Below, one piece after another: positions 1 to 64,000 of a stretch of 64,000 nucleotides of DNA. The stretch lies in sequence record MT811961.1; one strand, written 5' to 3'. The notes below the pieces were generated by a model. That model saw nothing but the letters and a program-made list of their open reading frames with translations, was not told the DNA's origin and made no database searches. Positions within the stretch are counted from its first letter, which is position 1; every line of letters starts with the position of its first letter. Both the position numbers and the translations under genes were made by a program.

Positions 1-398
1 ACGTCAAAATCCGATTGGTTGCTTACATTAGTCAGGTTCACTGAGGCGTCACGTCCAGCAAAGTCGACAATTCTCGCTCTGCTGTTTTCTATGCGCAATT
101 CAAAATGTCGACCTGTACCAGCTGGTGTCGTAAATGCCCATGCCGAAGAGCCAGAAGACAAAACAAGAGAGCGGAAATGAAACCAAATATCCGAAGAGGT
201 ATTTGCAGGTGGTTCGGTTACAAACCAACCTTTACCTAGGGCATGGTTGGAAGCCTGTGAGTGTCCACGACTAAACTTCTCATCGCGAAACTGAGGATAG
301 ATTGGATTCAACACCACACGTTGGTCATAATCTGTACTACCTACTTCGGCTTCTGTTGTAAAACCATGAGACTCATTAAAGACGAAAAGAAAACTCAT
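1..398 (-). CDS. Partial ORF running off the window start; probable virion/tail-associated protein
   Basis: ATG at 398-396 overlaps the TAA of the upstream gene (TAATG); frame reads MSFLFVFNESHGFTTEAEVGSTDYDQRVVLNP... with no stop to position 1; absent from the ORF track. Confidence 0.7.
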   Translation of the reverse strand, partial: MSFLFVFNESHGFTTEAEVGSTDYDQRVVLNPIYPQFRDEKFSRGHSQASNHALGKGWFVTEPPANTSSDIWFHFRSLVLSSGSSAWAFTTPAGTGRHFELRIENSRARIVDFAGRDASVNLTNVSNQSDFD

Positions 399-1393
399 TA
401 CATCAAGCCCTCCAAAGTAATGGAAATGTTAGCCAGTGTTTTGTCGGCTACGCCGTTTTGTTTTAGTGTGATCGTATCACCTGTTGTTACTGAAACGTCA
501 CCGGTCGAAACGAATGTTCCTGTAGTGTCGCCAGTAGCAAAATTGATTGTGCCGATCTGGGTTGCACCATGCAGGACAACAAGAGAGGTATCTGCCTCGG
601 CTGCTGTGGCCGCAACTGCAACTGAGTTAGGGAAGTTTTGCTTAAAGACAAAGTCTTGTGTAATAACTTCGATAAAGATCTCTTCATCATCATCGGTGGT
701 GTCTTGAATAAAACACTTGATATTAAAGAGAGTTGTTGTGTTTACTTGGAAAACCGAATCCCACTGAGTCGGATCAAATGGACCTGCCGTTTCGATCTTG
801 TCCTTCGATACATATACACCGTCGTTGTATGTTACGAAAACACCAGCTTCATAGGTTGCAGTATCATCAAAAGTACCAGACCAGTCTTGCATACCACCAC
901 GGTCATACGTAGCGTCTACTTGCCACTGGGCAGGATCAAATGGTGTACCTGGATCGATGTCTTCCAGCGCACGCATAACAATCACATTGTCCGGCGTTAG
1001 ACGTACTGTTGCTGTGTTGGCAAAGTATCCGTTTACTTCATCATAGATGCCGCCATAAGCAGCACCGCCGTCAGCAGGCATGTGGGTTAAAGCCCAAAAG
1101 TTACGGTTGGTCAAACTAATGTTGCTGTTGGCAGGTACGTTGGAAATACAACGGAAATAACCAAAAGCAGTGCGGATCTCAGATCCTGCCAAGTATGGGT
1201 AATCAGAGTTATGTACTTTGCTTACCACCACAGAAGGGTCTGGATCTGGCCAACTGGAATTATCTTCCAGTGCACCAACCAAGTCAATCAGACCATTCAC
1301 CGAGTCTGCGATCATGCGGCCGGTTGAGTTATCTGGATCGTCTGGTTCTTTTTTAGCCACCAAGTAACGAATTGGAAATGATGTATTCCGCAT
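398..1393 (-). CDS. Putative virion/tail-associated protein with CBM5/12-like aromatic repeat (PFDPxQW, TYEAGVFVTYNDGVY)
   Basis: ORF 398-1411; ATG at 1393 has AGGAG 8 nt upstream; repeated PFDPAQW/PFDPTQW; Thr/Gly-rich beta C-terminus typical of tail-fibre-associated proteins. Confidence 0.6.
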   Translation of the reverse strand: MRNTSFPIRYLVAKKEPDDPDNSTGRMIADSVNGLIDLVGALEDNSSWPDPDPSVVVSKVHNSDYPYLAGSEIRTAFGYFRCISNVPANSNISLTNRNFWALTHMPADGGAAYGGIYDEVNGYFANTATVRLTPDNVIVMRALEDIDPGTPFDPAQWQVDATYDRGGMQDWSGTFDDTATYEAGVFVTYNDGVYVSKDKIETAGPFDPTQWDSVFQVNTTTLFNIKCFIQDTTDDDEEIFIEVITQDFVFKQNFPNSVAVAATAAEADTSLVVLHGATQIGTINFATGDTTGTFVSTGDVSVTTGDTITLKQNGVADKTLANISITLEGLM

Positions 1394-1471
1394 GGGAGTT
1401 ACTCCTGTCAATTACGTAATTAAGCTGCACTCGCAGCATAAAATTTGTTGTGATCATTTAAAACATAATCC

Positions 1472-1479
1472 TATATTAC
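1472..1479 (+). promoter_or_regulatory. phiKZ-type early promoter core TATATTAC
   Basis: cTATATTACtatagtgac, intergenic, upstream of 1517; identical 17-mer at 32872. Confidence 0.75.
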
Positions 1480-1516
1480 TATAGTGACTGAAGCCACGAA
1501 AATAAAAGGATGCAAG

Positions 1517-2305
1517 ATGTCTGAAGAAGTTAGACTACTCATCTTAGACATAGATGAAGTAGCCACAAATCACTGGACGTTTATGGAAGGCGAAACTGCC
1601 AATATAAACTCCGTCGTAATCGAGATGATCAATGATCTTTGTCATCTTTACAACCTTAAAATCTCTTTCATCAGTACATGGGCTGATCACGGGGATGGAA
1701 CAAACAGCAACTCAGAAAAAGCGATGCTGCATAAGCTAGCTGATGCGATGGGTTTTCATCGTGGTTTAGTATGGCACAAATGCCCTCGTGTACCGAAGCC
1801 TACTTCTTTCCGTGGAGATCGCATGCGGAAATTGCTCACCGATCATCCAGAGATCACGGACTATGTCATTATTGACGATAGCTGTGATTATTATGAAGAG
1901 CACCAACCACGACTCGTACACATCGATTCTGTGGGTGGTTTTACTGCACGTGATTATCTTGCTGTTCGCTCACTATTTGAACCCGCTTATGGTCAGTATG
2001 TGTACAATACTGCTCACTCTGGTATTTATACAAACAAACCAAACTGGATCTACACAAAGATGAGTGAAGAAACAAAACATCTTAAAGCAGGTGAGTCTTA
2101 TCGCGAAGGCGAGATTGTTTATCTGCCTGACAGCGATTGTTTTGTTCAATTCAACTATGATGTAGAACCAGATATAACTTGTGGTAACTACGTACCAATC
2201 GTTTTGGTTGGACGCGGAGTCAACGCACGGGTACTGAAGTCGGTTGAACTCAATCAACTATTTATTACAAACTTTATCCAAAAACATGGTAACGGAGATA
2301 AGTAA
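1517..2305 (+). CDS. HAD-superfamily phosphatase (Swiss-Army-knife RNA-repair HAD type) with C-terminal extension
   Basis: LILDIDEV motif I, ISTW motif II, RG..R motif III, YVIIDD motif IV; AAGGA RBS before ATG 1517. Confidence 0.75.
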   Translation: MSEEVRLLILDIDEVATNHWTFMEGETANINSVVIEMINDLCHLYNLKISFISTWADHGDGTNSNSEKAMLHKLADAMGFHRGLVWHKCPRVPKPTSFRGDRMRKLLTDHPEITDYVIIDDSCDYYEEHQPRLVHIDSVGGFTARDYLAVRSLFEPAYGQYVYNTAHSGIYTNKPNWIYTKMSEETKHLKAGESYREGEIVYLPDSDCFVQFNYDVEPDITCGNYVPIVLVGRGVNARVLKSVELNQLFITNFIQKHGNGDK

Positions 2306-3573
2306 TGGAAATGAAAGATTATATTGGCATTGGTATGGTGTTCATCATCTTTGCTGTTTTTGCTTTGGGCTACATACTTCGAAAAAGCGGCGCTAATGTA
2401 GACAAGAACCATGCAGAGATGAACAAGGCTGCACAGAAGTCTTTAGATAAGATTGAGGCTACAAAGGATGCAAACTATGCCTATATCCGCCGCGTATTAG
2501 ACGAACATATTGTTAACCTGGAACACGGTAAAGAACTGTTCATGGAACTCATCAACATCTCCGGTGTTCGAGACATGTGCCTGTCTTCGGCTTTCCAGAA
2601 GAACGAAATGTATATCTTTGAAGATGATGGCGTGTTTGTTGCGAGACTGCGCTGCGCAGAAAAAGAACACATCGGTGAGCTGTTTGCTATTCTCTTTTAC
2701 CTGCATCAGTTTACAACCATCAAGCTTTTCTTCCATAAGTCCAAAGCCTCTAACAACGATGGCTGGAATCTGGCTACGTGGGAAAAGACGATGCAAGAGA
2801 TGTTATGGGAACTAGGTGATATCTGTCTTGTTGACTTTGAAAAGAAAATACAGGATAAACGGGCTTGTTCGTTCTACCATTTTGTACCAGACAACATCAA
2901 GTCTCCAGTACCTATGGAAATCCATCATGAGTTGTTTGTTCAAACTACATTACCACCGCGTTATGTGGCACATGCAATCACAATGGAATATCAAGGCACG
3001 CCATCTCCTGAAGAAATGGCTACGTACTTTATTGCCGACTACTCTGCCAAAAAGATACACAAGCGAACCCCACTGACTATTGAAGTTGACTTCCAGCAAG
3101 ACGGTGAGGTGCATGTAATCCCACTGGCAGACGGAACAAAAGACGAATACCTCATCGACGATAATGATGATGTTCGTGTTTTAATTCCATCCACAAGTGA
3201 ATTTGGCGAACGTCTGAGTGCATACATGGAAGACACAGCCAGCGAATATTTTGCAGTGCCGCATCATAACACAATGCTAAGTCGTCCTATTCGTCGTCCA
3301 TGGAACTCTGTGGTGTACACACCGGCAGACAAAGATGTGTTGTTCTCTATTACCGAAGACAAGGTACTAGAGCGCTGTGTTCGTGCTGAGGAACTCCTAG
3401 ACCTAAATCAACTCGTAACAGGTGTCTTACCAGACGGCAAACAATTCTACATCAAAGAAGTTGTCCCTGCCTACGTTAAGATCATGGGCGAAGAAACTAA
3501 CTCCTATGCCTTTATTGGCACACTAGGTGAACAACACCCAGTAGCCGAAGTAAGAATCGCCGGCGAAGAATAG
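2305..3573 (+). CDS. Hypothetical membrane-anchored protein (N-terminal TM)
   Basis: 422-aa ORF, TAATG coupling, TM YIGIGMVFIIFAVFALGYIL. Confidence 0.7.
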   Translation: MEMKDYIGIGMVFIIFAVFALGYILRKSGANVDKNHAEMNKAAQKSLDKIEATKDANYAYIRRVLDEHIVNLEHGKELFMELINISGVRDMCLSSAFQKNEMYIFEDDGVFVARLRCAEKEHIGELFAILFYLHQFTTIKLFFHKSKASNNDGWNLATWEKTMQEMLWELGDICLVDFEKKIQDKRACSFYHFVPDNIKSPVPMEIHHELFVQTTLPPRYVAHAITMEYQGTPSPEEMATYFIADYSAKKIHKRTPLTIEVDFQQDGEVHVIPLADGTKDEYLIDDNDDVRVLIPSTSEFGERLSAYMEDTASEYFAVPHHNTMLSRPIRRPWNSVVYTPADKDVLFSITEDKVLERCVRAEELLDLNQLVTGVLPDGKQFYIKEVVPAYVKIMGEETNSYAFIGTLGEQHPVAEVRIAGEE

Positions 3574-3593
3574 TTTCATCGTTTCTTCATTTC

Positions 3594-3601
3594 TATATAA
3601 C
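3594..3601 (+). promoter_or_regulatory. Early promoter core TATATAAC
   Basis: ttcTATATAACcaatgtgaa, matches consensus shared with 9901 and 43750. Confidence 0.7.
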
Positions 3602-3641
3602 CAATGTGAATATTCACGCTAAACCAACAAAGGAGACAATT

Positions 3642-3944
3642 ATGTCTATCAACGTTAAAACTCTATCTGTACTAGCTAAAGACACTAAAGGCAACCACTT
3701 CTTCAAAATCCTAGGTAAGAAAAATGGCAAAGTTACTTTGTCTGTAGCAGCAGATAACGAACTAGGTCTAACTGACATCACAGTTGACGCGTTCAAAGAA
3801 GTGAAAGGTGCGAAAGTTGGTTCTGTTGTTACTGTAACAAAAGACGGCGACGACCTAAGCTTCTCTGTTGAAGCGCCAGAACCAAAAGCTGGTCACCAGC
3901 GCAAAACCACTACTCCAGCAGTACGTGAAACCCTAGCAATCTAA
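3642..3944 (+). CDS. Small beta-rich early protein, unknown function
   Basis: AAGGAG RBS, own promoter and terminator, strongly biased codons (GGT, CTA, AAA). Confidence 0.8.
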   Translation: MSINVKTLSVLAKDTKGNHFFKILGKKNGKVTLSVAADNELGLTDITVDAFKEVKGAKVGSVVTVTKDGDDLSFSVEAPEPKAGHQRKTTTPAVRETLAI

Positions 3945-3952
3945 TTGCATTC

Positions 3953-3994
3953 GCTCCTGCCCCATCTGGGGCGGGAGCTATCATTTTATTTTTT
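3953..3994 (+). terminator. Rho-independent terminator
   Basis: GCTCCTGCCCC-atct-GGGGCGGGAGC followed by T-rich tract. Confidence 0.75.
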
Positions 3995-4015
3995 ATCCTT
4001 TTATCAGGAGCCACA
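3994..4015 (+). repeat. 22-bp leader repeat copy 1 (TATCCTTTTATCAGGAGCCACA)
   Basis: Exact copy at 5137-5158; both contain the AGGAG RBS. Confidence 0.9.
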
Positions 4016-4016
4016 C

Positions 4017-4598
4017 ATGACTACGATATATGCAGTGAACGATTGGATCGGTGCAGATATGAACCACGCACAGTACCTAAACAAACCTCGCTTCGAAGAA
4101 CAAAAGTTAGCATTCTCTAAATTGGATTGCGTTATTCTGGCTATTGGCGGGTGGTCTCGTACCGCAGCCCGTGTTCATACAATAGCAACTTACTTTGAGA
4201 TCATGTTGCTTGCACAATGCTTTGGGTTTGACGATATCCTCGCAAAGGCTAAAACCAAAATCATCGACGATGCGGTAAACGACACGGTCATCGGTCTTTA
4301 TAAACGAGATGGTCGCGTTATTACGTTCTGTTTTGAAGATGAACGATTCGATATTGAGTTTCGTTCTGATGGCGTTGGATATGGAACTGGATTACTTTGT
4401 GCCAAAGCAGAGTATCACCGTCAAGCGATCTTGGATGAGTTCTGTATGGACACCATCATGGAAAAGACAGCAAGACTCGATCCACAAACTTCCGAAAGCT
4501 TTCATACTTACCATGGTGATGGTCTGACTGATTTAGAAAGCATCGAAGTTAAAAAGTTTAAAGAAATCGTTGAAGAATACCTAGGAGAGAAATTATGA
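4017..4598 (+). CDS. Proteasome-beta/HslV-like Ntn hydrolase with N-terminal Thr
   Basis: Starts MTTIY; GAD, QKL, ILAIGG, GYGTG and DPQT..FHT motifs parallel HslV (TTIVS, AGD, K33, AGFAG, AIGSG, YTNHFHT as recalled). Confidence 0.65.
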   Translation: MTTIYAVNDWIGADMNHAQYLNKPRFEEQKLAFSKLDCVILAIGGWSRTAARVHTIATYFEIMLLAQCFGFDDILAKAKTKIIDDAVNDTVIGLYKRDGRVITFCFEDERFDIEFRSDGVGYGTGLLCAKAEYHRQAILDEFCMDTIMEKTARLDPQTSESFHTYHGDGLTDLESIEVKKFKEIVEEYLGEKL

Positions 4599-5128
4599 GT
4601 AAGGGTGCTAACTGGATCGCGATGGTTCGCGACAAACTAATCGTTCCTGCAAAGATGCTGGCTGTTACACCAGACTGTTCACCAACTTCAAGTATGTTAA
4701 AAACAAAGTATGGTTTGGTGTTTCTACAAACCACAGGTGATCTTTCTTACTTTAACCATATGATGGCAGGTGAGTTAGAAAACATGTGTATGTCAGGTGA
4801 ACATTCGCACTGGGGCTTCTGCCTTATCCGCCCAGATGGCAGTGTCATCTTCCGTGCACTGGATCGTCCTACAAAAGACGAGGTACGTGAAACTCAATAC
4901 ATGTTTTATCCAGATCAAGACGTAACACACCTCCTAGGCCACGGTGATCGCATAGCTGCTTTTAATGCAGTAGCAGAAGAGCCATGTCATCGTATCATCA
5001 AGATCATGCGCAACATGTTTCCAGCCGCTGGTGATTGGCATGTGATCGATATCAAACGCAGTGCTGAAAAACTAAAAGACTGCGAACCACTACCACGTAC
5101 AGTTGGCGTTATCCGCAAGCTGTCTTAA
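4595..5128 (+). CDS. Degenerate Ntn-fold paralog lacking the N-terminal Thr
   Basis: ATGA overlap with 4017 gene; CLIRPDGSVIF vs GLYKRDGRVITF, GHGDRIAA vs GYGTGLLCA, TTGD in the AG position. Confidence 0.45.
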   Translation: MSKGANWIAMVRDKLIVPAKMLAVTPDCSPTSSMLKTKYGLVFLQTTGDLSYFNHMMAGELENMCMSGEHSHWGFCLIRPDGSVIFRALDRPTKDEVRETQYMFYPDQDVTHLLGHGDRIAAFNAVAEEPCHRIIKIMRNMFPAAGDWHVIDIKRSAEKLKDCEPLPRTVGVIRKLS

Positions 5129-5136
5129 CGACCAAC

Positions 5137-5158
5137 TATCCTTTTATCAGGAGCCACA
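5137..5158 (+). repeat. 22-bp leader repeat copy 2
   Basis: Identical to 3994-4015. Confidence 0.9.
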
Positions 5159-5160
5159 AT

Positions 5161-5991
5161 ATGAACAACCTAGCACACCGCTTAATTGAAAACGTTAAGC
5201 ACACCGTAGGAACTCCGATTCCTGAAGCCTTTGACCCAGCTAAGAACTTTGGTTCAAAAGAAGTTCTTCCAAAGAAACCATTGGCAGTAAAAGACAAAGA
5301 TTTACAGATGCAGGTCTACCTAACTGCTCGTAATTCTTTCTGGTACTACCTAACCGAGATTGTCCGTGTTAATCGTCTTAGTAGTTCTAGTTACATTCAA
5401 GTAAACTTTGAGGTACTTTACTTTGCAATGGCGGTTCAATTCAACCTTAACTTCTGTAGCCGTAACTTAGATGAAGACGAGCGAGAGTTTTTATTGGCTG
5501 CACGCAGTCAATGGATGGATCTACGTGCAACAAACCAAACCGACTTTGTTTTGCATTCATCTCAAAAGGAAAAAGAAAAGGTCGCCGCTCGTCGCCGTAT
5601 GATGACGGATGCTCGTCCACGTTGGCTGGATGGTGTTCATCCGTTTAATCAGACATATGATGCGATAGGTCAACAAGACCCAGCTCGTGCCGATACCATC
5701 GGTAAGGGCGTATCGATGCAATCAATAGTCATCAACCGCGCAGATAAGGTTAAGAACTTGGACCGCACACTTCGTGACTGTGTACCTGTTTGGAAGACAG
5801 CACAAGAATATGCGAAGAAACAAAACGGCCGTAACCTAACTAACCTAATTGCCTTGTATGAATCACACAAGCAATGGAAGGTTATCAGCCGTGGCTTTGT
5901 GGTAAATGCACGCATGAGTATTGATTTACTCCGCTGGCCTGCTGATGTAATTACAGCCACATCAGAAAACGTACTGTTCACTCGTAACTAG
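5161..5991 (+). CDS. Hypothetical protein
   Basis: 276-aa ORF with AGGAG RBS. Confidence 0.75.
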   Translation: MNNLAHRLIENVKHTVGTPIPEAFDPAKNFGSKEVLPKKPLAVKDKDLQMQVYLTARNSFWYYLTEIVRVNRLSSSSYIQVNFEVLYFAMAVQFNLNFCSRNLDEDEREFLLAARSQWMDLRATNQTDFVLHSSQKEKEKVAARRRMMTDARPRWLDGVHPFNQTYDAIGQQDPARADTIGKGVSMQSIVINRADKVKNLDRTLRDCVPVWKTAQEYAKKQNGRNLTNLIALYESHKQWKVISRGFVVNARMSIDLLRWPADVITATSENVLFTRN

Positions 5992-6001
5992 GAGACTTAC
6001 A

Positions 6002-6697
6002 ATGGACGTAGTAATTTGGACGCTATCTATTATTGCTTGGGTCTGTATCATTCTGGTCGGTGTCGCCAGATATGCCACCATCTACTTTATTGACATGTTC
6101 AACGGCACGCGTGACCTAATCGTTTTGCGTGGCGGTGAATACATTGTCGTTAACGACGGCTACCGTGAATTGCTCAGCAGCAAAGAGAAGCATCGTGAAC
6201 GCTTCCATGGTGAGCAAGTACGTTACGGTGACGATGTGTTGTTCTGGCCAGAAGGCAACTGCATGCGTTGTTTCTGTAGCTATGAGGGCCGCGTATCTAC
6301 CTATCTCTTCCCTGTGGCAGAGTACGAATATCTGGCTGTCTTATTAGAGGGCTGTGATAACCCTGGTTTTACCACAGAACGCTGGATTCGGTTGACTGAC
6401 TCCATCGGCAGAACAATCCGCAACCTGGATTCTTTCGTATCAAAACCAACCGCGCCTTTTCTTACAACTCATGAGATTTCACCACCTAACGATGACTTCG
6501 ACGGTGATGCAATGTCAATGGAGTTCAACAAAGAGACTGGGAGTTTTGAAAATCTAAAAACCGTCAAAGCCGACATCCCTTGTCGGGAATGTGAATTCTC
6601 ACCTGACTCGCTTATCTGGAAAGATGGCGATGTAATCCAACTCACAAAAGAACCTGATCTTAACTTAACGCACCTTGGAACAATCGGAGACTACTAA
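6002..6697 (+). CDS. Hypothetical membrane-anchored protein
   Basis: N-terminal TM VVIWTLSIIAWVCIILVGVA; AGGAG RBS. Confidence 0.7.
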   Translation: MDVVIWTLSIIAWVCIILVGVARYATIYFIDMFNGTRDLIVLRGGEYIVVNDGYRELLSSKEKHRERFHGEQVRYGDDVLFWPEGNCMRCFCSYEGRVSTYLFPVAEYEYLAVLLEGCDNPGFTTERWIRLTDSIGRTIRNLDSFVSKPTAPFLTTHEISPPNDDFDGDAMSMEFNKETGSFENLKTVKADIPCRECEFSPDSLIWKDGDVIQLTKEPDLNLTHLGTIGDY

Positions 6698-6698
6698 G

Positions 6699-7622
6699 AT
6701 GAAAAACAAAATGTTCGAACACAAACAAACTGGTCTTGTTTACCCTGCTACACTAAACGACGAAATCAAGATCTTTGGTTATGACTTTACTCATAACGAA
6801 GACTTTGTTCACATCACTGATCCTCGTAATGAAAGCCTAAGTCACTTTATGCACGCGGTTAACGAGGTAGAGTTTCTGCCTAAGCTCATTACTTTGTTAG
6901 AGGGACAGCAGTTACGTTGTCCGTTTACAGACACATTGGCAGAAGTGATCAGCATGGCAGAGACATCCACGTTTGTTGATATCTGCGGTAACCACAAAGA
7001 GACTCGCAGCATGCCACGTCTGCATGTTCGCTTTACGCGTCCTGATGGCTCATCTTTCGCAGTGAAACACGATTCGGCATGGGCCCTATGGAACATGCGT
7101 CTACCTAGTGGCGAAACTCCATTGGAAGTCATGGAGGACATGAGTGAGTTCTTTGGTTCTCATACTCGCTGCAACATCAAGTTTGATCCAGCTGCAATTC
7201 TAAAGGAAATCAAGTTCTTTAAAGCCCATGAAGAAAAACCAAGCATCGAAGAACTTGTAGATATTCGTGAGCGATTCCGTGGTCTGGGTGTGGTTGAAGG
7301 CCTAACCTTTATCCTGCCAAAAAGCTTACGTCTAAGTAAAACGGTATATGACTCGGTAACACGTCTGTATGAAGTCAAGATGAGCAAGACAGGTACAAAC
7401 GTTATCGAACTACCTATTACGATTGAAGCAAGCTATGCACCTATCTGGGGCCTACAAAAGAACGTCTCTATTAAGTGGGCAGATGGTGTAATTGAGCAAA
7501 TGTCTTGGTCTAGCAATCCTGCACTGAAGGTTACGGACTACGACTTCCTTAAAGCGGTCACGTCGTCTATTGATGACACTTATGGCCATATCGTTTCATT
7601 CGAAATCATTGACGAGGATTAA
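6699..7622 (+). CDS. Hypothetical protein
   Basis: ORF 6675-7622; GGAG RBS favours ATG 6699. Confidence 0.7.
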   Translation: MKNKMFEHKQTGLVYPATLNDEIKIFGYDFTHNEDFVHITDPRNESLSHFMHAVNEVEFLPKLITLLEGQQLRCPFTDTLAEVISMAETSTFVDICGNHKETRSMPRLHVRFTRPDGSSFAVKHDSAWALWNMRLPSGETPLEVMEDMSEFFGSHTRCNIKFDPAAILKEIKFFKAHEEKPSIEELVDIRERFRGLGVVEGLTFILPKSLRLSKTVYDSVTRLYEVKMSKTGTNVIELPITIEASYAPIWGLQKNVSIKWADGVIEQMSWSSNPALKVTDYDFLKAVTSSIDDTYGHIVSFEIIDED

Positions 7623-7624
7623 TC

Positions 7625-8188
7625 ATGCAATATCTAACACTGGCAACCATGCCACGCATCATGCAAAACTGGGAACCAAGTGATCAGCTACAGGTAGAGC
7701 GTGATTACATCAAGCTACCGGTCAACGGACCACTAGAGGGTGACATCCTTTATCTTGCTGGCACACCAATGACTGTATTCAGCAATGGTATTTGGACCAT
7801 CATGGACCCCGAGTTCTTTATGACAAAGGGCAACGTGAAAACCACGGTGAAAACAAAGTCAGGCGTTGAATGCAATATTGATTTGCAATTCCCAGATACC
7901 CTGTCCAATGTCATTGAGCTAAACCAGCATGGTGCACTCAAGCTCGTCCATCGTGTGACAGGTAAGATCTTCCGTGCTACCTTTACTGTAGACGACCCTG
8001 AGAAGTTCTGTCCTGAAACATGTACTCGTGTTAACTTCTATCAGGTTTGGGTAATGCTTCAAGAGGTTCACCGCAATGGCGAAGACCAATGGGAGTACAA
8101 TACCAACCCAGTTGCTTACCTTGTAGGCGATAACGAAATCTGTGAATTCTTTGGCAATTGCCAAGTATCTGAATTCGATCTAATCTAA
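7625..8188 (+). CDS. Hypothetical protein
   Basis: 187-aa ORF, GAGGA RBS. Confidence 0.7.
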   Translation: MQYLTLATMPRIMQNWEPSDQLQVERDYIKLPVNGPLEGDILYLAGTPMTVFSNGIWTIMDPEFFMTKGNVKTTVKTKSGVECNIDLQFPDTLSNVIELNQHGALKLVHRVTGKIFRATFTVDDPEKFCPETCTRVNFYQVWVMLQEVHRNGEDQWEYNTNPVAYLVGDNEICEFFGNCQVSEFDLI

Positions 8189-8194
8189 CAACCC

Positions 8195-8220
8195 GAGGGA
8201 ATTTCTTGTGAGGTTCCCTC
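8195..8220 (+). other. Intergenic stem-loop without U-tract
   Basis: GAGGGAATTTC-ttgt-GAGGTTCCCTC (11 bp incl. G-T). Confidence 0.6.
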
Positions 8221-8257
8221 ATTAACCAAATCTTAATCAAACATAAGGAATAACAAC

Positions 8258-8860
8258 ATGCCTAGTCACTGGAACTCAACCATTCGTTCAAACGGTCCAA
8301 CTAAAGTATTCTCAAAGGCCGGTACAAACCCAGCTATCGAAGTAACAGTAGCGACTGGAACCGAATTCCATAAAAATGCTGATGGTGCTCCTACTCTTTA
8401 TACACCAGATGGCCACTGTTCTCTTCGCCATCTTGTGGCAATGGCAATCTCTAATGATTCAAACGACTTTGACTTTAGTGATGTTTCTATTTATACTGTA
8501 CAGACTCCGATTTCTATCGAGCGTACCGACTACGATAGTCGCATGGTTTGTGCTATCATTCCTGATGACGTACTGACCAACAAGAAAGAAATCAAAGTCA
8601 TTGCAGACGACAACCGCATCGTCACCATCTATCTGTTACGCACACCGACCAAGATGACTCGCGGTGAGTCTTTCATTATGGACGACGTGACGTTTATGGT
8701 TACCGAAGACTTCTCTTGGACTGCTAAGATTACTGAGATGGCTAACAAGTCTACTCAGGACTTTATCGAAGCCCTTATCGAAGAGAAGAAAATCCTACCT
8801 GTACTAAATAGCATGAAGCTGCAAGGTGCATCTCAAGCAACTCTGATTCGTAAGGCATAA
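8258..8860 (+). CDS. Hypothetical protein
   Basis: 200-aa ORF, AAGGA RBS. Confidence 0.75.
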   Translation: MPSHWNSTIRSNGPTKVFSKAGTNPAIEVTVATGTEFHKNADGAPTLYTPDGHCSLRHLVAMAISNDSNDFDFSDVSIYTVQTPISIERTDYDSRMVCAIIPDDVLTNKKEIKVIADDNRIVTIYLLRTPTKMTRGESFIMDDVTFMVTEDFSWTAKITEMANKSTQDFIEALIEEKKILPVLNSMKLQGASQATLIRKA

Positions 8861-8862
8861 AC

Positions 8863-9024
8863 ATGGGCTCTAAATATTCTGTTTACTGGTGGAAGCCAGG
8901 TGATATTCATGTACCGGTTTACAATGGTGCATCGTTCTTAAAGGCTGTTTGGTCTTACATTCAGGCACACCGTGGTGAGAAGAAGGGCAATGTCCTTTAT
9001 CTTGTTGATCGTTCATTCCTATAG
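8863..9024 (+). CDS. Small 53-aa protein missed by the ORF track
   Basis: MGSKYSVYWWKPGDIHVPVYNGASFLKAVWSYIQAHRGEKKGNVLYLVDRSFL*; AAGG RBS; exactly fills the gap between 8860 and 9037. Confidence 0.6.
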   Translation: MGSKYSVYWWKPGDIHVPVYNGASFLKAVWSYIQAHRGEKKGNVLYLVDRSFL

Positions 9025-9036
9025 GAAACAATCATT

Positions 9037-9891
9037 ATGCAATTCACTTACAAAGAAACAACTCCACAAGCAGCAGTGCTTATCTCCGGCTTAAACCAGC
9101 TTAACTTTAGCCGTGAGTTCTGGGAAGTATTTGGCGTTGACCATGGCACGAGTGCTGTATTGGATAATGCGGCTACTAACGTTCACATGAACTACGAAAC
9201 GATTGAGATTGCTTTAATCGACATGGTACTTGATCGTTACTATGCTGGTAACAAAGCACCAATCAAATCAATCGAGCTACATTGGTCTTGCGAGCCAAAA
9301 GATCTTGAAGTAATGCTGACGATCTGGGTATTTAAAGAAGGCGGTGGTTCTGAGCACGGTACGTTCCAAATCACTTATATCGATGGTGGTGCTTATGGTG
9401 ACATCCTTTACAACGGTAAGAGCCAATGGAGCTTTACTAGCGTAGATACACCGAAGAACACGATTCTGCCAAACATCGTCGAAGTCGCTGGTGACTCAGT
9501 ACAGTTCACTATGATGCAGCCTGACTTTGTATATCGTGCAAATCAGGACACAGCTGAAACCGAACTGTATGTTACTTACACAGGCAAGCCAGAAGAATTC
9601 ATTGATAAGGCACGCTCGGATGAAGGTCTACCTGAGTTTGTTACGTACTATATGCCTCCAGTACCTGCGATTGATCGCCCTGCTTACAAGCTCGACCGCG
9701 ATACACTTGTAACAATCAATTACAAGTTTTCCGGCAAACTACGCGTACAAGCTCTTGTAGCAGAAGTTAAAGGCAGTGGTCGTCAGAGTGAACCTGAGTA
9801 CATCCTGGATGGCCGCGATGTAACTCTGCGTCATACAGAGACTTTCCGCGGCAAAGATGGAAAACTCACACTGACATTACTTTCAGAATAA
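9037..9891 (+). CDS. Hypothetical protein
   Basis: 284-aa ORF, AGGA RBS. Confidence 0.75.
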   Translation: MQFTYKETTPQAAVLISGLNQLNFSREFWEVFGVDHGTSAVLDNAATNVHMNYETIEIALIDMVLDRYYAGNKAPIKSIELHWSCEPKDLEVMLTIWVFKEGGGSEHGTFQITYIDGGAYGDILYNGKSQWSFTSVDTPKNTILPNIVEVAGDSVQFTMMQPDFVYRANQDTAETELYVTYTGKPEEFIDKARSDEGLPEFVTYYMPPVPAIDRPAYKLDRDTLVTINYKFSGKLRVQALVAEVKGSGRQSEPEYILDGRDVTLRHTETFRGKDGKLTLTLLSE

Positions 9892-9900
9892 TCTGATCTC

Positions 9901-9908
9901 TATATAAC
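9901..9908 (+). promoter_or_regulatory. Early promoter core TATATAAC
   Basis: gatctcTATATAACcaaggtgga. Confidence 0.75.
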
Positions 9909-9969
9909 CAAGGTGGATAGCAACGTGTTATCCACTTCTTTCAAATAATCCTTAAAAGGAAAATGTATT

Positions 9970-10689
9970 ATGTTTACTATGTTTCAAGCAACACTAAACG
10001 AAAAAGGTTCAGCGCTTACTGGTAAAGAAGTTACTACTGCGGTAACTAAACTTGACCCTAAGCTGCTTGACGCACTAGGTTTTCGTGTTGTTAGTGACGG
10101 TCGTCAACAAACAATCGAAGAAACTGCAAAGATCTTCTGCAATGCTGACGAAGCTGTATTCTTGGAAGGTTGTGTTTATAATCTACGTTCTCGTTTGATT
10201 AATCTCCAGGACCTTGTGTTTCTAAATCAACAACACGTTACGTTCATTACTGGTTGCATGCGTGCGGAAATCAAAATCGATTCTGAGTATGCGTCATTTG
10301 TTACTGCTGATGGTTGGTCAGATAAGATTGACTTCTCTCTGCTTATCCCTGAAGGTGTATTTCTAAATGATGCACAGGTTGCAATTAACCGCGTACTCAA
10401 TCGTGTTGAGTTTGCACCTAAGCTCAATACTGGTGGCTATGAAGACATGGCTGAACTAGTAAGCGAAACATTCAAGCGCATGAAGGGCAACCTTCAAATG
10501 TTTAAACAAAAACGTGTTTTCGAAGATCACTACCTAATGGGCAATCGCTCTAAGTATGTGAACATCCAAATCCGTTTACTGCCTGCCGATTCAAGTGACC
10601 TAGATATTCTAGATCGTGTTCCTTATCTACCAGCTACAGAAAAGGATGAAATCATCGCCGGTAAGGTAAGCTACTGGAAACACAAGTAA
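9970..10689 (+). CDS. Hypothetical early protein
   Basis: 239-aa ORF, AAGGA RBS, directly after promoter. Confidence 0.75.
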   Translation: MFTMFQATLNEKGSALTGKEVTTAVTKLDPKLLDALGFRVVSDGRQQTIEETAKIFCNADEAVFLEGCVYNLRSRLINLQDLVFLNQQHVTFITGCMRAEIKIDSEYASFVTADGWSDKIDFSLLIPEGVFLNDAQVAINRVLNRVEFAPKLNTGGYEDMAELVSETFKRMKGNLQMFKQKRVFEDHYLMGNRSKYVNIQIRLLPADSSDLDILDRVPYLPATEKDEIIAGKVSYWKHK

Positions 10690-10697
10690 TCACTAAA

Positions 10698-10745
10698 CCT
10701 GGGGTCCATTTGGACCTCGGGCATTTTCAATCATCATTTTATTTT
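10698..10745 (+). terminator. Probable terminator (hairpin with interrupted T tract)
   Basis: CCTGGGGTCC-attt-GGACCTCGGG then cattttcaatcatcatttt. Confidence 0.45.
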
Positions 10746-10762
10746 GTCTTGGAGACAACGTT

Positions 10763-12106
10763 ATGTATCAACTCATCTTAGATCTGTTTGCATTTGCTAA
10801 TGAAAAATTCGTCATGCTTACCACGTGGATCAATACCGTGTCTGGTGGCATGGACTTCCTGTCCGGTATGATCTTTACTGCTCTAGCCACTGCGTCTGGT
10901 TGGGCAGCATACTTCTTTACTAAAACTGTCCCTGGTTCTATTAAGCGCCGCCTGATTGTTAGTTTTACAATTGACCGTGATCAAAACGTCTACAAGTACG
11001 AAGGCTTCGTAGAAAAACTAGAGGCTTTCTCTACGTCTCTCGGTTCTCGTTCGTTTGTGGTAGAACCTAAGTTGTGGGAAGAAGGTCTAAAGACATATGA
11101 TGGTTATCATCTAAATCCAGGTCTAGGCTTCCACTGGTTCTTCTGGAACAAGCGTTTGTTTTGGTACACAATCATGGATCTACCATCAAGCGGTTCAGAG
11201 AAACAAAAGAAGCGTCTTCGTCTAATGACTTATGGTCTTACTGCAAAACCTCTTTACGACTTTGTTGACTACCTTAAAGTTGACGTTGACCGCAAGTGGA
11301 ACTACATCTACGATCACGATAGCAAAGGCTGTATTGCTGGCTCACAGCGTGCGATTCTTCCGCATCTGAATGACCTGTGTCTTAACCCAGAAGTAAAAGC
11401 GTACTTCAATGATCTTGTAGAGAAGTTCCCACAGCGAGTGAAGTTTGCAGAAGAGCATGACATGACTTACAAGTACATTGGTTGTCTATATGGCGAACCT
11501 GGTTCTGGTAAGACGTCGCTTCTGTGTTCTGTTGCTAAGGCAATGGGCATTCGCAACGTAATGACCGTTGACGTATCTGAACTAGAGGGCAATAGTTCAC
11601 TGCGTACTCTATTCAGTTCAAAGCTAAGTGGTGGTGATGTACCTAACTTCTTGATCATCGAAGATATTCATAGTCATGAAGCTTTCTTGAAGCCAGAACA
11701 TCAAAAAGATAGCGGCGAGTTAATTGCAATGGGTCCATCACTAGATGGTCTACTTAACACACTGAATGGTGTTGTTCCACTACACAACACAATTGTGTTT
11801 ATTACCACGAACTACATCGAACGCCTGGATGATGCGATCACTCGTCCTGGTCGTACAACCCATGCAATGGAGCTACCACGCTTGTCTCCTGAAACCGTGA
11901 ATGCGTACATGAAAGACCGCATCGAAGGTTGGGATGACTCTGTCGAAGTACCTTTGCGTGGTTGTGATCTTGGTCAACTACTTGACGGCTCTGACTACAA
12001 GCTAGAAATTGCCAAAGAGATCTACCACAACCTTGTTCCTCAGTTACCTGAGAAACCTGTTTACAACTACCATGAATCAAACAAAATTACATTTGGAGAA
12101 GAATAA
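10763..12106 (+). CDS. BCS1-like membrane-anchored AAA+ ATPase
   Basis: N-terminal TM; BCS1_N-like LNPGLGFHWFFWNKRLFW; Walker A GEPGSGKT; Walker B LIIEDI; SLDGLLNTLNGV; sensor ITTNY; Arg finger AITRPGR. Confidence 0.85.
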   Translation: MYQLILDLFAFANEKFVMLTTWINTVSGGMDFLSGMIFTALATASGWAAYFFTKTVPGSIKRRLIVSFTIDRDQNVYKYEGFVEKLEAFSTSLGSRSFVVEPKLWEEGLKTYDGYHLNPGLGFHWFFWNKRLFWYTIMDLPSSGSEKQKKRLRLMTYGLTAKPLYDFVDYLKVDVDRKWNYIYDHDSKGCIAGSQRAILPHLNDLCLNPEVKAYFNDLVEKFPQRVKFAEEHDMTYKYIGCLYGEPGSGKTSLLCSVAKAMGIRNVMTVDVSELEGNSSLRTLFSSKLSGGDVPNFLIIEDIHSHEAFLKPEHQKDSGELIAMGPSLDGLLNTLNGVVPLHNTIVFITTNYIERLDDAITRPGRTTHAMELPRLSPETVNAYMKDRIEGWDDSVEVPLRGCDLGQLLDGSDYKLEIAKEIYHNLVPQLPEKPVYNYHESNKITFGEE

Positions 12107-12756
12107 TGAACGAACTATCTGATCAAGGCAAACTTATCAAAGGTTGGTTAACTGAAAATTCATTGCAAGTTGAATCGCTTGCATTGCCTGATGTCGAAGA
12201 AGAAAACTTAGCCCCCTTTGGGGCTAACCTCAGTGAGTTCGAAGCAGTGATTCGTTATCCTTACGAACTGTCTGACTTTGAAGCATTGCGCAAGCTGAAG
12301 GCAGAAGTACTGATCAAGAAAGTAGACAAGAATGCAATCGTGCTTCTGTTCCGTCCTAAGGAAGAGATGGACATCAGCCATTCGATTGTTCCTCATCTTT
12401 ACCGCGTCTTAGAGCGCTGTATGATCAGTAGCAATGGTGTTGATCTAACGTGTGCAGTCAATGCCCTGGCTGAAGTACTCAACATCATTCCACATGCACT
12501 GGCGGCAGCAGAGAAAGCCGAAAAGGACAAACAAGCTATATTCTTTAGTGAGTTTGATACATGCGGAAAACGTCACGATAACATCATCATGCAAAAGCTT
12601 CTACATGTCTTTGGACACGACGCGAAGAAATACTGCGTAGACAAAGGTGATGATTCTATCGTCGGTGCCGTCTCTGCAATCGTGGGCAAGGCCCAGAGTC
12701 ATGTTGCGACACGAATCACGTCAGACGAAGACTTTTGGAAAAAATTGAATAAGTAA
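12106..12756 (+). CDS. Hypothetical protein
   Basis: 216-aa ORF coupled (TAATG) to the AAA gene. Confidence 0.7.
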   Translation: MNELSDQGKLIKGWLTENSLQVESLALPDVEEENLAPFGANLSEFEAVIRYPYELSDFEALRKLKAEVLIKKVDKNAIVLLFRPKEEMDISHSIVPHLYRVLERCMISSNGVDLTCAVNALAEVLNIIPHALAAAEKAEKDKQAIFFSEFDTCGKRHDNIIMQKLLHVFGHDAKKYCVDKGDDSIVGAVSAIVGKAQSHVATRITSDEDFWKKLNK

Positions 12757-12766
12757 GGAATCCATC

Positions 12767-13828
12767 ATGGACTACAAAACTTTAGTTGTTACTGCTATCG
12801 GTATTCTTGCCGTTACTATTTTAGGTTTGCTCTATATCCACAGCGAGCGAGAAAAACGCCGTTTGCGTAAAGTGTCTACTGACACGACTGCGTTTGCAGA
12901 AGGCAGCACAGAACCAGTTATAGACTTTCTGTTGGATACGGCCTATGTGCGCAATGCTGTTACCACTCAGCACGTGGGCGTTTCAACACAGACGTTCGAA
13001 ATCGATGCTTTTATCAGTTTCATGGACAAGTACAAGAAAGCTTTGACCACTGCCTTAGAAGACTTCACGGACAACACCAACCGCATGGATTCGGTACATT
13101 GGGCGGTTGGCATGATGTTGGAAATCTATGGCGAAGGCATGGGCTATCATATTACAGCAGCGCGCTTTGGTAATGTACCGGATTCAGTACGCAGCTTAAT
13201 GATGATCTCGTTTGCCGAAACAGTTGCACATCGTGACAAAAATGATGCCCCATTTGACTTTGTGGAAACTTGGCTAAGTCTTGTTGAGACGAATCGTTTC
13301 TGTTATTCTTTGGAAGAACTAAACTCAGAGTTCTTTGTTGGACATACAGTACATCGTCACTTGGAAGATTACTTTGATAACCACAATCGCTTCTGTGATG
13401 ATCTATCTGCACGCCAACGCATTCAGATGGCACGTGTTATGCATAACAACTTCCGTAAGGTTCCTGCACATAGCTGTGTTACACAGACTCGCTCATGCAA
13501 CTGGCGTTTGTTGTTCTTGGCTACATGGATTCACGAAGCGTACATCAACGTTGAGTTTGAATTGACTGACTTAGAGACGTACGTCTTAGAGGACCGTCTG
13601 CTTGACTATGATGCACGTTCGGATCTTGAGGTATCTCTCTTTCCAACAAAGGAAGAAGATATTGAAGTAAACGACCTGGAAGAGGAAGAGGCTCTTATGC
13701 TAGAAGCAGATGAAACTCTAACTCATCTGGATGGGCCTGGTCGCGGTTACAAAGATCCGCAGACAATGCTGATCGAAGCAGAAGATGAAGCAGCTGAGTC
13801 ATCAAGCAATTCTGATTCAGAAGACTAA
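12767..13828 (+). CDS. Hypothetical membrane-anchored protein with acidic C-terminus
   Basis: TM TLVVTAIGILAVTILGLLYI; D/E-rich tail. Confidence 0.7.
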   Translation: MDYKTLVVTAIGILAVTILGLLYIHSEREKRRLRKVSTDTTAFAEGSTEPVIDFLLDTAYVRNAVTTQHVGVSTQTFEIDAFISFMDKYKKALTTALEDFTDNTNRMDSVHWAVGMMLEIYGEGMGYHITAARFGNVPDSVRSLMMISFAETVAHRDKNDAPFDFVETWLSLVETNRFCYSLEELNSEFFVGHTVHRHLEDYFDNHNRFCDDLSARQRIQMARVMHNNFRKVPAHSCVTQTRSCNWRLLFLATWIHEAYINVEFELTDLETYVLEDRLLDYDARSDLEVSLFPTKEEDIEVNDLEEEEALMLEADETLTHLDGPGRGYKDPQTMLIEAEDEAAESSSNSDSED

Positions 13829-13833
13829 AAGAA

Positions 13834-13880
13834 AAGAGGGGAGCGTTTGCTCCTCTCTTCTTCTTATTTTTTTTTTCTTT
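13834..13880 (+). terminator. Rho-independent terminator
   Basis: AAGAGGGGAGC-gttt-GCTCCTCTCTT followed by long T run. Confidence 0.85.
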
Positions 13881-13898
13881 TCATCGGTTGTTGATCTC

Positions 13899-13906
13899 TA
13901 TATTAC
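13899..13906 (+). promoter_or_regulatory. Early promoter core TATATTAC
   Basis: gatctcTATATTACcaatgtgat. Confidence 0.8.
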
Positions 13907-13945
13907 CAATGTGATTATCAACCCTAAACCTTAAAAGAGGCTATT

Positions 13946-14674
13946 ATGAAAAACAATCTATCTGTACTTACTGCATGTCACCTACTAGGCTTCCGTCAAG
14001 TTCAAATTCTACGTCAACTTGGTATTGATGATTTCCCTATGGAAGTAATCAACGCATTCTTGGATGTTGAGTTTAAACAAATCATTGCCGATGATCAAAC
14101 GGTTTGGCAGCGTCATCTAAAGATCTCTAAGCTTCCGTACATGGAAACACTTCGTTTCGGCAACGATGGTTTCTTGTTATCAAAAGAAATCAATACGGTT
14201 CATACATCAGAAACCGTTTTCTTTGACATCCAAGTTGTCGACGAAGAAGCAAAGATCTTGAAGTGGACTTCATCGACTTCGTTTGGTGTTATCGAATGTC
14301 TGGTTGACGAAGAAACAATGAACATCATCGAAGTAAACAACGGCGTTGAGATTGGTCGTCCTTACTACAGTGACAGCTACATCCCAGCAACAGTTTACTA
14401 TCCACACCGCGTACATGGCGCTGACGCAACAGACGAAGAAATTGCATACTGGTCTACACAGTACCCATGTGCAAATCATCTTTGCCTCAACCGTCGTGGT
14501 TTGCCTGTATACGAACAGAACGGCGATTGGATCTATCGCTATGAGTTCATCGGTAAACACATCATCAACATCTATTCTAACGCACATGGCCCGTTCCGCC
14601 TATTCCTATCACTGGAGAAGTACAATGATCGTTTCCCTGGAAAGCTTAAAGAAGTATCATTCCAAGCAGCCTAA
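13946..14674 (+). CDS. Hypothetical early protein, possible member of the YD-like beta-hairpin family
   Basis: N-terminal L..LG(I)..FP motif and beta-hairpin repeats resembling 17184, 32931 and 57548. Confidence 0.6.
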   Translation: MKNNLSVLTACHLLGFRQVQILRQLGIDDFPMEVINAFLDVEFKQIIADDQTVWQRHLKISKLPYMETLRFGNDGFLLSKEINTVHTSETVFFDIQVVDEEAKILKWTSSTSFGVIECLVDEETMNIIEVNNGVEIGRPYYSDSYIPATVYYPHRVHGADATDEEIAYWSTQYPCANHLCLNRRGLPVYEQNGDWIYRYEFIGKHIINIYSNAHGPFRLFLSLEKYNDRFPGKLKEVSFQAA

Positions 14675-15143
14675 GACGCTGTATCGTTTACAACACAAAG
14701 AAGATGGTATGGGTGCTTGGAGGCACCCATATAACAATATCATCCGTCCTGAGACAATTATGCCAGAACCAACAGAAGAAGGTTTGGACTTTTGGCGCGG
14801 GATGCGTTGTGCTGTACCCGAACTGGCTATGCTTATGGCTTGGCATGGCCGATGGGAGATGGAACGACTAATCAACGAATTCGATTTCGAGATCGTTGAA
14901 GTTGTGGCTACTGGAGTTCAATCCGGTGACCTGCAATCAGTCTACCATCCAAAGAACGTAATCAGCGTTACTCCATTGGAATGGAATCGTGACTTACGTA
15001 AACGTGTAATTCGCGGCGAGTCTGAAAAGACCGCTGCTCGACTTGATCGTTGGAGAAACAAATATGACGCAAAACACGGATACTCTAGATCCCCTTCGTT
15101 TGGACTACTCGGAAATGGAAAGCGTCGTAGACTCGGTTTGTGA
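14625..15143 (+). CDS. Hypothetical protein
   Basis: GGAG RBS before ATG 14625 within ORF 14346-15143. Confidence 0.6.
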   Translation: MIVSLESLKKYHSKQPKTLYRLQHKEDGMGAWRHPYNNIIRPETIMPEPTEEGLDFWRGMRCAVPELAMLMAWHGRWEMERLINEFDFEIVEVVATGVQSGDLQSVYHPKNVISVTPLEWNRDLRKRVIRGESEKTAARLDRWRNKYDAKHGYSRSPSFGLLGNGKRRRLGL

Positions 15144-15384
15144 TTCTATTATCCACGGTGATTGTGGTATGAGTTACCAACTCACAGAAGAACTGCGCCA
15201 ACGCATCAAATCAGAGTTAGCCACAAAGCTCCAAGCTAAGATCATGGATCGTTTTGTTGTACACAGCCAAAACTTCATGTTACAGGACTCACAGGTTATT
15301 ACCTTCGCCACAACCGACGAAGAACCTGTTTATCCGAAAGCAACCGCACACAATACAGTAGGAGAGCAAGATGAATCAAAGTAA
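15064..15384 (+). CDS. Hypothetical protein
   Basis: GGAG RBS before ATG 15064. Confidence 0.6.
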   Translation: MTQNTDTLDPLRLDYSEMESVVDSVCDSIIHGDCGMSYQLTEELRQRIKSELATKLQAKIMDRFVVHSQNFMLQDSQVITFATTDEEPVYPKATAHNTVGEQDESK

Positions 15385-15886
15385 ACGTTCTAAAGCAATT
15401 GGTAGTCGTATCGTTAAACCGCTACTTCGCAAAGGTATTACGGAATCAGAAAAGAATCTGTATCGTATAACTCGTGTTGCCCGCGTGTCGTTTGTTCATG
15501 ACCTTGGAGTTCAGGACATCCGTGGGGTAAAGTTATATGCACGGTACGTTAACGGGGAGACACTTATCTATCGTCGCTTCCGTCGTACAAAGTACATGGT
15601 GTTCTGTTACAAGACAACCTTCCATAGTGCACAGCATTCGTGGTACACGCATTTCAGTCCACGCAATACATACTACCTGACCGTGCATTCATTACATGCC
15701 ATTATTCTTCGCAATGGCTATGGTCGTCAATTCGATCGCAATGCTATCGGCGACTCTAGTAGTAATACTCTGTTCATGCGCGAAGGTGCAATAAACAAAC
15801 AGATCATGGGTCGTCTGAAACGCATGCCGATATCAGAATACTCAGAAACACTAAAAGGCTTTGCTGGCGACTTTGAGTCAGTATAA
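15371..15886 (+). CDS. Hypothetical basic protein
   Basis: 171-aa Arg/Lys-rich ORF, GGAG RBS. Confidence 0.65.
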   Translation: MNQSKRSKAIGSRIVKPLLRKGITESEKNLYRITRVARVSFVHDLGVQDIRGVKLYARYVNGETLIYRRFRRTKYMVFCYKTTFHSAQHSWYTHFSPRNTYYLTVHSLHAIILRNGYGRQFDRNAIGDSSSNTLFMREGAINKQIMGRLKRMPISEYSETLKGFAGDFESV

Positions 15887-15922
15887 CTAATCCCATCCCA
15901 TTTTTTATTAAGAGATAATCTC

Positions 15923-16726
15923 ATGCAAAACATCAATACAGCGAAACACCTATTTAAAACAACAGGTACTCAACCTTTCACAGAAACCGTAGAGCACGGC
16001 ATCAAGTTTGTCGAAGCACTGCATTACGAGATCTTTGTCCACCCTCGCAAGTTTAAGGCAACCAACGAGCGCACAAAGGGACGCAACTTTTTCCCTACGC
16101 TAAATCGTAATCGTCTGTGGGTTTGCGGACAGATTATCTCTGACTTTAAAATGGATGCTAGCACACCAAACGCTAGCTCTGTAGATCGTGCAATGCATTT
16201 TATGCGTCCTCGTTCTAAGTCATCTCTGGCCAATCTTAACAACTGGCTAAACCACTGGTCTTCTGACTTTGAGTTCTTTGTTAGAGATAAAACAGAAACA
16301 CATACCGATCGTTATGAATTCGGTACGGGTATGTTTTTCTATCATCTACCAGCCACCGACAAGTTTAACAAATTCAACTCTTTATGTGAGGACATTGAAT
16401 GTAATACAACGAGCGTCTTTCCTATGGAAGATATTGTTGTACATCTACTGCGAGCTGATCTAAAGCTTTATGTAGATGGTACTCATATCGAGTACGGTTG
16501 CATTCGTCCACATATGTTGAAGACCATTGAAGAAAAAGAATGGCGCTTGTCAGTGAAAGAACGTAAAGAATACTACTCGTACTTTACGGGCATTCGTTGG
16601 TCTAGTGGCATTCCTTGTCAGAAGTGGTTTGATTTCTTTAAGAGCTACAACTCCCGCATCGAAATTCGTGACGCCAAAGATAATGTTATCTGGGGCACAC
16701 CAATGGGAATGCTGCGAGCTGCTTAG
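15923..16726 (+). CDS. Hypothetical protein
   Basis: 267-aa ORF. Confidence 0.7.
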   Translation: MQNINTAKHLFKTTGTQPFTETVEHGIKFVEALHYEIFVHPRKFKATNERTKGRNFFPTLNRNRLWVCGQIISDFKMDASTPNASSVDRAMHFMRPRSKSSLANLNNWLNHWSSDFEFFVRDKTETHTDRYEFGTGMFFYHLPATDKFNKFNSLCEDIECNTTSVFPMEDIVVHLLRADLKLYVDGTHIEYGCIRPHMLKTIEEKEWRLSVKERKEYYSYFTGIRWSSGIPCQKWFDFFKSYNSRIEIRDAKDNVIWGTPMGMLRAA

Positions 16727-16753
16727 TTGGTCTTTATGACCTAAGGACAATCC

Positions 16754-17089
16754 ATGGCTATCGATGTGCATATACCGTTAGGCGTTGTTTCCAATGCCCC
16801 AGAGGATCGCTTTAATTCTTCGGTTACGATTAAATCCATCGCTGGATCTAAACGAGAAGCCGACGCAAGAAGATTGCGATTCTTTGCTGGTACGCCTTGT
16901 AAGAATAATCATTTCATTCGTGACTTGATTACAAATACAAAGCAACCATTCAGTATCCGCTATCGTCGTTCTGGTAAATGCGCTATCTGTGAGTTTCACC
17001 GCAAGTTGGATCGCGGTTATCACAAGAAGCGTACGGCAATTGGTACAAAGCCAAGCTATGCCGATTACAAGGATAAACACCATCGATAA
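16754..17089 (+). CDS. Small basic Zn-binding protein (FxGxPCKNxH...RY...CxxC motif)
   Basis: FFAGTPCKNNH and RYRRSGKCAIC resemble the DNA-binding module that often precedes phage HNH nucleases; no HNH domain present. Confidence 0.5.
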   Translation: MAIDVHIPLGVVSNAPEDRFNSSVTIKSIAGSKREADARRLRFFAGTPCKNNHFIRDLITNTKQPFSIRYRRSGKCAICEFHRKLDRGYHKKRTAIGTKPSYADYKDKHHR

Positions 17090-17090
17090 G

Positions 17091-17140
17091 AACTGGGGGG
17101 CTTCGGCTCCCTAGTTCTCCTATTCCTTCTTTTTCTTTTT
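17091..17140 (+). terminator. Rho-independent terminator (UUCG loop)
   Basis: AACTGGGGGGC-ttcg-GCTCCCTAGTT plus T-rich tail. Confidence 0.8.
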
Positions 17141-17183
17141 GACAGTTGTTCGCAATTCTATGTTTTTAACCGGAGGATAGTTA

Positions 17184-17942
17184 ATGATCTATTTAAATCA
17201 TCACCTTGCGCGGGTTTTATGGCCTGATAGCATTTGGCCCTTAATTGATGCATCTGGACTTATCGGTCTAGCGTGGGACGAACTTGCTTTGATCAAAGGT
17301 TCGTGGATGGAAACGGCCGGCCTATCACTAGAGCACCACAAGCTCAATGTGGACGAGGATGGCAACCTAAGAGGTTTTGGCAGTAGTATTGGCATGACGT
17401 ACAACAACGATCATGTACAGCTAGTACAGCATCGTGCAGGCACTACAGTACGTGCTGAGTTCGACGGTGGTTCTTATGAGCTACGTAAACTCGGTCGTGG
17501 TCCACGCTGTTGTGTTAAACCTGGTTTAGTTCGCACTATCCATAGGGACAATGAAGAATGGACACAGATCATCGAAGGCCCAAATGGCAATGATCAAATT
17601 CTGAAGTTCGATAAGCTTAACCGCATTATTTCTCACCGACAAGGAAGAAGCAATGAAAAGCGATACGAGTACATCTTTGGCAGAGGGCCAGCAAGACTCC
17701 TCTTCAACGACACCGTCCAAACCTACGAATACGACACTGGGTCATCGGGTTTGCCAAAAGCTATTGTCGGTAAAGGACGAACTGATTTCGTCATTTCGAG
17801 AAATGTCGATGGAGCAGTACATAGTCTTAGCAGTGGCAATACTGTCTTGCTCGATTTTAGTCAATTTATTCTGGAGATAGATGAGAAGTCTTCTATCGCC
17901 GCTAAATCACTCAAAGCCCGTTTAACAGGAGAAAAGCGATGA
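17184..17942 (+). CDS. YD/RHS-like beta-hairpin repeat protein
   Basis: FDKLNRII, RYEY, TYEYD repeats; N-terminal SGLIGL motif; GGAGG RBS. Confidence 0.55.
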   Translation: MIYLNHHLARVLWPDSIWPLIDASGLIGLAWDELALIKGSWMETAGLSLEHHKLNVDEDGNLRGFGSSIGMTYNNDHVQLVQHRAGTTVRAEFDGGSYELRKLGRGPRCCVKPGLVRTIHRDNEEWTQIIEGPNGNDQILKFDKLNRIISHRQGRSNEKRYEYIFGRGPARLLFNDTVQTYEYDTGSSGLPKAIVGKGRTDFVISRNVDGAVHSLSSGNTVLLDFSQFILEIDEKSSIAAKSLKARLTGEKR

Positions 17943-18580
17943 GTTCTAATCCGTTGATTGTCGGAATCATTATTCTGATGTTTATTTGTTTTGTACTGGG
18001 TGCTCGTCTATGGGTAGTCACCGAACAAAAAGTACGTTTTCGTGATCTGTATCATGACATGCGTGATAAAAAGAATCTGTATCGCCGCTGTATCGAAAAC
18101 GTAATCTGCCTCTTGGAAAAAGAAGCGGTTATTCCGGTTATCCAAAACCGCATTAGTTTTCTATTGGCCAACAGTATCGACTGTCATAATGATACGTTAA
18201 AGTTCTTGGCTGAAAATAATCTTAATGAGTTAAAGACAATTCTGGAACTCATGGATTATGCGCGCACTGAAGATCATCCAAACAAACTTGTCTTCTATAT
18301 TACCAAAGAGCATGAGTACTGCTTATGGAATCCGATCACAAAAGAGTATGCTGCCACACATGGCGATACAGTGATCTTCCATCACTACATACTTGGCAAA
18401 GAAGACTGGGGTCGAGTTATATTGCTAACTCCATGTATTCGAAATGGTCAATTGACCTTTAAGAAAGGCAGCAGTTACGTGGAGCCAAGAAAGATTTCAT
18501 TAAGAATAGGTCGAGGACATTCTATAGCAGAAGTGCTGGCCCAAGAAATCTCTGTGGGCAAAGCGTTAACAAACGATTAA
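17939..18580 (+). CDS. Hypothetical membrane-anchored protein
   Basis: TM PLIVGIIILMFICFVLGA; ATGA coupling. Confidence 0.7.
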   Translation: MSSNPLIVGIIILMFICFVLGARLWVVTEQKVRFRDLYHDMRDKKNLYRRCIENVICLLEKEAVIPVIQNRISFLLANSIDCHNDTLKFLAENNLNELKTILELMDYARTEDHPNKLVFYITKEHEYCLWNPITKEYAATHGDTVIFHHYILGKEDWGRVILLTPCIRNGQLTFKKGSSYVEPRKISLRIGRGHSIAEVLAQEISVGKALTND

Positions 18581-18589
18581 CCAAAGTGA

Positions 18590-20533
<1,944 letters not shown>

Positions 20534-20539
20534 TCAAAC

Positions 20540-20570
20540 AGGGAGCTTCGGCTCCCTATTCTTTTTATCT
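20540..20570 (+). terminator. Rho-independent terminator (UUCG loop)
   Basis: AGGGAGC-ttcg-GCTCCCT plus attcttttt. Confidence 0.8.
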
Positions 20571-20593
20571 TTTGTTTAAAATAGGAATTTATT

Positions 20594-21094
20594 ATGAAAC
20601 TTGGTTCACGTTCTTACACAGATCAATTGAAAGTTTTCTTCGACTACCAAGAGGTAGCCAAAATTCTAGTCGAGTCTGGTTCTGCCGAAACGCTTACTCA
20701 GATTGGCAAAGACTGGCCATCTTACGTTGTTCTATTTCACCCTGAAACCGATCTGCCACTAAGCATCGTTAATGGTGAATATCTTGCAGTGGGCTGTTTG
20801 TCTGCTCGTCCTATGGATGACAAAGAATGGGAAACCTTTACCGAAGAAGAAGTTATGGAGCATGCGAAAAAGAATCGCTCTATCCGTACACATCTACAAG
20901 TATGCAAATCATGCTACGATAAAGACGGTACGATTAAACGCCAGTCAGACTTTGACGGTGAAGTAATCCTGCGCTGTCCTAAGTGCCGTGGTGAAAAGAC
21001 AATCTCTATTCCACGCCCATTCAAAGACGTCTTGGCAGAAGTAAAAGCTCATGCTGCGCTTATGCGTCGTGTTGACCTTAAACAAGTATCTTAA
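20594..21094 (+). CDS. Hypothetical protein with C-terminal Zn ribbon
   Basis: CKSC...CPKC. Confidence 0.65.
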   Translation: MKLGSRSYTDQLKVFFDYQEVAKILVESGSAETLTQIGKDWPSYVVLFHPETDLPLSIVNGEYLAVGCLSARPMDDKEWETFTEEEVMEHAKKNRSIRTHLQVCKSCYDKDGTIKRQSDFDGEVILRCPKCRGEKTISIPRPFKDVLAEVKAHAALMRRVDLKQVS

Positions 21095-21121
21095 TTTAAA
21101 TTTTCATTTGGAGTAACTCTC

Positions 21122-21925
21122 ATGCAATACAGCCACCAAACAACTCACCTAGATGTTATCGCACATGTAACTGGCACACGTTACTTAAAGAACGTGAAAT
21201 CACTGTCTTACTATGTCAATGTATTTCAAAGCCACATGGTCGCTACCATCACAATGCACGACGGTACAGTCTATAGTGACATCGATCTTGTACCACAAGA
21301 CGCAATTGATCTAGAACGCACAGAAGAGTTCGTGTTTGAAGAGCAACTGGGTTCTACTCCTGTGTGGAAGATCCCTAGTATGTCAATCGACATGGATGGT
21401 GACTTTGTCACTATTTATATCCCGAGACTGCTATCTTCATATATCGACTGGAAAGAAACTGATCTTTTGAAGTCAGCGACTTACTGGTTTGAAGTCCAAG
21501 GTACGTATCTTGTAACGCACCCTATCGGTTTACAACAGCTCAGTGTACATCTGGGACAAGAGCTTAAACTTGAAGGCTCTATGGGTTACCCATGTCTTGT
21601 TGTACGTGCGGCTGAGTTCATTGCTATTCGTCCGATTGGAAAACGTCTGATTTGTAAAGACAGTTTACCAATCAACGAACTAGACTTGGAACTATTGACA
21701 TACGATCAATGGGTGGAAGCTTGTCGACTAGCAGGTATTACTGATCCAGAGTATGTACTTGAATGTCCTGTATGTGCCAAGGCGAATGAACGTCCACGTA
21801 CCCTATATCCAAAAGGTACAAAGCAATGTAAACACGATGGTAACATGCGTTTCGAAAAACATGTTCCGGTTGATCATACGTTGGTGCGCCATATACTGCG
21901 TAAGATCAGCAACGTGTTCTACTGA
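21122..21925 (+). CDS. Hypothetical protein with C-terminal Cys motif
   Basis: CPVC...C.H near C-terminus; GGAG RBS. Confidence 0.65.
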   Translation: MQYSHQTTHLDVIAHVTGTRYLKNVKSLSYYVNVFQSHMVATITMHDGTVYSDIDLVPQDAIDLERTEEFVFEEQLGSTPVWKIPSMSIDMDGDFVTIYIPRLLSSYIDWKETDLLKSATYWFEVQGTYLVTHPIGLQQLSVHLGQELKLEGSMGYPCLVVRAAEFIAIRPIGKRLICKDSLPINELDLELLTYDQWVEACRLAGITDPEYVLECPVCAKANERPRTLYPKGTKQCKHDGNMRFEKHVPVDHTLVRHILRKISNVFY

Positions 21926-22012
21926 ACGCCTCTAGATTAACATCTGTCCTACATTGTATAGTTGGACAGGTGTTTTTCTTTAACGCCCTGTCAGAAGATT
22001 ACAGGAGCATTT

Positions 22013-22516
22013 ATGACTACTGCTGTTCATCGTTTCGATGGAAGTGTTTATGGCTTTCGAGCAAGGTATGGTTTTCTAAGCAACTTTTCTGTTTTAGAAA
22101 ACCCCATCGTTAAAACTGACCCGGAAGGAAATGCGATTAAGTATCCTACCGTGGAACATTTTTACATGGCCATGAAAACGAACGATTGGAATGAACGTAA
22201 GATTATTGCTGCGCAGATTACTGCATCAGCGGCGAAGGCATATACCGAAGCAAACGTGGCTGTGCGTGATGACTGGGATGAAATAAAGATCTCGGTTATG
22301 TGGCATGGACTACGTTTAAAATTTTCAGATTTAAATCCTACCTTAAAACAAAAGCTCTTGGATACTGGGGACCGTTTACTCATAGAAGCCAACCGATGGA
22401 ACGATCGGTACTTTGGAGTAGATTGGGAAACCGGAGAAGGAGAAAACGTTCTAGGTCGTTTATTGATGAAGCGAAGAAATCAACTAAGAGAGATTGAAAA
22501 TGGCAAAGATTCGTGA
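22013..22516 (+). CDS. NADAR (YbiA-like) N-glycosidase family protein
   Basis: GFLSNF, YPTVEHFYMAMK, LKF, LL.TG...L.E, D.YFG, G.N.LG..LM..R motifs; AGGAG RBS before ATG 22013. Confidence 0.9.
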   Translation: MTTAVHRFDGSVYGFRARYGFLSNFSVLENPIVKTDPEGNAIKYPTVEHFYMAMKTNDWNERKIIAAQITASAAKAYTEANVAVRDDWDEIKISVMWHGLRLKFSDLNPTLKQKLLDTGDRLLIEANRWNDRYFGVDWETGEGENVLGRLLMKRRNQLREIENGKDS

Positions 22517-23027
22517 CGAGAAATTAGTTTCTGAACTAACTGAGTTTGTAATGCACAAGATTGCATTGCGTGCAAGTCTGCGTGTTTTGTTTACCCCAAA
22601 CAAAGTTGGCTTTGTACAAGTGGAACTCGGTGAGCGAGGACGTTTCCTAGTGAACCCTCACTATGGCTGTTTCCAGTACGAGAAAGCATTCACGTTGGCA
22701 ATGGACCAATACGATGCTTCTGTTGTCAAACTAGACGACAAACTAGCAGTCATCATTCCGGAAGGCTATGGGAAAGAACGCCGCATCCATCGCAAAGACG
22801 ATTACATGGTTCAGCCACAAGGCGACTCCCCATTGATTGACGTACTAACTGGCGAACAATGGTATGTTCAAACCATGCCTAAGTCCGTACATGTCATTGA
22901 TGAAGATACAATGGACGTGCGTGTCGAAACTCAAGAAGCTATCTACATCAATCGTGAAGGCGGCATTCAGGTAAACATTGTTAACTTCCCGAAAGCAATG
23001 GGTCGTTTAACTACACGTTTCTTCTAA
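22500..23027 (+). CDS. Hypothetical protein
   Basis: ORF 22494-23027 overlapping the NADAR end. Confidence 0.65.
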   Translation: MAKIRDEKLVSELTEFVMHKIALRASLRVLFTPNKVGFVQVELGERGRFLVNPHYGCFQYEKAFTLAMDQYDASVVKLDDKLAVIIPEGYGKERRIHRKDDYMVQPQGDSPLIDVLTGEQWYVQTMPKSVHVIDEDTMDVRVETQEAIYINREGGIQVNIVNFPKAMGRLTTRFF

Positions 23028-23038
23028 GGAGCAAGAAG

Positions 23039-23245
23039 ATGGATATCATTATTGTCATCCTCATCACATTGCTTTATATGTTCATGTCTTTTGCGGAAGG
23101 CATTGCCACTGCCGCATTCAAGGATTGGAAGCGCACAAAAGTCAGAATGGATTTGCTGGCTTACATTTTTGCCACTGGCGTTTCTGGTTTCTGTGTTATA
23201 GTTATCTGCTATCTTGCCGCACCATACTTTATACAGCTCCACTAA
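23039..23245 (+). CDS. Small two-TM membrane protein
   Basis: Two hydrophobic segments; AAGGAG RBS; terminator follows. Confidence 0.65.
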   Translation: MDIIIVILITLLYMFMSFAEGIATAAFKDWKRTKVRMDLLAYIFATGVSGFCVIVICYLAAPYFIQLH

Positions 23246-23251
23246 TACAAA

Positions 23252-23299
23252 CACGGCGACCTTCGGGTCGTCGTGCTGTATATCCTTTTTTATTTTTTG
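23252..23299 (+). terminator. Rho-independent terminator (UUCG loop)
   Basis: CACGGCGACC-ttcg-GGTCGTCGTG plus T tracts. Confidence 0.75.
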
Positions 23300-23339
23300 T
23301 TCGATTAATATGTGTACACAAACAAATGGAGTAAACACC

Positions 23340-24032
23340 ATGTCTATTGAAGATGGTCTACTTATCTCGGTCGATGGTTTAGGCGGCTCGGGTAAAACCA
23401 CACAAATCGAAAAACTAAAGGCTTACTTGGAGTCAATCGGTCACGCAGTTCGAGTCCAGAAGTTTCCGGATTACGAGTCACCTACAGGCAAAATCATTAA
23501 GTCTTACCTAGATGGCCAATTGGGCAAACCAGAAGATATCCCTGCTGACTATATCTCTGGGCTGTATGCTTTGGACCGCGCTGCTGCTTTTAAAGAGATC
23601 GAACATGATCTTAGTCATGGCGACGTCATTATCCTAGATCGCTCATACTTCTCTGGTGCTGCATATCAAGCTGCTCACGAATATACCTATGGTGACGAAG
23701 ACCCACACCAGTATCTCGCACGCTGGTTAGATATCGAGTTTAACCATGTCGGTGTTCGACCTCCTCATGTGGCGCTTTATCTTGCGGTTACAGCAGAACG
23801 TGCTCTTGGATTGATTGATGCTCGTGGCGAAGTAACTGGCGAAGGCCGAGACATCCATGAGGGCGACCATGAGTTTATGGATATCGTGATTGATAATTTC
23901 GATCACATGACTGAACTTTACGACCTGACTAAAATTAATGTTATGGACAATAATGAAATGCGCAGTGCCGATGATATCCATGCAGATATTAAATCCGCAC
24001 TCGCAGAAGAACTAGTACGGGTGGAAAGATAA
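23340..24032 (+). CDS. tmk: Thymidylate (dTMP) kinase
   Basis: P-loop SVDGLGGSGKTTQ, KFP, LYALDR, ILDRSY, P...LYL; GGAG RBS before ATG 23340. Confidence 0.92.
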   Translation: MSIEDGLLISVDGLGGSGKTTQIEKLKAYLESIGHAVRVQKFPDYESPTGKIIKSYLDGQLGKPEDIPADYISGLYALDRAAAFKEIEHDLSHGDVIILDRSYFSGAAYQAAHEYTYGDEDPHQYLARWLDIEFNHVGVRPPHVALYLAVTAERALGLIDARGEVTGEGRDIHEGDHEFMDIVIDNFDHMTELYDLTKINVMDNNEMRSADDIHADIKSALAEELVRVER

Positions 24033-24472
24033 TGAACGCAGCGGATATCCTTAATGAGTGGAAATGCGCAGAGATACAATTACGCCAATTGGCAGAACAA
24101 CACTTTGAAAGCGGCTACTCAAGACGTAAGCTCATGTCTTATTTCTATGCTCGCTGGATGTGTGGTAGCCGAATTCCAGTTTATCTAAAGCACGGTCTTA
24201 GTCGCAAACGCATGGATGCGGTTCATCGGTTCCTTAGAGACACAGAGAACAACGATGAGTACTTTATCCATGCACTTAATCTAGTACTAAGAAAACACGG
24301 CTACAAGCGCTTACGCAGCGATATAGACATTGGCATGTTAGGTGCGGCCATGGCGGAACCAGTTATCTCTGGTCTTGCTTTTACGAACCATACCGGCGAG
24401 TTAACTGAAAAGCAGCTAGAGAAGCTAGAAATGATCGTGGACAAATACTCTGCTCCATTAACGAGAAAATAA
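24032..24472 (+). CDS. Hypothetical protein
   Basis: 146-aa ORF coupled to tmk. Confidence 0.65.
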   Translation: MNAADILNEWKCAEIQLRQLAEQHFESGYSRRKLMSYFYARWMCGSRIPVYLKHGLSRKRMDAVHRFLRDTENNDEYFIHALNLVLRKHGYKRLRSDIDIGMLGAAMAEPVISGLAFTNHTGELTEKQLEKLEMIVDKYSAPLTRK

Positions 24473-24478
24473 GAAATA

Positions 24479-24515
24479 GCCACCTCCTTGCGGGGGTGGT
24501 TAATCTATTATTTTT
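24479..24515 (+). terminator. Rho-independent terminator
   Basis: GCCACCTCC-ttgc-GGGGGTGGT plus T-rich tail. Confidence 0.65.
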
Positions 24516-24590
24516 CTCTCTGTAATTAAAAACAACCCTCTGTAATAACATGAACAAAAACCAACCATCAACCTTAAAAGGAAAATAAAA

Positions 24591-26879
24591 ATGCTTAACA
24601 TTAACGTTACAAAACGACTAGGTGTACAAGAGAAGTTCACCGAAGATAAAGTAAGTCGTGTTGTTGACTGGGCAGCAGAAGGTCTTTCAGGCGTATCTGC
24701 AAGTGCGGTTATCATGAAGGCGTCTATTGACCTTTATGACGGCATTCCCACTGCTGAGATTCATGAAGCACTAATCATGGCAGCAGTTAGTCTTATTAGC
24801 AAAGATGCACCAGATTACCAAATCTTAGCTGGTCGTCTAAAACTATTCGAAATGCGCAAAGAAGCATTTGGTGGTTTCGAAACTCCGACTATTCGTTCTC
24901 AAGTAGAACGCATGGTAACACTAGGTCGCTATGACCATACTCTTCTAGAACAATACACTCCAGAACAACTGGATGAGCTAGAAACAATTATCGACCACAG
25001 TCGTGACCTTAACCTAGGTTGGGCTGGTATGGCACAGTTACGTGACAAGTACGTCGTACAAGACCGTAACACAGGTGAGATCTTTGAATCTCCACAGTTT
25101 ATCTATCTGTTAGTAGGCGCTACGCTCTTCAGTGCATATCCGCACGACGAGCGCATGAAATACATCCGTAAATTCTACGACGTGACGTCAATGGGTAAGG
25201 TATCACTACCTACTCCAATCATGGCAGGTGTGCGTACTTCACTGCGTCAGTTCTCTTCTTGTGTTGTTATTGAATCGGATGACTCTATCCTGGGTATTGG
25301 TGCAGCAGCTACGGCCATCATGGTTTACGTAGCACAACGCGCTGGCATCGGTCTAAACTTTGGTGCTATCCGTCCTAAAGGTTCTCCTATCCGTGACGGA
25401 AGTGTAACTCACACAGGCGTAGTTCAATACCTTAAAATGTTTGAAGCTGCGACGAACTCTTGTGCACAAGGGGGCATCAGACCAGGCAGTGCCACGGCTT
25501 ACTACCCATTCTTCCACCGAGACGCTCGTGACTTCCTTGTACTGAAGAATAACCGTGGTACTGATGAAACACGTGCCCGTCACCTAGACTACTCTCTTCA
25601 GGGCTCTCGTTTCCTACTAGAGCGTATCCGTGGTGAAATCACTCTGTTCGATACGACACAGATTCCTGAAGTAGTTAAGGCGTTCTTCTCCGATGACTAC
25701 GAAGAATTCAAGCGCTTATACGAAGCAGCTGAGAACAACCCATTGTTGAAAGACACATCGGTTCGTGTTAACACATTAGAGTTCATGACAGAGTTCTTAA
25801 ATGAACGTAGCCAAACAGGTCGTTACTACTGGTTCGATGCCAACCATGTAAACAGTCATGGTCCATTTGACCCTGAGTTTGCTCCTGTACGTCAATCCAA
25901 CCTATGTTTAGAAATTGCATTGCCTACCAAGCCTCTTAAACATAGCGTTCATGACGAAGACGCAGAGATCGCTCTATGTACATTGTCTGCCTTCAACTGG
26001 CTAGAGCTTACCACAGAAGAAGACTTCAAAGAGTGTGCTGATATTGTTGTTCGTGCGCTTGATGAACTTCTGTCTTACCAAGACTACCCATTGGCAGCAG
26101 CCGAGAACTCAGTTAACCTATACCGCCCACTTGGTGTTGGTATCATTAACTATGCTGCTGACATGGCGAAGAACGGTTGGAAGTACGGCGAACAAGAAGC
26201 ACTAGACTACACTCACCGCAAGATGGAAATGATGCAGTACTACTTGATGCGTGCATCTGTTCAAATGGCGAAAGAGTTTGGTCGCTGTGAAGGCTTCAAT
26301 AACTTGCGTTATGCTACTAAAGGCCAAATGGTTATCGATACTTACTGTAAGAACGTTGACCAGTTAACTAGTGAACCACTACACATGGACTGGGAAGGTC
26401 TACGTGCAGACATCGCTAAGCATGGTATTCGCAATGCGACTTTAACGGCACTGATGCCTTCTGAAACTAGTTCTCAGGTATGTGGTGCAACTAACGGCAT
26501 TGAACCACCTCGTCGTGAAGTAACCACTAAGACTTCTAAGTCTGGTCCCCTTAAGCTTGTAGTGCCACTGGATGGTATCAACATCGATGACTATACATAT
26601 GCTTGGGAAATGCCAAACAACGATGGCTATCTGTACACAGTAGCAGTACTTCAGAAGTTTGTCGACCAAACTATCTCGGCTAACACATACTACGTGCCGT
26701 CTCATTACCCGAATGGCAAGGTTCCGGTGAAAGTACTACTTAAAGATCTAGCTACTGCTATTAAACTGGGCATCAAATGCCTTTACTATCACAACACGCA
26801 ACCACAAGGCGAAGATCGTCTAACCATTACGGTTGAAAAAGAAGATGAATCGTGCGCTGGTGGTGGCTGCAAGATCTAA
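24591..26879 (+). CDS. nrdA: Ribonucleoside-diphosphate reductase class Ia, alpha subunit
   Basis: N-terminal ATP cone, SSCV, QSNLCLEI, LCTL, PSETSSQ, LYY pair, C-terminal CAGGGC; no intein or intron. Confidence 0.97.
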   Translation: MLNINVTKRLGVQEKFTEDKVSRVVDWAAEGLSGVSASAVIMKASIDLYDGIPTAEIHEALIMAAVSLISKDAPDYQILAGRLKLFEMRKEAFGGFETPTIRSQVERMVTLGRYDHTLLEQYTPEQLDELETIIDHSRDLNLGWAGMAQLRDKYVVQDRNTGEIFESPQFIYLLVGATLFSAYPHDERMKYIRKFYDVTSMGKVSLPTPIMAGVRTSLRQFSSCVVIESDDSILGIGAAATAIMVYVAQRAGIGLNFGAIRPKGSPIRDGSVTHTGVVQYLKMFEAATNSCAQGGIRPGSATAYYPFFHRDARDFLVLKNNRGTDETRARHLDYSLQGSRFLLERIRGEITLFDTTQIPEVVKAFFSDDYEEFKRLYEAAENNPLLKDTSVRVNTLEFMTEFLNERSQTGRYYWFDANHVNSHGPFDPEFAPVRQSNLCLEIALPTKPLKHSVHDEDAEIALCTLSAFNWLELTTEEDFKECADIVVRALDELLSYQDYPLAAAENSVNLYRPLGVGIINYAADMAKNGWKYGEQEALDYTHRKMEMMQYYLMRASVQMAKEFGRCEGFNNLRYATKGQMVIDTYCKNVDQLTSEPLHMDWEGLRADIAKHGIRNATLTALMPSETSSQVCGATNGIEPPRREVTTKTSKSGPLKLVVPLDGINIDDYTYAWEMPNNDGYLYTVAVLQKFVDQTISANTYYVPSHYPNGKVPVKVLLKDLATAIKLGIKCLYYHNTQPQGEDRLTITVEKEDESCAGGGCKI

Positions 26880-26898
26880 CAAACTAACTTAGCCTTAT

Positions 26899-26956
26899 GC
26901 CCCCGAGCTGAGATGGTTGGTAACATTCAACTTGGGGGCCTCTTTATATCGAGAGG
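26899..26956 (+). other. Long intergenic stem-loop plus SD-occluding hairpin after nrdA
   Basis: GCCCCCGAG...CTTGGGGGC (26899-26939); CCTCT-ttatatcg-AGAGG (26939-26956) pairs with the GAGG RBS of 26962. Confidence 0.55.
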
Positions 26957-26961
26957 TAACA

Positions 26962-27348
26962 ATGGACTTTTCAGTAGACGCATGCACAGCACGTCACATC
27001 GAACATATCGAAATAGATGGTGAACCGTGCATCAAGTCAAACGGCACAATCATTACTCTGCCTGCACTAATCGAACTGGCGCACTACGAGTCACGCAACG
27101 ATGCTTTAGATACGGTACGAGACATTGAAGGTTTGTTCTTGGCTGCGAATAATGCAATCTTGAAAGACCGTAATCATGCTGGTTTTGTTAGCCTGGATGA
27201 CAAGCGACGTGGTGACTATACACTGAAGCTCACTGAGCAAGAAGGTGACGAACATCGTTACTACGAATGGTCTTGTCCATTCTACTGTCACATCATATTG
27301 ACCACAGCTCGTGGTTTTGTTCTAGAAGTTAAAGGAGTAGGTCACTAA
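26962..27348 (+). CDS. Hypothetical protein between nrdA and nrdB
   Basis: GAGGT RBS; no GIY-YIG or HNH motif seen. Confidence 0.65.
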   Translation: MDFSVDACTARHIEHIEIDGEPCIKSNGTIITLPALIELAHYESRNDALDTVRDIEGLFLAANNAILKDRNHAGFVSLDDKRRGDYTLKLTEQEGDEHRYYEWSCPFYCHIILTTARGFVLEVKGVGH

Positions 27349-27914
27349 TGTTTGAATCAGCAGAAGTATCCGAGATTAACTTTCCTTGTCCGATTAAGGT
27401 CGAGGAAGGTAAACTCATCATCGAGTGGGTAAGCGGTAACCAGGAATTGAGTTTGGCTGGTTTTATCAAGGCTCACCTAGAATGGCCAGATGCCGGATCT
27501 ATTGAACATCTGACCAACCTTTACTACGAAGGATTCCACGGCACACTGACATGTATGTTTAGTCTACCTAAGCGCGACAAACATCAGGTACACGGCCTCC
27601 AGTTAGATGTGGAGGACATTCCTTTCCGTCAAGTAAAGCTAATTGACTCAGTTGGTAATACACATGCGATTGCTTTGGAAGAGATGCCTGAGTTCTCAAA
27701 GGGCGATGTACTGGTCATCAATGAGAAGTGGAATCTAAAAGTACTTGTATTGCAAGATCTTTATTGGAAAGACCTTGTTCCTTTCATGGTTGACGGAGAG
27801 TTTACTCGTGTCAGCCAAGAACAAATGATCGAGAGCGGGAAGTTCGGTAGTACGGTAAGCTCAACAATTACTATCACTCCAAGTCATACTTTCGCCGAAA
27901 CAGAAATTCAATAA
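27348..27914 (+). CDS. Hypothetical protein between nrdA and nrdB
   Basis: TAATG coupling; AAGGAG RBS. Confidence 0.65.
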   Translation: MFESAEVSEINFPCPIKVEEGKLIIEWVSGNQELSLAGFIKAHLEWPDAGSIEHLTNLYYEGFHGTLTCMFSLPKRDKHQVHGLQLDVEDIPFRQVKLIDSVGNTHAIALEEMPEFSKGDVLVINEKWNLKVLVLQDLYWKDLVPFMVDGEFTRVSQEQMIESGKFGSTVSSTITITPSHTFAETEIQ

Positions 27915-27928
27915 TAGGAAAAATAAAA

Positions 27929-29047
27929 ATGGTAGATGTATTTAAGTCAGGCCCAACGGATTACCTTAACCAGCCAATGTTTCTTGGCGATGTGGTAAGT
28001 ACTGCCCGTTATGACGAGCAGACACACCCTGAGTTCGAACGTCTAATCAGTCGACAGCTGGCATTCTTCTGGCGTCCTGAAGAAATTAACGTCACTAAAG
28101 ATCGCCTCGATTATGAACAGATGTCGGACCACGAGCGTTTTATCTTTACTGAAAACTTGAAGTACCAGACGCTATTGGATTCAATTCAAGGCCGTAGTCC
28201 TAACTTGGCTTTCTTGGAACTTACTTCTATTCCTGAATTGGAAACATGGATTGAGACCTGGTCATTCTCCGAGACAATCCACTCTCGTTCATACACACAC
28301 ATTATCCGCAACCTAGTTAACCATCCAGAAGAAATCCTATCTGACATCACGGTTAACCCTGCGATCATTAAACGTGCTGAGTTCTTTACGTCTGCATACA
28401 ACGAATGCATAGACATGAACACCGAACGTCGCAACATCATGAATCGCGGCGAAACTCCAAATGAAGAGTTCATGCATAAGCATCGTTACCATATTCTGAA
28501 AGCATTGGTCACGGTTAACGCTCTAGAAGCAATTGCCTTTTATGTGAGCTTTGCATGTAGCTTCGCCTTTGCAGAAAAGAAAAAGATGCGCGGTAACGGC
28601 AACATCATTCGTTTGATTGCGAGAGATGAGGCCCTCCATCTCAAGGGTACGGAGTACATGCTTAATGTTCTTCGCAAAGCTCCACTATGGAAAGAAGTAT
28701 GGGATGAGAACTACGACGAGTTTCGTGGCATCTTCTTACAAGCGGTTCAAAACGAAGAAGATTGGGCCGACCATCTATTCCAGTATGGTTCATTGATTGG
28801 TCTAAATGCAGACTACATCAAACGCTTTGTTCGCTATATTGCTAACGTGCGCATGTCTACAATCCAAATGGGCATTCCGTTCCCTGAGCAAACAGATAAC
28901 CCACTGCCGTGGATCTTTACATCTGGCTGGCTGAGTTCTGATGCAACACAGGTAGCACCACAAGAAGAAGAAATCACTGACTACCTAACAGGTGACTTAG
29001 ATACCAACGTATCAGAAGACGATCTAGATGACTTAGACTTCGTTTAA
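27929..29047 (+). CDS. nrdB: Ribonucleoside-diphosphate reductase class Ia, beta subunit
   Basis: FFWRPEE, TLLDSIQ, ETIHSRSY (E/H/Tyr radical), LEAIAFYVSF, RDEALH, C-terminal DYL. Confidence 0.97.
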   Translation: MVDVFKSGPTDYLNQPMFLGDVVSTARYDEQTHPEFERLISRQLAFFWRPEEINVTKDRLDYEQMSDHERFIFTENLKYQTLLDSIQGRSPNLAFLELTSIPELETWIETWSFSETIHSRSYTHIIRNLVNHPEEILSDITVNPAIIKRAEFFTSAYNECIDMNTERRNIMNRGETPNEEFMHKHRYHILKALVTVNALEAIAFYVSFACSFAFAEKKKMRGNGNIIRLIARDEALHLKGTEYMLNVLRKAPLWKEVWDENYDEFRGIFLQAVQNEEDWADHLFQYGSLIGLNADYIKRFVRYIANVRMSTIQMGIPFPEQTDNPLPWIFTSGWLSSDATQVAPQEEEITDYLTGDLDTNVSEDDLDDLDFV

Positions 29048-29074
29048 TTTTATAGGCGGTTTGCGCCTTTCTAA

Positions 29075-29109
29075 GGGAGTTAGAATACTGACTCCCACTT
29101 TTATTTTTT
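29075..29109 (+). terminator. Rho-independent terminator
   Basis: GGGAGTTAG-aata-CTGACTCCC plus acttttatttttt. Confidence 0.75.
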
Positions 29110-29123
29110 CTTGGAGATTAATA

Positions 29124-32100
29124 ATGGCTAACAAAGATTTTGTTATTCGTTTAAAGAAAACAGAACGCGAAGGCGGTGAGAATCTTGATTGGGTATTATT
29201 CCCATCGACTAACACCAGCATGCGTCCATCTGTTGTTGAGGCATTTGATCCAGCGAAGGACTACGCAGCAGGTAGCTTTGTTAACCGTGACGGAGCTATT
29301 CTAAAAGCAGCCGTTAGCGTTAAAGCTAAACGCGATCCTTTCTATGGTTCCAATGACAACCTCATTAGCGAAACTCCTACACCTACTATTGATGCACAGA
29401 CTGGCGAGATTGCCAGTGTGTTTACTTTTCCGCGTTATGCGGAAGTTGACCTTGATGTATCTCTTAGTGCTACTGGCGATGCGGTTACAGAAATCGATGT
29501 TGAGGTTTACAACAAGACACGCGATGAAGTAATCGGTCTCATTGAGTTACGTGACCTGTCTACTGTAGCCAAGACAGCTAGCTTTAGTGGCGAGTACATC
29601 GGCATGGCTAACGAAGAGATTGTTCTGCGTGTTGGCCAAACACTGGTTCCTGCTTCTTACCAAGACATCCCGCTTGTCGGCTTTACTGGTACAGTTGATG
29701 CCATTGATGTTAGTGGCGACTACATGGTATTGCTAAACGACAGTCGAACTCCGTTCTTGTCTGGTCCAAATGACTACAACATGACTGATATCTCTGGCGG
29801 TGCTGGTGCTCCTAACTGGGCACAGGTTACGAGCATTGTTGTAGACGGTCAAAATGGCAATGTCTTAGCTGATGCCGCTGGCGTTGGTATGTATCTGCGC
29901 GACTTCGGCACCGGTGACTGGTCAGTAATCACAGATGGCGACCAGCGCTCTGGTCAACAAGTGGTTATTGAAGACAGCGTTATCTACTCCATCGATGGCT
30001 TTGGTTCAGAAGTCTGGATGTATGATAGTGGCACATGGACAGACATCAAGGGTAGTCTAGTTGGTCCAGTTAAGGCAACAATGCTTAATGGCTTGCCGGT
30101 TGTTCTTGATGCGTCAAATGGCCAGCTCTACCAATATGTTCCTGGTAGCGGCTTTGTACAGTTCGGCAATATCTCTACTGGAACCCCACAGAACTTCGCT
30201 GGTGTCAATACTCTGTTTGGTCTCGATGGCACAAACAAGGTTTACTTTGTCTCTACTGACGGTACGATCAAGGTTTATGACCAAGATACCGACCTGATTG
30301 AAGACGTGACCACAACTACCGATGGTACTTTCGGTCTGTTCTTTAAGCGTAACGGCACAGACATTCTTTTGGATACTTCAGCAACACCGAAGTTAGTCGA
30401 GAAAGGTACAGCTGGCTACCCAGTTAACTTTACAGCTGCTGGCGCAGTAATCGGCGAAGAAACCATTACCGTACCTGACGCAGAAACTGGTCCTGAGTTT
30501 GTTGCTGAAGAATGGGTATCTGGTGAAGGCTACGAAGCCTATGTCAATCCTCACAATCCACTAGAGGCTTATGAGGCCGACTCGGTTATCTATGACCAGC
30601 ACGGTGCCCTTTGGTACACAGACAAAGCCCTAGCTACTGGTGCGTTCCGTGATCAAGGTTGGACTCGCATGAATCCAGAAGACGGCATCGAAGTAGGTTA
30701 TGCTTATATCGATCCTAATTCTACTACGGAACAAGCAACAAAGATTACTGGTGCCTTCTGTGATGTTGAGCGAAAAGACTGGCGCATTCCTGAGAACGTA
30801 GAGTCTTTCTGGGATACTACGGACAAGTACTCATTGTTCCAAGATACGCGCGGTACAGTGCCTGTAGAAAAGCCTGGTGATGAAGTTCGCTTTATTGCTG
30901 ACCAGAAAGGTGACAACCACATTGTTTTTGATGTTATTGATGTGCATGGTGTTTATCATGAAGATGAAAACGGCCGTGGCTTTGTAACAATCGACGACAA
31001 GATGAAGAGCATCAAGGTACACAAAGCCGGCAGTACTGATAACTACCATCTGCGCATGGCGGTTCCAAATGTGGGCATGCTGCGTTCCGATACGCTTGAC
31101 CTGGAGACTGGCTTCTCTATTAAAGCTTCTCCTAAGTCAAACCAACCTATCTGTCAATTAGCTCTTGTACCAGACGGTACTGATCCAGTTACTCTGGCTG
31201 AACTAGATGCACAAATGCGACGCATTGCCGATCGCTATGCATTCGAAACACTGACTGACCTGAACTACTTCTTCTCTGAACCAGACACGAAGTATGTTTT
31301 TGATGGTGACTATTCATTCCGCTTCATTACTTCTATGCGCGGCATGTATCGTTATGCAGAAGTACCTCAAGACATCTCTGGCTTTGACGTTAGCAAGATT
31401 GTTGACATGGGTGAAATGTTTGAAGGCGCTACTGGTACGATCGATATCTCTAAATGGGACACCTCAAGCGTTCAATTCATGGATGCCATGTTCCGTCGCA
31501 TGGGTGCTTTCAATGCGTCTCTTGTAGACATCGACGTTTCAAATGTTGTTACTACCGAAGGTATGTTTGAAGCGAACACGAGCTTTAACCAAGACATCAG
31601 CGGTCTAGCATGGACTAAGCTAAGCAATGCACGACGCATGTTTGCAGAGTCTACGGTTTATGACACGCCAATTGCATCATTAAATGCCCCAGTACTAAAC
31701 GACATCTCTGGCATGTTTGAAAGTGCACAGGTTTACAACCAAGTATTCTCGGTTAACCTGCCGCTACTATCGACGGCCAAAGGTCTATTTAAGTCTGCCC
31801 CATTGATGACGCAAGCAGTATCAATTACATCCAGTGTACTTACTGACGTTGGCGAGATGTTTGCTTATGCGGCACTATTCAATGCTCCTGTTTCTATTGC
31901 TGCAACAACATTGGAAACAACACAGGGCATGTTCTATCAAGCGCCAGTGTTTAACTCCACGCTATCGATGGATTTCTCTAGTGTTAAGACAGCAACCGAA
32001 ATGTTTGCTGGTGCTGCCGCGTTTGACGTAGCTCTTGGTCTTGTTCCTCAGTCACTCGAGTATGCTAACCGTATGTTCTCTGGTGCTCTTGCAATGACAG

Positions 32101-32807
32101 CGAATCCATTTGCTTCCTATGTCTTCCCGCGTTTGATTGAAGGCGAAGAGATGTTTGACGGGGCGAGTTTGTTGACTGGTGGCGTGGCATTTGCAGCGCC
32201 AAATGCTCTTAAAGTCAAAGCAATGTTCCGTGGGTGCGCGGCCTTAACTGGCCCTGTTACATTCTCTGCGACCATTGCCGAAAGTCTAGAAGAGTTGTTT
32301 AAGAACTGTACTGCCCTTGATGAACCCGTTAATATCAGCGCGCGTCAAGCGTTGAATGTAAACGAACTCTTTATGGGTTGTGCTTCTCTGGCGAGTGACC
32401 TTGTAGTTTATGTGCCGATTGCAACAAGCGCCAAGTCTTTCTTGCAGGGCGCTGTGCTGTTTAACAATGCATTGCAAATCACCTCAACAATGTTTACTGA
32501 TATGTCTAGCTTCTTTGAAGGCTGTACGTCATACAACCAACCAATCGACATCGATATGGCTCTGGCTGAAAACTGTACTAACTTCCTTAAAGACGCTACG
32601 TCGTTCAACAATAGCGTTTTGGATGTACCGTTTAACTACATCAAAGTAATCGATGGCTTCTTGGCCGACTGTACTTCATTCGATCAAGACCTATCTTCTC
32701 TTTGCGTTACAAACCACCATGTACAGCCTACTGACTTTGTTACAGCAAATGTACCAATGTCACAGGATGCGGCGAAACAGCCAGCATGGGGCAAGCTCTG
32801 CGCTTAA
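29124..32807 (+). CDS. Large modular tail-fibre/adhesin-like protein with C-terminal DUF285 (BspA-like) repeats
   Basis: GGAG RBS before ATG 29124; FDPAKDYAAG module, propeller-like middle, LFQDTRGTVPV...DQKG phage-tail motif, about 20 repeats of type xxTSxVxxMxxMFxxAxxFNxxL. Confidence 0.75.
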   Translation: MANKDFVIRLKKTEREGGENLDWVLFPSTNTSMRPSVVEAFDPAKDYAAGSFVNRDGAILKAAVSVKAKRDPFYGSNDNLISETPTPTIDAQTGEIASVFTFPRYAEVDLDVSLSATGDAVTEIDVEVYNKTRDEVIGLIELRDLSTVAKTASFSGEYIGMANEEIVLRVGQTLVPASYQDIPLVGFTGTVDAIDVSGDYMVLLNDSRTPFLSGPNDYNMTDISGGAGAPNWAQVTSIVVDGQNGNVLADAAGVGMYLRDFGTGDWSVITDGDQRSGQQVVIEDSVIYSIDGFGSEVWMYDSGTWTDIKGSLVGPVKATMLNGLPVVLDASNGQLYQYVPGSGFVQFGNISTGTPQNFAGVNTLFGLDGTNKVYFVSTDGTIKVYDQDTDLIEDVTTTTDGTFGLFFKRNGTDILLDTSATPKLVEKGTAGYPVNFTAAGAVIGEETITVPDAETGPEFVAEEWVSGEGYEAYVNPHNPLEAYEADSVIYDQHGALWYTDKALATGAFRDQGWTRMNPEDGIEVGYAYIDPNSTTEQATKITGAFCDVERKDWRIPENVESFWDTTDKYSLFQDTRGTVPVEKPGDEVRFIADQKGDNHIVFDVIDVHGVYHEDENGRGFVTIDDKMKSIKVHKAGSTDNYHLRMAVPNVGMLRSDTLDLETGFSIKASPKSNQPICQLALVPDGTDPVTLAELDAQMRRIADRYAFETLTDLNYFFSEPDTKYVFDGDYSFRFITSMRGMYRYAEVPQDISGFDVSKIVDMGEMFEGATGTIDISKWDTSSVQFMDAMFRRMGAFNASLVDIDVSNVVTTEGMFEANTSFNQDISGLAWTKLSNARRMFAESTVYDTPIASLNAPVLNDISGMFESAQVYNQVFSVNLPLLSTAKGLFKSAPLMTQAVSITSSVLTDVGEMFAYAALFNAPVSIAATTLETTQGMFYQAPVFNSTLSMDFSSVKTATEMFAGAAAFDVALGLVPQSLEYANRMFSGALAMTANPFASYVFPRLIEGEEMFDGASLLTGGVAFAAPNALKVKAMFRGCAALTGPVTFSATIAESLEELFKNCTALDEPVNISARQALNVNELFMGCASLASDLVVYVPIATSAKSFLQGAVLFNNALQITSTMFTDMSSFFEGCTSYNQPIDIDMALAENCTNFLKDATSFNNSVLDVPFNYIKVIDGFLADCTSFDQDLSSLCVTNHHVQPTDFVTANVPMSQDAAKQPAWGKLCA

Positions 32808-32813
32808 TACGAA

Positions 32814-32847
32814 ACCTTCTCCCTTCGGGGAGGAGGTCTCTCTTTTT
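32814..32847 (+). terminator. Rho-independent terminator (UUCG loop)
   Basis: ACCTTCTCCC-ttcg-GGGAGGAGGT plus ctctcttttt. Confidence 0.8.
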
Positions 32848-32871
32848 GCCTTTTCAAAAGAAACACATCTC

Positions 32872-32879
32872 TATATTAC
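32872..32879 (+). promoter_or_regulatory. Early promoter core TATATTAC
   Basis: catctcTATATTACtatagtgac. Confidence 0.8.
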
Positions 32880-32930
32880 TATAGTGACATTCCGTCCATA
32901 ACCTTTCAGATCATACATAAGGAATTTATT

Positions 32931-33710
32931 ATGTCTACTCCACTTAATATTCATCGTGGCCTTCTTGCTAACATTTCACTAGGTGCTGATTTCTACATCG
33001 CCTGTGGTTTGATTGGTGAAGGTGAAGTTTTATCCATGGCCGACATCCGTGGTCCTCTTGCCGACAAGATCAAAAAGATCTGTAACTATGGCAAGGACAA
33101 CCAACACAGTACACGTGCCTTTAAGCATTCTGCATGTGCGGCAGCATCTGAGTTCATCGCTGAACACGGCTTCACTCCACTAGAGATGGATCCGGAGACA
33201 GATGTGATTGGCCTTATGCTTAAAAGCGGCTACCATGAAATCGATCAAGATGGTAACGTATTGTTCCAACGCCCTACTTGTGGCAAGCGCCCTATCGAAG
33301 TAGCGTGTCTTGATAACCGTGGTCGTCGTGTAACGATCAGTACCGAAGGAAAAATCTGTCTACGCTGGACAGAAGCCGAAGGTTGGGTTACACGCAAGGT
33401 AGCACACGGCAAGTACTACAAAGAACAAATGCGCAAGCGTGTTCGTGAAGGCTTTGCTGGTGAAGGTACTCGCATGACTGAAGTAGTTCGTCTTGGTGAT
33501 ACTCCTTCTAACCGTACTGTACTTGAACTTGATGGTTCTATTGTCATCACTGAAACTGGCACAAAAGCTCGTGTTACACAAACAGTCATTCAGCGTGACG
33601 AAGAAGGTCGTGTAACTTCTGTTACTTCTACCCGTGGTAAACAAACTGACGTGTACACTTGGTCACAAGACGAAGTATACAAAAACGGCAAGTTCTACTT
33701 CGGAGTTTAA
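32931..33710 (+). CDS. Early protein with YD-like C-terminal hairpins
   Basis: ACGLIG N-terminal motif; QRDEEGRVTSV...VYTW repeat; AAGGA RBS. Confidence 0.6.
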   Translation: MSTPLNIHRGLLANISLGADFYIACGLIGEGEVLSMADIRGPLADKIKKICNYGKDNQHSTRAFKHSACAAASEFIAEHGFTPLEMDPETDVIGLMLKSGYHEIDQDGNVLFQRPTCGKRPIEVACLDNRGRRVTISTEGKICLRWTEAEGWVTRKVAHGKYYKEQMRKRVREGFAGEGTRMTEVVRLGDTPSNRTVLELDGSIVITETGTKARVTQTVIQRDEEGRVTSVTSTRGKQTDVYTWSQDEVYKNGKFYFGV

Positions 33711-33713
33711 ATC

Positions 33714-34448
33714 ATGGGCATCACAGACATCACAATCACCGGCAAGTGGGTATGGTTTGTTTTCATGTTGGGCGTCGTTGTCGGAACACTAATTATTGGT
33801 TTTCTTTCTAAGCGCCAACTGGATCACAAGGATGCTCTTTTAGAAACTGCCAAGAGCCAGTTAACCCAGGCACGAGAGATACGAGACGACGCAATTGCTG
33901 CGCATCGCATCTATGAAGGCAAGGTGGAACATGTCTTCTGCAATGCTAACTGGCACGACATGTGCAAATTTATTCATGAGAGTAAGTTCACACAGAATGC
34001 CATATCGGTAGTTACGAAAGACCCTCTTGTCTTGGGTGAGTACCAGCCATTTGTTTTGCGTGTCCCAGCGGCGGTTCATAAAGACCAGCTGTTTGGACGT
34101 GAGAAGCCTGGACGAGTTCCTTTCGTAGATAAGGCAGGCAGATACCTTGGTCTGGCATTTGCGTTCTGTGCATTGCGTACGGAAGAGTTTACGTTCATCA
34201 TCGGCTTTGTAGATTCAAATGGTCGAAATGACCTAGAGCGTAAACTGCTGAATCTTTCTGTTGACTTTGCTTTGGTGGCATACAAGTCAGAGAAGGACTT
34301 CTTGCAGTTTGTCCGTGGTCCAGGTAGAAAGCTCGAAGGGACTGCACTATCCAGAGTTAACGAACTCGCTGAAAAACATTATCCATTTACTACTCGATTA
34401 AGTCACACACTAGATCGCTTTATCGAATTAGAAAACGGCCCACAATAA
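33714..34448 (+). CDS. Hypothetical membrane-anchored protein (TM plus coiled coil)
   Basis: WVWFVFMLGVVVGTLIIGFL then helical segment. Confidence 0.7.
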   Translation: MGITDITITGKWVWFVFMLGVVVGTLIIGFLSKRQLDHKDALLETAKSQLTQAREIRDDAIAAHRIYEGKVEHVFCNANWHDMCKFIHESKFTQNAISVVTKDPLVLGEYQPFVLRVPAAVHKDQLFGREKPGRVPFVDKAGRYLGLAFAFCALRTEEFTFIIGFVDSNGRNDLERKLLNLSVDFALVAYKSEKDFLQFVRGPGRKLEGTALSRVNELAEKHYPFTTRLSHTLDRFIELENGPQ

Positions 34449-34506
34449 CAGACTACTCTTATTAGATAGTCAAACCACAATCATTTAATCACATAGGAGT
34501 TCCAAA

Positions 34507-34845
34507 ATGGAAATGCCAAAACCAGAAACAATGCCAGTAGGTGACTTTGAAATCGATCGCGATACTCTTCGCGAATTCGCAACCGCACAGGGTGCTGAAG
34601 TAGTTGAGTCTACGGACGAGCACGAAGCAGCAAAAGAAGCTGCGCTCGACGCGGTAGAAGTACTGTCTGATGAAATGCAGGTAGATGATGCTGAACTAGC
34701 TGAGCTGATTCAACGCGCTGCTGTCGGCAAAGCCATGAAGGGACGTCGTGAGAAGAAACGTGGTCCTGGTGCAACACGTCCTGGCTTCAACAAAGCTAAG
34801 GCGCGCGCTAAAGCGAAGAAAGCACGTCGAGCTAATCGTCGCTAA
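34507..34845 (+). CDS. Small protein, acidic N-half and very basic C-tail
   Basis: E/D-rich helix then KAKARAKAKKARRANRR; AGGAG RBS. Confidence 0.75.
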   Translation: MEMPKPETMPVGDFEIDRDTLREFATAQGAEVVESTDEHEAAKEAALDAVEVLSDEMQVDDAELAELIQRAAVGKAMKGRREKKRGPGATRPGFNKAKARAKAKKARRANRR

Positions 34846-34856
34846 GTAATGTTAAT

Positions 34857-34900
34857 GGGTACCGGGTTTCCGGTACTCGTTATCCTTCTATCTTTTTATT
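34857..34900 (+). terminator. Probable terminator
   Basis: GGGTACCGG-gttt-CCGGTACTC plus T-rich tail. Confidence 0.55.
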
Positions 34901-34914
34901 TTTCTCGGAGAATC

Positions 34915-36303
34915 ATGATGCAATTAAAAGCACTCGATGAATACGTATACGAAGACACCCACGGTTGGAACTTCTTGCCACATCTTCGCGACAATCCGCC
35001 AAAGGACATGAAGGGCACTAAAAGCTACTTCTCTGCCATGATGACTATGGCACCTTATTACACCAAAGATACAATGGTCTTTGATATCTCTATCCAAGAG
35101 CTCATCGACATGAAAGAGATTACCCTGTATCACATCTTGGTACTTACTCACTGCATCCGTCGTCGCCTAGGTATTATCCCGGTAGAAGGTGAGACCTATC
35201 CTGATGCCGTTGGTATTATCCCTGACAACGTTGCTACTATGGATTACCATCGTGTAATCTTCAATGAAAAAGAAAACACTCTGCCCGTACTGGAGAAGCT
35301 TGAGTTGGCTCTTATTGCCAAGGTAGCTAAATATCTAACGACTGAGACAATGGGTCGCATTGCACTAGCATGGTCTAACCGACCAGAGCAACTTAAGAAA
35401 TGGGCCGAGGAAGAACAATATTCTGTTTCTTACCCTGAGTACGGATTGCGCGTTGAGGGCGTGGCTATTGAAAAGGCCATTGCCAAGGTAGCACAGTTCT
35501 TTAAGTCGGCATCCTCTTACCAAAGTCAAAACCAGCTTCTGGCCGAAGAGATTGGCTACATGGAAGATCTATATGACTACCTGATGACAGGCAAGCAAAT
35601 GCCACGTCTACCTGCCAAGGTTAAGAAGATTGGTTTCATGAACTCGATCTTTGATTTTGCCCCTTCTCGCTCTGAAGACTATGTACGTCGAGCATTTGAA
35701 GTTGCAAAAGAAATCTCTGGTCAGTTAGAACTTACTGAACATACCGTCTTAGCGCGTCTTGGTGTCAATACTCAGAACTGCTTCTCTAAGAAACAATACG
35801 AGTACCTAAAGAGCATTGGCCCACGTTATGCTAGTCACCCTCCTGTTGCGGATGCTGAAGTTACAAAAGCAATTACGCACAAAGAGTTCATGAAGCTCAT
35901 TCCTGCGCTTGAAGCTAAAGACCCATACGTCGTTAACCTACACGGCTGCTATATGATGCGTGCTTCTGAAAAATCGTTTTTGAAAGAAGGCATTCTCATG
36001 TTAGACAACTGGCTGACGTCAGATGCAATCGCTAAGCTTATCCATGACGAGTTCAAGGCGAAAGGCATTGCCATTGTATTCAAAGGCGATGATCTTTGTA
36101 CTGCCCGTCTAGAAGAAGGTGTGGTTAAGGCACAGGCGCTGGGTGCTTCCAAGATCGTACTTGAAGGTTATCATGTATCTAAATGCATGGGCAACATCCG
36201 CGCTAACTTTGACTTCCAACGAGTTACGCTAAGTTATGCCCCCGTCAAAGTTCACCGGCCACACATCCTAAGTAATCGACCAGTCTACCAAGATCTGTTC
36301 TAA
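34915..36303 (+). CDS. Hypothetical protein (about 462 aa)
   Basis: GGAG RBS before ATG 34915; no motif recognised. Confidence 0.75.
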   Translation: MMQLKALDEYVYEDTHGWNFLPHLRDNPPKDMKGTKSYFSAMMTMAPYYTKDTMVFDISIQELIDMKEITLYHILVLTHCIRRRLGIIPVEGETYPDAVGIIPDNVATMDYHRVIFNEKENTLPVLEKLELALIAKVAKYLTTETMGRIALAWSNRPEQLKKWAEEEQYSVSYPEYGLRVEGVAIEKAIAKVAQFFKSASSYQSQNQLLAEEIGYMEDLYDYLMTGKQMPRLPAKVKKIGFMNSIFDFAPSRSEDYVRRAFEVAKEISGQLELTEHTVLARLGVNTQNCFSKKQYEYLKSIGPRYASHPPVADAEVTKAITHKEFMKLIPALEAKDPYVVNLHGCYMMRASEKSFLKEGILMLDNWLTSDAIAKLIHDEFKAKGIAIVFKGDDLCTARLEEGVVKAQALGASKIVLEGYHVSKCMGNIRANFDFQRVTLSYAPVKVHRPHILSNRPVYQDLF

Positions 36304-36309
36304 CTCCTT

Positions 36310-36357
36310 CCCTCTCTCCCTTTCGGGAGAGGGGGTTGTTTCTTTTTCTTTTCTTTT
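36310..36357 (+). terminator. Rho-independent terminator
   Basis: CTCTCCC-tttc-GGGAGAG plus long T tract. Confidence 0.8.
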
Positions 36358-36379
36358 AGTCTCAGCGAGTTTTTATCTC

Positions 36380-36387
36380 TATATTAC
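36380..36387 (+). promoter_or_regulatory. Early promoter core TATATTAC
   Basis: tatctcTATATTACctatttgga. Confidence 0.8.
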
Positions 36388-36423
36388 CTATTTGGATTTA
36401 ATGTACTTAACTAGGAAACCACT

Positions 36424-36831
36424 ATGTCACTTAAACAAAAACTAGCTATCATGTCTCTTTATGCCATTGGCTATATGGGCATTTGTACACTCGGTATGTA
36501 TGCGGCTTTGTTTGTTTTCGACCTATCCGATAATCGTACACTTGCTCTAGCTCTAGGTCATGCTGCTGTTGTTACTGTTGCCTTTTACTTTATTGGCATG
36601 TACATAGCAGATCGTCAGCATCACCATCTGGAAGTAGCACTATGTATAAACATGCTGTCGCTGCCTTTCGTGTTTGTTGCAGTTCTTCATGCATTCACTA
36701 CACATGTCTGTAACTCGACATGGAATACAGAATACAATGGTGCGGTCATGACGATCGGTTTATCATGTGCTTTCATCATTGCCATCACTGGTTCTCGTCT
36801 TCACGAGGCCAAGCATCCTGAGACTAAATAA
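36424..36831 (+). CDS. Four-TM early membrane protein
   Basis: Four hydrophobic segments; GGAAACCACTATG leader. Confidence 0.75.
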   Translation: MSLKQKLAIMSLYAIGYMGICTLGMYAALFVFDLSDNRTLALALGHAAVVTVAFYFIGMYIADRQHHHLEVALCINMLSLPFVFVAVLHAFTTHVCNSTWNTEYNGAVMTIGLSCAFIIAITGSRLHEAKHPETK

Positions 36832-36854
36832 CGATCTCAAGCATTCTTTATCTC

Positions 36855-36862
36855 TATATTAC
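36855..36862 (+). promoter_or_regulatory. Early promoter core TATATTAC
   Basis: tatctcTATATTACctacatgga. Confidence 0.8.
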
Positions 36863-36970
36863 CTACATGGATTAAAACATATAATCCACTAAGTCTATGT
36901 TAAGCCTTAGGGTTTAACGTAGGCTCTTTAACCTAAACTCAATACCATTTTTCTTTTGGAGAATCCAACC

Positions 36971-37381
36971 ATGAAAACGCTACTTAAAACAATTACTTGC
37001 AACGCTAAAACTTTTATCATTAAGAATGTCCTAATCAAGAGCCTAGTAAAGGCAATCCTTAATGTGTTTGCTAACATGATGCTTTTAACAGTTAATGCGC
37101 AACTGGAAGCAAACAAAGCAATTGGTACATCATACAAAGCACGTGTTAAAGCAATGGTTGATTACACGACCTATGTTTGGTTTAACATCTATTCTTTGTT
37201 CTCGGTAATTGCGTTTGCCGCTATTCTTGGCGAAAGTACTGTACTATGGCTACTGGCTATCTCTGCTGTACTATCACTTGTAATGATTGTTGTCCCTGCG
37301 ATCACAATCAATAATAACGTTCGTGAGTCTGCGCAAGAAATCAAAGACCGCGTTGTTTCGTTCAAACACGTACTAGCGTAA
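36971..37381 (+). CDS. Early membrane protein
   Basis: GGAGAATCCAACCATG leader; amphipathic N-terminus, two C-terminal TMs. Confidence 0.75.
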   Translation: MKTLLKTITCNAKTFIIKNVLIKSLVKAILNVFANMMLLTVNAQLEANKAIGTSYKARVKAMVDYTTYVWFNIYSLFSVIAFAAILGESTVLWLLAISAVLSLVMIVVPAITINNNVRESAQEIKDRVVSFKHVLA

Positions 37382-37416
37382 TAACAGAGGGCCGTTACGA
37401 GGGCCCTCGATTATTA
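37379..37416 (+). other. CA/GA-internal-loop stem-loop element, copy A
   Basis: TAATAA-CA-GAGGGCC-gt-TACG-ag-GGCCCTC-GA-TTATTA. Confidence 0.8.
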
Positions 37417-37445
37417 TTCTACCCTAAACTAAAAGGAAACATACC

Positions 37446-37742
37446 ATGGCTACAGTAGCTCCTAAATCACGCATCGTTCATTACATCGTTCTTAAAGTTA
37501 CTGATCTACTTTCTATTGTAGAATCAGGTGGTTTGACTTACTGTAAGATCGGCGGTGAACGCTTGGTTGTTCGCAAAGAACAAACTCCAAACGGCACGGT
37601 TTACAAAGCTATACACTCGGTTGAGTTCAAAACGGATTCAACAGAAGAAGAGCTAAAAGAAATCTTCCGCCCTATCGCAGAATTCATCACGAAGCTTGAA
37701 AACGACGGCTACATCTGCGAGATGATTACAAACAACTACTAA
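37446..37742 (+). CDS. Small early hypothetical protein
   Basis: AAGGA RBS, 98 aa. Confidence 0.7.
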   Translation: MATVAPKSRIVHYIVLKVTDLLSIVESGGLTYCKIGGERLVVRKEQTPNGTVYKAIHSVEFKTDSTEEELKEIFRPIAEFITKLENDGYICEMITNNY

Positions 37743-37789
37743 GTAATATACTCAGAGTCTCTTGCGAGAGGCTCTTATGGATATTATTT
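37741..37789 (+). repeat. 49-bp exact direct repeat copy 1 (contains stem-loop AGAGTCTCT-tgcg-AGAGGCTCT)
   Basis: AAGTAATATACTCAGAGTCTCTTGCGAGAGGCTCTTATGGATATTATTT, identical at 38076-38124. Confidence 0.95.
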
Positions 37790-37811
37790 TAACCAACTAG
37801 AGGATAACATC

Positions 37812-38081
37812 ATGAGCGCACTATTAAACTGGGACCACGAAGTAAACCCAACATCTTTCGGTGACATTCAACTGAATGCTTTGGAAGAACTTAAAAAGCT
37901 TGGTATGCATATTGCACCCAACCGTGACTTCATCGTTTACAATGGTACAAAGGTTGCCTACATGAACGAGGAATCGATCATTGTTTATGACCGCATTGCT
38001 GACGCTGCCACTGGTCCTGCTGGGTACCTTATGGACAAACGCGAAGCAATCATCAACGAATACAATACTTACGTCAAGTAA
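37812..38081 (+). CDS. Small early hypothetical protein bracketed by 49-bp repeats
   Basis: GAGGA RBS, 89 aa. Confidence 0.7.
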   Translation: MSALLNWDHEVNPTSFGDIQLNALEELKKLGMHIAPNRDFIVYNGTKVAYMNEESIIVYDRIADAATGPAGYLMDKREAIINEYNTYVK

Positions 38082-38124
38082 TATACTCAGAGTCTCTTGC
38101 GAGAGGCTCTTATGGATATTATTT
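38076..38124 (+). repeat. 49-bp exact direct repeat copy 2
   Basis: Identical to 37741-37789. Confidence 0.95.
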
Positions 38125-38146
38125 CTAACTAATGGAGAAACCAACC

Positions 38147-38470
38147 ATGAAAACTTTAACTGCACTTCTATCTATCGCTTTCGTTATGTTCGTACAAGAC
38201 GTTAACGCAGCAACCTTCCCAACGATTGCCCTTACTGATGCAATTGTCTGTGAACAACTATGTACTTCTCTGGATGCCGAAGAAAACGCAGCTAATGCAA
38301 AAGCTGAACTTATGCAACAACTTACGCCAGAAAAAGTAGCTAAAGCGCATGCTCTAGCAAACGAAGAAGTTATGCTCTACACACAAATGCTTAACTCACC
38401 GATGGCTGAACTGCGTGTATCTGGCGTACAGTCAATCAACCTTGTACAACAAAAATTTATAAACAACTAA
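38147..38470 (+). CDS. Small secreted/periplasmic early protein
   Basis: Sec signal MKTLTALLSIAFVMFVQDVNA (V-N-A cleavage site); GGAGAAACCAACCATG leader. Confidence 0.7.
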   Translation: MKTLTALLSIAFVMFVQDVNAATFPTIALTDAIVCEQLCTSLDAEENAANAKAELMQQLTPEKVAKAHALANEEVMLYTQMLNSPMAELRVSGVQSINLVQQKFINN

Positions 38471-38519
38471 AACATCACAACAAAGGGTCCTTTAAGAAGG
38501 GCTCTTGATTGTGGTGTTT
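38470..38519 (+). other. CA/GA-internal-loop stem-loop element, copy B
   Basis: AAACATCACAA-CA-AAGGGTCCTT-taag-AAGGGCTCTT-GA-TTGTGGTGTTT. Confidence 0.8.
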
Positions 38520-38539
38520 CACACCAAAAGGATTCTATC

Positions 38540-39553
38540 ATGAAAACTAAACTAATCACTTTCGTTAATGCAGTAAAAACAATGATCAAAAATATCTTTA
38601 CGGCAGTATCAACATTCTTCTTTGGCAGCAAAGAGGAAACATTTGTCGAAGTTGTGACATCTGAATGCTTTGAAGCAGAAGAAGAAATCATCGAAGAAGT
38701 TGTAGTCGAGGAAGTCTTCGAGGCCGTTAAGCCTGGATTTGAGCTGATGGTTGTAGAACAACCAAAGCCACATTCAGACTTTATTTACACTTACATGCTT
38801 GACTATAAAGGCCCTACTCTACAGGACCTTGCAGCTAATGCTCACGACGAGATCATGGGGTACCTAGATTCGGATATCATCCCTCGAGTTTTGATGGATG
38901 CTTGTCTTCACGACATTGCGACCGAAATGCGCACCAAGTATTTTTCTGAGCGCCGGTCACCAATCTGCCGCGGAGACGCAGGATGGGAAGCCACTATCAG
39001 GAATCTTGTTTCTAGTCTATTACCAGAAGATATGTTTGACATTGCAGTCTTTCACTGGGAAGTAGCCAATGAGTTTACTGCTCCCCCTGTTCGTTTCGTT
39101 CCGGTTCAAAAGGGCTTCGAGTTAGTGGTCCGCGAATCATCATTTGCCGATACGGCAGATAGAGCTGCCACGGAGATAGCTATCTGGGACAATGGACCAA
39201 CAGTCGAGCATTTAGAATGGATGTTTGGCAAGGTTGCCCGCTCGTACCACAAAGAGGAAATCCGTAAACTGATTGCGAGGGCCTATGTCTTCAAACATGT
39301 CAATGCGAGATTTCCGAAATATGATTTTTCCACCGAGGGTGTTTCTGATGCATCTTGGTTGGAAATAGAGTCTTCTATAGAGTTCTATGTCAAGTTAATC
39401 GAAGCCAGTGTCTCACAGAAAGAACTGGATGTCAAATTGGCAGAATTCGACGAGGCACATGCACTTCGTGCTGCCATATGTCTAGCACGACACCGCTACG
39501 AATTGCACTGTCTCTTAGAGCAAGAAGAAAAGGTGGTTCAGCTATTTGGCTGA
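38540..39553 (+). CDS. Hypothetical protein with amphipathic N-terminus and acidic stretch
   Basis: MKTKLITFVNAVKTMIKNIF resembles the N-terminus of 36971; EEEIIEEVVVEE. Confidence 0.7.
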   Translation: MKTKLITFVNAVKTMIKNIFTAVSTFFFGSKEETFVEVVTSECFEAEEEIIEEVVVEEVFEAVKPGFELMVVEQPKPHSDFIYTYMLDYKGPTLQDLAANAHDEIMGYLDSDIIPRVLMDACLHDIATEMRTKYFSERRSPICRGDAGWEATIRNLVSSLLPEDMFDIAVFHWEVANEFTAPPVRFVPVQKGFELVVRESSFADTADRAATEIAIWDNGPTVEHLEWMFGKVARSYHKEEIRKLIARAYVFKHVNARFPKYDFSTEGVSDASWLEIESSIEFYVKLIEASVSQKELDVKLAEFDEAHALRAAICLARHRYELHCLLEQEEKVVQLFG

Positions 39554-39576
39554 GCCTCCATTTGGAGAAATAGAAA

Positions 39577-40554
39577 ATGTTTATTACTGAATCAAAAATT
39601 CGTCACTTTATAGAACAAGGTAGACGAGAAGCAAATGCCGAGTATGTCCTGGCACTAGGCAAATTGCGTTCGTCCTTTACTAAAGAATTAATGCAGTTGC
39701 GACAAGACCATCATACATTAGAAACCACAAACGCCGGACTTCGTAATGACCTGGCCTTTGTTCGTGCGGACCTTTGTTCGTTACAGATGGATCAGTTTTT
39801 AAAAGAAGACGAACTGAAAAAGGTCGCTTTACGATGCCAACAGAAAGATGGTACAATCGCAAAGCTAGAAAAAACCAACAGCAAGATAGCTTCTGATCTA
39901 CGCATGGAAAGGTCGGCAAGGAAGGCCGCAGACGAAGAAAACGTTAATGCCGAACAAAAGATTTCCGAGTTAAGCGAACAGGATGACGAAAAGGATTCTA
40001 GACTGAAGGAACTTCAGGCACAGTTTGATAAAACCAGTCCAAACTTAGTTAAAGATACAGTTATCTTTGATACCTGTGCTTTAATCAATGGCCTTAGTGA
40101 CCAGAACAGTGCGGATACACTTGGCGGAGATATCAAATGGATGTTTAATCGCCTCATTGCGACTGGACATGAGATCATAATTCCTAAGTATGTTTACAAG
40201 GAACTTTATGGTTTGTCCAAGCAAACGGGGAATGTTTCTTTGGCGGGATTGGCCAAGGAGATGCTTGAACTAATCAATTCAAGCACACAAATCGCCGTCC
40301 CTGATTTTAAGATCAAATCAGGAAAACAAGAGGCCCTGGCCAAGAAGTATGGCGATCACCATAAAGACATCATGATTCGAGAGTACGTTCTGTCAATCTC
40401 AAAGGAAACTCCCGTTACCTTTGTCACCGATGACAAATTGCTGAGTCGTGACGTAGATGGCTGTTTTGCTACTGCTCTTGATGTGCGTGATCGTACTGGT
40501 GCGGTTCTTTCTGGACGACAACTTTACGAAATCGTTTTAAAGGAAGCAGCTTAA
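39577..40554 (+). CDS. Coiled-coil plus PIN-domain ribonuclease-like protein
   Basis: VIFDTCAL, IIIPKYVYKEL, KDIMI, FVTDDK: four acidic PIN residues; about 150-aa heptad N-terminus. Confidence 0.75.
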   Translation: MFITESKIRHFIEQGRREANAEYVLALGKLRSSFTKELMQLRQDHHTLETTNAGLRNDLAFVRADLCSLQMDQFLKEDELKKVALRCQQKDGTIAKLEKTNSKIASDLRMERSARKAADEENVNAEQKISELSEQDDEKDSRLKELQAQFDKTSPNLVKDTVIFDTCALINGLSDQNSADTLGGDIKWMFNRLIATGHEIIIPKYVYKELYGLSKQTGNVSLAGLAKEMLELINSSTQIAVPDFKIKSGKQEALAKKYGDHHKDIMIREYVLSISKETPVTFVTDDKLLSRDVDGCFATALDVRDRTGAVLSGRQLYEIVLKEAA

Positions 40555-40910
40555 TGCATGTAGATGATTCTGTCACTCCTCTCTGGATGGCGATCATCTT
40601 TTCTCCGGTTGTGTTCGGTTTGATCTATAATCTCTTTAGACCAAAGAAGAAGCAGCCGGAGATGTCAAAGAAAGATCTTGCTATTGCCAGAGATTTTAAA
40701 CTTCAAGCAATCCGCATATTCTGGGATTGTCTATCGGAAGGCGGTTCAATAAGTTCCGCCATATCTTTATTGCATCAGTACCATATCCAACACTGCTGTA
40801 TGTACCCTCATAATCGAGAAATTCAAAATTATCATGTCCAGACCGAAGTAGCCAAACTCACTCGTCGCTGGAATAAATCAAAAGGAAACCACTATGAAAA
40901 CTCTAACTAA
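40554..40910 (+). CDS. Small membrane-anchored protein
   Basis: TM PLWMAIIFSPVVFGLIYNLF then basic stretch. Confidence 0.65.
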   Translation: MHVDDSVTPLWMAIIFSPVVFGLIYNLFRPKKKQPEMSKKDLAIARDFKLQAIRIFWDCLSEGGSISSAISLLHQYHIQHCCMYPHNREIQNYHVQTEVAKLTRRWNKSKGNHYENSN

Positions 40911-41916
40911 ACTAGCTACCCTTGTTCTTGCGGCTACTTCATTCGCAGCTACTGCAAACGTACAAGAACTTAAAGATGCTCTACCTACTTTCTCATACCA
41001 ACACGAAGGCTACACAAAGAAAGAAGTAGAGAAGTTCTACTACACCGCTGCTCTTTGTACAGAAGCTGTTTGTGAGAATGGCAGTGATGACTACGTTGCT
41101 GCTTACCGCTTCAAAGAGTTTGTTGCTAGCCAGCGTCTTATTCGCACTATCTACCAGGATGCGTTCGCTGAGAAAGAAGGTCGCCGTCTTCGCAATCTTG
41201 CTTACCATGGCAAGGACTTTGAAATCCAAGAGAGCCTAAAAGACTTCAATCAAGACTTTGAGGGTGCGATGATCTTTTGGGAGGACGCAGGTTACCTGAT
41301 GGATGAAGGCTATCCAGTAAGTGACTTGATTGGCAAGTCAATCGAAAACCCATTCGGCACTCTTTACAATGCCGCTGTCGAAAACGAATATGCGTACATC
41401 GATGCATTGGAGCGTGTTGTTACTACCCAGCGCAATTCTCTTGTGATGCCTTACCATGTCAAGCTATCTAAAGCAGATGAATACATGTGTCAGTATGACT
41501 ATGCGACAGCAAGCACCGAAGAGAAGAAGGCTAAGAAAGAAGCATGTAATTGGATGCGTGATGCATTTAACTATCGCAAATCTAGCCTGGGTACAAACAA
41601 CGTCAAAATCGAAGTCATTGCGATCAGTAACTACTTCAAGGCTTTCAAGAAACACGACAAAGAAGCATATGAAGCACAGATCGTTAAACTGGCAGAAACA
41701 GTAGTTAAAGCAAAGCAAGCAATTGCAGAAGCTAAATACGCTGAGTTCCTAGCTTATCAAAACAGTGAAGCTGGTCAAGCAGTCATCGCCGAAGAGAAAG
41801 CTAAACAAGAAGCTTACCGCCAAGATCTAGAAGCTAAACGCAAAGCGCGCAAAGCAGCCGAACAATCTGGCAAACGTGCGTTCATCCCAACACAAATCGC
41901 ACAAGAACTTTACTAA
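40894..41916 (+). CDS. Secreted/periplasmic helical protein
   Basis: Signal peptide MKTLTKLATLVLAATSFAATA; GGAAACCACTATG leader. Confidence 0.75.
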   Translation: MKTLTKLATLVLAATSFAATANVQELKDALPTFSYQHEGYTKKEVEKFYYTAALCTEAVCENGSDDYVAAYRFKEFVASQRLIRTIYQDAFAEKEGRRLRNLAYHGKDFEIQESLKDFNQDFEGAMIFWEDAGYLMDEGYPVSDLIGKSIENPFGTLYNAAVENEYAYIDALERVVTTQRNSLVMPYHVKLSKADEYMCQYDYATASTEEKKAKKEACNWMRDAFNYRKSSLGTNNVKIEVIAISNYFKAFKKHDKEAYEAQIVKLAETVVKAKQAIAEAKYAEFLAYQNSEAGQAVIAEEKAKQEAYRQDLEAKRKARKAAEQSGKRAFIPTQIAQELY

Positions 41917-41944
41917 ACATTAACCAACCATAGAGAAACCAACT

Positions 41945-42187
41945 ATGAAGACCCTAATCAGCATTGCCCTAAAGCCTACACAACTAGCATGTATCATGGA
42001 AGAGAAAGATGGCACTCAGTACATCTATATCTGTAATGCTAAATGTCTTGTGCAGAAAACAAGCTCTGATCCTAAACGCCCATCTAAGTTCATGGCGACA
42101 ATTCAGATCTCTGATATTGCAAAGGCAATCAAATACATGGCCAAGTTAAACGAACGTGGTATCGAGCATTACCAGGCTCATTACTAA
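41945..42187 (+). CDS. Small hypothetical protein
   Basis: GAGAAACCAACTATG leader, 80 aa. Confidence 0.65.
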   Translation: MKTLISIALKPTQLACIMEEKDGTQYIYICNAKCLVQKTSSDPKRPSKFMATIQISDIAKAIKYMAKLNERGIEHYQAHY

Positions 42188-42192
42188 CAGTC

Positions 42193-42228
42193 ACTCACAA
42201 AGGGTTCTTACGAGAGCCCTTGATGAGT
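42193..42228 (+). other. CA/GA-internal-loop stem-loop element, copy C
   Basis: ACTCA-CA-AAGGGTTCT-tacg-AGAGCCCTT-GA-TGAGT. Confidence 0.8.
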
Positions 42229-42266
42229 CGCTGTGACTCGTAGATTAACTAACGGAGAATCCAACC

Positions 42267-42611
42267 ATGTCTACTCAAAACAAACTACGCGTAATCAAAA
42301 ACACTTTCCCTCGCATTCAATACTTCAACGAAACAACGGAAATCAACGCAGCATTGTTTAACTCTATCCGTCACTATGTGACAAAAGAACTGGGCGAAGC
42401 CTACGACGTAATCCTGCACGAAGGTACAGAATGGCTTGTATCTGATCACGTAGCAGTTCGCTTCCCATACGACATCACAGTCAATGATGTCAACCTAGTA
42501 ACCTCATGCGGTGGCTTTAAAGTCTACATCGGCGGCCAAGGTGGTACAGGTAAACGTGACGAGATTCGTCGCTACATTCAAAACATCGTCGTGCAAACTT
42601 TTGCCGACTAA
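42267..42611 (+). CDS. Small hypothetical protein
   Basis: GGAGAATCCAACCATG leader. Confidence 0.7.
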   Translation: MSTQNKLRVIKNTFPRIQYFNETTEINAALFNSIRHYVTKELGEAYDVILHEGTEWLVSDHVAVRFPYDITVNDVNLVTSCGGFKVYIGGQGGTGKRDEIRRYIQNIVVQTFAD

Positions 42612-42643
42612 CAACCAAACAAAATAAAAGAAGGAATTTTATT

Positions 42644-43000
42644 ATGAGTATTTTCGGCGCAGTATTATCAGTAGTTATTCTTGTTATCTTTGTAGTTGCA
42701 TTTATGCTTAAAGCAACATCACTAAATGACAAAGCATCGACCAACACAAAGACAGACCTAACTCTAGCATACAACAAAGCAGTAAGCATTGGTATCTGGG
42801 TAGGTAATGTACATGCACGCGATCTTCAAAAAGTTTTGAATCGCTGTAAATGTCTAAACAAAAGCCACATGGAATATGAGCTGCGTCGTGTACTTGTAAC
42901 TAGCCTTTGTAAAAACGAAGGTTTGTTTATTACAGGTGCAGACTTTGATACTGCTCTTGTTTCAGCTTACAACACAGTCCGTGCTCGTCACGGACTTTAA
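42644..43000 (+). CDS. Small membrane-anchored protein
   Basis: TM IFGAVLSVVILVIFVVAFML; AAGGA RBS. Confidence 0.7.
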   Translation: MSIFGAVLSVVILVIFVVAFMLKATSLNDKASTNTKTDLTLAYNKAVSIGIWVGNVHARDLQKVLNRCKCLNKSHMEYELRRVLVTSLCKNEGLFITGADFDTALVSAYNTVRARHGL

Positions 43001-43027
43001 CCCCAGCCAACCGAGGAGAAACCAACC

Positions 43028-43687
43028 ATGGCTAAACGAATGAAAATCTACATCGGCGACAAAGCCTTCTACCGTGTACGTGTTCACAACGATACCGAGA
43101 AGCTTCATACTGAACATGCACTTCCAGTTCGTCGTGCAATCAGTCTTCTCAGAAACACAGTTGTACCTGAAGAGGTAGCTACTACAGTAGAGCTTTCCGA
43201 CTTAGCTCGCCGTTGTGAGGATTACCGCGATGTCTGTAAAGGTCAATTCATGACCATCAATGCGGCACGTCTATTTGAAAGACAACTAACCTCAGTAGAA
43301 GATATCGTCATTCTAGAAAAGTCTCTAGCAATGACTATTTCTCATATCCGCAATATTGACAATGGCTATCCGTTATATGTCTGCTTCCACGATGAGTCAT
43401 ATTTCTTTGTATCCAAGTCAAAGCTAGTACCAGAAAACTTTAACTGTCGCGATCCATTGGCAGTTCATCACAACGGGCTAGAACAACTGGTTAACTCACT
43501 GATGAAAATCTACAATAAAGGCAAGCATTGTGGGACGCCACTTGCACAGTCTTCTCTTGACTTCATCTTAAAGTTAGTTAGTTACATACAAGATAAGATT
43601 GACGATGGTCAAACTTATACCCCAATCCAAGTTCGTCCTGAATATCTACAGCGACGAGAATTTCAAAAACAGCTAAATGCAGCGTAG
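43028..43687 (+). CDS. Hypothetical protein, NDxxK paralog family member 1
   Basis: VHNDTEKL and LTSVEDIVIL motifs shared with 45066 and 45726. Confidence 0.65.
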   Translation: MAKRMKIYIGDKAFYRVRVHNDTEKLHTEHALPVRRAISLLRNTVVPEEVATTVELSDLARRCEDYRDVCKGQFMTINAARLFERQLTSVEDIVILEKSLAMTISHIRNIDNGYPLYVCFHDESYFFVSKSKLVPENFNCRDPLAVHHNGLEQLVNSLMKIYNKGKHCGTPLAQSSLDFILKLVSYIQDKIDDGQTYTPIQVRPEYLQRREFQKQLNAA

Positions 43688-43726
43688 ACTACAGGAGATC
43701 TTCTAGCGAGGGTCTCCGATAATCTA
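43685..43726 (+). other. CA/GA-internal-loop stem-loop element, copy D
   Basis: TAGACTA-CA-GGAGATCTTC-tagc-GAGGGTCTCC-GA-TAATCTA. Confidence 0.8.
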
Positions 43727-43749
43727 TGTTATCATTGTGTCTATATCTC

Positions 43750-43757
43750 TATATAAC
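43750..43757 (+). promoter_or_regulatory. Early promoter core TATATAAC
   Basis: tatctcTATATAACcaatgtgaa. Confidence 0.8.
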
Positions 43758-43798
43758 CAATGTGAATCTATCCACCTGAAAGATAAAAGGAAACCACT

Positions 43799-43927
43799 AT
43801 GTCTTTTGAAACTACTTACGAACTAGAACAAGACATCACAAGCATCTTTGAAGAAGACGGCATCTACGATGACATCTCTAGTGATCTTCAATACGATGAC
43901 ATTCTTTACGCAGTACAAGAGGATTAA
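43799..43927 (+). CDS. 42-aa hyper-acidic peptide (missed by the ORF track)
   Basis: MSFETTYELEQDITSIFEEDGIYDDISSDLQYDDILYAVQED*; AAGGAAACCACTATG leader; stop 2 nt before the next ATG. Confidence 0.8.
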   Translation: MSFETTYELEQDITSIFEEDGIYDDISSDLQYDDILYAVQED

Positions 43928-43929
43928 CA

Positions 43930-44670
43930 ATGTGCCATCCTGTGTTTCCAGAAACAATGACACGTGATCTTTTAGAAGATGCAATGGCCATTGTCTATGG
44001 ACAAGAACTAAAACTAGCCTCGAAGCGCACGTTCTTTAAACGACATGAAAACGCCGAGGTTACTTGTCGCTGGCATGGAGACAAAACCGTTTCCATGGAG
44101 CGCCTCATTTACAGCATGGATGACAAACCTTCTCATGTCTGTGATGATTGCAATAAGTCAACAAAGCAAGGTCAGAATCTAACTGCAACAAAGATTCCAC
44201 CTGCTCTTGTTTATCAACGAGTAAACGGATGGGAAGTTGAATATCTCGACGATCGTCCTTTTATCATGGCACAGCCAAGATTGTTTCGTTGTCCTAAGCA
44301 TGGACTATTCCGTCAAGAACCTAACTTTATACTTGATCGAATTAAACGCAACGATACAACAGCATGCTCATGTCCTGTCTGTGCACTGCTGTACAACGAT
44401 CTTGTAGATCGCAAATACAAAAGCTGGCAGTCTAAGATCGAAAAGAATGTCGGCAAGAACAACATGGGCCAATTTCATAGTGACAATCCGAACTTTAAAT
44501 TCTTGGTATCGGGTCCTATGTTAGCAACCAAACGTTGTCCTAAACACGGCAAATATGACTTGACTCTTACTGAACTTATTCACGGTAAGACTTGTCCTAA
44601 ATGCACAACCGAGACTGGCCTACTTGGCTGGTTTAACACAACTTACCACTGGCGCAACAAATTCGCATAA
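43930..44670 (+). CDS. Multi-Zn-ribbon protein (CPKHG repeats, DUF723-like)
   Basis: CRWHG...CDDC, CPKHG...CPVC, CPKHG...CPKC. Confidence 0.6.
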   Translation: MCHPVFPETMTRDLLEDAMAIVYGQELKLASKRTFFKRHENAEVTCRWHGDKTVSMERLIYSMDDKPSHVCDDCNKSTKQGQNLTATKIPPALVYQRVNGWEVEYLDDRPFIMAQPRLFRCPKHGLFRQEPNFILDRIKRNDTTACSCPVCALLYNDLVDRKYKSWQSKIEKNVGKNNMGQFHSDNPNFKFLVSGPMLATKRCPKHGKYDLTLTELIHGKTCPKCTTETGLLGWFNTTYHWRNKFA

Positions 44671-44684
44671 TCGGAGAAACCATC

Positions 44685-44999
44685 ATGACTAAAGCAACAG
44701 ATCTAGTAGCAATCAAATACATTGGCCGTTACATCAAATGGAATGGCAACCAAACTGAAGTTCGTCCTGTAATGAAGACAAAGGATCGCGAAACACGTGA
44801 TCCTAAGACAGACAAGGTCACAGTTATTCCTGGTGTTCCATTGATCTCACTCGATGGTCCTTACACACGTCAAGAAGCAATGGACTTCCTAGCAATGCGT
44901 GCAAACGAAAACGCTAACTCTCCTAGCACATGGGAAATCGTAGAGCTATCTGCTATTCCTTTGCAAACTGACGTGACTGAGAACAACTGGCGCGGCTAA
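44685..44999 (+). CDS. Small hypothetical protein
   Basis: GGAGAAACCATCATG leader. Confidence 0.7.
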   Translation: MTKATDLVAIKYIGRYIKWNGNQTEVRPVMKTKDRETRDPKTDKVTVIPGVPLISLDGPYTRQEAMDFLAMRANENANSPSTWEIVELSAIPLQTDVTENNWRG

Positions 45000-45007
45000 A
45001 CCGAATT

Positions 45008-45050
45008 GCAGTCTCGCTTCGGCGAGGCTGCTTAATCATATTCTTTATTT
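45008..45050 (+). terminator. Probable terminator (UUCG loop)
   Basis: GCAGTCTCGC-ttcg-GCGAGGCTGC plus T-rich tail. Confidence 0.6.
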
Positions 45051-45065
45051 TTGGAAATCACTAAA

Positions 45066-45716
45066 ATGGCTATAGTAAAAAGACGTAGAGCAATTAACGA
45101 CTATATGCGCGATGGCATCGTAATCACAAAGATCTACTTTCAAAACGACTCTGAGAAAACTACCCGCAAATACAAAGACGATGGCCTTACTGGGTATATT
45201 GCCGAACTCGTATCAAAACATGTTGCTGTTAAAGGCCATCATGTGATCACAAGTACTGAAATTGAAGCGTGGGTGAAAAAGAATTACCCGCACCTCGGAC
45301 GCAAAGAAGTTACTCTTGTTAATCTTGCCTGTCGTATGAACAAAGAGATTACTTCTCTTGATGACTTTATTCTTGTTCCTCGTGGTACAATGGACTCTGA
45401 ACTAAAAGTCTTTCCAAGAGGGGACATTCCTCCATATGTCTTTCAGGACGAGCGAGGTTATTATCGCCTGAATAAAACAAAGATTATCGGTTCGATGTAT
45501 CATGGTAATAGTAAATGGGATTGTCATACACATGGCATGAAATACTTTATCCGTCATTTAGAAGACCTCGTTTACAAGGTCAATCTAACGCCACATGCTC
45601 GCTTGGGTATGATTCGATTCATCGAGTATCTTTGTGACCTACAAGAGAAGAAGCAATACTGGACTGGTCGCATCCATCGCTACGCGGCTATCAAGCACCA
45701 ACTAAAAGCACTATAG
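45066..45716 (+). CDS. Basic hypothetical protein, NDxxK paralog family member 2
   Basis: YFQNDSEKT and ITSLDDFILV motifs. Confidence 0.65.
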   Translation: MAIVKRRRAINDYMRDGIVITKIYFQNDSEKTTRKYKDDGLTGYIAELVSKHVAVKGHHVITSTEIEAWVKKNYPHLGRKEVTLVNLACRMNKEITSLDDFILVPRGTMDSELKVFPRGDIPPYVFQDERGYYRLNKTKIIGSMYHGNSKWDCHTHGMKYFIRHLEDLVYKVNLTPHARLGMIRFIEYLCDLQEKKQYWTGRIHRYAAIKHQLKAL

Positions 45717-45725
45717 GAAACCACT

Positions 45726-46355
45726 ATGTCTGTAATCAGAAACACCGAAACAAAAGTACTACTTGGCAATACTGTTCGCAAAGGCTACTTCAATAACGAC
45801 TCTGGCAAGACTCAAGCCCACCTAATGAAAACCGAACCGCTGGTAATGCGCATCGCAGAAGCCATCAAGAAACTAGGTTGGCTTGAAGGCACACATGAAC
45901 ACAAGTACAGCGAGATAAAAGAGTGGATTAACTTAAACTACTCTCATATCACCTGTACAAAAGATGTTCGTGTTAACTGTTGGATCATGCGTTTCAACCT
46001 CGTACCATCTCGACTCGATCACCTTATTGTTTTAAACAAAGCGGATTCTTATGCGTTCCGTCGTACGACTACACGTAGTAAAGAAGGCCTATATCGCCAA
46101 GACAGAAACTCTGATGTGTTTAATGTACAACCATCGGCAATCTTTCCGAAGCGCATCGTTACCACCAACCATGACGAAGGTTACGAGCGATGCGTATTGA
46201 TGTTGCGTAAATGGTACAAGTGCAAAATGATCGAAGCACCATGCCATCATAACCGCATGGTATTTGAAAACCTAGCGCGCCTGATCAAGAACTTGGTTAA
46301 TGCCAGAATGCCTATTCGAGCAGAAACCGCAGAGTGGCGCTATATTCCGAAATAA
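45726..46355 (+). CDS. Basic hypothetical protein, NDxxK paralog family member 3
   Basis: YFNNDSGKT and SRLDHLIVL motifs; GGAAACCACTATG leader. Confidence 0.65.
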   Translation: MSVIRNTETKVLLGNTVRKGYFNNDSGKTQAHLMKTEPLVMRIAEAIKKLGWLEGTHEHKYSEIKEWINLNYSHITCTKDVRVNCWIMRFNLVPSRLDHLIVLNKADSYAFRRTTTRSKEGLYRQDRNSDVFNVQPSAIFPKRIVTTNHDEGYERCVLMLRKWYKCKMIEAPCHHNRMVFENLARLIKNLVNARMPIRAETAEWRYIPK

Positions 46356-46369
46356 TAAGGACGGATAAT

Positions 46370-46528
46370 TTGTTAGCAATAGGTTCTTTAATGATCCTTT
46401 GTGTTGCCGTAGGTGGTGTTTTGTTAGCCAACCTACGCATCACTCCAGCACCAAAGCAAAAGCCTGTTGTCGTTAAGCAGGCTAAGTCTAACCCGACTAA
46501 GTACAAACGTATAGACATATTCTGTTAA
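46370..46528 (+). CDS. Small membrane protein (TTG start)
   Basis: AAGGA upstream of TTG 46370; TM then basic tail. Confidence 0.5.
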   Translation: MLAIGSLMILCVAVGGVLLANLRITPAPKQKPVVVKQAKSNPTKYKRIDIFC

Positions 46529-46569
46529 ATCGTTTGAATCTTTTAACTATTAATTACCAGGAGTCCATT

Positions 46570-46869
46570 ATGGAAGCTCAAGTTTACATTATCGTAGGTC
46601 TTGTATTTGCCCTACTCTTTGCATGTTGTGTTGCACGATACTTTTGGATGCAAGCAAAAGAAACTCAAATTACTAACGATGGCCTAGTGCTAGAACTGGG
46701 TCAGGTTGGTACCGAACTGACTGCAATTAAATCTGATCTGAGTTCGATTCATAAACAAGCCAGATTGCTACTGGTCGAACGCCACAAACTGAAAGCTCGA
46801 TTGCCTCGCATCCTGGGCAAAGAAAAAGCACATCAGGTAATGCAAGATTATCCTGTGCTCTTTAAGTAA
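46570..46869 (+). CDS. TM plus coiled-coil small protein
   Basis: GGAG RBS before ATG 46570; VYIIVGLVFALLFACCVA. Confidence 0.65.
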   Translation: MEAQVYIIVGLVFALLFACCVARYFWMQAKETQITNDGLVLELGQVGTELTAIKSDLSSIHKQARLLLVERHKLKARLPRILGKEKAHQVMQDYPVLFK

Positions 46870-46875
46870 CATACG

Positions 46876-46922
46876 CCTGTCGTCCTTCGGGACGGCAGGT
46901 AGTTCTCTTATTTTTCTTTTTT
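46876..46922 (+). terminator. Rho-independent terminator (UUCG loop)
   Basis: CCTGTCGTCC-ttcg-GGACGGCAGG plus T tracts. Confidence 0.8.
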
Positions 46923-46975
46923 ATCGTTTTGTCAAATCTTGTGTACGTACATTGCCATCTCAAAAGGAGAAAATC

Positions 46976-47392
46976 ATGGCTTATTCTAATCATCCTTTGC
47001 ATGATGTTAACGGAGAAACTTTCTTCCGTGTTGACGTCATCGAAGGTGAAGACGGCAGTCCTCGATGGGCTGCATTTGTAGCAGGCGGCCGCACTGCTAC
47101 TGTAGATCTAACTGAAACTATTTCTGTTAACCTAAGCGAAATCGAATTGGTTCAATATCCTCGTTCCACAGTTGTCATGGCAAAAGTTGCCGGATGGACT
47201 GGTGATGAAACAGAAGGACGCCAACTATTAAAAGACATGGCGATTGGAACTATCACTGCTTTCGTTTCTGACAATGGTTTGCGCAAGTTGGTTTCACTTG
47301 ACTATGTCAACTCACTAGCATCAGCTAACCCTACCCTTGATCTACGTGGTTACGACAACCTTTATGTAGCTCACAAAGCCGGTTTGATTTAA
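46976..47392 (+). CDS. Hypothetical protein, possibly virion-associated (heads the internal-head-protein cluster)
   Basis: AAGGAG RBS; position upstream of head-protein paralogs. Confidence 0.6.
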   Translation: MAYSNHPLHDVNGETFFRVDVIEGEDGSPRWAAFVAGGRTATVDLTETISVNLSEIELVQYPRSTVVMAKVAGWTGDETEGRQLLKDMAIGTITAFVSDNGLRKLVSLDYVNSLASANPTLDLRGYDNLYVAHKAGLI

Positions 47393-47402
47393 GGAGTTTA
47401 CT

Positions 47403-48476
47403 GTGAGTATTTTTGATTCATACATGTCCGGTGAACTCACTGGCGAATACATTTTGACCGAAGAAGATAAGGCTCTCCTTTCTACTGTGGTTGAAGTACC
47501 GGAACTTATTACCAATCAAGAACGACTGGAACTAGAGTCCGACATCGTTACACTTGGCGCTCTAAGAAAAGCGGAAGTTGACCTTGTCGCTTATTTGGAA
47601 CAGCGCGATACTCTTTCTCTTGATGCGAAAGAGATCTGGAACACACGATTGCAAACACACTTTGTTGATCTCCCATTAGAGATGCGCAAAGACAAGAAAG
47701 GTCTTTTAGAAAAGATCAAGGTTGGTTCTCGTAAACTCTACGAGAAAATCATGAAGATGATCCAAAAGATCGTCAATGGTTTTGTTTTGTTCTTTACTGG
47801 CCGCGAGTCGACTCTTGTCAAGAAGGTACAGCTGGCTGAAGAGATTAACACATTTGACCCATCGGCTGAGTTTACCATCACGCCAAAGATGCGCTTACTT
47901 TCTGTCGACGAAGGCCGTGACTACGTTAAAGCTAACACGGTTATCGAGGCACTTGGTAATTCCGACGTTATCAAGGAAATCCTTGACATCTTTGTAAAAG
48001 AGAATCCGGTTGAAGGCTTAGATAAGATCTTTACAGGGAATATCCTGGATAACTCTTTCCCATCTGTTGTCCGCAATGCAAACAGCCGCATCTGTGGACT
48101 GCACAAAGACGCTGACCAGAAGTACTACTTTAACTGGGATCCTATTCGCAAAGAAGGTGCAGTTAACCTGGACTTCTCCAAGAAACTCGTCGGCGGCAAA
48201 CAGACCGTTTATCCACTAAGTGACGTGCAGCAAATCCTACGTGCAGCTTATGAAACATCTGTTGCTGTACGCGATATCGACGTCAGTATCTTAGAAGGCT
48301 CCATTGCCGCATCGAAAACTATCGGTGGCGACGAAATGGAAAAAGCCGCTCGCTTTACATATAGCGTCGTCATGCATGTAACTAACTACTACATGACACT
48401 AGCCCAACATGCCGAAAACCTATGTAGTGCTTGTCTGCATGCCGGCAAAAAACTTGACAAGAAAGAAGGTAAATAA
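47403..48476 (+). CDS. phiKZ-like internal head protein paralog 1
   Basis: GTG start with AAGGAG; acidic propeptide followed by amphipathic helix GLLEKIKVGSRKLYEKIMKMIQKIVNGFVLFF. Confidence 0.65.
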   Translation: MSIFDSYMSGELTGEYILTEEDKALLSTVVEVPELITNQERLELESDIVTLGALRKAEVDLVAYLEQRDTLSLDAKEIWNTRLQTHFVDLPLEMRKDKKGLLEKIKVGSRKLYEKIMKMIQKIVNGFVLFFTGRESTLVKKVQLAEEINTFDPSAEFTITPKMRLLSVDEGRDYVKANTVIEALGNSDVIKEILDIFVKENPVEGLDKIFTGNILDNSFPSVVRNANSRICGLHKDADQKYYFNWDPIRKEGAVNLDFSKKLVGGKQTVYPLSDVQQILRAAYETSVAVRDIDVSILEGSIAASKTIGGDEMEKAARFTYSVVMHVTNYYMTLAQHAENLCSACLHAGKKLDKKEGK

Positions 48477-48477
48477 A

Positions 48478-49593
48478 ATGCAACTCGAAGATATTTTTGA
48501 TATGGAGTCATACTTTGACGCTGCTCCAGAATACACAGCAGAAGAAATCACGGCGGCTTTAAAAGAACTCCAATCCGACATGGTCTATCTGAGCAACATG
48601 GAAATGCCAGAACTGCTAGAAATCCAAGGTGCTAAAAACGAAATATCTAGCCTAGAAAGCACCCTTGAGGCAGTGGAACATTTCACAAGCCTCGACAGTG
48701 AATCAATGGAAGCGGACGCCTACCAAATCGCATGTGCGGCTTTCCATAGTGTTGTTCCAGAAGAAGTATGGAACAAAGCAGAAGGCAAGGAAGGTTTTGT
48801 TAAGCGCGTTAAAGATCGCATCGCAAAACTTATTGCAAAAATCAAAGCTGCAATTTCTGGCATTGTTAAGCGCTTCCGTGCCAAGGGCAAGAAAGTTAAC
48901 AAGCAGATGATGGTCGTTGCTGTTGGTCTGCGCAACGGAGATCTTGTTTGCAAAGAAGTAAAACCTTCTGAAAAGCTTGCTCCTCTTTATAATCTAGGTG
49001 GCTTTGACTTAAAGGACTACAAAGTTAAGCGTGTTGCACGAGAAGCAATCCCCCTATCGGACATGGAGGCGACAGTAAACGCGATTCCTGGACTAGCAGC
49101 AAACTACAGCAAGATTTCAGTCAAAGGACTAGTTGACTCCAAAGCAGCTAAACAACTCGGTAAAGTTTGGCTAGAAGAAATGAGCAAGATTTCTGTTAAA
49201 ACTCAAACTATTGAAAGTGAAACCCACACGGACGTCTTTTATGCCTACTTGACTGACGATGGCTGTGCTATTGTTACAGAGAGCAGTGCAGCGCTACTTC
49301 CTACTACGATGGTGTCGCGCCCAGAAGAGAAATCCAAAGGCATTGATCTATCTGGCAAAGAATCGCAAGTCGCAAGGATGGCAGAAGCCATTGGTCGTTC
49401 TTGGTTATCGTTGGATAAAACTAATCTCGAGGTCGACAAATGGGCCGAGAGTGAAGGTAACTCAACCGACGGTTTGGACACTAAATGGGTAATGCAGCTT
49501 ATCAGTGGTGTCGACAAGATGATTCAGTTACAGTTGCGTTTCTTGGGTGCCACTGCACTTCTTATCAGTACTGGTACCGAGAAGAAAAAATAA
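48478..49593 (+). CDS. phiKZ-like internal head protein paralog 2
   Basis: Acidic propeptide with S/A/G-x-E sites (SLE, SME, GKE); VPE motif then GFVKRVKDRIAKLIAKIKAAISGIVKRF. Confidence 0.7.
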   Translation: MQLEDIFDMESYFDAAPEYTAEEITAALKELQSDMVYLSNMEMPELLEIQGAKNEISSLESTLEAVEHFTSLDSESMEADAYQIACAAFHSVVPEEVWNKAEGKEGFVKRVKDRIAKLIAKIKAAISGIVKRFRAKGKKVNKQMMVVAVGLRNGDLVCKEVKPSEKLAPLYNLGGFDLKDYKVKRVAREAIPLSDMEATVNAIPGLAANYSKISVKGLVDSKAAKQLGKVWLEEMSKISVKTQTIESETHTDVFYAYLTDDGCAIVTESSAALLPTTMVSRPEEKSKGIDLSGKESQVARMAEAIGRSWLSLDKTNLEVDKWAESEGNSTDGLDTKWVMQLISGVDKMIQLQLRFLGATALLISTGTEKKK

Positions 49594-49598
49594 TCAGC

Positions 49599-49627
49599 AC
49601 AGGGGGCTCGACCCCCCTGTTGTTTTT
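49599..49627 (+). terminator. Probable terminator
   Basis: ACAGGGGG-ctcgac-CCCCCTGT plus tgttttt. Confidence 0.6.
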
Positions 49628-49643
49628 AATGGACAAAGATCAA

Positions 49644-51701
49644 ATGAAAAAGATTACTTTAAGTGAGTTATTCGAAGCGGATGTACTACCGCAAGAAGAA
49701 GACGAAGAAGCTCCTGGGATATCCATTATCCTTCCTGACGAACCAGTTACGGAAGATGCCGAATCACTAGCCCTGTTTTCTGCGCTATCGGAACTCAACA
49801 TCCTTGAAGCTGCCTTTGATGCTGCCGAGGTCTTCTTGTCACACACTGGTGACGAAGAAAGCCGCAAGGTGGCAGAGGCACGCTTCTATGCATCTGTTCC
49901 AGAAACGATCGTTTTGAAAGCAGGTGGTGCTTCTGGCTTTAAAGAAAAGGCTGCTGTTAAGATCAAACAGGCTATTGCGAAAGTTAAGGCCGCGATCACA
50001 AATGTACTAACTAAGTTTGTTGGCGACAGCCGAGTCAAACAACTCCGTTTAGAGTCAGCCCGCAAAGGAGTAGCTAATGGTACTTACTTTACTGGCGTTG
50101 TTCCGCTAAACAAATCACATCATGCTTTTGCCACTGATCTTTCTGGCGGACGTTCTGCAACAGTCGATTTCATGAACTCGAAACAAATTGCTGCTACCTT
50201 GGAAGCTGCATTGGATTCGATCAACAACCTACCGCGTGCGCTATCCTCTTTAGGGAAACTAGATAATGCGAACTATACAAAAGACCTAGGAAAAATTCTT
50301 ACGGATCTTTATGGCTTCGGTGCCACAGTAGACAGCCGCGCAATGTCATTTGGTTTCACGAAAGACCAAAGCATGGCACTGAGTGTAATTATGTCTGGCG
50401 GAATCTCTCCAAAGATGGTTAATGCCAAAGCAGCAATAGTTAAAGCTGGTCGTGTAGATATCGATAAGGGTGATTTCGAAAAAGGTTCAGAAGCCGTCAT
50501 TAAAGGCTTTGCTGCAATGCCTAAGGTACAGCGTGCAATTGCACAGTACAACACACAGCTAAATGAAGAGAATGCAAAAACACAATCAGCGATTGCTCGC
50601 ATTCTTGGCATTACTGTAGCAATGTACAAAGAAACCCTCAACGGCGGTTACCGTGTACTCGGCGGCTCCATCAAGAAAACAAACAAAGACCAAGGAACAA
50701 ACATGTCTTTCCTATATCCAGAACAAATCGAAATTGCTCAACTAGAGCTTGAGTTAGAGGCAATGCAGAAAGCAGAGCAAGAAGCAATCACTTTTGAAGC
50801 ATCAGCCAAAACAGAAGCAGACGAAGCTCGCTTTATGTACCACGTACCAGAAGAACTAGTAATGGCGGCTGGCGGCAAACAAAGCTTTATCAAGCGCGCT
50901 GGTGCGGCAATTGCAAACAAGATCCAACAGATCCTTAAAGCAATCAAAGATATGTTCTCTCGTATCTTTGGTAAAGCCGCGACAAAGAAAGCTGTTGATG
51001 AAGCAGACAAAGTCGGCAAGAAGGCAGAAGCTACTGCGAAGAAAGTAGAAGAAGAGATCAACAAAGACCCACGCAAGATGGCGATGGATCTCAATATTCC
51101 AATCGCAATTGAAGCTTCAGTACTTGCTAATGGTAAAGAAATTATTCATCCATTGGAAGTCGTCAAGAAAACAACGGCATTGGTCGAGACAGCACAAAGT
51201 CTCATGGCCGGTATCATCCAGTTTGGTCTTGGTACACCACCTAAGGCTGTTGATGAAATTTCAGATACCGTTAAGCGCGGATTTGAAGCCGTTGGGATGA
51301 AGGGTGACATGATGGAGATCCGCCCATGGGCTGGAACCAATAGTGGCTTCCGTGCCAAGGTGGATGAATCCAATCCATACAAGCTTTCTTTCCACTGGTT
51401 TGAAGATGTACCAAAAGTCAAGAACAAGGTAGTTCGAAACGTTTCTTTGGAAGACTTGGAAAAATACTCTGCTTCTGCACAGCAGTCGATTGTTAAATCT
51501 GGTGACTTGGCTAGAAACATCGACGAACTCATGAAGGCAGACTTTTCTAAACTCAACAAAGAAAACCGTGATTTAGCGATGAGTCAACTTGCACTTGGTC
51601 GTGACATTGCACTTCTGGTTAGACGCATGAACCAGTCGTCTATCAAGGCATGTTCCGCCCTTGTCAAAGAAGCTGAAAAGAAACTCAAAGAACAGAAATA
51701 A
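49644..51701 (+). CDS. Fused double internal head protein (two propeptide-plus-helix units)
   Basis: Unit 1 VPETIVLKAGGASGFKEKAAVKIKQAIAKVK; unit 2 starts at in-frame ATG 50703 with its own AAGGA RBS, VPEELVMAAGGKQSFIKRAGAAIANKIQQILK; start may be 49629. Confidence 0.7.
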   Translation: MKKITLSELFEADVLPQEEDEEAPGISIILPDEPVTEDAESLALFSALSELNILEAAFDAAEVFLSHTGDEESRKVAEARFYASVPETIVLKAGGASGFKEKAAVKIKQAIAKVKAAITNVLTKFVGDSRVKQLRLESARKGVANGTYFTGVVPLNKSHHAFATDLSGGRSATVDFMNSKQIAATLEAALDSINNLPRALSSLGKLDNANYTKDLGKILTDLYGFGATVDSRAMSFGFTKDQSMALSVIMSGGISPKMVNAKAAIVKAGRVDIDKGDFEKGSEAVIKGFAAMPKVQRAIAQYNTQLNEENAKTQSAIARILGITVAMYKETLNGGYRVLGGSIKKTNKDQGTNMSFLYPEQIEIAQLELELEAMQKAEQEAITFEASAKTEADEARFMYHVPEELVMAAGGKQSFIKRAGAAIANKIQQILKAIKDMFSRIFGKAATKKAVDEADKVGKKAEATAKKVEEEINKDPRKMAMDLNIPIAIEASVLANGKEIIHPLEVVKKTTALVETAQSLMAGIIQFGLGTPPKAVDEISDTVKRGFEAVGMKGDMMEIRPWAGTNSGFRAKVDESNPYKLSFHWFEDVPKVKNKVVRNVSLEDLEKYSASAQQSIVKSGDLARNIDELMKADFSKLNKENRDLAMSQLALGRDIALLVRRMNQSSIKACSALVKEAEKKLKEQK

Positions 51702-51708
51702 CGAAGAT

Positions 51709-51738
51709 GTATTGCCCTTCGGGGCAATACTCTTTTTT
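51709..51738 (+). terminator. Rho-independent terminator (UUCG loop)
   Basis: GTATTGCCC-ttcg-GGGCAATAC plus tctttttt. Confidence 0.85.
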
Positions 51739-51788
51739 AACCGTCGTTTTGAATATTATGTTAAGAACCCACAACCCAAGGAATTATC

Positions 51789-52466
51789 ATGTACGATAAA
51801 CGTTACTTTATTCTCAATGCCGACTTTGAAACGAATGGCTTCAATGGAGCGCAGAAAGATAAAGACAATAACTGGATTCTAGGTCAACAGCACCATGCAA
51901 TCATGGAAGGTGCTTTTCAGCTAGTTGACGCCAGCACAATGGAAGTACTTGCGCAGACAGAACGCCTTGTCTATGATGCAGTGCGTATTGGCAACTGGAA
52001 TGAGTCTACACGCGACTTTCATAACAAAGTCCATGTAGAAGGCACAGAACCATTCATGACTCGCTGGGAGACTGGAGAGCGCGTTTCTGTAGAATCCCTA
52101 GAGCAAGAACTAATGGCGATGCTGGAAGCACACATCGAAGAAATCGTTCCAGCCAACCCGCGTAACGAAATTCAAATCTGTCTAGCAGCACGTTCGGTTG
52201 GTTTCGACCGTAGCTTTATTGATGCGCAGATGCCTAACCTAGGCACAGTACTTTCTCACCAGATGCTAGATGTGAGTTCTATTCGTCTGGCTATCCGCAT
52301 GTTCCATCCAACAATGACTGACTTAAAGCCAGGTGCTGTAACACACAACGCAATGGACGATTGTGAATACATCTTGGGTGAAATCGATTTGATTCGTCAG
52401 ATGGTACAGGCAATTGATACTGATAAGAAGTATCTATCTGAACACCTAGAAGGTCAACAAGCTTAA
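51789..52466 (+). CDS. DEDDh 3'-5' exonuclease, oligoribonuclease-like
   Basis: ExoI ADFETNG, ExoII SVGFDRSFI...MP, LDVSSI, ExoIII HNAMDD. Confidence 0.8.
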   Translation: MYDKRYFILNADFETNGFNGAQKDKDNNWILGQQHHAIMEGAFQLVDASTMEVLAQTERLVYDAVRIGNWNESTRDFHNKVHVEGTEPFMTRWETGERVSVESLEQELMAMLEAHIEEIVPANPRNEIQICLAARSVGFDRSFIDAQMPNLGTVLSHQMLDVSSIRLAIRMFHPTMTDLKPGAVTHNAMDDCEYILGEIDLIRQMVQAIDTDKKYLSEHLEGQQA

Positions 52467-52488
52467 TCATTCAGTAGAGGATGATCTC

Positions 52489-52496
52489 TATATTAC
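52489..52496 (+). promoter_or_regulatory. Early promoter core TATATTAC
   Basis: gatctcTATATTACcttagggat. Confidence 0.75.
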
Positions 52497-52528
52497 CTTA
52501 GGGATCATTCTCAATAAAGGACATCATC

Positions 52529-53014
52529 ATGTATAGAACACTTTCAAAAAGCGCCGGTACTCATCAAGTATGCACCCGCAGAACAATGGCGTTTGAAGTA
52601 GAACCGGGCAAGCCAGTTACGTTTTCATTTCCGTGGCTTGATCCCATGGACATCAGCTTTGCTTGTGACCTGGAAATTCGATGGGCAACGAGAAAAGCAC
52701 CCAAAGATAAAAAGGTAATCGCGCCGTTCTTGTCTGTTACTTTAAAAGACGACAACGCAAGAGAACATGCTGCTTTTATCGGCAAACGCCTTGATAGTGA
52801 CTCTCCGGATCGTCTTGCCCATCATGTGACACTGGAGCGAGAGAAGCGCAGTGAAGGTTTCCACGTGCGCTTTGAAGCACAAAACACACCAGTTAAGATT
52901 TGGTTCCGAATCCCAAATGGTGTTTTCATGTCCAAGCGCAACGGACAGTTGATGTCTGGTCGCTCTGGTCCTAATGCACCTATGGCTCAAGCTCGTATGG
53001 AGGGCAATGTATAA
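52529..53014 (+). CDS. Early hypothetical protein
   Basis: AAGGA RBS after promoter. Confidence 0.7.
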   Translation: MYRTLSKSAGTHQVCTRRTMAFEVEPGKPVTFSFPWLDPMDISFACDLEIRWATRKAPKDKKVIAPFLSVTLKDDNAREHAAFIGKRLDSDSPDRLAHHVTLEREKRSEGFHVRFEAQNTPVKIWFRIPNGVFMSKRNGQLMSGRSGPNAPMAQARMEGNV

Positions 53015-53394
53015 TGGAATACTCTCTGCTTTATTTTAAAGGACTTTCTATCGTACTGGGGATTACTCTAATTTGCTTTTTCGGTTGGGTTTGTGGTTTA
53101 TTAAACTCAATCCAAAAATGGAAAAAGCAACACGCAAAACAAGAACAACTTGCTACTCAAAGCTCAAATGAAATTAGAGTCCTTACTGTTAATTGCGAGT
53201 ACTTTGAAAAAGAATCAAAATCAAATCGAGAGTTAGCTGAAACATACAGTAAGCGACTTGTCTTTATAGCAGACAATCTCGACAGTATTTCTCCTGAGCT
53301 GATTAAACGAATCGGCGAAGATACGACAACAAGACCACTAAATAGTCTTGTTGGTGAACACACAATGGAATATAAAGGACTTAACGAACGATGA
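53014..53394 (+). CDS. TM plus coiled-coil small protein
   Basis: GLSIVLGITLICFFGWVCGLL; TAATG coupling. Confidence 0.65.
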   Translation: MEYSLLYFKGLSIVLGITLICFFGWVCGLLNSIQKWKKQHAKQEQLATQSSNEIRVLTVNCEYFEKESKSNRELAETYSKRLVFIADNLDSISPELIKRIGEDTTTRPLNSLVGEHTMEYKGLNER

Positions 53395-53843
53395 ACAAGT
53401 CAAACAAGTTTATTTCAGAAGCTCGTTTCGAGCGACTAGTAGAGCAGAACAAAAAGCACGGCTCTACCGGCATGAGTGTAACGATTCAAGCTAAACTACC
53501 GATGTGGTTTAAGGCACGTTACCGCATTGCCGAAGATTGCACAATGGTAACCGTCAGTGCAGTTGGTTCTTTGGATGTGATCCATGTCAAAACTCTAGAT
53601 GGTGAAGACAAGTACATGCTGGTCTCTGGTAAAGCAGAATACCAGACGGGTCTTGGTTTCCATTGGGTTTGGCATGTGCCTGATGCAGTTAGTAAGCTAG
53701 ACAGCAAAGAGCTGGACTTTGACTGGGCTGCTGCATACGGCGAACTTGTAGAGAACAAAGAGCTCAAGAGCTACAAGGATACAATGGAATACGCTTGGGC
53801 GCGTAACTTTTTCAACGGCTACGAAGTAATCACAGGAGAATAA
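53391..53843 (+). CDS. Hypothetical protein
   Basis: ATGA coupling, 150 aa. Confidence 0.65.
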   Translation: MNKSNKFISEARFERLVEQNKKHGSTGMSVTIQAKLPMWFKARYRIAEDCTMVTVSAVGSLDVIHVKTLDGEDKYMLVSGKAEYQTGLGFHWVWHVPDAVSKLDSKELDFDWAAAYGELVENKELKSYKDTMEYAWARNFFNGYEVITGE

Positions 53844-53846
53844 AAG

Positions 53847-54773
53847 ATGGCTGCTTATACTGGTTGGCTTGATGGCCTTAATCGCATTGTAGAACACGGT
53901 GCATGGAACTACAATGAACGCACTGGCAAGAACGTATTGGAATATGCTTTTATCGATACAGTGATCGATGTTGGTGCGGGTGTCTTTCCTCTAGAGACCA
54001 CACGTGCTTGCGGCAAGCGTGTCTGGAAAACAGCCATCAAAGAAATCATTGGTTATATTCGTGGTTATCGCAATTCCGAATTATTTGAAGCCATGGGTTG
54101 TCCTACTTGGTCTGCCAACGCTAATGAAAACGAAGCTTGGCTAGCAAATCCACATCGCAAGGGTCATGGCGACATGGGACAAGCATACCTATTCCGTCCT
54201 AAAGGCTATGTGCCAATGATACTTCGTAAAGAAGACGACTCAATGGAAGTCAAAGCCAACTACGAAGGCGAAGGCCGTGACATGGTTCGTTATATCTACG
54301 AATCACTTTGTAAAGGACAAGACGATCGTGGTCTGATTGCTACCGCTTGGAACGCCGATAGCTTTGCAGAATCTTGTCTGCGTCCATGCATGCATACGTG
54401 GGCATTTAACCTTATCGATGGCAAGCTGAGTCTTCGTACCAGTCAGCGCAGTAACGATTTTCTGTTGGGCGGGATAGCGAACGAAGTACAGACTTACTTC
54501 CTCTTGGCTATCTTTGCACAGATCACAAAACAACCAGCTGGTATTGCAAAGCACTGTTCGGATAACTGCCATATCTACGAAGATCAATACGAGATCTTGA
54601 TGGATAAGCGCCAACACGAACGCAAGCCTTTTGATGCTCCTCGTCTATGGATCTCTCCTGAGATTGACTCTCTGGAAGCACTAGAGACATTTGACATGGA
54701 CAAGTTTGATGACTACTTCAAACTAGAAGGCTATGAAAGCCACGGTTCAATCATCTATCCTTTCTCTGTCTAA
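53847..54773 (+). CDS. thyA: Thymidylate synthase (Vibrio/Pasteurella-type)
   Basis: NERTG, GYIRGY, W.ANAN.N.AWL.NP.RKG, catalytic LRPCM, QRSND....G...N, HIY, C-terminal YPFSV. Confidence 0.93.
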   Translation: MAAYTGWLDGLNRIVEHGAWNYNERTGKNVLEYAFIDTVIDVGAGVFPLETTRACGKRVWKTAIKEIIGYIRGYRNSELFEAMGCPTWSANANENEAWLANPHRKGHGDMGQAYLFRPKGYVPMILRKEDDSMEVKANYEGEGRDMVRYIYESLCKGQDDRGLIATAWNADSFAESCLRPCMHTWAFNLIDGKLSLRTSQRSNDFLLGGIANEVQTYFLLAIFAQITKQPAGIAKHCSDNCHIYEDQYEILMDKRQHERKPFDAPRLWISPEIDSLEALETFDMDKFDDYFKLEGYESHGSIIYPFSV

Positions 54774-54780
54774 CTATTAC

Positions 54781-54798
54781 AGTGCCCTTCGGGGCACT
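54781..54798 (+). other. UUCG hairpin without long U tract
   Basis: AGTGCCC-ttcg-GGGCACT. Confidence 0.6.
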
Positions 54799-54809
54799 TT
54801 GGAATTCTC

Positions 54810-55304
54810 ATGACCAAACCAAACGAAAACCTTCCCTCACTACAAGACGTTGCACGCAACTGGTTCTTTAAACAAAACCTTGCAGTCAATGCGATTGCCT
54901 ATGCAATAGACGAATCATTTTCTAACAAGTGCGTTGTTCGCTTTGCTGTTGGTAAGCTAATTGACGAGGTTCCTTACCTGTTTACACATATCGGACACAT
55001 CGATCACGAACTCATTCAAGACTTCAATGGTTTATTGGTCGTTGACCTTACAGCAACCGAAGAAGTAATGCCTGTTATTGATCCTATTATTGACGGATCA
55101 GAAGACATTGGTTTCTTGACTGATGCGTTTGGTAATCGTCACTATTTCTCTTCTGCTATTGGCATCGGCTACAACCCAGAAGATCGACCAGGTGCACAGC
55201 CTATGTTGATCGGACTAAGTGGTCACGAAGATCACCTACTAACCAATGAAGGTGCCTGGCCAATCGAAGACGGTATTAGCGAATACAAGACTCGTTACAA
55301 CTAA
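54810..55304 (+). CDS. Hypothetical protein
   Basis: 164-aa ORF. Confidence 0.65.
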   Translation: MTKPNENLPSLQDVARNWFFKQNLAVNAIAYAIDESFSNKCVVRFAVGKLIDEVPYLFTHIGHIDHELIQDFNGLLVVDLTATEEVMPVIDPIIDGSEDIGFLTDAFGNRHYFSSAIGIGYNPEDRPGAQPMLIGLSGHEDHLLTNEGAWPIEDGISEYKTRYN

Positions 55305-55316
55305 AAATAATAATAC

Positions 55317-55340
55317 CCTGTCTCCCATATGGGAGACAGG
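55317..55340. terminator. Probable bidirectional terminator between convergent genes
   Basis: CCTGTCTCCC-atat-GGGAGACAGG flanked by A/T-rich tracts. Confidence 0.65.
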
Positions 55341-55353
55341 CATATTCTATTCT

Positions 55354-55554
55354 TTAAAAATCTAGGTCATCTAGACCATCTAAAACATCTTCTCGCTCAA
55401 GATGTTCAATGTGCTCAACAAGACTATCGATAGCCAAACGTTTTCTTTGAATCGCTTCATCATTGTCCGTCAACAACAGATCTAGATATTCTGCTTTTAG
55501 TTTTGTCAGCATTGTTTTTGAATCATCTAAATCAAGACCGGTGAAAGCTGGCAT
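55354..55554 (-). CDS. Small acidic helical protein
   Basis: 66 aa, AGAGGA RBS, D/E-rich C-terminus. Confidence 0.65.
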   Translation of the reverse strand: MPAFTGLDLDDSKTMLTKLKAEYLDLLLTDNDEAIQRKRLAIDSLVEHIEHLEREDVLDGLDDLDF

Positions 55555-55641
55555 TTTTACATTCCTCTTTAATAAGTTAGTACATTATATTATTTTCCTG
55601 CGTTATCTAGTTAACGTATCAACCAACCGGAGTAATCCATC

Positions 55642-56370
55642 ATGTGTGAAATTCTTCCATACACATACGAAGACCATTCATCTATTTCCCTCTTCTTTCA
55701 TCGCGCAGGTCTACGCACCGAGAAAGAACGTGCCGAATACATCCCCACTCAGATTGCCTGTTTCTTTGAAGAGGTAAAAGAAACACTAACTACTATGGAC
55801 AAGTTCTTCCATAGAAAAGAAAAACTAGATCGCGAGCAACTAGCTGATGACCTGGGTGACGTATTGTTTTCTGGCATGGGTTTGGTCTACATGCTTTATG
55901 GTGACGTGATCGATGCCGACTTCTATGAGTATCTAAATGAATACGCATGTTTACTCAACAGCCAGAAACGCGAAGCTGATGAACTTACCTTCATCATGAA
56001 GAACGAGATGCTGAATATTAAAGCTGCACAGATGCACTTTAAACGCGGCATTAACAAAAAGTCCATAGATGGCGCTGTACAGCGCATTATTGCTGCGGCC
56101 ACCTTGCTGGGCAGATTATACGATATCGACGTTCCTGATGCGTTTGACGTCGTTATAGAGTCTAATGCGTCCAAGTTTGACGACAATGAAAAAGATGCGG
56201 GTCTAACCGTAGCGAAATACCGCGAACTGGGCATTAACGTAAAACAAGCATGTGTCGATGGCGCTTGGGTAACTCGCGTAGATGGAACTCAGAAACTAGA
56301 TGACAAAGAATGGCCTGATGAAAAGATCATCAAGTCTCACTTATGGCGTGAACCAGTATTCGGTTATTAG
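55642..56370 (+). CDS. MazG-like/all-alpha NTP pyrophosphohydrolase
   Basis: FEEVKE...LADDLGDVLF, then DAFDVVIESNASKF. Confidence 0.7.
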   Translation: MCEILPYTYEDHSSISLFFHRAGLRTEKERAEYIPTQIACFFEEVKETLTTMDKFFHRKEKLDREQLADDLGDVLFSGMGLVYMLYGDVIDADFYEYLNEYACLLNSQKREADELTFIMKNEMLNIKAAQMHFKRGINKKSIDGAVQRIIAAATLLGRLYDIDVPDAFDVVIESNASKFDDNEKDAGLTVAKYRELGINVKQACVDGAWVTRVDGTQKLDDKEWPDEKIIKSHLWREPVFGY

Positions 56371-56406
56371 CGACAGGTCCCAGAAATACTTTAGGAGGTT
56401 ATACCA

Positions 56407-57003
56407 ATGGACCAAAGAAAACCACAGATTCGCAACATGCGAAGCAGAAGTAGAGCCACTAAAAATAATTCTGGGATTGTTATTCGTGGCGGTGACAAAA
56501 AGGTCGTTCATGAACAACGCAAGTATATTGTTCCTGACGTCAAGGTCGAACCAGCAAAAGAAAAGATGCCAGAGATACCGACGCCACCCCCAGGTGCTCT
56601 CTTCGGTATGTTGGGTTTGGAGAAGATGCCCAACGAAACCATCTTACATGGACTAGAGAATGCACTTGAGCAATACAAGCGAGCAGCACCTCTAGCGAAT
56701 ATGAATCCTCCATTTCTAGTTCGCATTGAAAACGGAACGAATCATGCTCGCCCTTATGGTGCCGTGGTCGGTAAGTTCTTTAGTCCTCGTGGAACTTGGT
56801 TCTATCGAATCATTCGTTTAGGTCCTATGGATCCAAAGATGATCGGCAAGACCGGAGTCCACACAGTTGAACTCGACGCCACAAACATCTCTCCGATTCC
56901 ATGGGACGAAGCTCCTGAAGGAACAAAAGAATTACTCGAGGCTATCAAGGCCATCGATATGAAAGTCAATGCCATTCCCAAAGATGGCGAACCAGTAAAA
57001 TAA
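56407..57003 (+). CDS. Hypothetical protein
   Basis: GGAGG RBS, 198 aa. Confidence 0.7.
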   Translation: MDQRKPQIRNMRSRSRATKNNSGIVIRGGDKKVVHEQRKYIVPDVKVEPAKEKMPEIPTPPPGALFGMLGLEKMPNETILHGLENALEQYKRAAPLANMNPPFLVRIENGTNHARPYGAVVGKFFSPRGTWFYRIIRLGPMDPKMIGKTGVHTVELDATNISPIPWDEAPEGTKELLEAIKAIDMKVNAIPKDGEPVK

Positions 57004-57012
57004 GGATTAACT

Positions 57013-57531
57013 ATGTTGCTTTCTAAACGTGCTGGTGATCTAGCAAATCTACCAAATGCTTGGATTATTGAAGGCACTAACAATGTTTATCTGGAATGCG
57101 TAAAGGTCATTGACTGGCCTTTCCCTGCTGCCGACAAGCGTACGGGTGCTCCGGTCATGCGCAGAGGCATTATTGCTAAAGTCCTAGTAAACGAAGCTCA
57201 GGAGATTCGCATCTACCCTGTAGAAACCGAACTTGATCTTTACAATGCACCGATGGTGGGTCTTGCAGCTTCTGAATGGAATCCTAACTTTCCTGTTGAT
57301 CGGGAATGGTTGGATTTCAAAGGAGCAGTGGTCTTTGAAAAAGACAAACCTTTCGTATGTTATGTTGGAGAAACCACAGAAACCCTTTCCAACATCTTGG
57401 CTGACGCATACTTTGATGAAGACGAAACGATTCAAACACTCGGTCAGTTCAAAGCACAATCAGGCTATCAAAAGATGGCTAACTTGTTTCAAATCATTCA
57501 TAAACGTGGACTTGTAATCCACGCCGTTTAA
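57013..57531 (+). CDS. Hypothetical protein
   Basis: AAGGA RBS, 172 aa. Confidence 0.7.
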   Translation: MLLSKRAGDLANLPNAWIIEGTNNVYLECVKVIDWPFPAADKRTGAPVMRRGIIAKVLVNEAQEIRIYPVETELDLYNAPMVGLAASEWNPNFPVDREWLDFKGAVVFEKDKPFVCYVGETTETLSNILADAYFDEDETIQTLGQFKAQSGYQKMANLFQIIHKRGLVIHAV

Positions 57532-57547
57532 ACAATAGGAATATCTC

Positions 57548-58366
57548 ATGTCTATTATCATTTCAGAAAAGACTCTTAACCTTGCTGGCGTAGAATCAGA
57601 AAACGTACGTCTACTTGTTACTCAAGGTATCATCCCATGTCCTAAAGAAGACTTTATGGGCGTCTCAGTAGAAGACGAAAACATGCGCAACGTTCATACC
57701 TTTGAATACAACGAAGATGACAGCATCAAAGCATGGTACTACGGCAACCTTCGTTTAGAAGTTGTTTCTGACGATGCGAATGGCATTGTAACCAAAACAG
57801 AAATGACTGGCGTAGTTCGCAACGACTACTTTACCGCATCTGGTGCACTTTACAAAACAACTATCACTGACAACCACGGCAACGAAATGATTCAGACCGA
57901 AGTTGAATTCAATGAAGCTGGCGTTGTAACAAAAGAAACAATGGGTTCGGTTAAAGTAGAACGACGTGAAGTAGAAGACGGTGAAGAGTTTGATCCTGTT
58001 CTTGTTCAACAAGGTCTTTCTTCTGAAACTTATGTTATCGGCGACGATGGTCGTCCTGCACGCCGCCTTGACTCTGACAATAACGTAATCGAGTCGTACA
58101 CTTATGACGAAGCTGGTCTATTGGTTAAGTCTGAAACTGACTACCATGAAACTACATTCTCTTACGATGAATACGGCAACGTGAAAGAAATCATCAAAGA
58201 ACTTAAAGTAGAACGTGGCCAAGATACCCAAGCAGACGTAACAGAAGTAATGACTCGTTACTTCCCTGATGTACCTGGACGTATCCGTGACATCAGCATT
58301 GCTGGTCGCATCATCTTTGATGCAGAAGGCTACTGGGCAATGAAACGTTTCCTACCAGAAGCATAA
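57548..58366 (+). CDS. Acidic YD/RHS-like repeat protein
   Basis: FEYNEDD, EFNEAG, YTYDEAGLLV, FSYDEYGNV repeats; N-terminal QGIIPCP motif. Confidence 0.65.
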   Translation: MSIIISEKTLNLAGVESENVRLLVTQGIIPCPKEDFMGVSVEDENMRNVHTFEYNEDDSIKAWYYGNLRLEVVSDDANGIVTKTEMTGVVRNDYFTASGALYKTTITDNHGNEMIQTEVEFNEAGVVTKETMGSVKVERREVEDGEEFDPVLVQQGLSSETYVIGDDGRPARRLDSDNNVIESYTYDEAGLLVKSETDYHETTFSYDEYGNVKEIIKELKVERGQDTQADVTEVMTRYFPDVPGRIRDISIAGRIIFDAEGYWAMKRFLPEA

Positions 58367-58372
58367 TACTAA

Positions 58373-58418
58373 CCTCCTACCCTTCGGGGTAGGAGGATTA
58401 GCATTTCTTTTTTTTTCT
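58373..58418 (+). terminator. Rho-independent terminator (UUCG loop), between convergent genes
   Basis: CCTCCTACCC-ttcg-GGGTAGGAGG plus long T run. Confidence 0.85.
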
Positions 58419-58832
58419 TCATACAAGCGGCTTAAGATATTCGATATCTTCGCCTTCTTCACTTTCAGCGGCTGCATCGAAAAGATGTTGGTAAAACCAG
58501 TCTTCTGCATACGGGTCCAACTCTAGTACAGCTTGTAGTGCGTGAATTACTTCTACTGACATGTAGTCTTGTCCAACAAAGGACGTATCCACATCAGCAA
58601 AGTTAAAGTCACTATCTATGTATTGTTGTATTAAGTCAATGAGAACTGTAACTGCCTTAGTAGGATTGCTACGGACACGCAACTGTGCCATCACACATCC
58701 CAAAGTATAGTTAATATTCCCTAGCCATTCTAATCCAATTTCTTGATTACCTTCTTGAGCATAGAAAGCTGCCACTTCTAGACCTTTGTCGGTATCTTGA
58801 AATATGTTAGTATATATGATCGTTGTTAGCAT
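58419..58832 (-). CDS. Acidic hypothetical protein
   Basis: 137 aa, AGAGG RBS. Confidence 0.7.
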   Translation of the reverse strand: MLTTIIYTNIFQDTDKGLEVAAFYAQEGNQEIGLEWLGNINYTLGCVMAQLRVRSNPTKAVTVLIDLIQQYIDSDFNFADVDTSFVGQDYMSVEVIHALQAVLELDPYAEDWFYQHLFDAAAESEEGEDIEYLKPLV

Positions 58833-58934
58833 AGTGTGTCCTCTATACCATATGTGAATTAGGAGCAGTGTACTCCAAAATATTCGTCATAAACCCTGTG
58901 ACATGTGTTTGTCCTTTCATCCGTACCATTTGTC

Positions 58935-58974
58935 AAAAGAAAGAAAAAGATTGCTCCTGGCTTTCGCCAGGAGC
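58935..58974 (-). terminator. Rho-independent terminator of the tail module
   Basis: GCTCCTGGC-gaaa-GCCAGGAGC plus tctttttctttc on the minus strand. Confidence 0.8.
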
Positions 58975-58987
58975 TCTCTCGTTTACA

Positions 58988-59419
58988 TTAAGTGCGTACG
59001 TAAGTAGCAGTCATGAGGTAAAGATCATATGGTGTACACAAACGTGCTTGCGGTACGATTACGCCTGTTGCTGCTTCAAATACACAACGACCCAGTTCAC
59101 TACAGAAATAAGCCTTGTCGTCTTGAAGCTTAAAGCCGAAGAAGAAACCAACAATAGCCAGGTAGTCATAATGCGAACCATAAATGCGTTCAGCTTCTGC
59201 TCGTGCTAGAAGGTATTTGTCTTCTGGTACTTCGATTGTTACAGAGTACTTTGGCTTGTGACCTAATCGAACATTATGAATGCGGATATTGCCTTTCAGC
59301 ATATCTGACTCATAAAACGTTCCATCTTCGAACTCAACACCAACATGAGCTACCGGAGTACCGAAGCGCATAGAAATCAGTTTGCTAGTTGCGAAGTAAT
59401 GGAAGGTGATCTTTTTCAT
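58988..59419 (-). CDS. Permuted papain-like amidase (YiiX/YebB-type)
   Basis: AHVGV early His, YDY, late FCSEL Cys. Confidence 0.8.
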   Translation of the reverse strand: MKKITFHYFATSKLISMRFGTPVAHVGVEFEDGTFYESDMLKGNIRIHNVRLGHKPKYSVTIEVPEDKYLLARAEAERIYGSHYDYLAIVGFFFGFKLQDDKAYFCSELGRCVFEAATGVIVPQARLCTPYDLYLMTATYVRT

Positions 59420-59428
59420 GGGGTCTCC

Positions 59429-60427
59429 TTAAAGTACCGCGTAGTACTTAACTTTAATATCGCCACCTTTCGATGACTTAGAAATAAGAGCCAGAGACGA
59501 ACCAGAGGAAACCGCATCCAATTCAAGATAGCGTTTGCCCTCAGTATTACAGTAACCCATCTCTCTTAGCTGAGGGACAATGCCCGGAGCCGAAGAGACA
59601 ATAAAGTCAACTGATTCAATATGCGTACCTGTGTTTAAACTCACGATACCGCGCAGAGTACTAACCTCTGTAACATTGTGAGTCGAAAGCGTAACAGTTG
59701 CATTAGCTTCCACAGTAACGACATCGTCTTCTGTTCTTACATAATTGGCCAGAAGATCAGTAAGTTGGTCAACTCGATCTCGGTTGTCCGTTCCTGTTTC
59801 TGCTGACACAATATTAAGTCGATTGTAAAGTCGACCTACCAAACCCAATAGTCGATCGATCTGTTGCTGGTAATGCATACCAGACTGATGCATCGGCACA
59901 CGAGTTACCAAAGCATTAAATACATCGTCAAACTTTTGAGATAGTTTGTACAGATCTTCCATGTCTTGTAGTACATGTTTGTGAGGACCTGTGTTGTAAA
60001 AATGAGGTTTGTTCTTAACATGCAAGTTAAAGTCAAACTCTGGATGCAGAGCTGCCTTTTCAATTGCTTGCTTGATCTCACTGATAAAAGAAATAGGAGA
60101 ACCTTCTGGACCACCTACTAACTGACAAGTTACTTCATACTTTTCAGCGGAGTTCTTATCAAGAAAGTCAATAGCTGCATATGGATCTAAACCTGTTTCT
60201 TCAGATACCCATTTTTCCCAGCCTACAAACTTGTAGTCTTTGTCCAGCGCCATTAGCTCGTTGTCGGACGTACGTCTAACTTCGACTGTACTTGCATAGA
60301 AAAGACCATAAGGACATACTTGAGGAAGATGGTTAATACCCATCAGCGAAACTTCAAAGCGTTGGAAGTTTGACAGCAACAAACCACTTGGGTCATAGGC
60401 CGCACGATACGGAGTAGTAACAGACAT
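59429..60427 (-). CDS. phiKZ-like virion structural protein
   Basis: YDPSG...PYGLFY...EETG N-terminal pattern typical of jumbo-phage virion proteins; TAATG coupling at 60427. Confidence 0.55.
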   Translation of the reverse strand: MSVTTPYRAAYDPSGLLLSNFQRFEVSLMGINHLPQVCPYGLFYASTVEVRRTSDNELMALDKDYKFVGWEKWVSEETGLDPYAAIDFLDKNSAEKYEVTCQLVGGPEGSPISFISEIKQAIEKAALHPEFDFNLHVKNKPHFYNTGPHKHVLQDMEDLYKLSQKFDDVFNALVTRVPMHQSGMHYQQQIDRLLGLVGRLYNRLNIVSAETGTDNRDRVDQLTDLLANYVRTEDDVVTVEANATVTLSTHNVTEVSTLRGIVSLNTGTHIESVDFIVSSAPGIVPQLREMGYCNTEGKRYLELDAVSSGSSLALISKSSKGGDIKVKYYAVL

Positions 60428-61074
60428 TATTTTTCTCCCAACCAAGTATCAATAAGTTCGTCAAGCTCGAGGCACGCTGTACGCATCGGACCAACAATAC
60501 TAGATCGCAATGCTTGGAACGCACCCTTCAGTACAATCGACTTACTGCGAATGTATTTAACGCGCTGTTCTTCATAAAGCGCTGCGGCTTCATCGTCGGC
60601 TTTTGCAACAAAGGCATCGCCATAAACATGGATGTCGATCTGTTGTGTCTCGAGCAGTTGAGTCAAGGCATAGACATCATAGTTAAGTGGGATCTTTGCA
60701 GCAGGTAGTTTTTCACCCATACAGTTAATGAAGATGTCTTTGTAACGAATACCTTCTGCTTCCAACAGATGAAACTGTTTGATGCGTTCACGCAGGTGTA
60801 GCTCTGCTTCTTCTAGCGGATAGTCATCCACCTCGTAGCAACGAACAACTTCTCGTGCTTCTTCGTCAGGAGTAATTGACACAACACGCAAGCGCTGCAT
60901 TGGAAGTACATCTGGCTTTTGATCGACTAAACGATAAAGCTGATGTTCTGCCAGTTCTTCATTTGATGGTTCGTCCGGCATCTCTACAAAGTTAGCCGTG
61001 TTTGGAATGTTTACTTCTTTTGGGTTGATGAATTGAATTCCTTCACCCGCCATGCATAGTCTTACTAATTGCAT
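60427..61074 (-). CDS. Putative tail-fibre assembly/associated protein
   Basis: Directly downstream of the fibre gene; AAGGA RBS. Confidence 0.45.
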   Translation of the reverse strand: MQLVRLCMAGEGIQFINPKEVNIPNTANFVEMPDEPSNEELAEHQLYRLVDQKPDVLPMQRLRVVSITPDEEAREVVRCYEVDDYPLEEAELHLRERIKQFHLLEAEGIRYKDIFINCMGEKLPAAKIPLNYDVYALTQLLETQQIDIHVYGDAFVAKADDEAAALYEEQRVKYIRSKSIVLKGAFQALRSSIVGPMRTACLELDELIDTWLGEK

Positions 61075-61112
61075 TTTAATTCCTTATAAGAAAGGGGCCG
61101 AGGCCCCTAGTC

Positions 61113-63992
61113 TTAGTTACGTGGAGTCGGTGCGTAGATGTATGGACCATCGCCCAGTACTACCGCAAAGTAATACAGAGCAGGAGAGCCCATGTTGTCA
61201 TCGCCTGGATAGAACGAGGTTTCGTTAGCTCCCGCTGTTGTGATAACACCCCCAGAATAACGAGCCAGAGACTTATGTGCAACATCCACATAGCCAGTAC
61301 CACCAGCGATCGTATGTCCTACAGACCAAGCCTGTGAAGACGATGCACTGATTGTGTTGTGGCTCATTGGGTTTTGCGCAATTGCCAACCATTTACCAGA
61401 GTTAGCATCATCTGGACCTGTTGTTGCCAAGAACGTCATACGTGGGCTTGTATCCAAACTCAACATTTCGTTGTGTCCGTTATGAGACAAGTCTTTTACA
61501 CGTACGTTTAACAGCCCTGGGATTTCAGCAAAGAAGATAAAGGTAGTCTTTTCTCCTGCACCATTCCAGTTCGGTGCTGTTGTTTGACCTACATCATTCA
61601 GCGTCCAGCGTCCATCTTTACTTGCCTTCATTTCCATAGGAACTTGGATTTCCCAGCCCTGTTGAACATAGCCAGTATTCTTATCGGCACGGATAAAGAA
61701 ATGACGATCTTCACCTTCTGAATAGAAACACCAGTACGGATGTTTGCCTGCTGTATGTGGCAGAATCAAACAGGCACTTGCTCGCTTACCTAGCGTCATG
61801 TTAAATTCACGTCTACCTGGAACACCAGAACCAACGATCGTTTCTACATGAACACCTCGACAGGCTTCACCGCCGATAGCTGCCACAGAAGCGTCTGTAG
61901 TCGTCGTAGCCCAACGGTTGGTGTTAAACCGAACCATCGTACCCAAATCCTCTACTACCTTACCGGAGCGCTTAATGGCACCCCCAGGTCGGTCTAGACA
62001 AAGTGTCAAATCCCATCCAGTATCTTCTGTTAAAACATAAGAACCATTTGAAGAAATGATAAATGCCACCGTGGGATCAGCAATGTGTGTCATCGTGATG
62101 TTTGTGCCCGTACTGAAGTTATTATTCGTACGTGTCGATACAAAACGAGAAGACAAGTTGTTGTACGGATAGGTACCTGCTAGCGTTGGGCCACAGACTG
62201 CCTGAGAGCCAGCTGGTTGATGCTTAAATGGCACTTGACCAAAGTTAATCACCATCTCTCCCTGAGCACTGGAGTTCTGACGACGCATCATACCACGAAT
62301 ACGCATCTCGTGTTGAGGCATGTTCATGTAGTTTACTCGGCTACCATTGTAGTATACCGAGATGACCTTACCGTCATAATCAAACAAAAAGCCAACGGTC
62401 ATGTCACGTGGTATTGACCCGGCAATTCCTCCGTCTACTTCTTTGTAACCAGTAGTCGGCCAGTAACGATTACTATTTCGAATCACACCGATTTCTTGGC
62501 CAGAGTTAGGACCTTCAATATAGAAAGCACAATCCGTATACATGGAGAATGCCGTCGTGTTATTCGTCTCGCACTCTACATATAACTTGCCTTTTGTCTT
62601 GCGTTCTAACCCAGGGATAACAGAAGGAGTAGCAAACGTTGCTTGGTTTTGCCATGACAGCAAAGTACCTAGCTTAAACTTCGTACCGCCATTCTGAAGC
62701 ATCAAGTTTTGCTGAACGGTTTCCAAGTCATTCGGCTGAAGACTTAGTCCGACAGACAACTGCGCCTTTGGATAGAAGTGACGATTGTCATTGAAGTTAA
62801 ACGGATGTTCGTTTTGTTTCCAACGAGGGTCTACAGTAAAGCCTTTCATTGGGTTAACAAACGACTCACCTTCGCCAATCAACAACACATAGTCCTCACC
62901 ACCACGCCCAAACGCACTACTACCAAACGTACGTCCATTTTCTGGTACCCAGTCAAAATGATAGCGCTTGCCCATAAAGGTATCGATACGAGTACCTTCG
63001 TATGGATTATGCAACCATCTACGTTCGGTGCCTCCCTGGAAGATATTACTATTCCAGTTTATCGGAGTTGCCGTTACCTGAGAACGACCACCATCATCAC
63101 TAAAGGCCTGTACTACCGGATGGGCATTGAACTGTCCTGTTCGTGAAGGGAAGCGAGGCCAGCCGATTTTGTACGGCTGTGTAGTAGGGAACATGTGCGT
63201 AGATGAAAACGCCTCTAGCTCAGGATACCACTTCATGATCATTACCGGCTGCTCAATGGCATTCGTGTTCATGTATGAAAGCTCATCGGCATCTGGTGAT
63301 GACGTACCCATTGCATGCCAGTACCATTCACCATCCATTTGGAATGGTTTGTCTGCTAGCTGTACACAGTGGAAGTATGGGTTTTGATTTGACGTGTTAA
63401 AAGTACGTGTTGTGTCATTCCAACGATAAACAATACAATACCCACGCTTCGAATCGATAAAGCTGTTTGGTGCAGCAAAAGCAAAAACATAGGAGTTTTT
63501 ACCGTCACTAAAACAACGACAAGAAACAAACTTTTCAAGATTACCAAAACCTACCGCACTACCAGAAGGCAACGATGTAACTTTAGGCTGTGCAGAAACT
63601 GCACCCATGTCAATCTCAGAGTACAACTGTAGATAGCCGTCTTCAGTAACAATAGCAGCAATCGAGTCACGACTACTGTGATGTGTTTGACAGATATCAA
63701 AGTCACGGATCTTTGAACTGCGTTTGTTTTCTAGACCACCATAGCCCCAAGTACGAACGGCTCCAGAAGCCAGTACGAAACGCACCTGAGCATTCCATCG
63801 GTCAGTGGTACGGTCAAAAGCAACCGCCAACAAGTTAGTGTCATCATCTACTGCACGAATGCGACATGGGATTGCCTTGATAACTTCACCTCGAGTTGCG
63901 GTATCTAGCTCTACCCAGTCTTGAGGTGCCAGTGTACTAGGATCTATTTTAGATACTGCACATGTACCATTACGACCGCTGTAGTTAGACAT
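61113..63992 (-). CDS. Tail fibre/receptor-binding-like protein with a SPRY (B30.2) domain
   Basis: KLYVECE...VGFLFDYDGKVISVYYNG...INFGQVPF (about 62215-62600); aromatic- and Gly-rich beta domains elsewhere. Confidence 0.65.
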   Translation of the reverse strand: MSNYSGRNGTCAVSKIDPSTLAPQDWVELDTATRGEVIKAIPCRIRAVDDDTNLLAVAFDRTTDRWNAQVRFVLASGAVRTWGYGGLENKRSSKIRDFDICQTHHSSRDSIAAIVTEDGYLQLYSEIDMGAVSAQPKVTSLPSGSAVGFGNLEKFVSCRCFSDGKNSYVFAFAAPNSFIDSKRGYCIVYRWNDTTRTFNTSNQNPYFHCVQLADKPFQMDGEWYWHAMGTSSPDADELSYMNTNAIEQPVMIMKWYPELEAFSSTHMFPTTQPYKIGWPRFPSRTGQFNAHPVVQAFSDDGGRSQVTATPINWNSNIFQGGTERRWLHNPYEGTRIDTFMGKRYHFDWVPENGRTFGSSAFGRGGEDYVLLIGEGESFVNPMKGFTVDPRWKQNEHPFNFNDNRHFYPKAQLSVGLSLQPNDLETVQQNLMLQNGGTKFKLGTLLSWQNQATFATPSVIPGLERKTKGKLYVECETNNTTAFSMYTDCAFYIEGPNSGQEIGVIRNSNRYWPTTGYKEVDGGIAGSIPRDMTVGFLFDYDGKVISVYYNGSRVNYMNMPQHEMRIRGMMRRQNSSAQGEMVINFGQVPFKHQPAGSQAVCGPTLAGTYPYNNLSSRFVSTRTNNNFSTGTNITMTHIADPTVAFIISSNGSYVLTEDTGWDLTLCLDRPGGAIKRSGKVVEDLGTMVRFNTNRWATTTTDASVAAIGGEACRGVHVETIVGSGVPGRREFNMTLGKRASACLILPHTAGKHPYWCFYSEGEDRHFFIRADKNTGYVQQGWEIQVPMEMKASKDGRWTLNDVGQTTAPNWNGAGEKTTFIFFAEIPGLLNVRVKDLSHNGHNEMLSLDTSPRMTFLATTGPDDANSGKWLAIAQNPMSHNTISASSSQAWSVGHTIAGGTGYVDVAHKSLARYSGGVITTAGANETSFYPGDDNMGSPALYYFAVVLGDGPYIYAPTPRN

Positions 63993-64000
63993 AAAGACAT

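Follow-up and report, generated by a model that had tools for sequence, protein, structure and literature searches.

A predicted divergent HslV-type peptidase gene and its conserved, tightly coupled partner gene in the Vibrio jumbo phage vB_pir03

The window analysed here comprises the final 64 kb of the genome of Vibrio jumbo phage vB_pir03 (MT811961.1, 286,284 bp; hereafter pir03), positions 3000–7000 of the window corresponding to positions 225284–229284 of the record with 100% identity. It contains two overlapping forward-strand genes: A (4017–4598), predicted to encode a divergent HslV-type N-terminal-threonine peptidase of 193 aa, and B (4595–5128), encoding a partner protein of 177 aa with no fold match in the PDB. 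The initial annotation had read both open reading frames, the M-T-T-I amino terminus of A and the ATGA overlap that joins the genes, and all of these are borne out; A and B are annotated coding sequences (CDS) in the GenBank record, where their product, like that of all genes around the pair, is given as 'hypothetical protein'. B is preceded by a GGAG of its own. Upstream on the same strand lie a small annotated CDS of 100 aa, gene C (3642–3944), then a terminator- or attenuator-like stem-loop with a T-rich run (3953–3994, identified in a terminator scan), and finally the 19-nt element CCTTTTATCAGGAGCCACA (3997–4015), which includes the Shine-Dalgarno sequence of A. The element is repeated exactly before the next gene (5140–5158), giving two exact matches in 64 kb compared to 0.01 expected.

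The genes surrounding the pair form a non-structural block (HAD-like, AAA, ligase, RNR), and the prohead protease, a separate T4-like enzyme (PMC7765460), is encoded elsewhere in the pir03 genome. HMM searches of the whole genome revealed no second copy of either A or B. Gene D (5161–5991) was considered as a fourth member of the module and rejected, being conserved only in subsets of loci. The counterparts of C, A, B and D in phage BONAISHI (AXH70986–AXH70989) are uncited in the pir03 genome paper (PMC7765460), which suggests that its table of annotated ORFs does not include the four genes. Phage C-ZP2022 is 99.7% identical to vB_pir03.

AlphaFold2 models were built for A and B, each on an alignment of only nine sequences. 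The model of A (pLDDT 91.7, pTM 0.88) has the predicted fold of an alpha-beta-beta-alpha Ntn sandwich, and its comparison with the PDB using Foldseek returned HslV and 20S proteasome beta subunits with probability 1.0 and TM 0.5–0.65 (341 matches at E ≤ 1e-3). The top matches include the HslV structures of E. coli, T. brucei, S. aureus, B. anthracis and T. maritima, and the 50 matches listed are to HslV and 20S beta specifically, with no other Ntn hydrolases among them. The parallel with HslV drawn from the raw sequence thus holds for the modelled structure.

At the level of primary sequence the link between A and HslV is weak but specific. The pir03 protein has no match to Pfam (PF00227) or phrog_1040 at E ≤ 10, no HslV-family match in NCBIfam (TIGR03692/NF003964) at E ≤ 1 and no match in a direct search of PDB sequences, and PF00227 matches none of the nine Vibrio-type members of the A family. 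A profile of 13 A sequences searched against PDB sequences has HslV as its top 7 of 8 matches, aligned over nearly the full length with a best E of only 0.023. The phage family phrog_1040 ('peptidase HslV family') is reached only transitively: hhalign aligns the Vibrio A profile with A-like proteins of Erwinia and Salmonella phages over the full length (E 1.5e-11), and the Erwinia proteins in turn match phrog_1040 at 3e-24 and 7.5e-10.

Relatives of A are few. When 1.84 billion representatives were searched exhaustively with phmmer, only seven were recovered, which together with pir03 A and one further sequence from a Logan contig make up the nine Vibrio-type members; a word-indexed search of 5.8 billion proteins recovered only A itself, and two scans of IMG/VR gave no matches. 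The addition of four homologues from Erwinia and Salmonella phages produced the set of 13 sequences, which display 17–34% identity to pir03 A (17–22% for those four). Ten columns are nevertheless invariant across the set (M1, T2, T3, D14, K30, G123, G125, A129, D155 and L170). Alignment with MAFFT places M1-T2-T3, D14, K30 and G123-T124-G125 of A onto M1-T2-T3, D18, K34 and G124-S125-G126 of E. coli HslV (gene numbering), equivalent in the mature enzyme to Thr1, Asp17, Lys33 and the Gly-Ser-Gly loop (Ser129). D155 likewise falls on an Asp in HslV, and all nine Vibrio-type sequences have Ser or Thr at position 158. The catalytic-type residues of A comprise Thr2 (Thr1 once Met is removed), D14, K30, G45, G123-T124-G125, D155 and T158. 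The MTT start is found in every member of the family, Vibrio-type and Erwinia-type alike; the one apparent exception, L010, is a miscalled start, with ATG-ACT-ACC-ATC present in the DNA 15 nt upstream. The motifs named in A by the initial annotation (Thr1, Asp, Lys and G-T-G, with their HslV parallel) are therefore far above chance, being invariant at 17–34% identity and aligned to HslV.

Removal of Met before Thr is an established specificity of methionine aminopeptidase. By analogy with HslV, the host enzyme would cut off Met1 of A and expose Thr as the N-terminal nucleophile, while D14, K30 and the G-T-G loop would complete the active site. Together the model and the alignments support the assignment of A as an HslV/proteasome-beta-like Ntn hydrolase with a full catalytic set and no propeptide, and we conclude that it is a new and very divergent member of the phage HslV-like peptidases whose catalytic apparatus is intact.

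The retention of these residues bears on the alternative that A is no protease in vivo, serving instead as a decoy that binds and sequesters host HslU or as another Ntn-type amidohydrolase whose substrate is not a protein. On its own, HslV shows very low activity when HslU is absent, and pir03 lacks a phage ATPase of this kind (see below), both of which would suit such a role. However a pure decoy would not need T1, D, K and G-T-G to be kept down to 17% identity, and the restriction of the fold matches to HslV and 20S beta, among the 50 listed, also argues against this alternative. We consider this alternative highly improbable.

Bacterial HslV (ClpQ) is the best structural match of A and resembles it in the M-T-T-I start (as in E. 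coli hslV) without a propeptide, in the 16-residue spacing of Asp and Lys, in the Gly-(Ser/Thr)-Gly loop and broadly in size (176 aa compared to 193 aa for A). It differs in that A displays less than 20% identity to it with no PF00227 or TIGR03692 match, has a first hairpin four residues shorter, Thr in place of Ser in the G-S-G loop and an extra C-terminal helix, and is coupled to the unrelated gene B instead of to hslU, which is missing from the pir03 genome. The phrog_1040 peptidases of phages (Derbicus gp123, Machina and Huxley gp125, pSal-SNUABM-04 ORF116) are full-length homologues of A that share its MTT start, D14, Lys, G-(S/T)-G and IDPxS; a B-like gene comes after them too, and a C-like gene and a hairpin lie upstream in Derbicus and Phobos. 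In contrast to these, the Vibrio family has no phrog_1040 match, is 'hypothetical' in GenBank and has no accompanying HslU-like ATPase in pir03. Canonical HslV was also sought in phages using tblastn, and the matches were short unannotated or bacterial-looking records rather than true phage genes.

The 20S proteasome shares with modelled A its beta-subunit fold and active-site residues, and its pairing of catalytic with non-catalytic genes is formally similar, although B is not detectably of the alpha/beta fold and A has no propeptide. Anbu and BPH are stand-alone bacterial proteasome-like Thr peptidases without an obvious dedicated unfoldase, as is A in pir03. Both rank below HslV as matches to A (Anbu, PDB entry 5nyg, is at rank 45 in the Foldseek matches), and to our knowledge neither has a B-like partner gene.

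Relatives of B are known only beside relatives of A. Nine Vibrio-type B sequences were gathered; a word-indexed search of 5.8 billion proteins found three relatives, and searches of Pfam, PHROGs, NCBIfam and PDB sequences gave chance-level matches only. Two of these, to proteasome beta subunits (E 0.4–1.2), were rejected as the wrong region of the subunit was aligned. The AlphaFold2 model of B is confident (pLDDT 87.2, pTM 0.85), and its best Foldseek match in the PDB has an E of 0.31, with no proteasome, HslV or other Ntn protein among the 50 matches listed. This top match is the FP domain of Fbxo7/PI31, which at a TM of 0.2 was taken as chance. Searched against BFVD, the model matches 182-aa uncharacterised proteins of the Erwinia phages Derbicus and Huxley (probability 1.0, TM 0.5–0.65). 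Derbicus gp124 and Huxley gp126 are unnamed proteins of 182 aa encoded directly downstream of the HslV-like genes (gp123 and gp125, respectively), and from their length and phage of origin the BFVD matches are probably these proteins. A few unnamed viral proteins in BFVD are matched as well. The Vibrio and Erwinia B families are collinear over 132 columns in hhalign (P 1.5e-4), the identity between pir03 B and the B-like proteins of Erwinia and Salmonella phages being 10–18%, and direct PHROG HMM searches matched none of the Vibrio B proteins. From its BFVD and hhalign matches to the Erwinia partner proteins, B is therefore a member of an ancient partner family (phrog_8172, phrog_25529).

The initial annotation had gone further, proposing that B repeats the scaffold motifs of A in a Thr-less form and that the pair follows the active beta/inactive alpha logic of a proteasome. 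Taken to its conclusion, B would be a degenerate Ntn paralogue of A, and the two would form hetero-oligomeric rings of active beta-like and inactive alpha-like subunits, a self-contained viral mini-proteasome. The lack of Thr1 in B is real: the family has no conserved N-terminal Thr, an invariant Pro (P18) takes the place of D14 of A, and no Lys is conserved. The N-terminal extension attributed to B exists insofar as some residues are present, but these number only 3–6 ahead of the first strand. The paired motifs (RPDGSVIF with KRDGRVITF, GHG with GTG) are indeed put in register by hhalign, but with scores at chance level for the two families (P 0.14 with 9+9 sequences, 0.03 with 14+14), and BLASTP of A against B gives an E of 7.3.

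Several further observations would suit such a paralogue, including the similar size of B and A, the tight coupling of their genes and the fall in P from 0.14 to 0.03 as sequences were added. In the merged families, hhalign working from sequence only aligns A 90–164 with B 73–151, with seven successive elements in register and DSSP states that agree at 57 of 70 positions, although this agreement is a weak test because sliding offsets reached as many as 54 of 70 (mean 25). The order of elements in the B model is that of A and HslV (hairpin, two short strands, S3, S4, helix, S5–S8, two helices, S9), save that helix H1 is halved and H2 is absent, and one helical layer of the alpha-beta-beta-alpha sandwich is therefore largely missing. 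Against a paralogue stands also the failure of a confident model to find any Ntn match among the 50 PDB matches listed (best E 0.31, TM about 0.2) compared to 341 matches for A, and profiles of the B family find similarity neither to HslV nor to A-like proteins. An Ntn fold for B is thus unsupported and the active beta/inactive alpha logic is, for that reason, still conjectural; the fold of B is either new or an Ntn fold too degenerate for recognition, and that B is a Thr-less Ntn protein we think improbable. We regard the hetero-oligomeric mini-proteasome as doubtful. A broader proposal, that A and B constitute a two-subunit, virus-specific compartmentalised protease in which B is either a degenerate Ntn ring subunit or a new-fold cap replacing the need for HslU (an ATPase-independent or host-ATPase-hijacking 'mini-proteasome'), is also unlikely in our estimation.

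The coupling of A and B is tight, and the two stay adjacent wherever relatives were found: the pair occurs in all 14 loci, drawn from two distant jumbo-phage lineages, so that the conserved adjacency looked for in other jumbo phages extends to a second lineage. An overlap of 1–11 nt joins the two genes in 12 of the 14 loci, a gap of 2 nt separates them in the remaining two, and in most loci a GGAG-type site precedes B inside the end of A. Within the module the order is C, hairpin and T-run, A, B. C-A-B order is seen in all Vibrio-type loci, and C-like, A-like and B-like genes occur in Derbicus and Phobos; Huxley, Machina and Salmonella phage pSal-SNUABM-04 (ORF116/117) likewise carry an A-like gene paired with a B-like one.

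Gene C has a homologue at the same position in 10 of 10 Vibrio-type loci, with a conserved C-terminal K-(S/T)-(S/T)-T-P motif. It is homologous to Derbicus gp122 (hhalign E 1.7e-5) and has no matches in Pfam, NCBIfam or PHROG. A 194-aa gene upstream of the A-like gene in Machina-type phages was considered as its counterpart and rejected, as hhalign finds no match between the two. The hairpin between C and A in pir03 is a GC-rich 11-bp stem-loop (3953–3978) followed by the T-rich run, the C-A spacer having a predicted folding energy of −28.1 kcal/mol (RNAfold), and a GC-rich hairpin of 10–14 bp with a T-run and then a Shine-Dalgarno sequence precedes A in the spacer of each of the 14 loci. The position of this hairpin suggests that C may be expressed at a level above A and B, which would be reached by read-through.

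Coupling and co-inheritance are no proof of a physical complex. A product or substrate of A might be the target of B, or B might serve as an inhibitor or immunity-like partner. In the Erwinia and Salmonella phages an HslU-like ATPase is encoded 1–2 kb downstream of the A-B pair (e.g. Derbicus gp129, which matches Pfam AAA_2; the 'heat shock protein' of Machina and Huxley; and pSal ORF121, annotated as DnaA). In the whole pir03 genome, tblastn with E. coli HslU, Derbicus gp129 and RAY gp116 found nothing significant, and no canonical HslV was found by the same method; the published annotation likewise contains no HslU-like ATPase (PMC7765460). The sole AAA+ gene found near the pair encodes a forward-strand BCS1-like ATPase of 447 aa (10763–12106; Pfam AAA 1.3e-14, BCS1_N 1.1e-6), whose hydrophobic N-terminus suggests a membrane protein. 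It is homologous to Derbicus gp119 (BLASTP 4e-25), whose gene is found 1.2 kb upstream of the HslV-like gene in Derbicus, and any link between this ATPase and A-B is speculative. Erwinia phage RAY gp116, at one point a candidate homologue of A, is an HslU-like ATPase with neighbours (gp117, gp118) unrelated to A and B. It has been reported as nuclear-localised (bioRxiv 10.1101/2023.02.24.529968), and since it is not a homologue of A, no localisation data carry over.

The lack of an HslU-like ATPase in pir03 makes use of the host ATPase plausible, and it could be argued that A is an ordinary HslV replacement working on host HslU, with B having no part in the particle and being, for instance, an inhibitor, a safety partner of the antitoxin kind or an effector in its own right that happens to share the operon. 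This would be in keeping with the absence of detectable similarity between B and known protease subunits or adaptors. However, B-like genes follow A-like genes even in phages with an HslU-like ATPase of their own, and the pairing has survived the divergence of B to 10–18% identity, with overlapping stop and start codons in 12 of 14 loci. Linkage kept at such divergence is typical of genes whose products physically interact, and we judge a role for B outside the particle to be distinctly unlikely.

The explanation we favour, to which we assign a probability of roughly 0.6, is that A is an HslV-type peptidase and B its coupled, non-catalytic partner in an ancestral HslVU-type module. A would assemble, as HslV does, into stacked rings enclosing the active sites. 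B, presumably translated from the mRNA of A via the overlapping stop and start and inherited together with it, would most likely belong to the A particle as a stoichiometric, non-catalytic subunit or else regulate it (as a cap, gate, adaptor or assembly factor). The module of C, hairpin and T-run, A and B would be older than the split of the pir03/BONAISHI/sm033 Vibrio phages from the Machina/Derbicus phages of Erwinia and Salmonella. Because the Machina/Derbicus phages have an HslU-like ATPase so close downstream, the ancestral system has the appearance of an ATP-dependent phage protease of the HslVU type that included one additional subunit. The ATPase may have been lost by pir03, or never have been there, and activation would presumably be provided by host HslU or by B itself. 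Given the non-structural neighbourhood of the pair and the existence of a separate prohead protease, A-B probably serves to break down proteins of the host or the phage inside infected cells, and capsid processing is the less likely role.

A few dozen phage genomes already have genes annotated as HslV-family peptidases. Such genes appear in the literature as annotations only (PMC7823757) and are not mentioned in a broad survey of jumbo phages (PMC7824862), and we found no functional study of phage HslV-family peptidases in the searchable literature; looking there for proteasome-like proteins encoded by phages gave a single paper, on an Alteromonas phage tail-fibre chaperone. To this the present analysis adds a previously unrecognised, very divergent HslV-family branch in Vibrio jumbo phages. 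It also shows that the A-homologous branch (phrog_23394 type and Derbicus type) is always accompanied by a coupled partner gene, in two distant jumbo-phage lineages, and that this partner persists with or without a phage HslU-like ATPase. The catalytic half of the pair is supported, as is the weight that the initial annotation gave to the pairing, and the Thr-less Ntn partner is unproven, with the conserved partnership being the new part. If A and B do form a complex, this would represent a new threonine protease architecture and would provide a concrete starting point for finding out what jumbo phages break down in the cells they infect; were it a two-subunit mini-proteasome, the particle could remove host defence or regulatory proteins.

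The members of the gene A family, to which the divergent HslV-type peptidase of vB_pir03 (4017–4598) belongs, share a common N-terminus once the start of a single homologue is corrected. P0011, the homologue encoded on JGI contig Ga0480401_0000097 (L010), has an annotated start lying 15 nt too far downstream (L010:4986–5000); the 15 nt upstream of the called start read ATG-ACT-ACC-ATC-GTA, giving an MTTIV N-terminus that P0011 then has in common with every other A-family member.

A second HslV-like type, which belongs to phrog_1040 (the phage 'peptidase HslV family'), also begins with MTTI, is shorter (157 aa) and stands alone. It is found in the Salmonella phage pSal-SNUABM-04 (MT710307.1, 1–474) and in 62 other phage records, and is widespread, occurring in SPN3US-like phages, Erwinia phages and Klebsiella phages of approximately 49 kb. 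In pSal-SNUABM-04 the gene that follows it encodes 112 aa and is not of the size of gene B, the partner that overlaps gene A. Machina-type phages carry both the stand-alone type and the A-like type. Every close match to canonical Escherichia coli HslV in the 'phages' collection was either a short 'phage' record lacking annotation or a bacterial contig (Salmonella, Listeria, Enterococcus and Staphylococcus), and these look like host DNA submitted as phage.

In Machina-type phages the A-like gene is preceded by a gene encoding 194 aa (Huxley gp124, L016:1361–1945), with counterparts in Machina and pSal-SNUABM-04 (ORF115). Inspected by eye, the protein appears to contain a small beta-rich domain duplicated in tandem, and it terminates ...GATPN..., which is similar to the C-terminal (S/T)TP motif of Derbicus gp122 and of gene C, the small gene upstream of the A–B pair (3642–3944); alignment to the gene C family with hhalign gave no significant match. 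A further gene of pSal-SNUABM-04, ORF121 (MT710307.1, 106144–107877), matches the HslU-like ATPase of Derbicus in two pieces at 50% identity, and its annotation as 'putative DnaA protein' is probably wrong. The public BFVD model of gene B (A0A7G8AMJ1, 100% identical in sequence) superposed poorly on our MSA-based model (TM 0.33), and is probably unreliable.

Other recognizable genes in the window encode a HAD_SAK_2 phosphatase-like protein (1517–2305), an NAD-dependent DNA ligase (18596–20533), the large and small subunits of a class I ribonucleotide reductase (24591–26879 and 27929–29047) and a protein of 1248 aa that contains five DUF285 repeats (29061–32807); a giant DUF285 protein likewise lies close to the A–B pair on contig L009. 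The AAA ATPase encoded at 10763–12106 has a hydrophobic N-terminus and a BCS1_N + AAA architecture, with phrog_7485 (function unknown) as its top PHROG match, and is unlikely to be a clamp loader.

Gene A and the next gene, which starts at 5161, each have a perfect copy of one 19-nt sequence, CCTTTTATCAGGAGCCACA, directly before the start codon (3997–4015 and 5140–5158, respectively). These two copies are the only ones in the 64-kb window, where 0.01 would be expected by chance. The repeat may represent a common ribosome-binding or regulatory element, or else a local duplication.

Follow-up and report, generated by a model that had tools for sequence, protein, structure and literature searches.

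Six intergenic hairpins of the Vibrio phage vB_pir03 (hereafter pir03) most likely fall, to judge from their sequences and predicted folds, into one class with the RNase III signals of bacteriophages T7 and T3, and the CA/GA internal loop carried by four of them would be a widespread variant for which no description was found. Like those of T7 and T3, the hairpins probably mark where mRNA is processed and stabilised, and the host RNase III would be their reader. pir03 is a phiKZ-like jumbo phage, and the window (the whole stretch of DNA that was analysed) is the final 64 kb of its 286-kb genome.

Six hairpins in one transcription unit

The hairpins were divided into type A, with a CA/GA internal loop (E1 to E4), and type B, with a T7-type ACUC / UAUGR loop (two 49-bp repeats). 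The features are as follows.

36850..36863, + strand: promoter-like motif ATCTCTATATTACC, heading the transcription unit in which all six hairpins lie
36375 and 43745: further copies of the promoter-like motif, from the motif count
37378..37417, + strand: E1, type A (folding and 2x2-loop scan; family model 53.6 bits); lower stem 37378-37384 / 37411-37417, which takes in the stop codon of the gene 36971-37381; CA 37385-37386; upper stem 37387-37395 / 37400-37408; GA 37409-37410
37741..37789, + strand: repeat 1, type B (folding; T7-only model R2 37.9 bits, E 2e-8); upper stem 37754-37762 / 37767-37775; internal loop ACUC / UAUGG; predicted cut 37778/37779, by homology with the T7 cut between UAU and GAU
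38076..38124, + strand: repeat 2, type B, identical to repeat 1 over its 49 nt (model R2 37.9 bits); predicted cut 38113/38114
38470..38519, + strand: E2, type A (folding and 2x2-loop scan; family model 37.4 bits); lower stem of 11 bp; CA 38481-38482; upper stem 38483-38492 / 38497-38506; GA 38507-38508
42187..42234 (core 42193-42228), + strand: E3, type A (folding and 2x2-loop scan; family model 49.5 bits); outer stem 42187-42191 / 42230-42234; lower stem 42193-42197 / 42224-42228; CA 42198-42199; upper stem 42200-42208 / 42213-42221; GA 42222-42223
43681..43730 (core 43685-43726), + strand: E4, type A (folding; family model 50 bits); lower stem containing the stop codon 43685-43687; CA 43692-43693; upper stem 43694-43703 / 43708-43717; GA 43718-43719
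45008..45031, + strand: first G+C-rich C(UUCG)G hairpin with a T-rich tail 3' of the hairpins (folding), the likely end of the transcription unit
Record position 151949: third type B site of pir03, outside the six window elements

As stated in the preliminary description, each of E1-E4 folds with a 4-nt loop on an upper stem of 9-10 bp, below which come a 2x2 loop (5'-CA, 3'-GA) and a lower stem; a single G.G mismatch adjoins the loop of E1. All four lie on the sense strand between genes and start at or a few bases from a stop codon, and no U-tract accompanies them. In other parts of the window, folding bore out the presence of many G+C-rich C(UUCG)G hairpins that do have U-tracts. The helices total 21-23 bp in E2-E4 and only 17-18 bp in E1 (18 bp) and in a site at record position 46687. 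The two exact repeats, which flank one small gene, had been placed in the same family, and this assignment holds, but their internal loop is not CA/GA: it is 1x3 as folded and becomes ACUC / UAUGG once aligned to T7. By contrast, a hairpin near 36910 that had been counted as similar in style is a plain 15-bp stem (36892-36925), which the family model did not pick up. Nor are the sequences of the elements as different as had been supposed, since they align at 61% mean column identity and their upper stems have RRGG...CCYY in common.

A mechanical search for hairpins composed of a lower stem, a 2x2 loop and an upper stem gave the CA/GA ones as the strongest on the + strand. Of the 170 hairpins found on the + strand whose stem reaches at least 8 bp, four have flanking CA..GA, against 0.7 expected; E2-E4 make up three of these, and its mismatch keeps E1 out of this count. 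The unbiased enumeration of hairpins covered the window and pir03 positions 1-50000. The covariance-model scan that had been proposed as a check identified only nine sites in the whole 286-kb genome, every one of them in sense orientation and intergenic. The structure is strand-specific because of its G-U pairs, with scores of 37-57 bits on the + strand versus 13-18 bits on the - strand. The claim that both stems covary while CA/GA stays fixed is substantiated over 27 sites, in which 93.7% of cells are paired, compared with 70.6% in shuffles and 44-53% in slid controls; none of 500 shuffles reached the observed level, and both sides have changed in 14 of the 17 pairs.

Orthologous sites in phage C-ZP2022 likewise keep CA/GA. 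Overall identity with the orthologs there is about 83%, yet E1, E3 and E4 vary only in or beside the loop: the E1 ortholog differs by one base beside it, and the differences in E3 and E4 are confined to it. E2, which sits in a block specific to pir03 (38373-40540), is missing from C-ZP2022. The CA/GA loop is truly invariant: these orthologs and unrelated phages alike conserve it. No Rfam family was found for the hairpins (window at gathering thresholds; 36800-43900 at E up to 1), and a tRNA search of the window returned none.

The promoter-like motif occurs in eight + strand copies, against 0.64 expected. The copy at 43745 begins 15 nt past E4, the only hairpin that the motif adjoins, and the cistrons downstream of hairpins lack it. 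A terminator scan of 36335-46875 listed no terminator comparable to the G+C-rich, U-tract type; its weaker matches, of 5-9 pairs, fall in coding sequence, and the match at 37387-37408 is E1. Since most cistrons have neither a strong U-tract terminator nor a promoter motif between them, the hairpins must be read through by transcription.

Likeness to the RNase III sites of T7 and T3

The geometry of the elements had been compared with that of the early RNase III sites of T7, and the likeness proves to be stronger than was then supposed. T7 has a set of RNase III processing signals (R0.3, R0.5, R1.1, R4.7, R6.5 and R18.5), reportedly described by Dunn and Studier in 1983, of which R0.3, R0.5, R1.1, R4.7 and R18.5 were placed in V01146 at what we take to be their cleavage coordinates; the T3 sites are stem-loops that carry the annotation 'RNase III recognition site' in record AJ318471. 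These five T7 sites and the annotated T3 sites read A(A/U)ACUC - AAGG..CCUU - UAUGAU, and the same A(A/U)ACUC / UAUGAU flanks, around different and covarying stems, are found in repeats 1 and 2, in the pir03 site at 151949 and in five sites of phage sm033; the sm033 site L003 6045 has its flanks in common with T3 R4.7.

A covariance model built from the five T7 sites only (R2) retrieved exactly three sites in the 286 kb of pir03, both strands being searched, namely the three of type B, and these sole significant matches scored 37.5-37.9 bits (E about 2e-8). Type A scored 12-16 bits, below significance, and its place in the class therefore depends on its architecture, on the flanks that it shares and on its co-occurrence with type B. 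In the reverse test, a model of pir03 and C-ZP2022 sites gave twelve matches in T7, which include R0.5, R4.7, R6.5, R1.1, R1, R18.5, R0.3 and R1.3; the top six are all among these.

Both types share with the T7/T3 signals an irregular hairpin of about two helical turns, in which a small internal loop separates the lower stem from an upper stem of 9-11 bp; this upper stem runs from AAGG/RRGG to CCUU/CYY, GAU is on the 3' side, and the position is intergenic, on the sense strand, inside polycistronic transcripts. Type A has the same architecture as type B, with the purine-rich RRGG / CYY stem base and the 3' GAU, and some type A copies carry the very lower stem of type B (GUAAUAA / UUAUUAU). The ACUC / UAUGA(U) loop itself is present in repeats 1 and 2 and in the 151949 site, whereas E1-E4 have CA/GA instead; T7 R1 and R1.3 and T3 R1, R1.1 and R1.3 likewise depart from it. 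Because the internal loops of T7 and T3 sites vary (4x5, 3x3, 2x3 or absent), a 2x2 loop falls within the range of the class, although the symmetric CA/GA form, present in four of the six window elements, was seen in neither T7 nor T3. The pir03 loops also differ in being mostly UNCG-like, not GNRA-like, and pir03, with its own RNA polymerases, is unrelated to T7. The element had been thought undescribed. Type B has in fact been known for decades from T7 and T3, but for the CA/GA form nothing relevant was found in the literature searched, which comprised sources other than subscription journals.

Occurrence in other phages

The CA/GA form was found in ICP1 (7138-7189 and 7775-7826), in an Aeromonas-phage-like contig, in the T7-like vibriophage phi-A318, in SP6-like contigs and, 3' of the major-tail gene, in many Morganella/Providencia-like prophage contigs. 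Its recurrence across unrelated lineages (jumbo, ICP1, T7-like and SP6-like phages and siphoviral prophages) points to a reader supplied by the host. Types A and B occur together in pir03, sm033, phi-A318 and the SP6-like contigs L150 and L180; in phi-A318, type A is at 9591, and the T7-type sites at 1916 and 38714 are both weak matches (E 0.12-0.14). The sm033 genes beside hairpins are not homologous to those of pir03, yet the hairpins that follow them are near-identical and constitute the sole DNA-level similarity between these regions of the two phages. A first pattern scan of IMG/VR was too loose and yielded mostly chance matches, and contigs were kept when they had a model match together with a second, pattern-independent site; some single IMG/VR matches were chosen by a pattern already encoding part of the motif, and at least one of them, in a Firmicutes-like phage (L082), may be due to chance. 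Phage lambda has no such hairpin, its V and G genes being 15 nt apart. A flanking 219-aa protein has no further relatives in IMG/VR or in JGI metagenomes.

Predicted processing and alternative readings

An early transcript would start at the promoter-like motif near 36850 and extend for about 8 kb as a polycistronic run without a strong terminator, and one hairpin would fold at the stop codon of each cistron concerned. It is established that internal loops can limit RNase III to one strand and thereby leave stabilising 3' hairpins (PMC3867540). The small internal loop in pir03 may likewise admit just one catalytic site of RNase III, so that the enzyme would nick the 3' side at or beside the conserved GA, which in type B would be between UAU and GA. 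The 3' hairpin would then stay on the upstream cistron and shield it from exonucleases, and the downstream cistron would begin with a short 5'-monophosphate leader bearing its ribosome-binding site. What we infer is cleavage by Vibrio RNase III, where CA/GA sites would be cut and how mRNA stability would change. It counts against a role of host RNase III that phiKZ-like phages keep host enzymes away from a large part of their nucleic-acid metabolism and that the total helix is short in some copies. No report of RNase III dependence in jumbo or phiKZ phages was found in the literature searched, again outside subscription journals. A search with the back-translated RNase III signature E[FY]xGD, a weak test, matched three pir03 genes, none of which has any Pfam domain, and it yielded no evidence of an enzyme encoded by the phage. 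It is conceivable, with distinctly less confidence, that the CA/GA hairpin is a separate mRNA signal widespread among phages of Gammaproteobacteria, whose C.A / A.G mismatch programmes a different outcome, for example binding without cleavage, another cut position or a non-RNase III factor.

The hairpins might instead be passive barriers to 3'-exonucleases, or sites that RNase III binds only, with the upstream cistron being stabilised after a cut elsewhere (e.g. by RNase E). Their position at stop codons would suit such a role, as would the hairpin after the highly expressed major tail gene of the Morganella/Providencia-like prophages, a classic place for differential stabilisation, and the 2x2 loop of type A might stack as a continuous helix. 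However, this reading, which we regard as rather unlikely, leaves unexplained both the invariant CA/GA and ACUC/UAUGA beside freely covarying stems and the identity of type B with T7/T3 sites that RNase III cleaves. A function in termination, pausing or attenuation for the multisubunit RNA polymerases of the phage is very improbable. Stable hairpins behind stop codons would be expected of terminators, and E1, which the terminator scan detected, is followed by the U-rich GAUUAUUAUU; however, this is the only such tail, it is not a U-tract, and it is the 3' arm of the lower stem of E1 itself. Moreover, the window is rich in canonical terminators with a G+C-rich hairpin and a U-tract, the downstream cistrons lack the promoter motif, and these hairpins are also present where transcription of the phage depends on host RNAP or on a T7/SP6-type RNAP.

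Recombination offers another explanation, either as the main role of the hairpins or as a side effect, in that hot-spots might shuffle cassettes of early genes. There is a precedent in the PeSL (promoter-early stem-loop) of T4-like phages, in which a stem-loop resembling a terminator is joined to an early sigma-70 promoter and which marks indel junctions (PMC2839356, PMC4122927). The pir03 hairpins resemble PeSLs in being conserved stem-loops that recur between the small early genes of a large phage and in having near-identical copies beside unrelated genes, as the exact repeats around one small gene and the comparison with sm033 illustrate. The composite is missing, however, because only E4 adjoins a promoter, and the gain or loss of genes at the elements, for which the preliminary description had proposed a check, is contradicted by C-ZP2022: the sole difference in gene content in the hairpin region is the block 38373-40540, both junctions of which (about 38372 and 40540) lie in coding sequence, and the gene between the exact repeats is still present. 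The hairpins are thus not PeSL cassette boundaries, and a recombinational role in general seems improbable. A recombinase acting as at integron attC sites had also been suggested, but there are no RYYYAAC / GTTRRRY core sites, the only mismatch is a symmetric 2x2 one, and the elements are 36-50 nt long; the products annotated in the pir03 record at 1-222400 and 256084-269284 include none named as an integrase. The attC reading was rejected. As to the reader, the PIN-domain protein encoded at 39577-40554 (PIN_4, E 1.4e-9) had been considered as a nearby candidate, and its gene does lie in the same operon as the hairpins. However, tblastn found no relative in any other of 50,697 phage records, among them those of every other phage with these hairpins, and sm033, ICP1, phi-A318 and C-ZP2022, the last without the PIN gene, all retain hairpins. 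Being unique to pir03, this protein cannot be a shared reader, and it is extremely unlikely that a phage nuclease of this kind is the reader.

Recognition by host RNase III would place the classical T7 device, in which RNase III sites yield stable messages from a polycistronic early RNA, in a phiKZ-like Vibrio jumbo phage, i.e. in a group usually seen as insulated from host nucleic-acid enzymes. CA/GA would be a second loop type that recurs over unrelated lineages, and it could sharpen the annotation of transcript boundaries in phages. If the CA/GA hairpin were a separate signal, a phiKZ-like phage otherwise independent of host transcription would rely on a host-read code for its early mRNAs. 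T7-type RNase III hairpins have also been described in another Vibrio phage, the T7-like podovirus VIB04, together with palindromes unlike the T7 site (Robins et al. 2024, PMC11707656). VIB04, which was compared by description only, differs in that its palindromes are presented as DNA that sets off the Lamassu DdmABC defence. Given that this defence is triggered by vibriophage palindromes of the T7-like RNase III type (PMC11707656), the pir03 hairpins may be liabilities that shape host range.

Structure and conservation of the hairpin family

The window is identical to the final 64 kb of the genome of Vibrio phage vB_pir03 (pir03; MT811961.1, 286,284 bp; window position = record position - 222,284), in which RNA polymerase beta and beta' are encoded by several split genes, a hallmark of phiKZ-like jumbo phages. 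Among 50,697 phage records, Vibrio phage C-ZP2022 is its sole close relative (~83% identity over aligned parts), and vB_VpaM_sm033 (sm033) is a distant one. The four intergenic hairpins proposed in the preliminary description to be an RNA-processing or cassette-junction system fold as described:

E1, 37378-37417, + strand, CA/GA hairpin
E2, 38470-38519, + strand, CA/GA hairpin
E3, 42193-42228 (outer stem 42187-42234), + strand, CA/GA hairpin
E4, 43685-43726 (outer stem 43681-43730), + strand, CA/GA hairpin

As had been claimed, they are of one build, each comprising a lower stem, a 2x2 internal loop (5' CA, 3' GA), an upper stem of 9-10 bp and a four-base loop. The lower stem begins in the upstream stop codon or at most 6 bases from it, and there is no U-tract at any of the four; C(UUCG)G hairpins followed by T runs are found in many intergenic regions elsewhere in the window. 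Because G-U pairs are frequent, the fold is specific to the sense strand, on which the family model scores 37-57 bits, versus 13-18 bits for the - strand. The + strand has 170 hairpins with a stem of at least 8 bp, of which four have CA..GA flanks (0.7 expected), and three of these four are E2-E4. The elements are not unlike in sequence, as was first thought, but can be aligned, with a common RRGG...CCYY base of the upper stem and a 3' GAU.

A covariance model of the pir03 and C-ZP2022 elements (R1) identified nine sites in the whole pir03 genome, all intergenic and sense-oriented; six are in the window and three elsewhere in the record:

Record 46687-46729, sense, intergenic, type A site (CA/GA)
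Record 147621-147662, sense, intergenic, type A site (CA/GA)
Record 151949-151992, sense, intergenic, type B site

Type A, with the CA/GA loop, is represented in pir03 by E1-E4 and the first two of these sites, and type B by the site at record 151949 and two exact 49-nt repeats (37741-37789 and 38076-38124). The type B layout is ..A(A/U)ACUC, then the two arms of a 9-bp stem around a UNCG loop, then UAUG(A/G)... Both types are also present in sm033, behind a run of small genes without homology to pir03 genes. In C-ZP2022, the orthologs of E1, E3 and E4 are changed only in or beside the loop, versus ~17% divergence elsewhere, and those of the two repeats carry one and two base changes. Across 27 sites, in an alignment that was fitted to the model and is hence biased toward the structure, 93.7% of pair cells are standard, versus 70.6% in shuffles, and 14 of 17 pairs show two-sided changes. 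None of 500 shuffles reached the observed covariation values, and sliding the partner by 1-3 columns lowers pairing to 44-53%. The stems therefore covary as proposed, and CA/GA stands in every type A row, although in pattern-derived rows this invariance is by construction. Judged from sequence, the hairpins are real and probably functional elements, most likely of a long-known kind, the phage RNase III processing hairpins.

Transcriptional setting and alternative readings

The hairpins lie among copies of a 14-nt promoter-like motif, ATCTCTATATWACC, and U-tract terminators:

3589, 9896, 13894, 32867, 36375, 36850, 43745 and 52484, + strand, copies of ATCTCTATATWACC
36308-36335, 45008-45031 and 46875-46900, strong U-tract terminators

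The eight + strand copies of the motif (0.64 expected) are always upstream of + strand genes, and the motif is conserved in C-ZP2022 and sm033 (locus L002, ~5578, 6050 and 10715; sm033 locus L003, ~5513). It resembles the phiKZ early promoter core, and appears to be the early promoter, used by the virion RNA polymerase, of the phiKZ-like clade of pir03. The interval 36850-45008 contains all six window hairpins. Because most downstream cistrons lack a copy of the motif, transcription has to continue across the hairpins, which agrees with processing sites and speaks against terminators. The weaker hairpin near 36910, previously counted as kin, is not recognized by the family model. With a perfect stem of 15 bp and the loop UUAG, it lies at 36892-36925 in the 5' leader just past the motif at 36850, and one of its G-U pairs is A-U in C-ZP2022; a 5' stabilizer or another double-strand RNase target are candidate roles.

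A dedicated phage reader had been suggested in the protein encoded at 39577-40554, which contains a PIN_4 domain. However, no other phage record has a relative, and C-ZP2022 is without the gene yet retains the hairpins. A weak test for a phage-encoded RNase III yielded no evidence of one. The PIN_4 gene (325 aa) belongs to a pir03-specific block of 2.2 kb (38373-40540), absent from C-ZP2022, which stands in for ~100 nt and also contains the end of one gene, E2 and a 337-aa ORFan. Since both junctions of this block fall within coding sequence, the cassette-junction idea is unsupported here, and attC core sites, which integron-like recombination would call for, are absent. Nevertheless, the exact 49-nt repeats and the near-identical hairpins common to unrelated genes leave room for occasional recombination at hairpin sites, of the kind described for PeSL motifs (PMC2839356, PMC4122927).

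Type B hairpins and the RNase III sites of T7 and T3

The T7 genome (V01146) was folded around the published RNase III cleavage positions (Dunn and Studier 1983), which land exactly after the U of UAU|GAU. The T7 sites R0.3, R0.5, R1.1, R4.7 and R18.5 have the form A(A/U)ACUC - AAGG...CCUU - UAUGAU, and when they are aligned with type B, the stems differ and each loop strand keeps an invariant core, CTC in one and TG in the other. A model of these five T7 sites only (R2) was searched against the whole pir03 genome and the C-ZP2022 and sm033 loci. It matched the three type B sites of pir03 (37.5-37.9 bits, E ~2e-8), the C-ZP2022 orthologs of type B and four sm033 sites; the rest were below significance. 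Conversely, R1 gave twelve matches on T7, among them R0.5, R4.7, R6.5, R1.1, R1, R18.5, R0.3 and R1.3, with the six best matches all in this group. Ten stem-loops in the T3 record bear the annotation "RNase III recognition site", most with the type B loop, and T3 R4.7 and the sm033 site at L003 6045 have even their lower-stem flanks in common. The suspected likeness to T7 sites is thus borne out for type B, which by every available sequence criterion is a T7/T3-type RNase III signal, its copies being plain new members of that class.

Spread of type A and a model for processing

R2 scores type A at 12-16 bits, below significance, and type A is therefore not filed as a class member on the T7-only model. 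It resembles the T7/T3 class in architecture, the purine-rich stem base and the 3' GAU, and the T7/T3 sites are themselves variable, with 4x5, 3x3 or 2x3 loops or none. The lower stem GUAAUAA / UUAUUAU is common to E1, the sm033 type A site and some type B copies, and both types occur together in phages with classical-kind type B sites. One such phage, the T7-like vibriophage phi-A318, carries a type A site at 9591-9641 together with two weaker matches of T7 type (1916-1959 and 38714-38753, E 0.12-0.14) that have ACUC / UAUGA flanks. In two SP6-like contigs, a type A hairpin lies directly 3' of an SP6-like promoter and a T7-type site with ACUC/UAUGA lies a few kb off, mirroring the T7 pairs of promoter and RNase III site:

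L150, 5532-5601 and 385-427, hairpin sites
L180, 6346-6388, hairpin site

Vibrio phage ICP1 has two type A sites in its early region, 600 nt apart, and an Aeromonas-phage-like contig likewise has two; the second site in each was outside the search-pattern selection. The ICP1 hairpin at 7138-7189 (- strand) overlaps Porf17, an annotated sigma-70 promoter; the hairpin loop contains TTGACA, and the 3' strand of the lower stem contains TATATT. Likewise, the minor E. coli promoters B, C and E of T7 adjoin RNase III sites.

A narrower pattern gave at least >120 IMG/VR stretches, and the model confirmed 55 of the 80 run against it, many being prophage-like contigs. Their lower stems, unconstrained by the pattern, covary. 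The one contig compared by BLAST, L132, is most similar to phages of Morganella and Providencia, and its hairpin (4796-4837) fills the gap between the major tail protein stop codon and the ribosome-binding site that follows. About 45 similar loci among L130-L209 (contigs ~45-52 kb) have an almost identical CA/GA hairpin, its loop being UUCG, likewise spanning stop codon to ribosome-binding site; phage lambda, in which V and G are just 15 nt apart, is without it. Because type A recurs in such different phages, their common reader would most simply be a conserved host enzyme. The CA/GA form is apparently a new and widespread variant, which we propose to be an RNase III site; the literature searched, mostly outside subscription journals, yielded no report of a CA/GA-type site, nor of any RNase III site in a jumbo phage, phiKZ-like or otherwise.

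On the T7 precedent, RNase III may be restricted by the internal loop to cutting the 3' strand. The upstream message would then be left with a protective 3'-terminal hairpin, a principle described previously (PMC3867540), and the downstream message would open with a short monophosphorylated leader and a ribosome-binding site. Homology predicts the type B cuts at 37778|37779 and 38113|38114, and the type A cut would be expected at GA or adjoining it. As DNA, the T7-like RNase III palindromes of a T7-like vibriophage trigger the Lamassu DdmABC system (PMC11707656).

Some other features of pir03 were observed. Within L005 12725-19000 (record ~62.6-68.9 kb), a TROVE (Ro60-like) gene is followed by ~2.5 kb with only tiny annotated ORFs of ~30 aa, in which no tRNA, Rfam family (Y RNA included) or clear repeat was found. 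A borderline match to the eukaryotic Rfam iron response element II (window 49831-49861, - strand; 31.5 bits versus gathering 30, E 0.042) is almost certainly due to chance. One annotated ORF of 19.25 kb (~6,400 aa; L007 18904-38157, record 168604-187857) is labelled a hypothetical protein. The 782 nt between called genes at window 48477-49258, without an ATG-initiated ORF in a crude gene call, probably represent a gene that starts with a codon other than ATG or is frameshifted.

Follow-up and report, generated by a model that had tools for sequence, protein, structure and literature searches.

The classical DNA-mimic proteins, Ocr (T7 gp0.3), ArdA and T4 Arn, act against restriction enzymes or against H-NS; they are 90-170 residues long and adopt defined folds in which carboxylates are arranged in the manner of a DNA backbone. 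Acidic segments can also work within a single protein, as in the C-terminal tails of bacterial SSB, T4 gp32 and T7 gp2.5, which fold back onto the proteins' own basic DNA-binding surface. T7 gp5.9 is very small (~50 residues) and highly acidic (pI ~4), with helical character (PMC9836394). Here we describe a 42-aa peptide, encoded by a Vibrio jumbo phage beside a gene for a zinc-finger (Zn) array, that resembles each of these systems in part. With Ocr, ArdA and Arn it shares dense Asp/Glu and, as its promoter would suggest, early expression; unlike them it has only 42 residues, is predicted to be disordered and has no Pfam or PHROG match. It resembles T7 gp5.9 in size, acidity and predicted helical character, but is shorter, has no basic residues, shows no coiled-coil or amphipathic periodicity above chance and lies beside a Zn-array gene. 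The likeness to the SSB, gp32 and gp2.5 tails is one of proposed mechanism: a short disordered segment of Asp/Glu and aromatic residues would be paired with a basic nucleic-acid-binding module, except that the acidic element is encoded by its own gene and the proposed partner is a zinc-finger array, not an OB fold. Judged by its sequence, the peptide is like the DNA-mimic class in composition, with dense Asp/Glu and a low pI, and is not a demonstrable member of any of its families.

The DNA analyzed (the window, 64,000 nt) is 100% identical to record positions 222,285-286,284 of Vibrio phage vB_pir03 (MT811961.1), the last 64 kb of a 286,284-bp jumbo phage genome whose host is Vibrio harveyi. 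Among 50,697 phage records, the sole close relative was Vibrio phage C-ZP2022 (OM319461.1), with 87% identity measured over a 2-kb query (window 43000-45000). The two phages were isolated on two different Vibrio species. pir03 encodes multisubunit RNA polymerases, and its nearest described relative is BONAISHI (PMC7765460). The chimallin of BONAISHI is ORF71 (PMC10587174), which corresponds to AXH70812.1, and tblastn with this protein found chimallin homologues in pir03, C-ZP2022, the jumbo phage vB_VpaM_sm033 (sm033) and Yong phages. Since pir03 carries a chimallin homologue, the phage to which the window belongs has the gene content of nucleus-forming Chimalliviridae. Its shell protein shares 53% identity with the sm033 homologue, which is annotated as 'nuclear shell protein'.

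The features of the locus, in window coordinates, are as follows.

43693-43718, + strand: stable hairpin directly 3' of the stop of a 219-aa gene, terminator-like with no T-run, forming the 5' boundary of the cassette
43748-43757, + strand: early-promoter-like motif TCTATATWAC with GTG a few bases 3', identified by its nine copies and the likeness of its core to phiKZ-type promoters
43787-43798, + strand: ribosome binding site (RBS) and spacer of the peptide gene (the 'stereotyped leader'), identified as a recurrent 15-mer
43799-43927, + strand: gene for a hyper-acidic micro-protein (42 aa, net charge -14, QNI21254.1), identified by its ORF and by codon-position bias relative to C-ZP2022
43919-43923, + strand: GAGGA Shine-Dalgarno of the Zn-array gene, inside the last codons of the peptide and conserved in C-ZP2022
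43930-44670, + strand: gene for a basic, nuclease-less Zn-finger array (246 aa, net charge +10, pI 9.06) with three C-x2-HG...C-x2-C units
44685-44999, + strand: third cassette member, a 104-aa gene whose product is 46% identical to SM033_00111
45008-45033, + strand: GC-rich 10-bp hairpin with a UUCG loop followed by a U-rich tract, terminator-like, forming the 3' boundary of the cassette
45051-46900, + strand: downstream genes reachable by read-through (paralogous 221-aa and 209-aa genes, a 45-aa basic ORF and a 99-aa gene)

The ORF at 43799-43927 reads as the earlier note had claimed: 14 of its 42 residues are acidic (8 Asp and 6 Glu), Lys, Arg and His are absent, and YDDI is present twice. 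An in-frame stop 12 nt 5' of ATG 43799 makes this the sole possible start, and the stop codon TAA at 43925-43927 leaves a 2-nt gap to ATG 43930 of the Zn-array gene, again as noted. The peptide ranks first in acidity among the 85 annotated CDSs of the window and also among 894 six-frame ORFs of 20-90 aa, with a net charge of -0.33 per residue compared to -0.14 for the runner-up. The description of the ORF as hidden did not hold, as it is already in GenBank as a hypothetical protein in both phages (QNI21254.1 in pir03, UKZ10734.1 in C-ZP2022). A product with no Lys or Arg would be missed by standard tryptic proteomics. Small acidic early phage ORFans are common. An annotated 29-aa CDS at 43737-43826, which overlaps the promoter, is probably not a real gene, as C-ZP2022 retains neither its start codon nor its frame.

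Comparison of pir03 with C-ZP2022 indicates that the 42-aa ORF is a genuine protein-coding gene under purifying selection. The peptides are identical at 39 of 42 positions and differ by one E-to-D, one S-to-T and one S-to-G substitution; all 14 acidic positions and all hydrophobic positions are kept. Ten nucleotide differences separate the two genes, distributed 2/0/8 over the three codon positions (binomial p = 0.0034 for eight or more third-position differences among the ten), giving a dN/dS of 0.08 that lies within the range of neighboring genes (0.04-0.21). With a dN of 0.030, the peptide gene is among the better-conserved genes in this comparison. Both YDDI motifs arise from an 11-base direct DNA repeat, and the second copy of this repeat has a synonymous change in C-ZP2022; therefore, constraint acts at the protein level. 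Antisense ORFs were considered as the real gene and rejected, as the third-position bias agrees with the + frame only.

The motif upstream of the peptide gene occurs nine times in the window, every copy on the + strand, compared to 0.23 expected. Eight of these copies are intergenic, 42-118 nt 5' of a gene start, and the copy at 43748 begins 51 nt 5' of the peptide ATG. Table 2 of PMC7058600 gives an AT-rich core of 8 bases as the predicted phiKZ promoter; for 201phi2-1 it gives this core plus a GTG a few bases further on. This core is found in six of the nine window copies, with those at 43748, 3592 and 9899 deviating at one core position, and GTG lies downstream of most copies. The window motif therefore has the AT-rich core in common with the early (virion RNA polymerase) promoters of phiKZ and 201phi2-1, and the downstream GTG as in 201phi2-1. 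Unlike these, the clade-specific extended motif adds a 5' TC and tolerates T or A at one core position. It behaves as phiKZ-type promoters do in being present in many co-oriented, intergenic copies ahead of hallmark early genes: the motif is conserved in C-ZP2022 and is also located 5' of the chimallin genes of BONAISHI, pir03 and sm033, and ChmA is transcribed early in phiKZ (PMC13282480). This pattern indicates that TCTATATWAC is a clade-specific early-class promoter motif and that the peptide gene would be expressed early, which upholds the earlier reading of an early promoter at 43750, with its timing still conditional on the motif. A sigma-70 promoter at this position was ruled out, as no such site was detected near 43750. 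The peptide had also been called first-transcribed; it is the promoter-proximal gene of its unit, but units of this kind number at least eight in the window.

The leader 15-mer, which includes the ATG, occurs exactly at 40882 and 43787 and with one mismatch at 36412 and 45714. These four occurrences at no more than one mismatch, compared to 0.01 expected, bear out the claim of a stereotyped leader. The leader RNA of the peptide gene is predicted to be unstructured (z = 0.0), and no Rfam match was found across the peptide locus. The 111 nt upstream of the peptide are 93.7% conserved in C-ZP2022, compared to 82.1% for the preceding gene. At the 5' boundary, the 45-nt segment that bears the hairpin (43686-43730) has a predicted folding energy of -17.3 kcal/mol (z = -3.5), and 25 of the 26 hairpin positions (43693-43718) are conserved in C-ZP2022. 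At the 3' boundary, the hairpin at 45008-45033 is identical at 26 of 26 positions, with flanks that are 87% identical. A strong intrinsic terminator at 46875-46900, stronger than the hairpin at 45008-45033, ends the downstream genes. As the earlier note had proposed, the peptide and Zn-array genes appear to be co-transcribed; the 2-nt gap and the position of the second Shine-Dalgarno inside the peptide ORF indicate that they are probably also translationally coupled.

The 246-aa product of the next gene contains 11 Cys. Its dN/dS relative to C-ZP2022 is 0.05. Across pir03, C-ZP2022 and sm033, units 1 and 3 keep every Cys/His ligand, whereas unit 2 is only partly conserved. By tblastn the protein matched nuclease-bearing arrays at E values of 7e-5 to 4e-4, and ~90% of its length is collinear with the arrays of g151 from Yersinia phage phiR1-37 (585 aa) and NVP1022O_48 from Vibrio phage 1.022.O (423 aa). 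These two proteins contain DUF4379, CapR or DUF723 domains, together with a nuclease part that is Vsr-like (sub-threshold) in g151 and T5orf172 in NVP1022O_48. Repeated C-x2-HG...C-x2-C units are common to such DUF723/DUF4379/CapR-like arrays and the window's protein. The two relatives have 4-5 units plus a nuclease, whereas three units and no nuclease are present in the window's protein and in its sm033 orthologue. For the 246-aa protein itself, DUF723 scored 15.7 bits, below the Pfam cut-off of 20.9; no HNH, GIY-YIG, T5orf172 or Vsr-like nuclease domain was found with Pfam or NCBIfam, and a PDB profile search gave no match. A single-sequence structure model reached a pLDDT of 31. By analogy with its nuclease-bearing relatives, the array may bind DNA.

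The nuclease-bearing relatives have neither an acidic N-terminal segment nor an acidic upstream ORF, unlike the window locus. We considered whether the peptide could be the detached N-terminus of a longer Zn-array protein and rejected this, as the frames differ and the relatives lack an acidic N-terminal segment. The third gene encodes a 104-aa protein of net charge 0 that is the best-conserved member of the cassette; it has no family match in PHROGs or Pfam and none in a PDB profile search. A search of viral, metagenome and genome contigs with the Zn-array and 104-aa genes returned no relatives.

Homology searches with the peptide returned only the two copies described above. There was no match in Pfam (E <= 1), PHROGs (E <= 10), NCBIfam (E <= 10) or PDB chain sequences (E <= 10), and nothing beyond pir03 itself and C-ZP2022 was recovered by tblastn of 50,697 phage records, from an index of 5.8 billion proteins or by exhaustive phmmer of 1.84 billion representatives; an acidic query of only 42 residues limits the statistical power of such searches, so distant relatives could have escaped. 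Because small ORFs often go uncalled, raw DNA was also scanned with a degenerate pattern back-translated from the peptide, which gave 0 matches in viral and metagenome contigs. Known DNA-mimic, anti-restriction and anti-CRISPR families (Ocr, ArdA, Arn, Gam and Acr in Pfam and PHROGs) gave no profile or sequence match, and no helix-turn-helix family that could represent an Aca-type regulator was found among the downstream genes with Pfam or PHROGs.

Structural predictions suggest that the 42-aa peptide is probably disordered on its own. It falls on the disordered side of a Uversky plot of charge and hydropathy, and an AF2 single-sequence model has three short helices at low confidence (pLDDT 57.8), with 0 Foldseek matches to the PDB. 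No heptad or amphipathic signal rose above shuffles. The regular spacing of hydrophobic residues that had been noted in the sequence did not survive this comparison, as helical amphipathicity was not above composition-preserving shuffles (p = 0.13-0.54).

The same three-gene, hairpin-bracketed order is present in a third jumbo phage, sm033, where the features are as follows (positions in sm033 L010).

3039-3060: hairpin, the 5' boundary of the sm033 cassette
3097-3267: 56-aa acidic ORF, SM033_00109
3268-3276: 9-nt gap with GGAGG
3277-3999: 240-aa Zn-array gene, SM033_00110
3989-4279: homologue of the 104-aa gene, SM033_00111, 46% identical
4287-4312: hairpin, equivalent of that at window 45008-45033
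4347-4961: homologue of the window's 221-aa gene (E 4e-12)

Residues 3-236 of the 240-aa protein align with residues 11-244 of the window's Zn array (E 2e-5, 20% identity). The sm033 protein also has 11 Cys, is strongly basic (net charge +18, pI 9.5) and, despite its annotation as an 'HNH endonuclease', contains no nuclease domain. Upstream of it, SM033_00109 has a net charge of -11, of which -9 is in its C-terminal half, and ranks first in acidity among the 14 genes of the sm033 locus. Its sequence could not be related to that of the 42-aa peptide: BLASTP found nothing, and Smith-Waterman alignment was no better than shuffles (p = 0.32). Thus, an acidic ORF paired with a nuclease-less Zn array recurs across lineages with charges of -14/+10 in pir03 and -11/+18 in sm033; the charge is kept and the sequence is not.

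Identities between the pir03 and sm033 cassettes are 46%, 26%, 20% and undetectable, compared to the 53% of the shell protein used as a yardstick, which makes the Zn array (20%) and the acidic ORF (undetectable) the fastest-evolving members. Synteny between the two phages covers at least eight genes and reaches several genes upstream of the cassette, so the acidic-ORF slot is old. The early motif is absent directly 5' of the sm033 small ORF, with the nearest copy ~1.5 kb upstream. No matches to the 219-aa upstream gene or to the peptide, Zn-array, 104-aa and 209-aa genes were found in BONAISHI and the Yong phages, and no further cassette members were found beyond pir03, C-ZP2022 and sm033.

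From these comparisons we tentatively favor a role for the peptide as a polyanion that partners or regulates the Zn-array protein, a reading that we place somewhat short of an even chance. The peptide is the first gene product of a conserved cassette that consists of a small acidic protein, a basic nuclease-less Zn array and a ~100-aa protein. It would bind to the basic face at which the Zn-array protein, encoded on the same mRNA, would contact nucleic acids, and would imitate these as an 'acidic tail in trans', with the outcome that the Zn-array protein would be held off non-specific DNA or RNA, or would have its activity gated. Physical binding between the two proteins is the proposed basis of this partnership. 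The coding constraint, the early class of the promoter motif, the 2-nt gap with the second Shine-Dalgarno inside the peptide ORF, the charge complementarity, the sm033 synteny and the predicted disorder of the peptide count in its favor. The adjacency and short gap carry little weight, since gene packing is tight throughout the genome. The only new comparative support for the Zn-array protein as the partner, a possibility that the earlier note had also raised, is that the pairing of an acidic ORF with a basic Zn array recurs in the distant sm033. Conservation of charge, size and position without sequence is as expected if electrostatics is the selected property, and the fast evolution of both the Zn array and the acidic ORF, compared to 46% identity for the third gene, is compatible with co-evolution. 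Against a partnership, the conserved slot could reflect vertical inheritance alone, given synteny over at least eight genes, homology of the sm033 small ORF to the peptide is not demonstrable from sequence, and the putative DNA binding of the Zn array is read from nuclease-bearing relatives, its own Pfam match being sub-threshold. The cassette comparison draws on three phages from two lineages.

A partnership with the Zn array is more likely than the alternative suggested by the earlier note, that the peptide is a stand-alone, host-directed nucleic-acid mimic with an anti-defense role, which we consider unlikely though deserving of serious attention. Such a mimic, probably an oligomer, would act early by occupying the site at which a host protein, such as a defense nuclease, RecBCD, a nucleoid protein or RNase E, binds DNA or RNA. 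The peptide is suitably small, extremely acidic and promoter-proximal in a putative early unit, and there is a precedent of similar size in T7 gp5.9, a dimeric coiled-coil RecBCD DNA mimic of ~50 residues and pI 4.0 (PMC9836394). Against this reading, the pir03 peptide has no heptad or amphipathic signal above shuffles, and modeling gave no confident fold. It also has no profile, sequence or fold match to a known mimic or anti-CRISPR, but DNA mimics are structurally diverse and rarely recognizable by sequence (PMC9836394), so this result is compatible with mimicry. Restriction of the peptide to one lineage is often seen with accessory counter-defense genes; however, the gene is among the better-conserved between phages from two Vibrio species (dN 0.030), and its slot is fixed beside the Zn-array gene across distant lineages instead of being placed in a variable hotspot. 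Nucleus-forming phages are, moreover, described as already resistant to DNA-targeting defenses, and chimallin-bearing phages are reported to be shielded from them (PMC13282480), which counts against this reading.

It is doubtful that the peptide is a subunit or modulator of some other phage product, such as the 104-aa protein, the phage RNA polymerases or nucleus-associated machinery, with an acidic surface that would be used for recognition between proteins instead of mimicry of nucleic acids. Within the cassette, the 104-aa gene is conserved best and lies inside the same hairpin-bracketed unit, but its product has a net charge of 0 and thus offers no charge complementarity. In phiKZ-like phages, host and phage complexes are remodeled by many small proteins from early operons (PMC13282480), yet the polymerase and shell genes of pir03 are located elsewhere in the genome and nothing ties the cassette to them.

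A broader proposal, which we regard as a long shot, is that the peptide and its sm033 counterpart represent an unrecognized class of micro-proteins in which charge alone is conserved, and that no natural nucleic-acid mimic would be smaller. Such proteins might gate a domesticated, nuclease-less DNA-binding array from homing endonucleases in nucleus-forming phages. Alternatively, they might neutralize a nucleic-acid-binding factor of the host within minutes of infection, ahead of the formation of the phage nucleus.

The remaining explanation, that the peptide is inert and translation of a leader ORF itself loads ribosomes for the Zn-array gene, fits the 2-nt stop-start gap, the Shine-Dalgarno inside the ORF, the strong exposed RBS and the very small size, but is highly improbable because the amino-acid sequence and not just an open frame is conserved (dN/dS 0.08, with acidic and hydrophobic positions kept), extreme acidity is retained in the sm033 counterpart despite complete sequence turnover, and the Zn-array gene has its own Shine-Dalgarno.

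If the peptide binds a nucleic-acid-binding surface, natural nucleic-acid mimics would reach down to ~40 residues. Such proteins could then be tracked by position, size and charge after sequence similarity is gone, which would be a lesson for the mining of phage genomes. The promoter motif also provides a usable map of putative early units for the group that includes pir03, C-ZP2022, sm033 and BONAISHI. If the peptide is indeed paired with the Zn array, then a DNA-binding module of homing endonucleases would have been reused, together with its own regulator, in the early program of nucleus-forming phages.

The two YDDI motifs of the 42-aa hyper-acidic peptide (window 43799-43927, +) are encoded by an 11-base direct repeat at 43865-43875 and 43892-43902 (+), and the second of these copies carries a synonymous change in the closely related Vibrio phage C-ZP2022. 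This change leaves the amino acids intact, so what is constrained in the repeat is the encoded protein, as opposed to a DNA site.

Among the reading frames that follow the cassette formed by the peptide gene, the zinc-finger array gene and the 104-aa gene are these:

45051-45716 (+), 221-aa gene
45726-46355 (+), 209-aa gene
46391-46528 (+), 45-aa ORF, N-terminal half hydrophobic and tail basic

The first two are paralogues (E 8e-9) of a family that carries no annotation, and the distant jumbo phage vB_VpaM_sm033 encodes a homologue at the equivalent position (4347-4961 of L010, its counterpart locus; E 4e-12). An unannotated 50-aa ORF at L010 4983-5135, inside a 188-nt 'intergenic' gap, is visibly similar to the 45-aa ORF.

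Two annotations in the sm033 locus merit attention. SM033_00110 (L010 3277-3999) encodes a three-unit zinc-finger array like the 246-aa protein of the window, and a nuclease domain was not detectable with Pfam or PHROGs despite its annotation as an HNH endonuclease. SM033_00105 (L010 1580-1864), whose product is similar to that of the 80-aa ORF at window 41945-42187, contains a promoter-motif copy within its annotated CDS (L010 1597) and an in-frame ATG downstream of the motif at 1622; the true start probably lies 42 nt downstream of the annotated one.

Elsewhere in the window, a second small acidic protein and a terminal annotation were observed:

55354-55554 (-), 66-aa protein near the thymidylate synthase gene, net charge -11, pI 4.2, with PHROG matches below threshold only
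61113-63998 (-), final ~2.9 kb of the genome, labelled 'similar to hypothetical protein' in GenBank under a misc_feature instead of a CDS

The promoter pattern TCTATATWAC occurs nine times in the window, with all copies co-oriented (+), at 3592, 9899, 13897, 18294, 32870, 36378, 36853, 43748 and 52487. The copy at 18294 lies within CDS 17939-18580, with the NAD-dependent DNA ligase gene 302 nt downstream; it may serve as a promoter inside the gene or have arisen by chance. Three tiny annotated CDSs, all basic, each overlap a motif copy:

13785-13934 (+), 49 aa
32786-32884 (+), 32 aa
43737-43826 (+), 29 aa, start codon and frame not kept in C-ZP2022

These three are probably annotation artefacts. 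The TCTATATWAC motif also lies upstream of the chimallin gene in each of pir03, sm033 and the related phage BONAISHI, and the nine copies are probable flags of early transcription units across the window.
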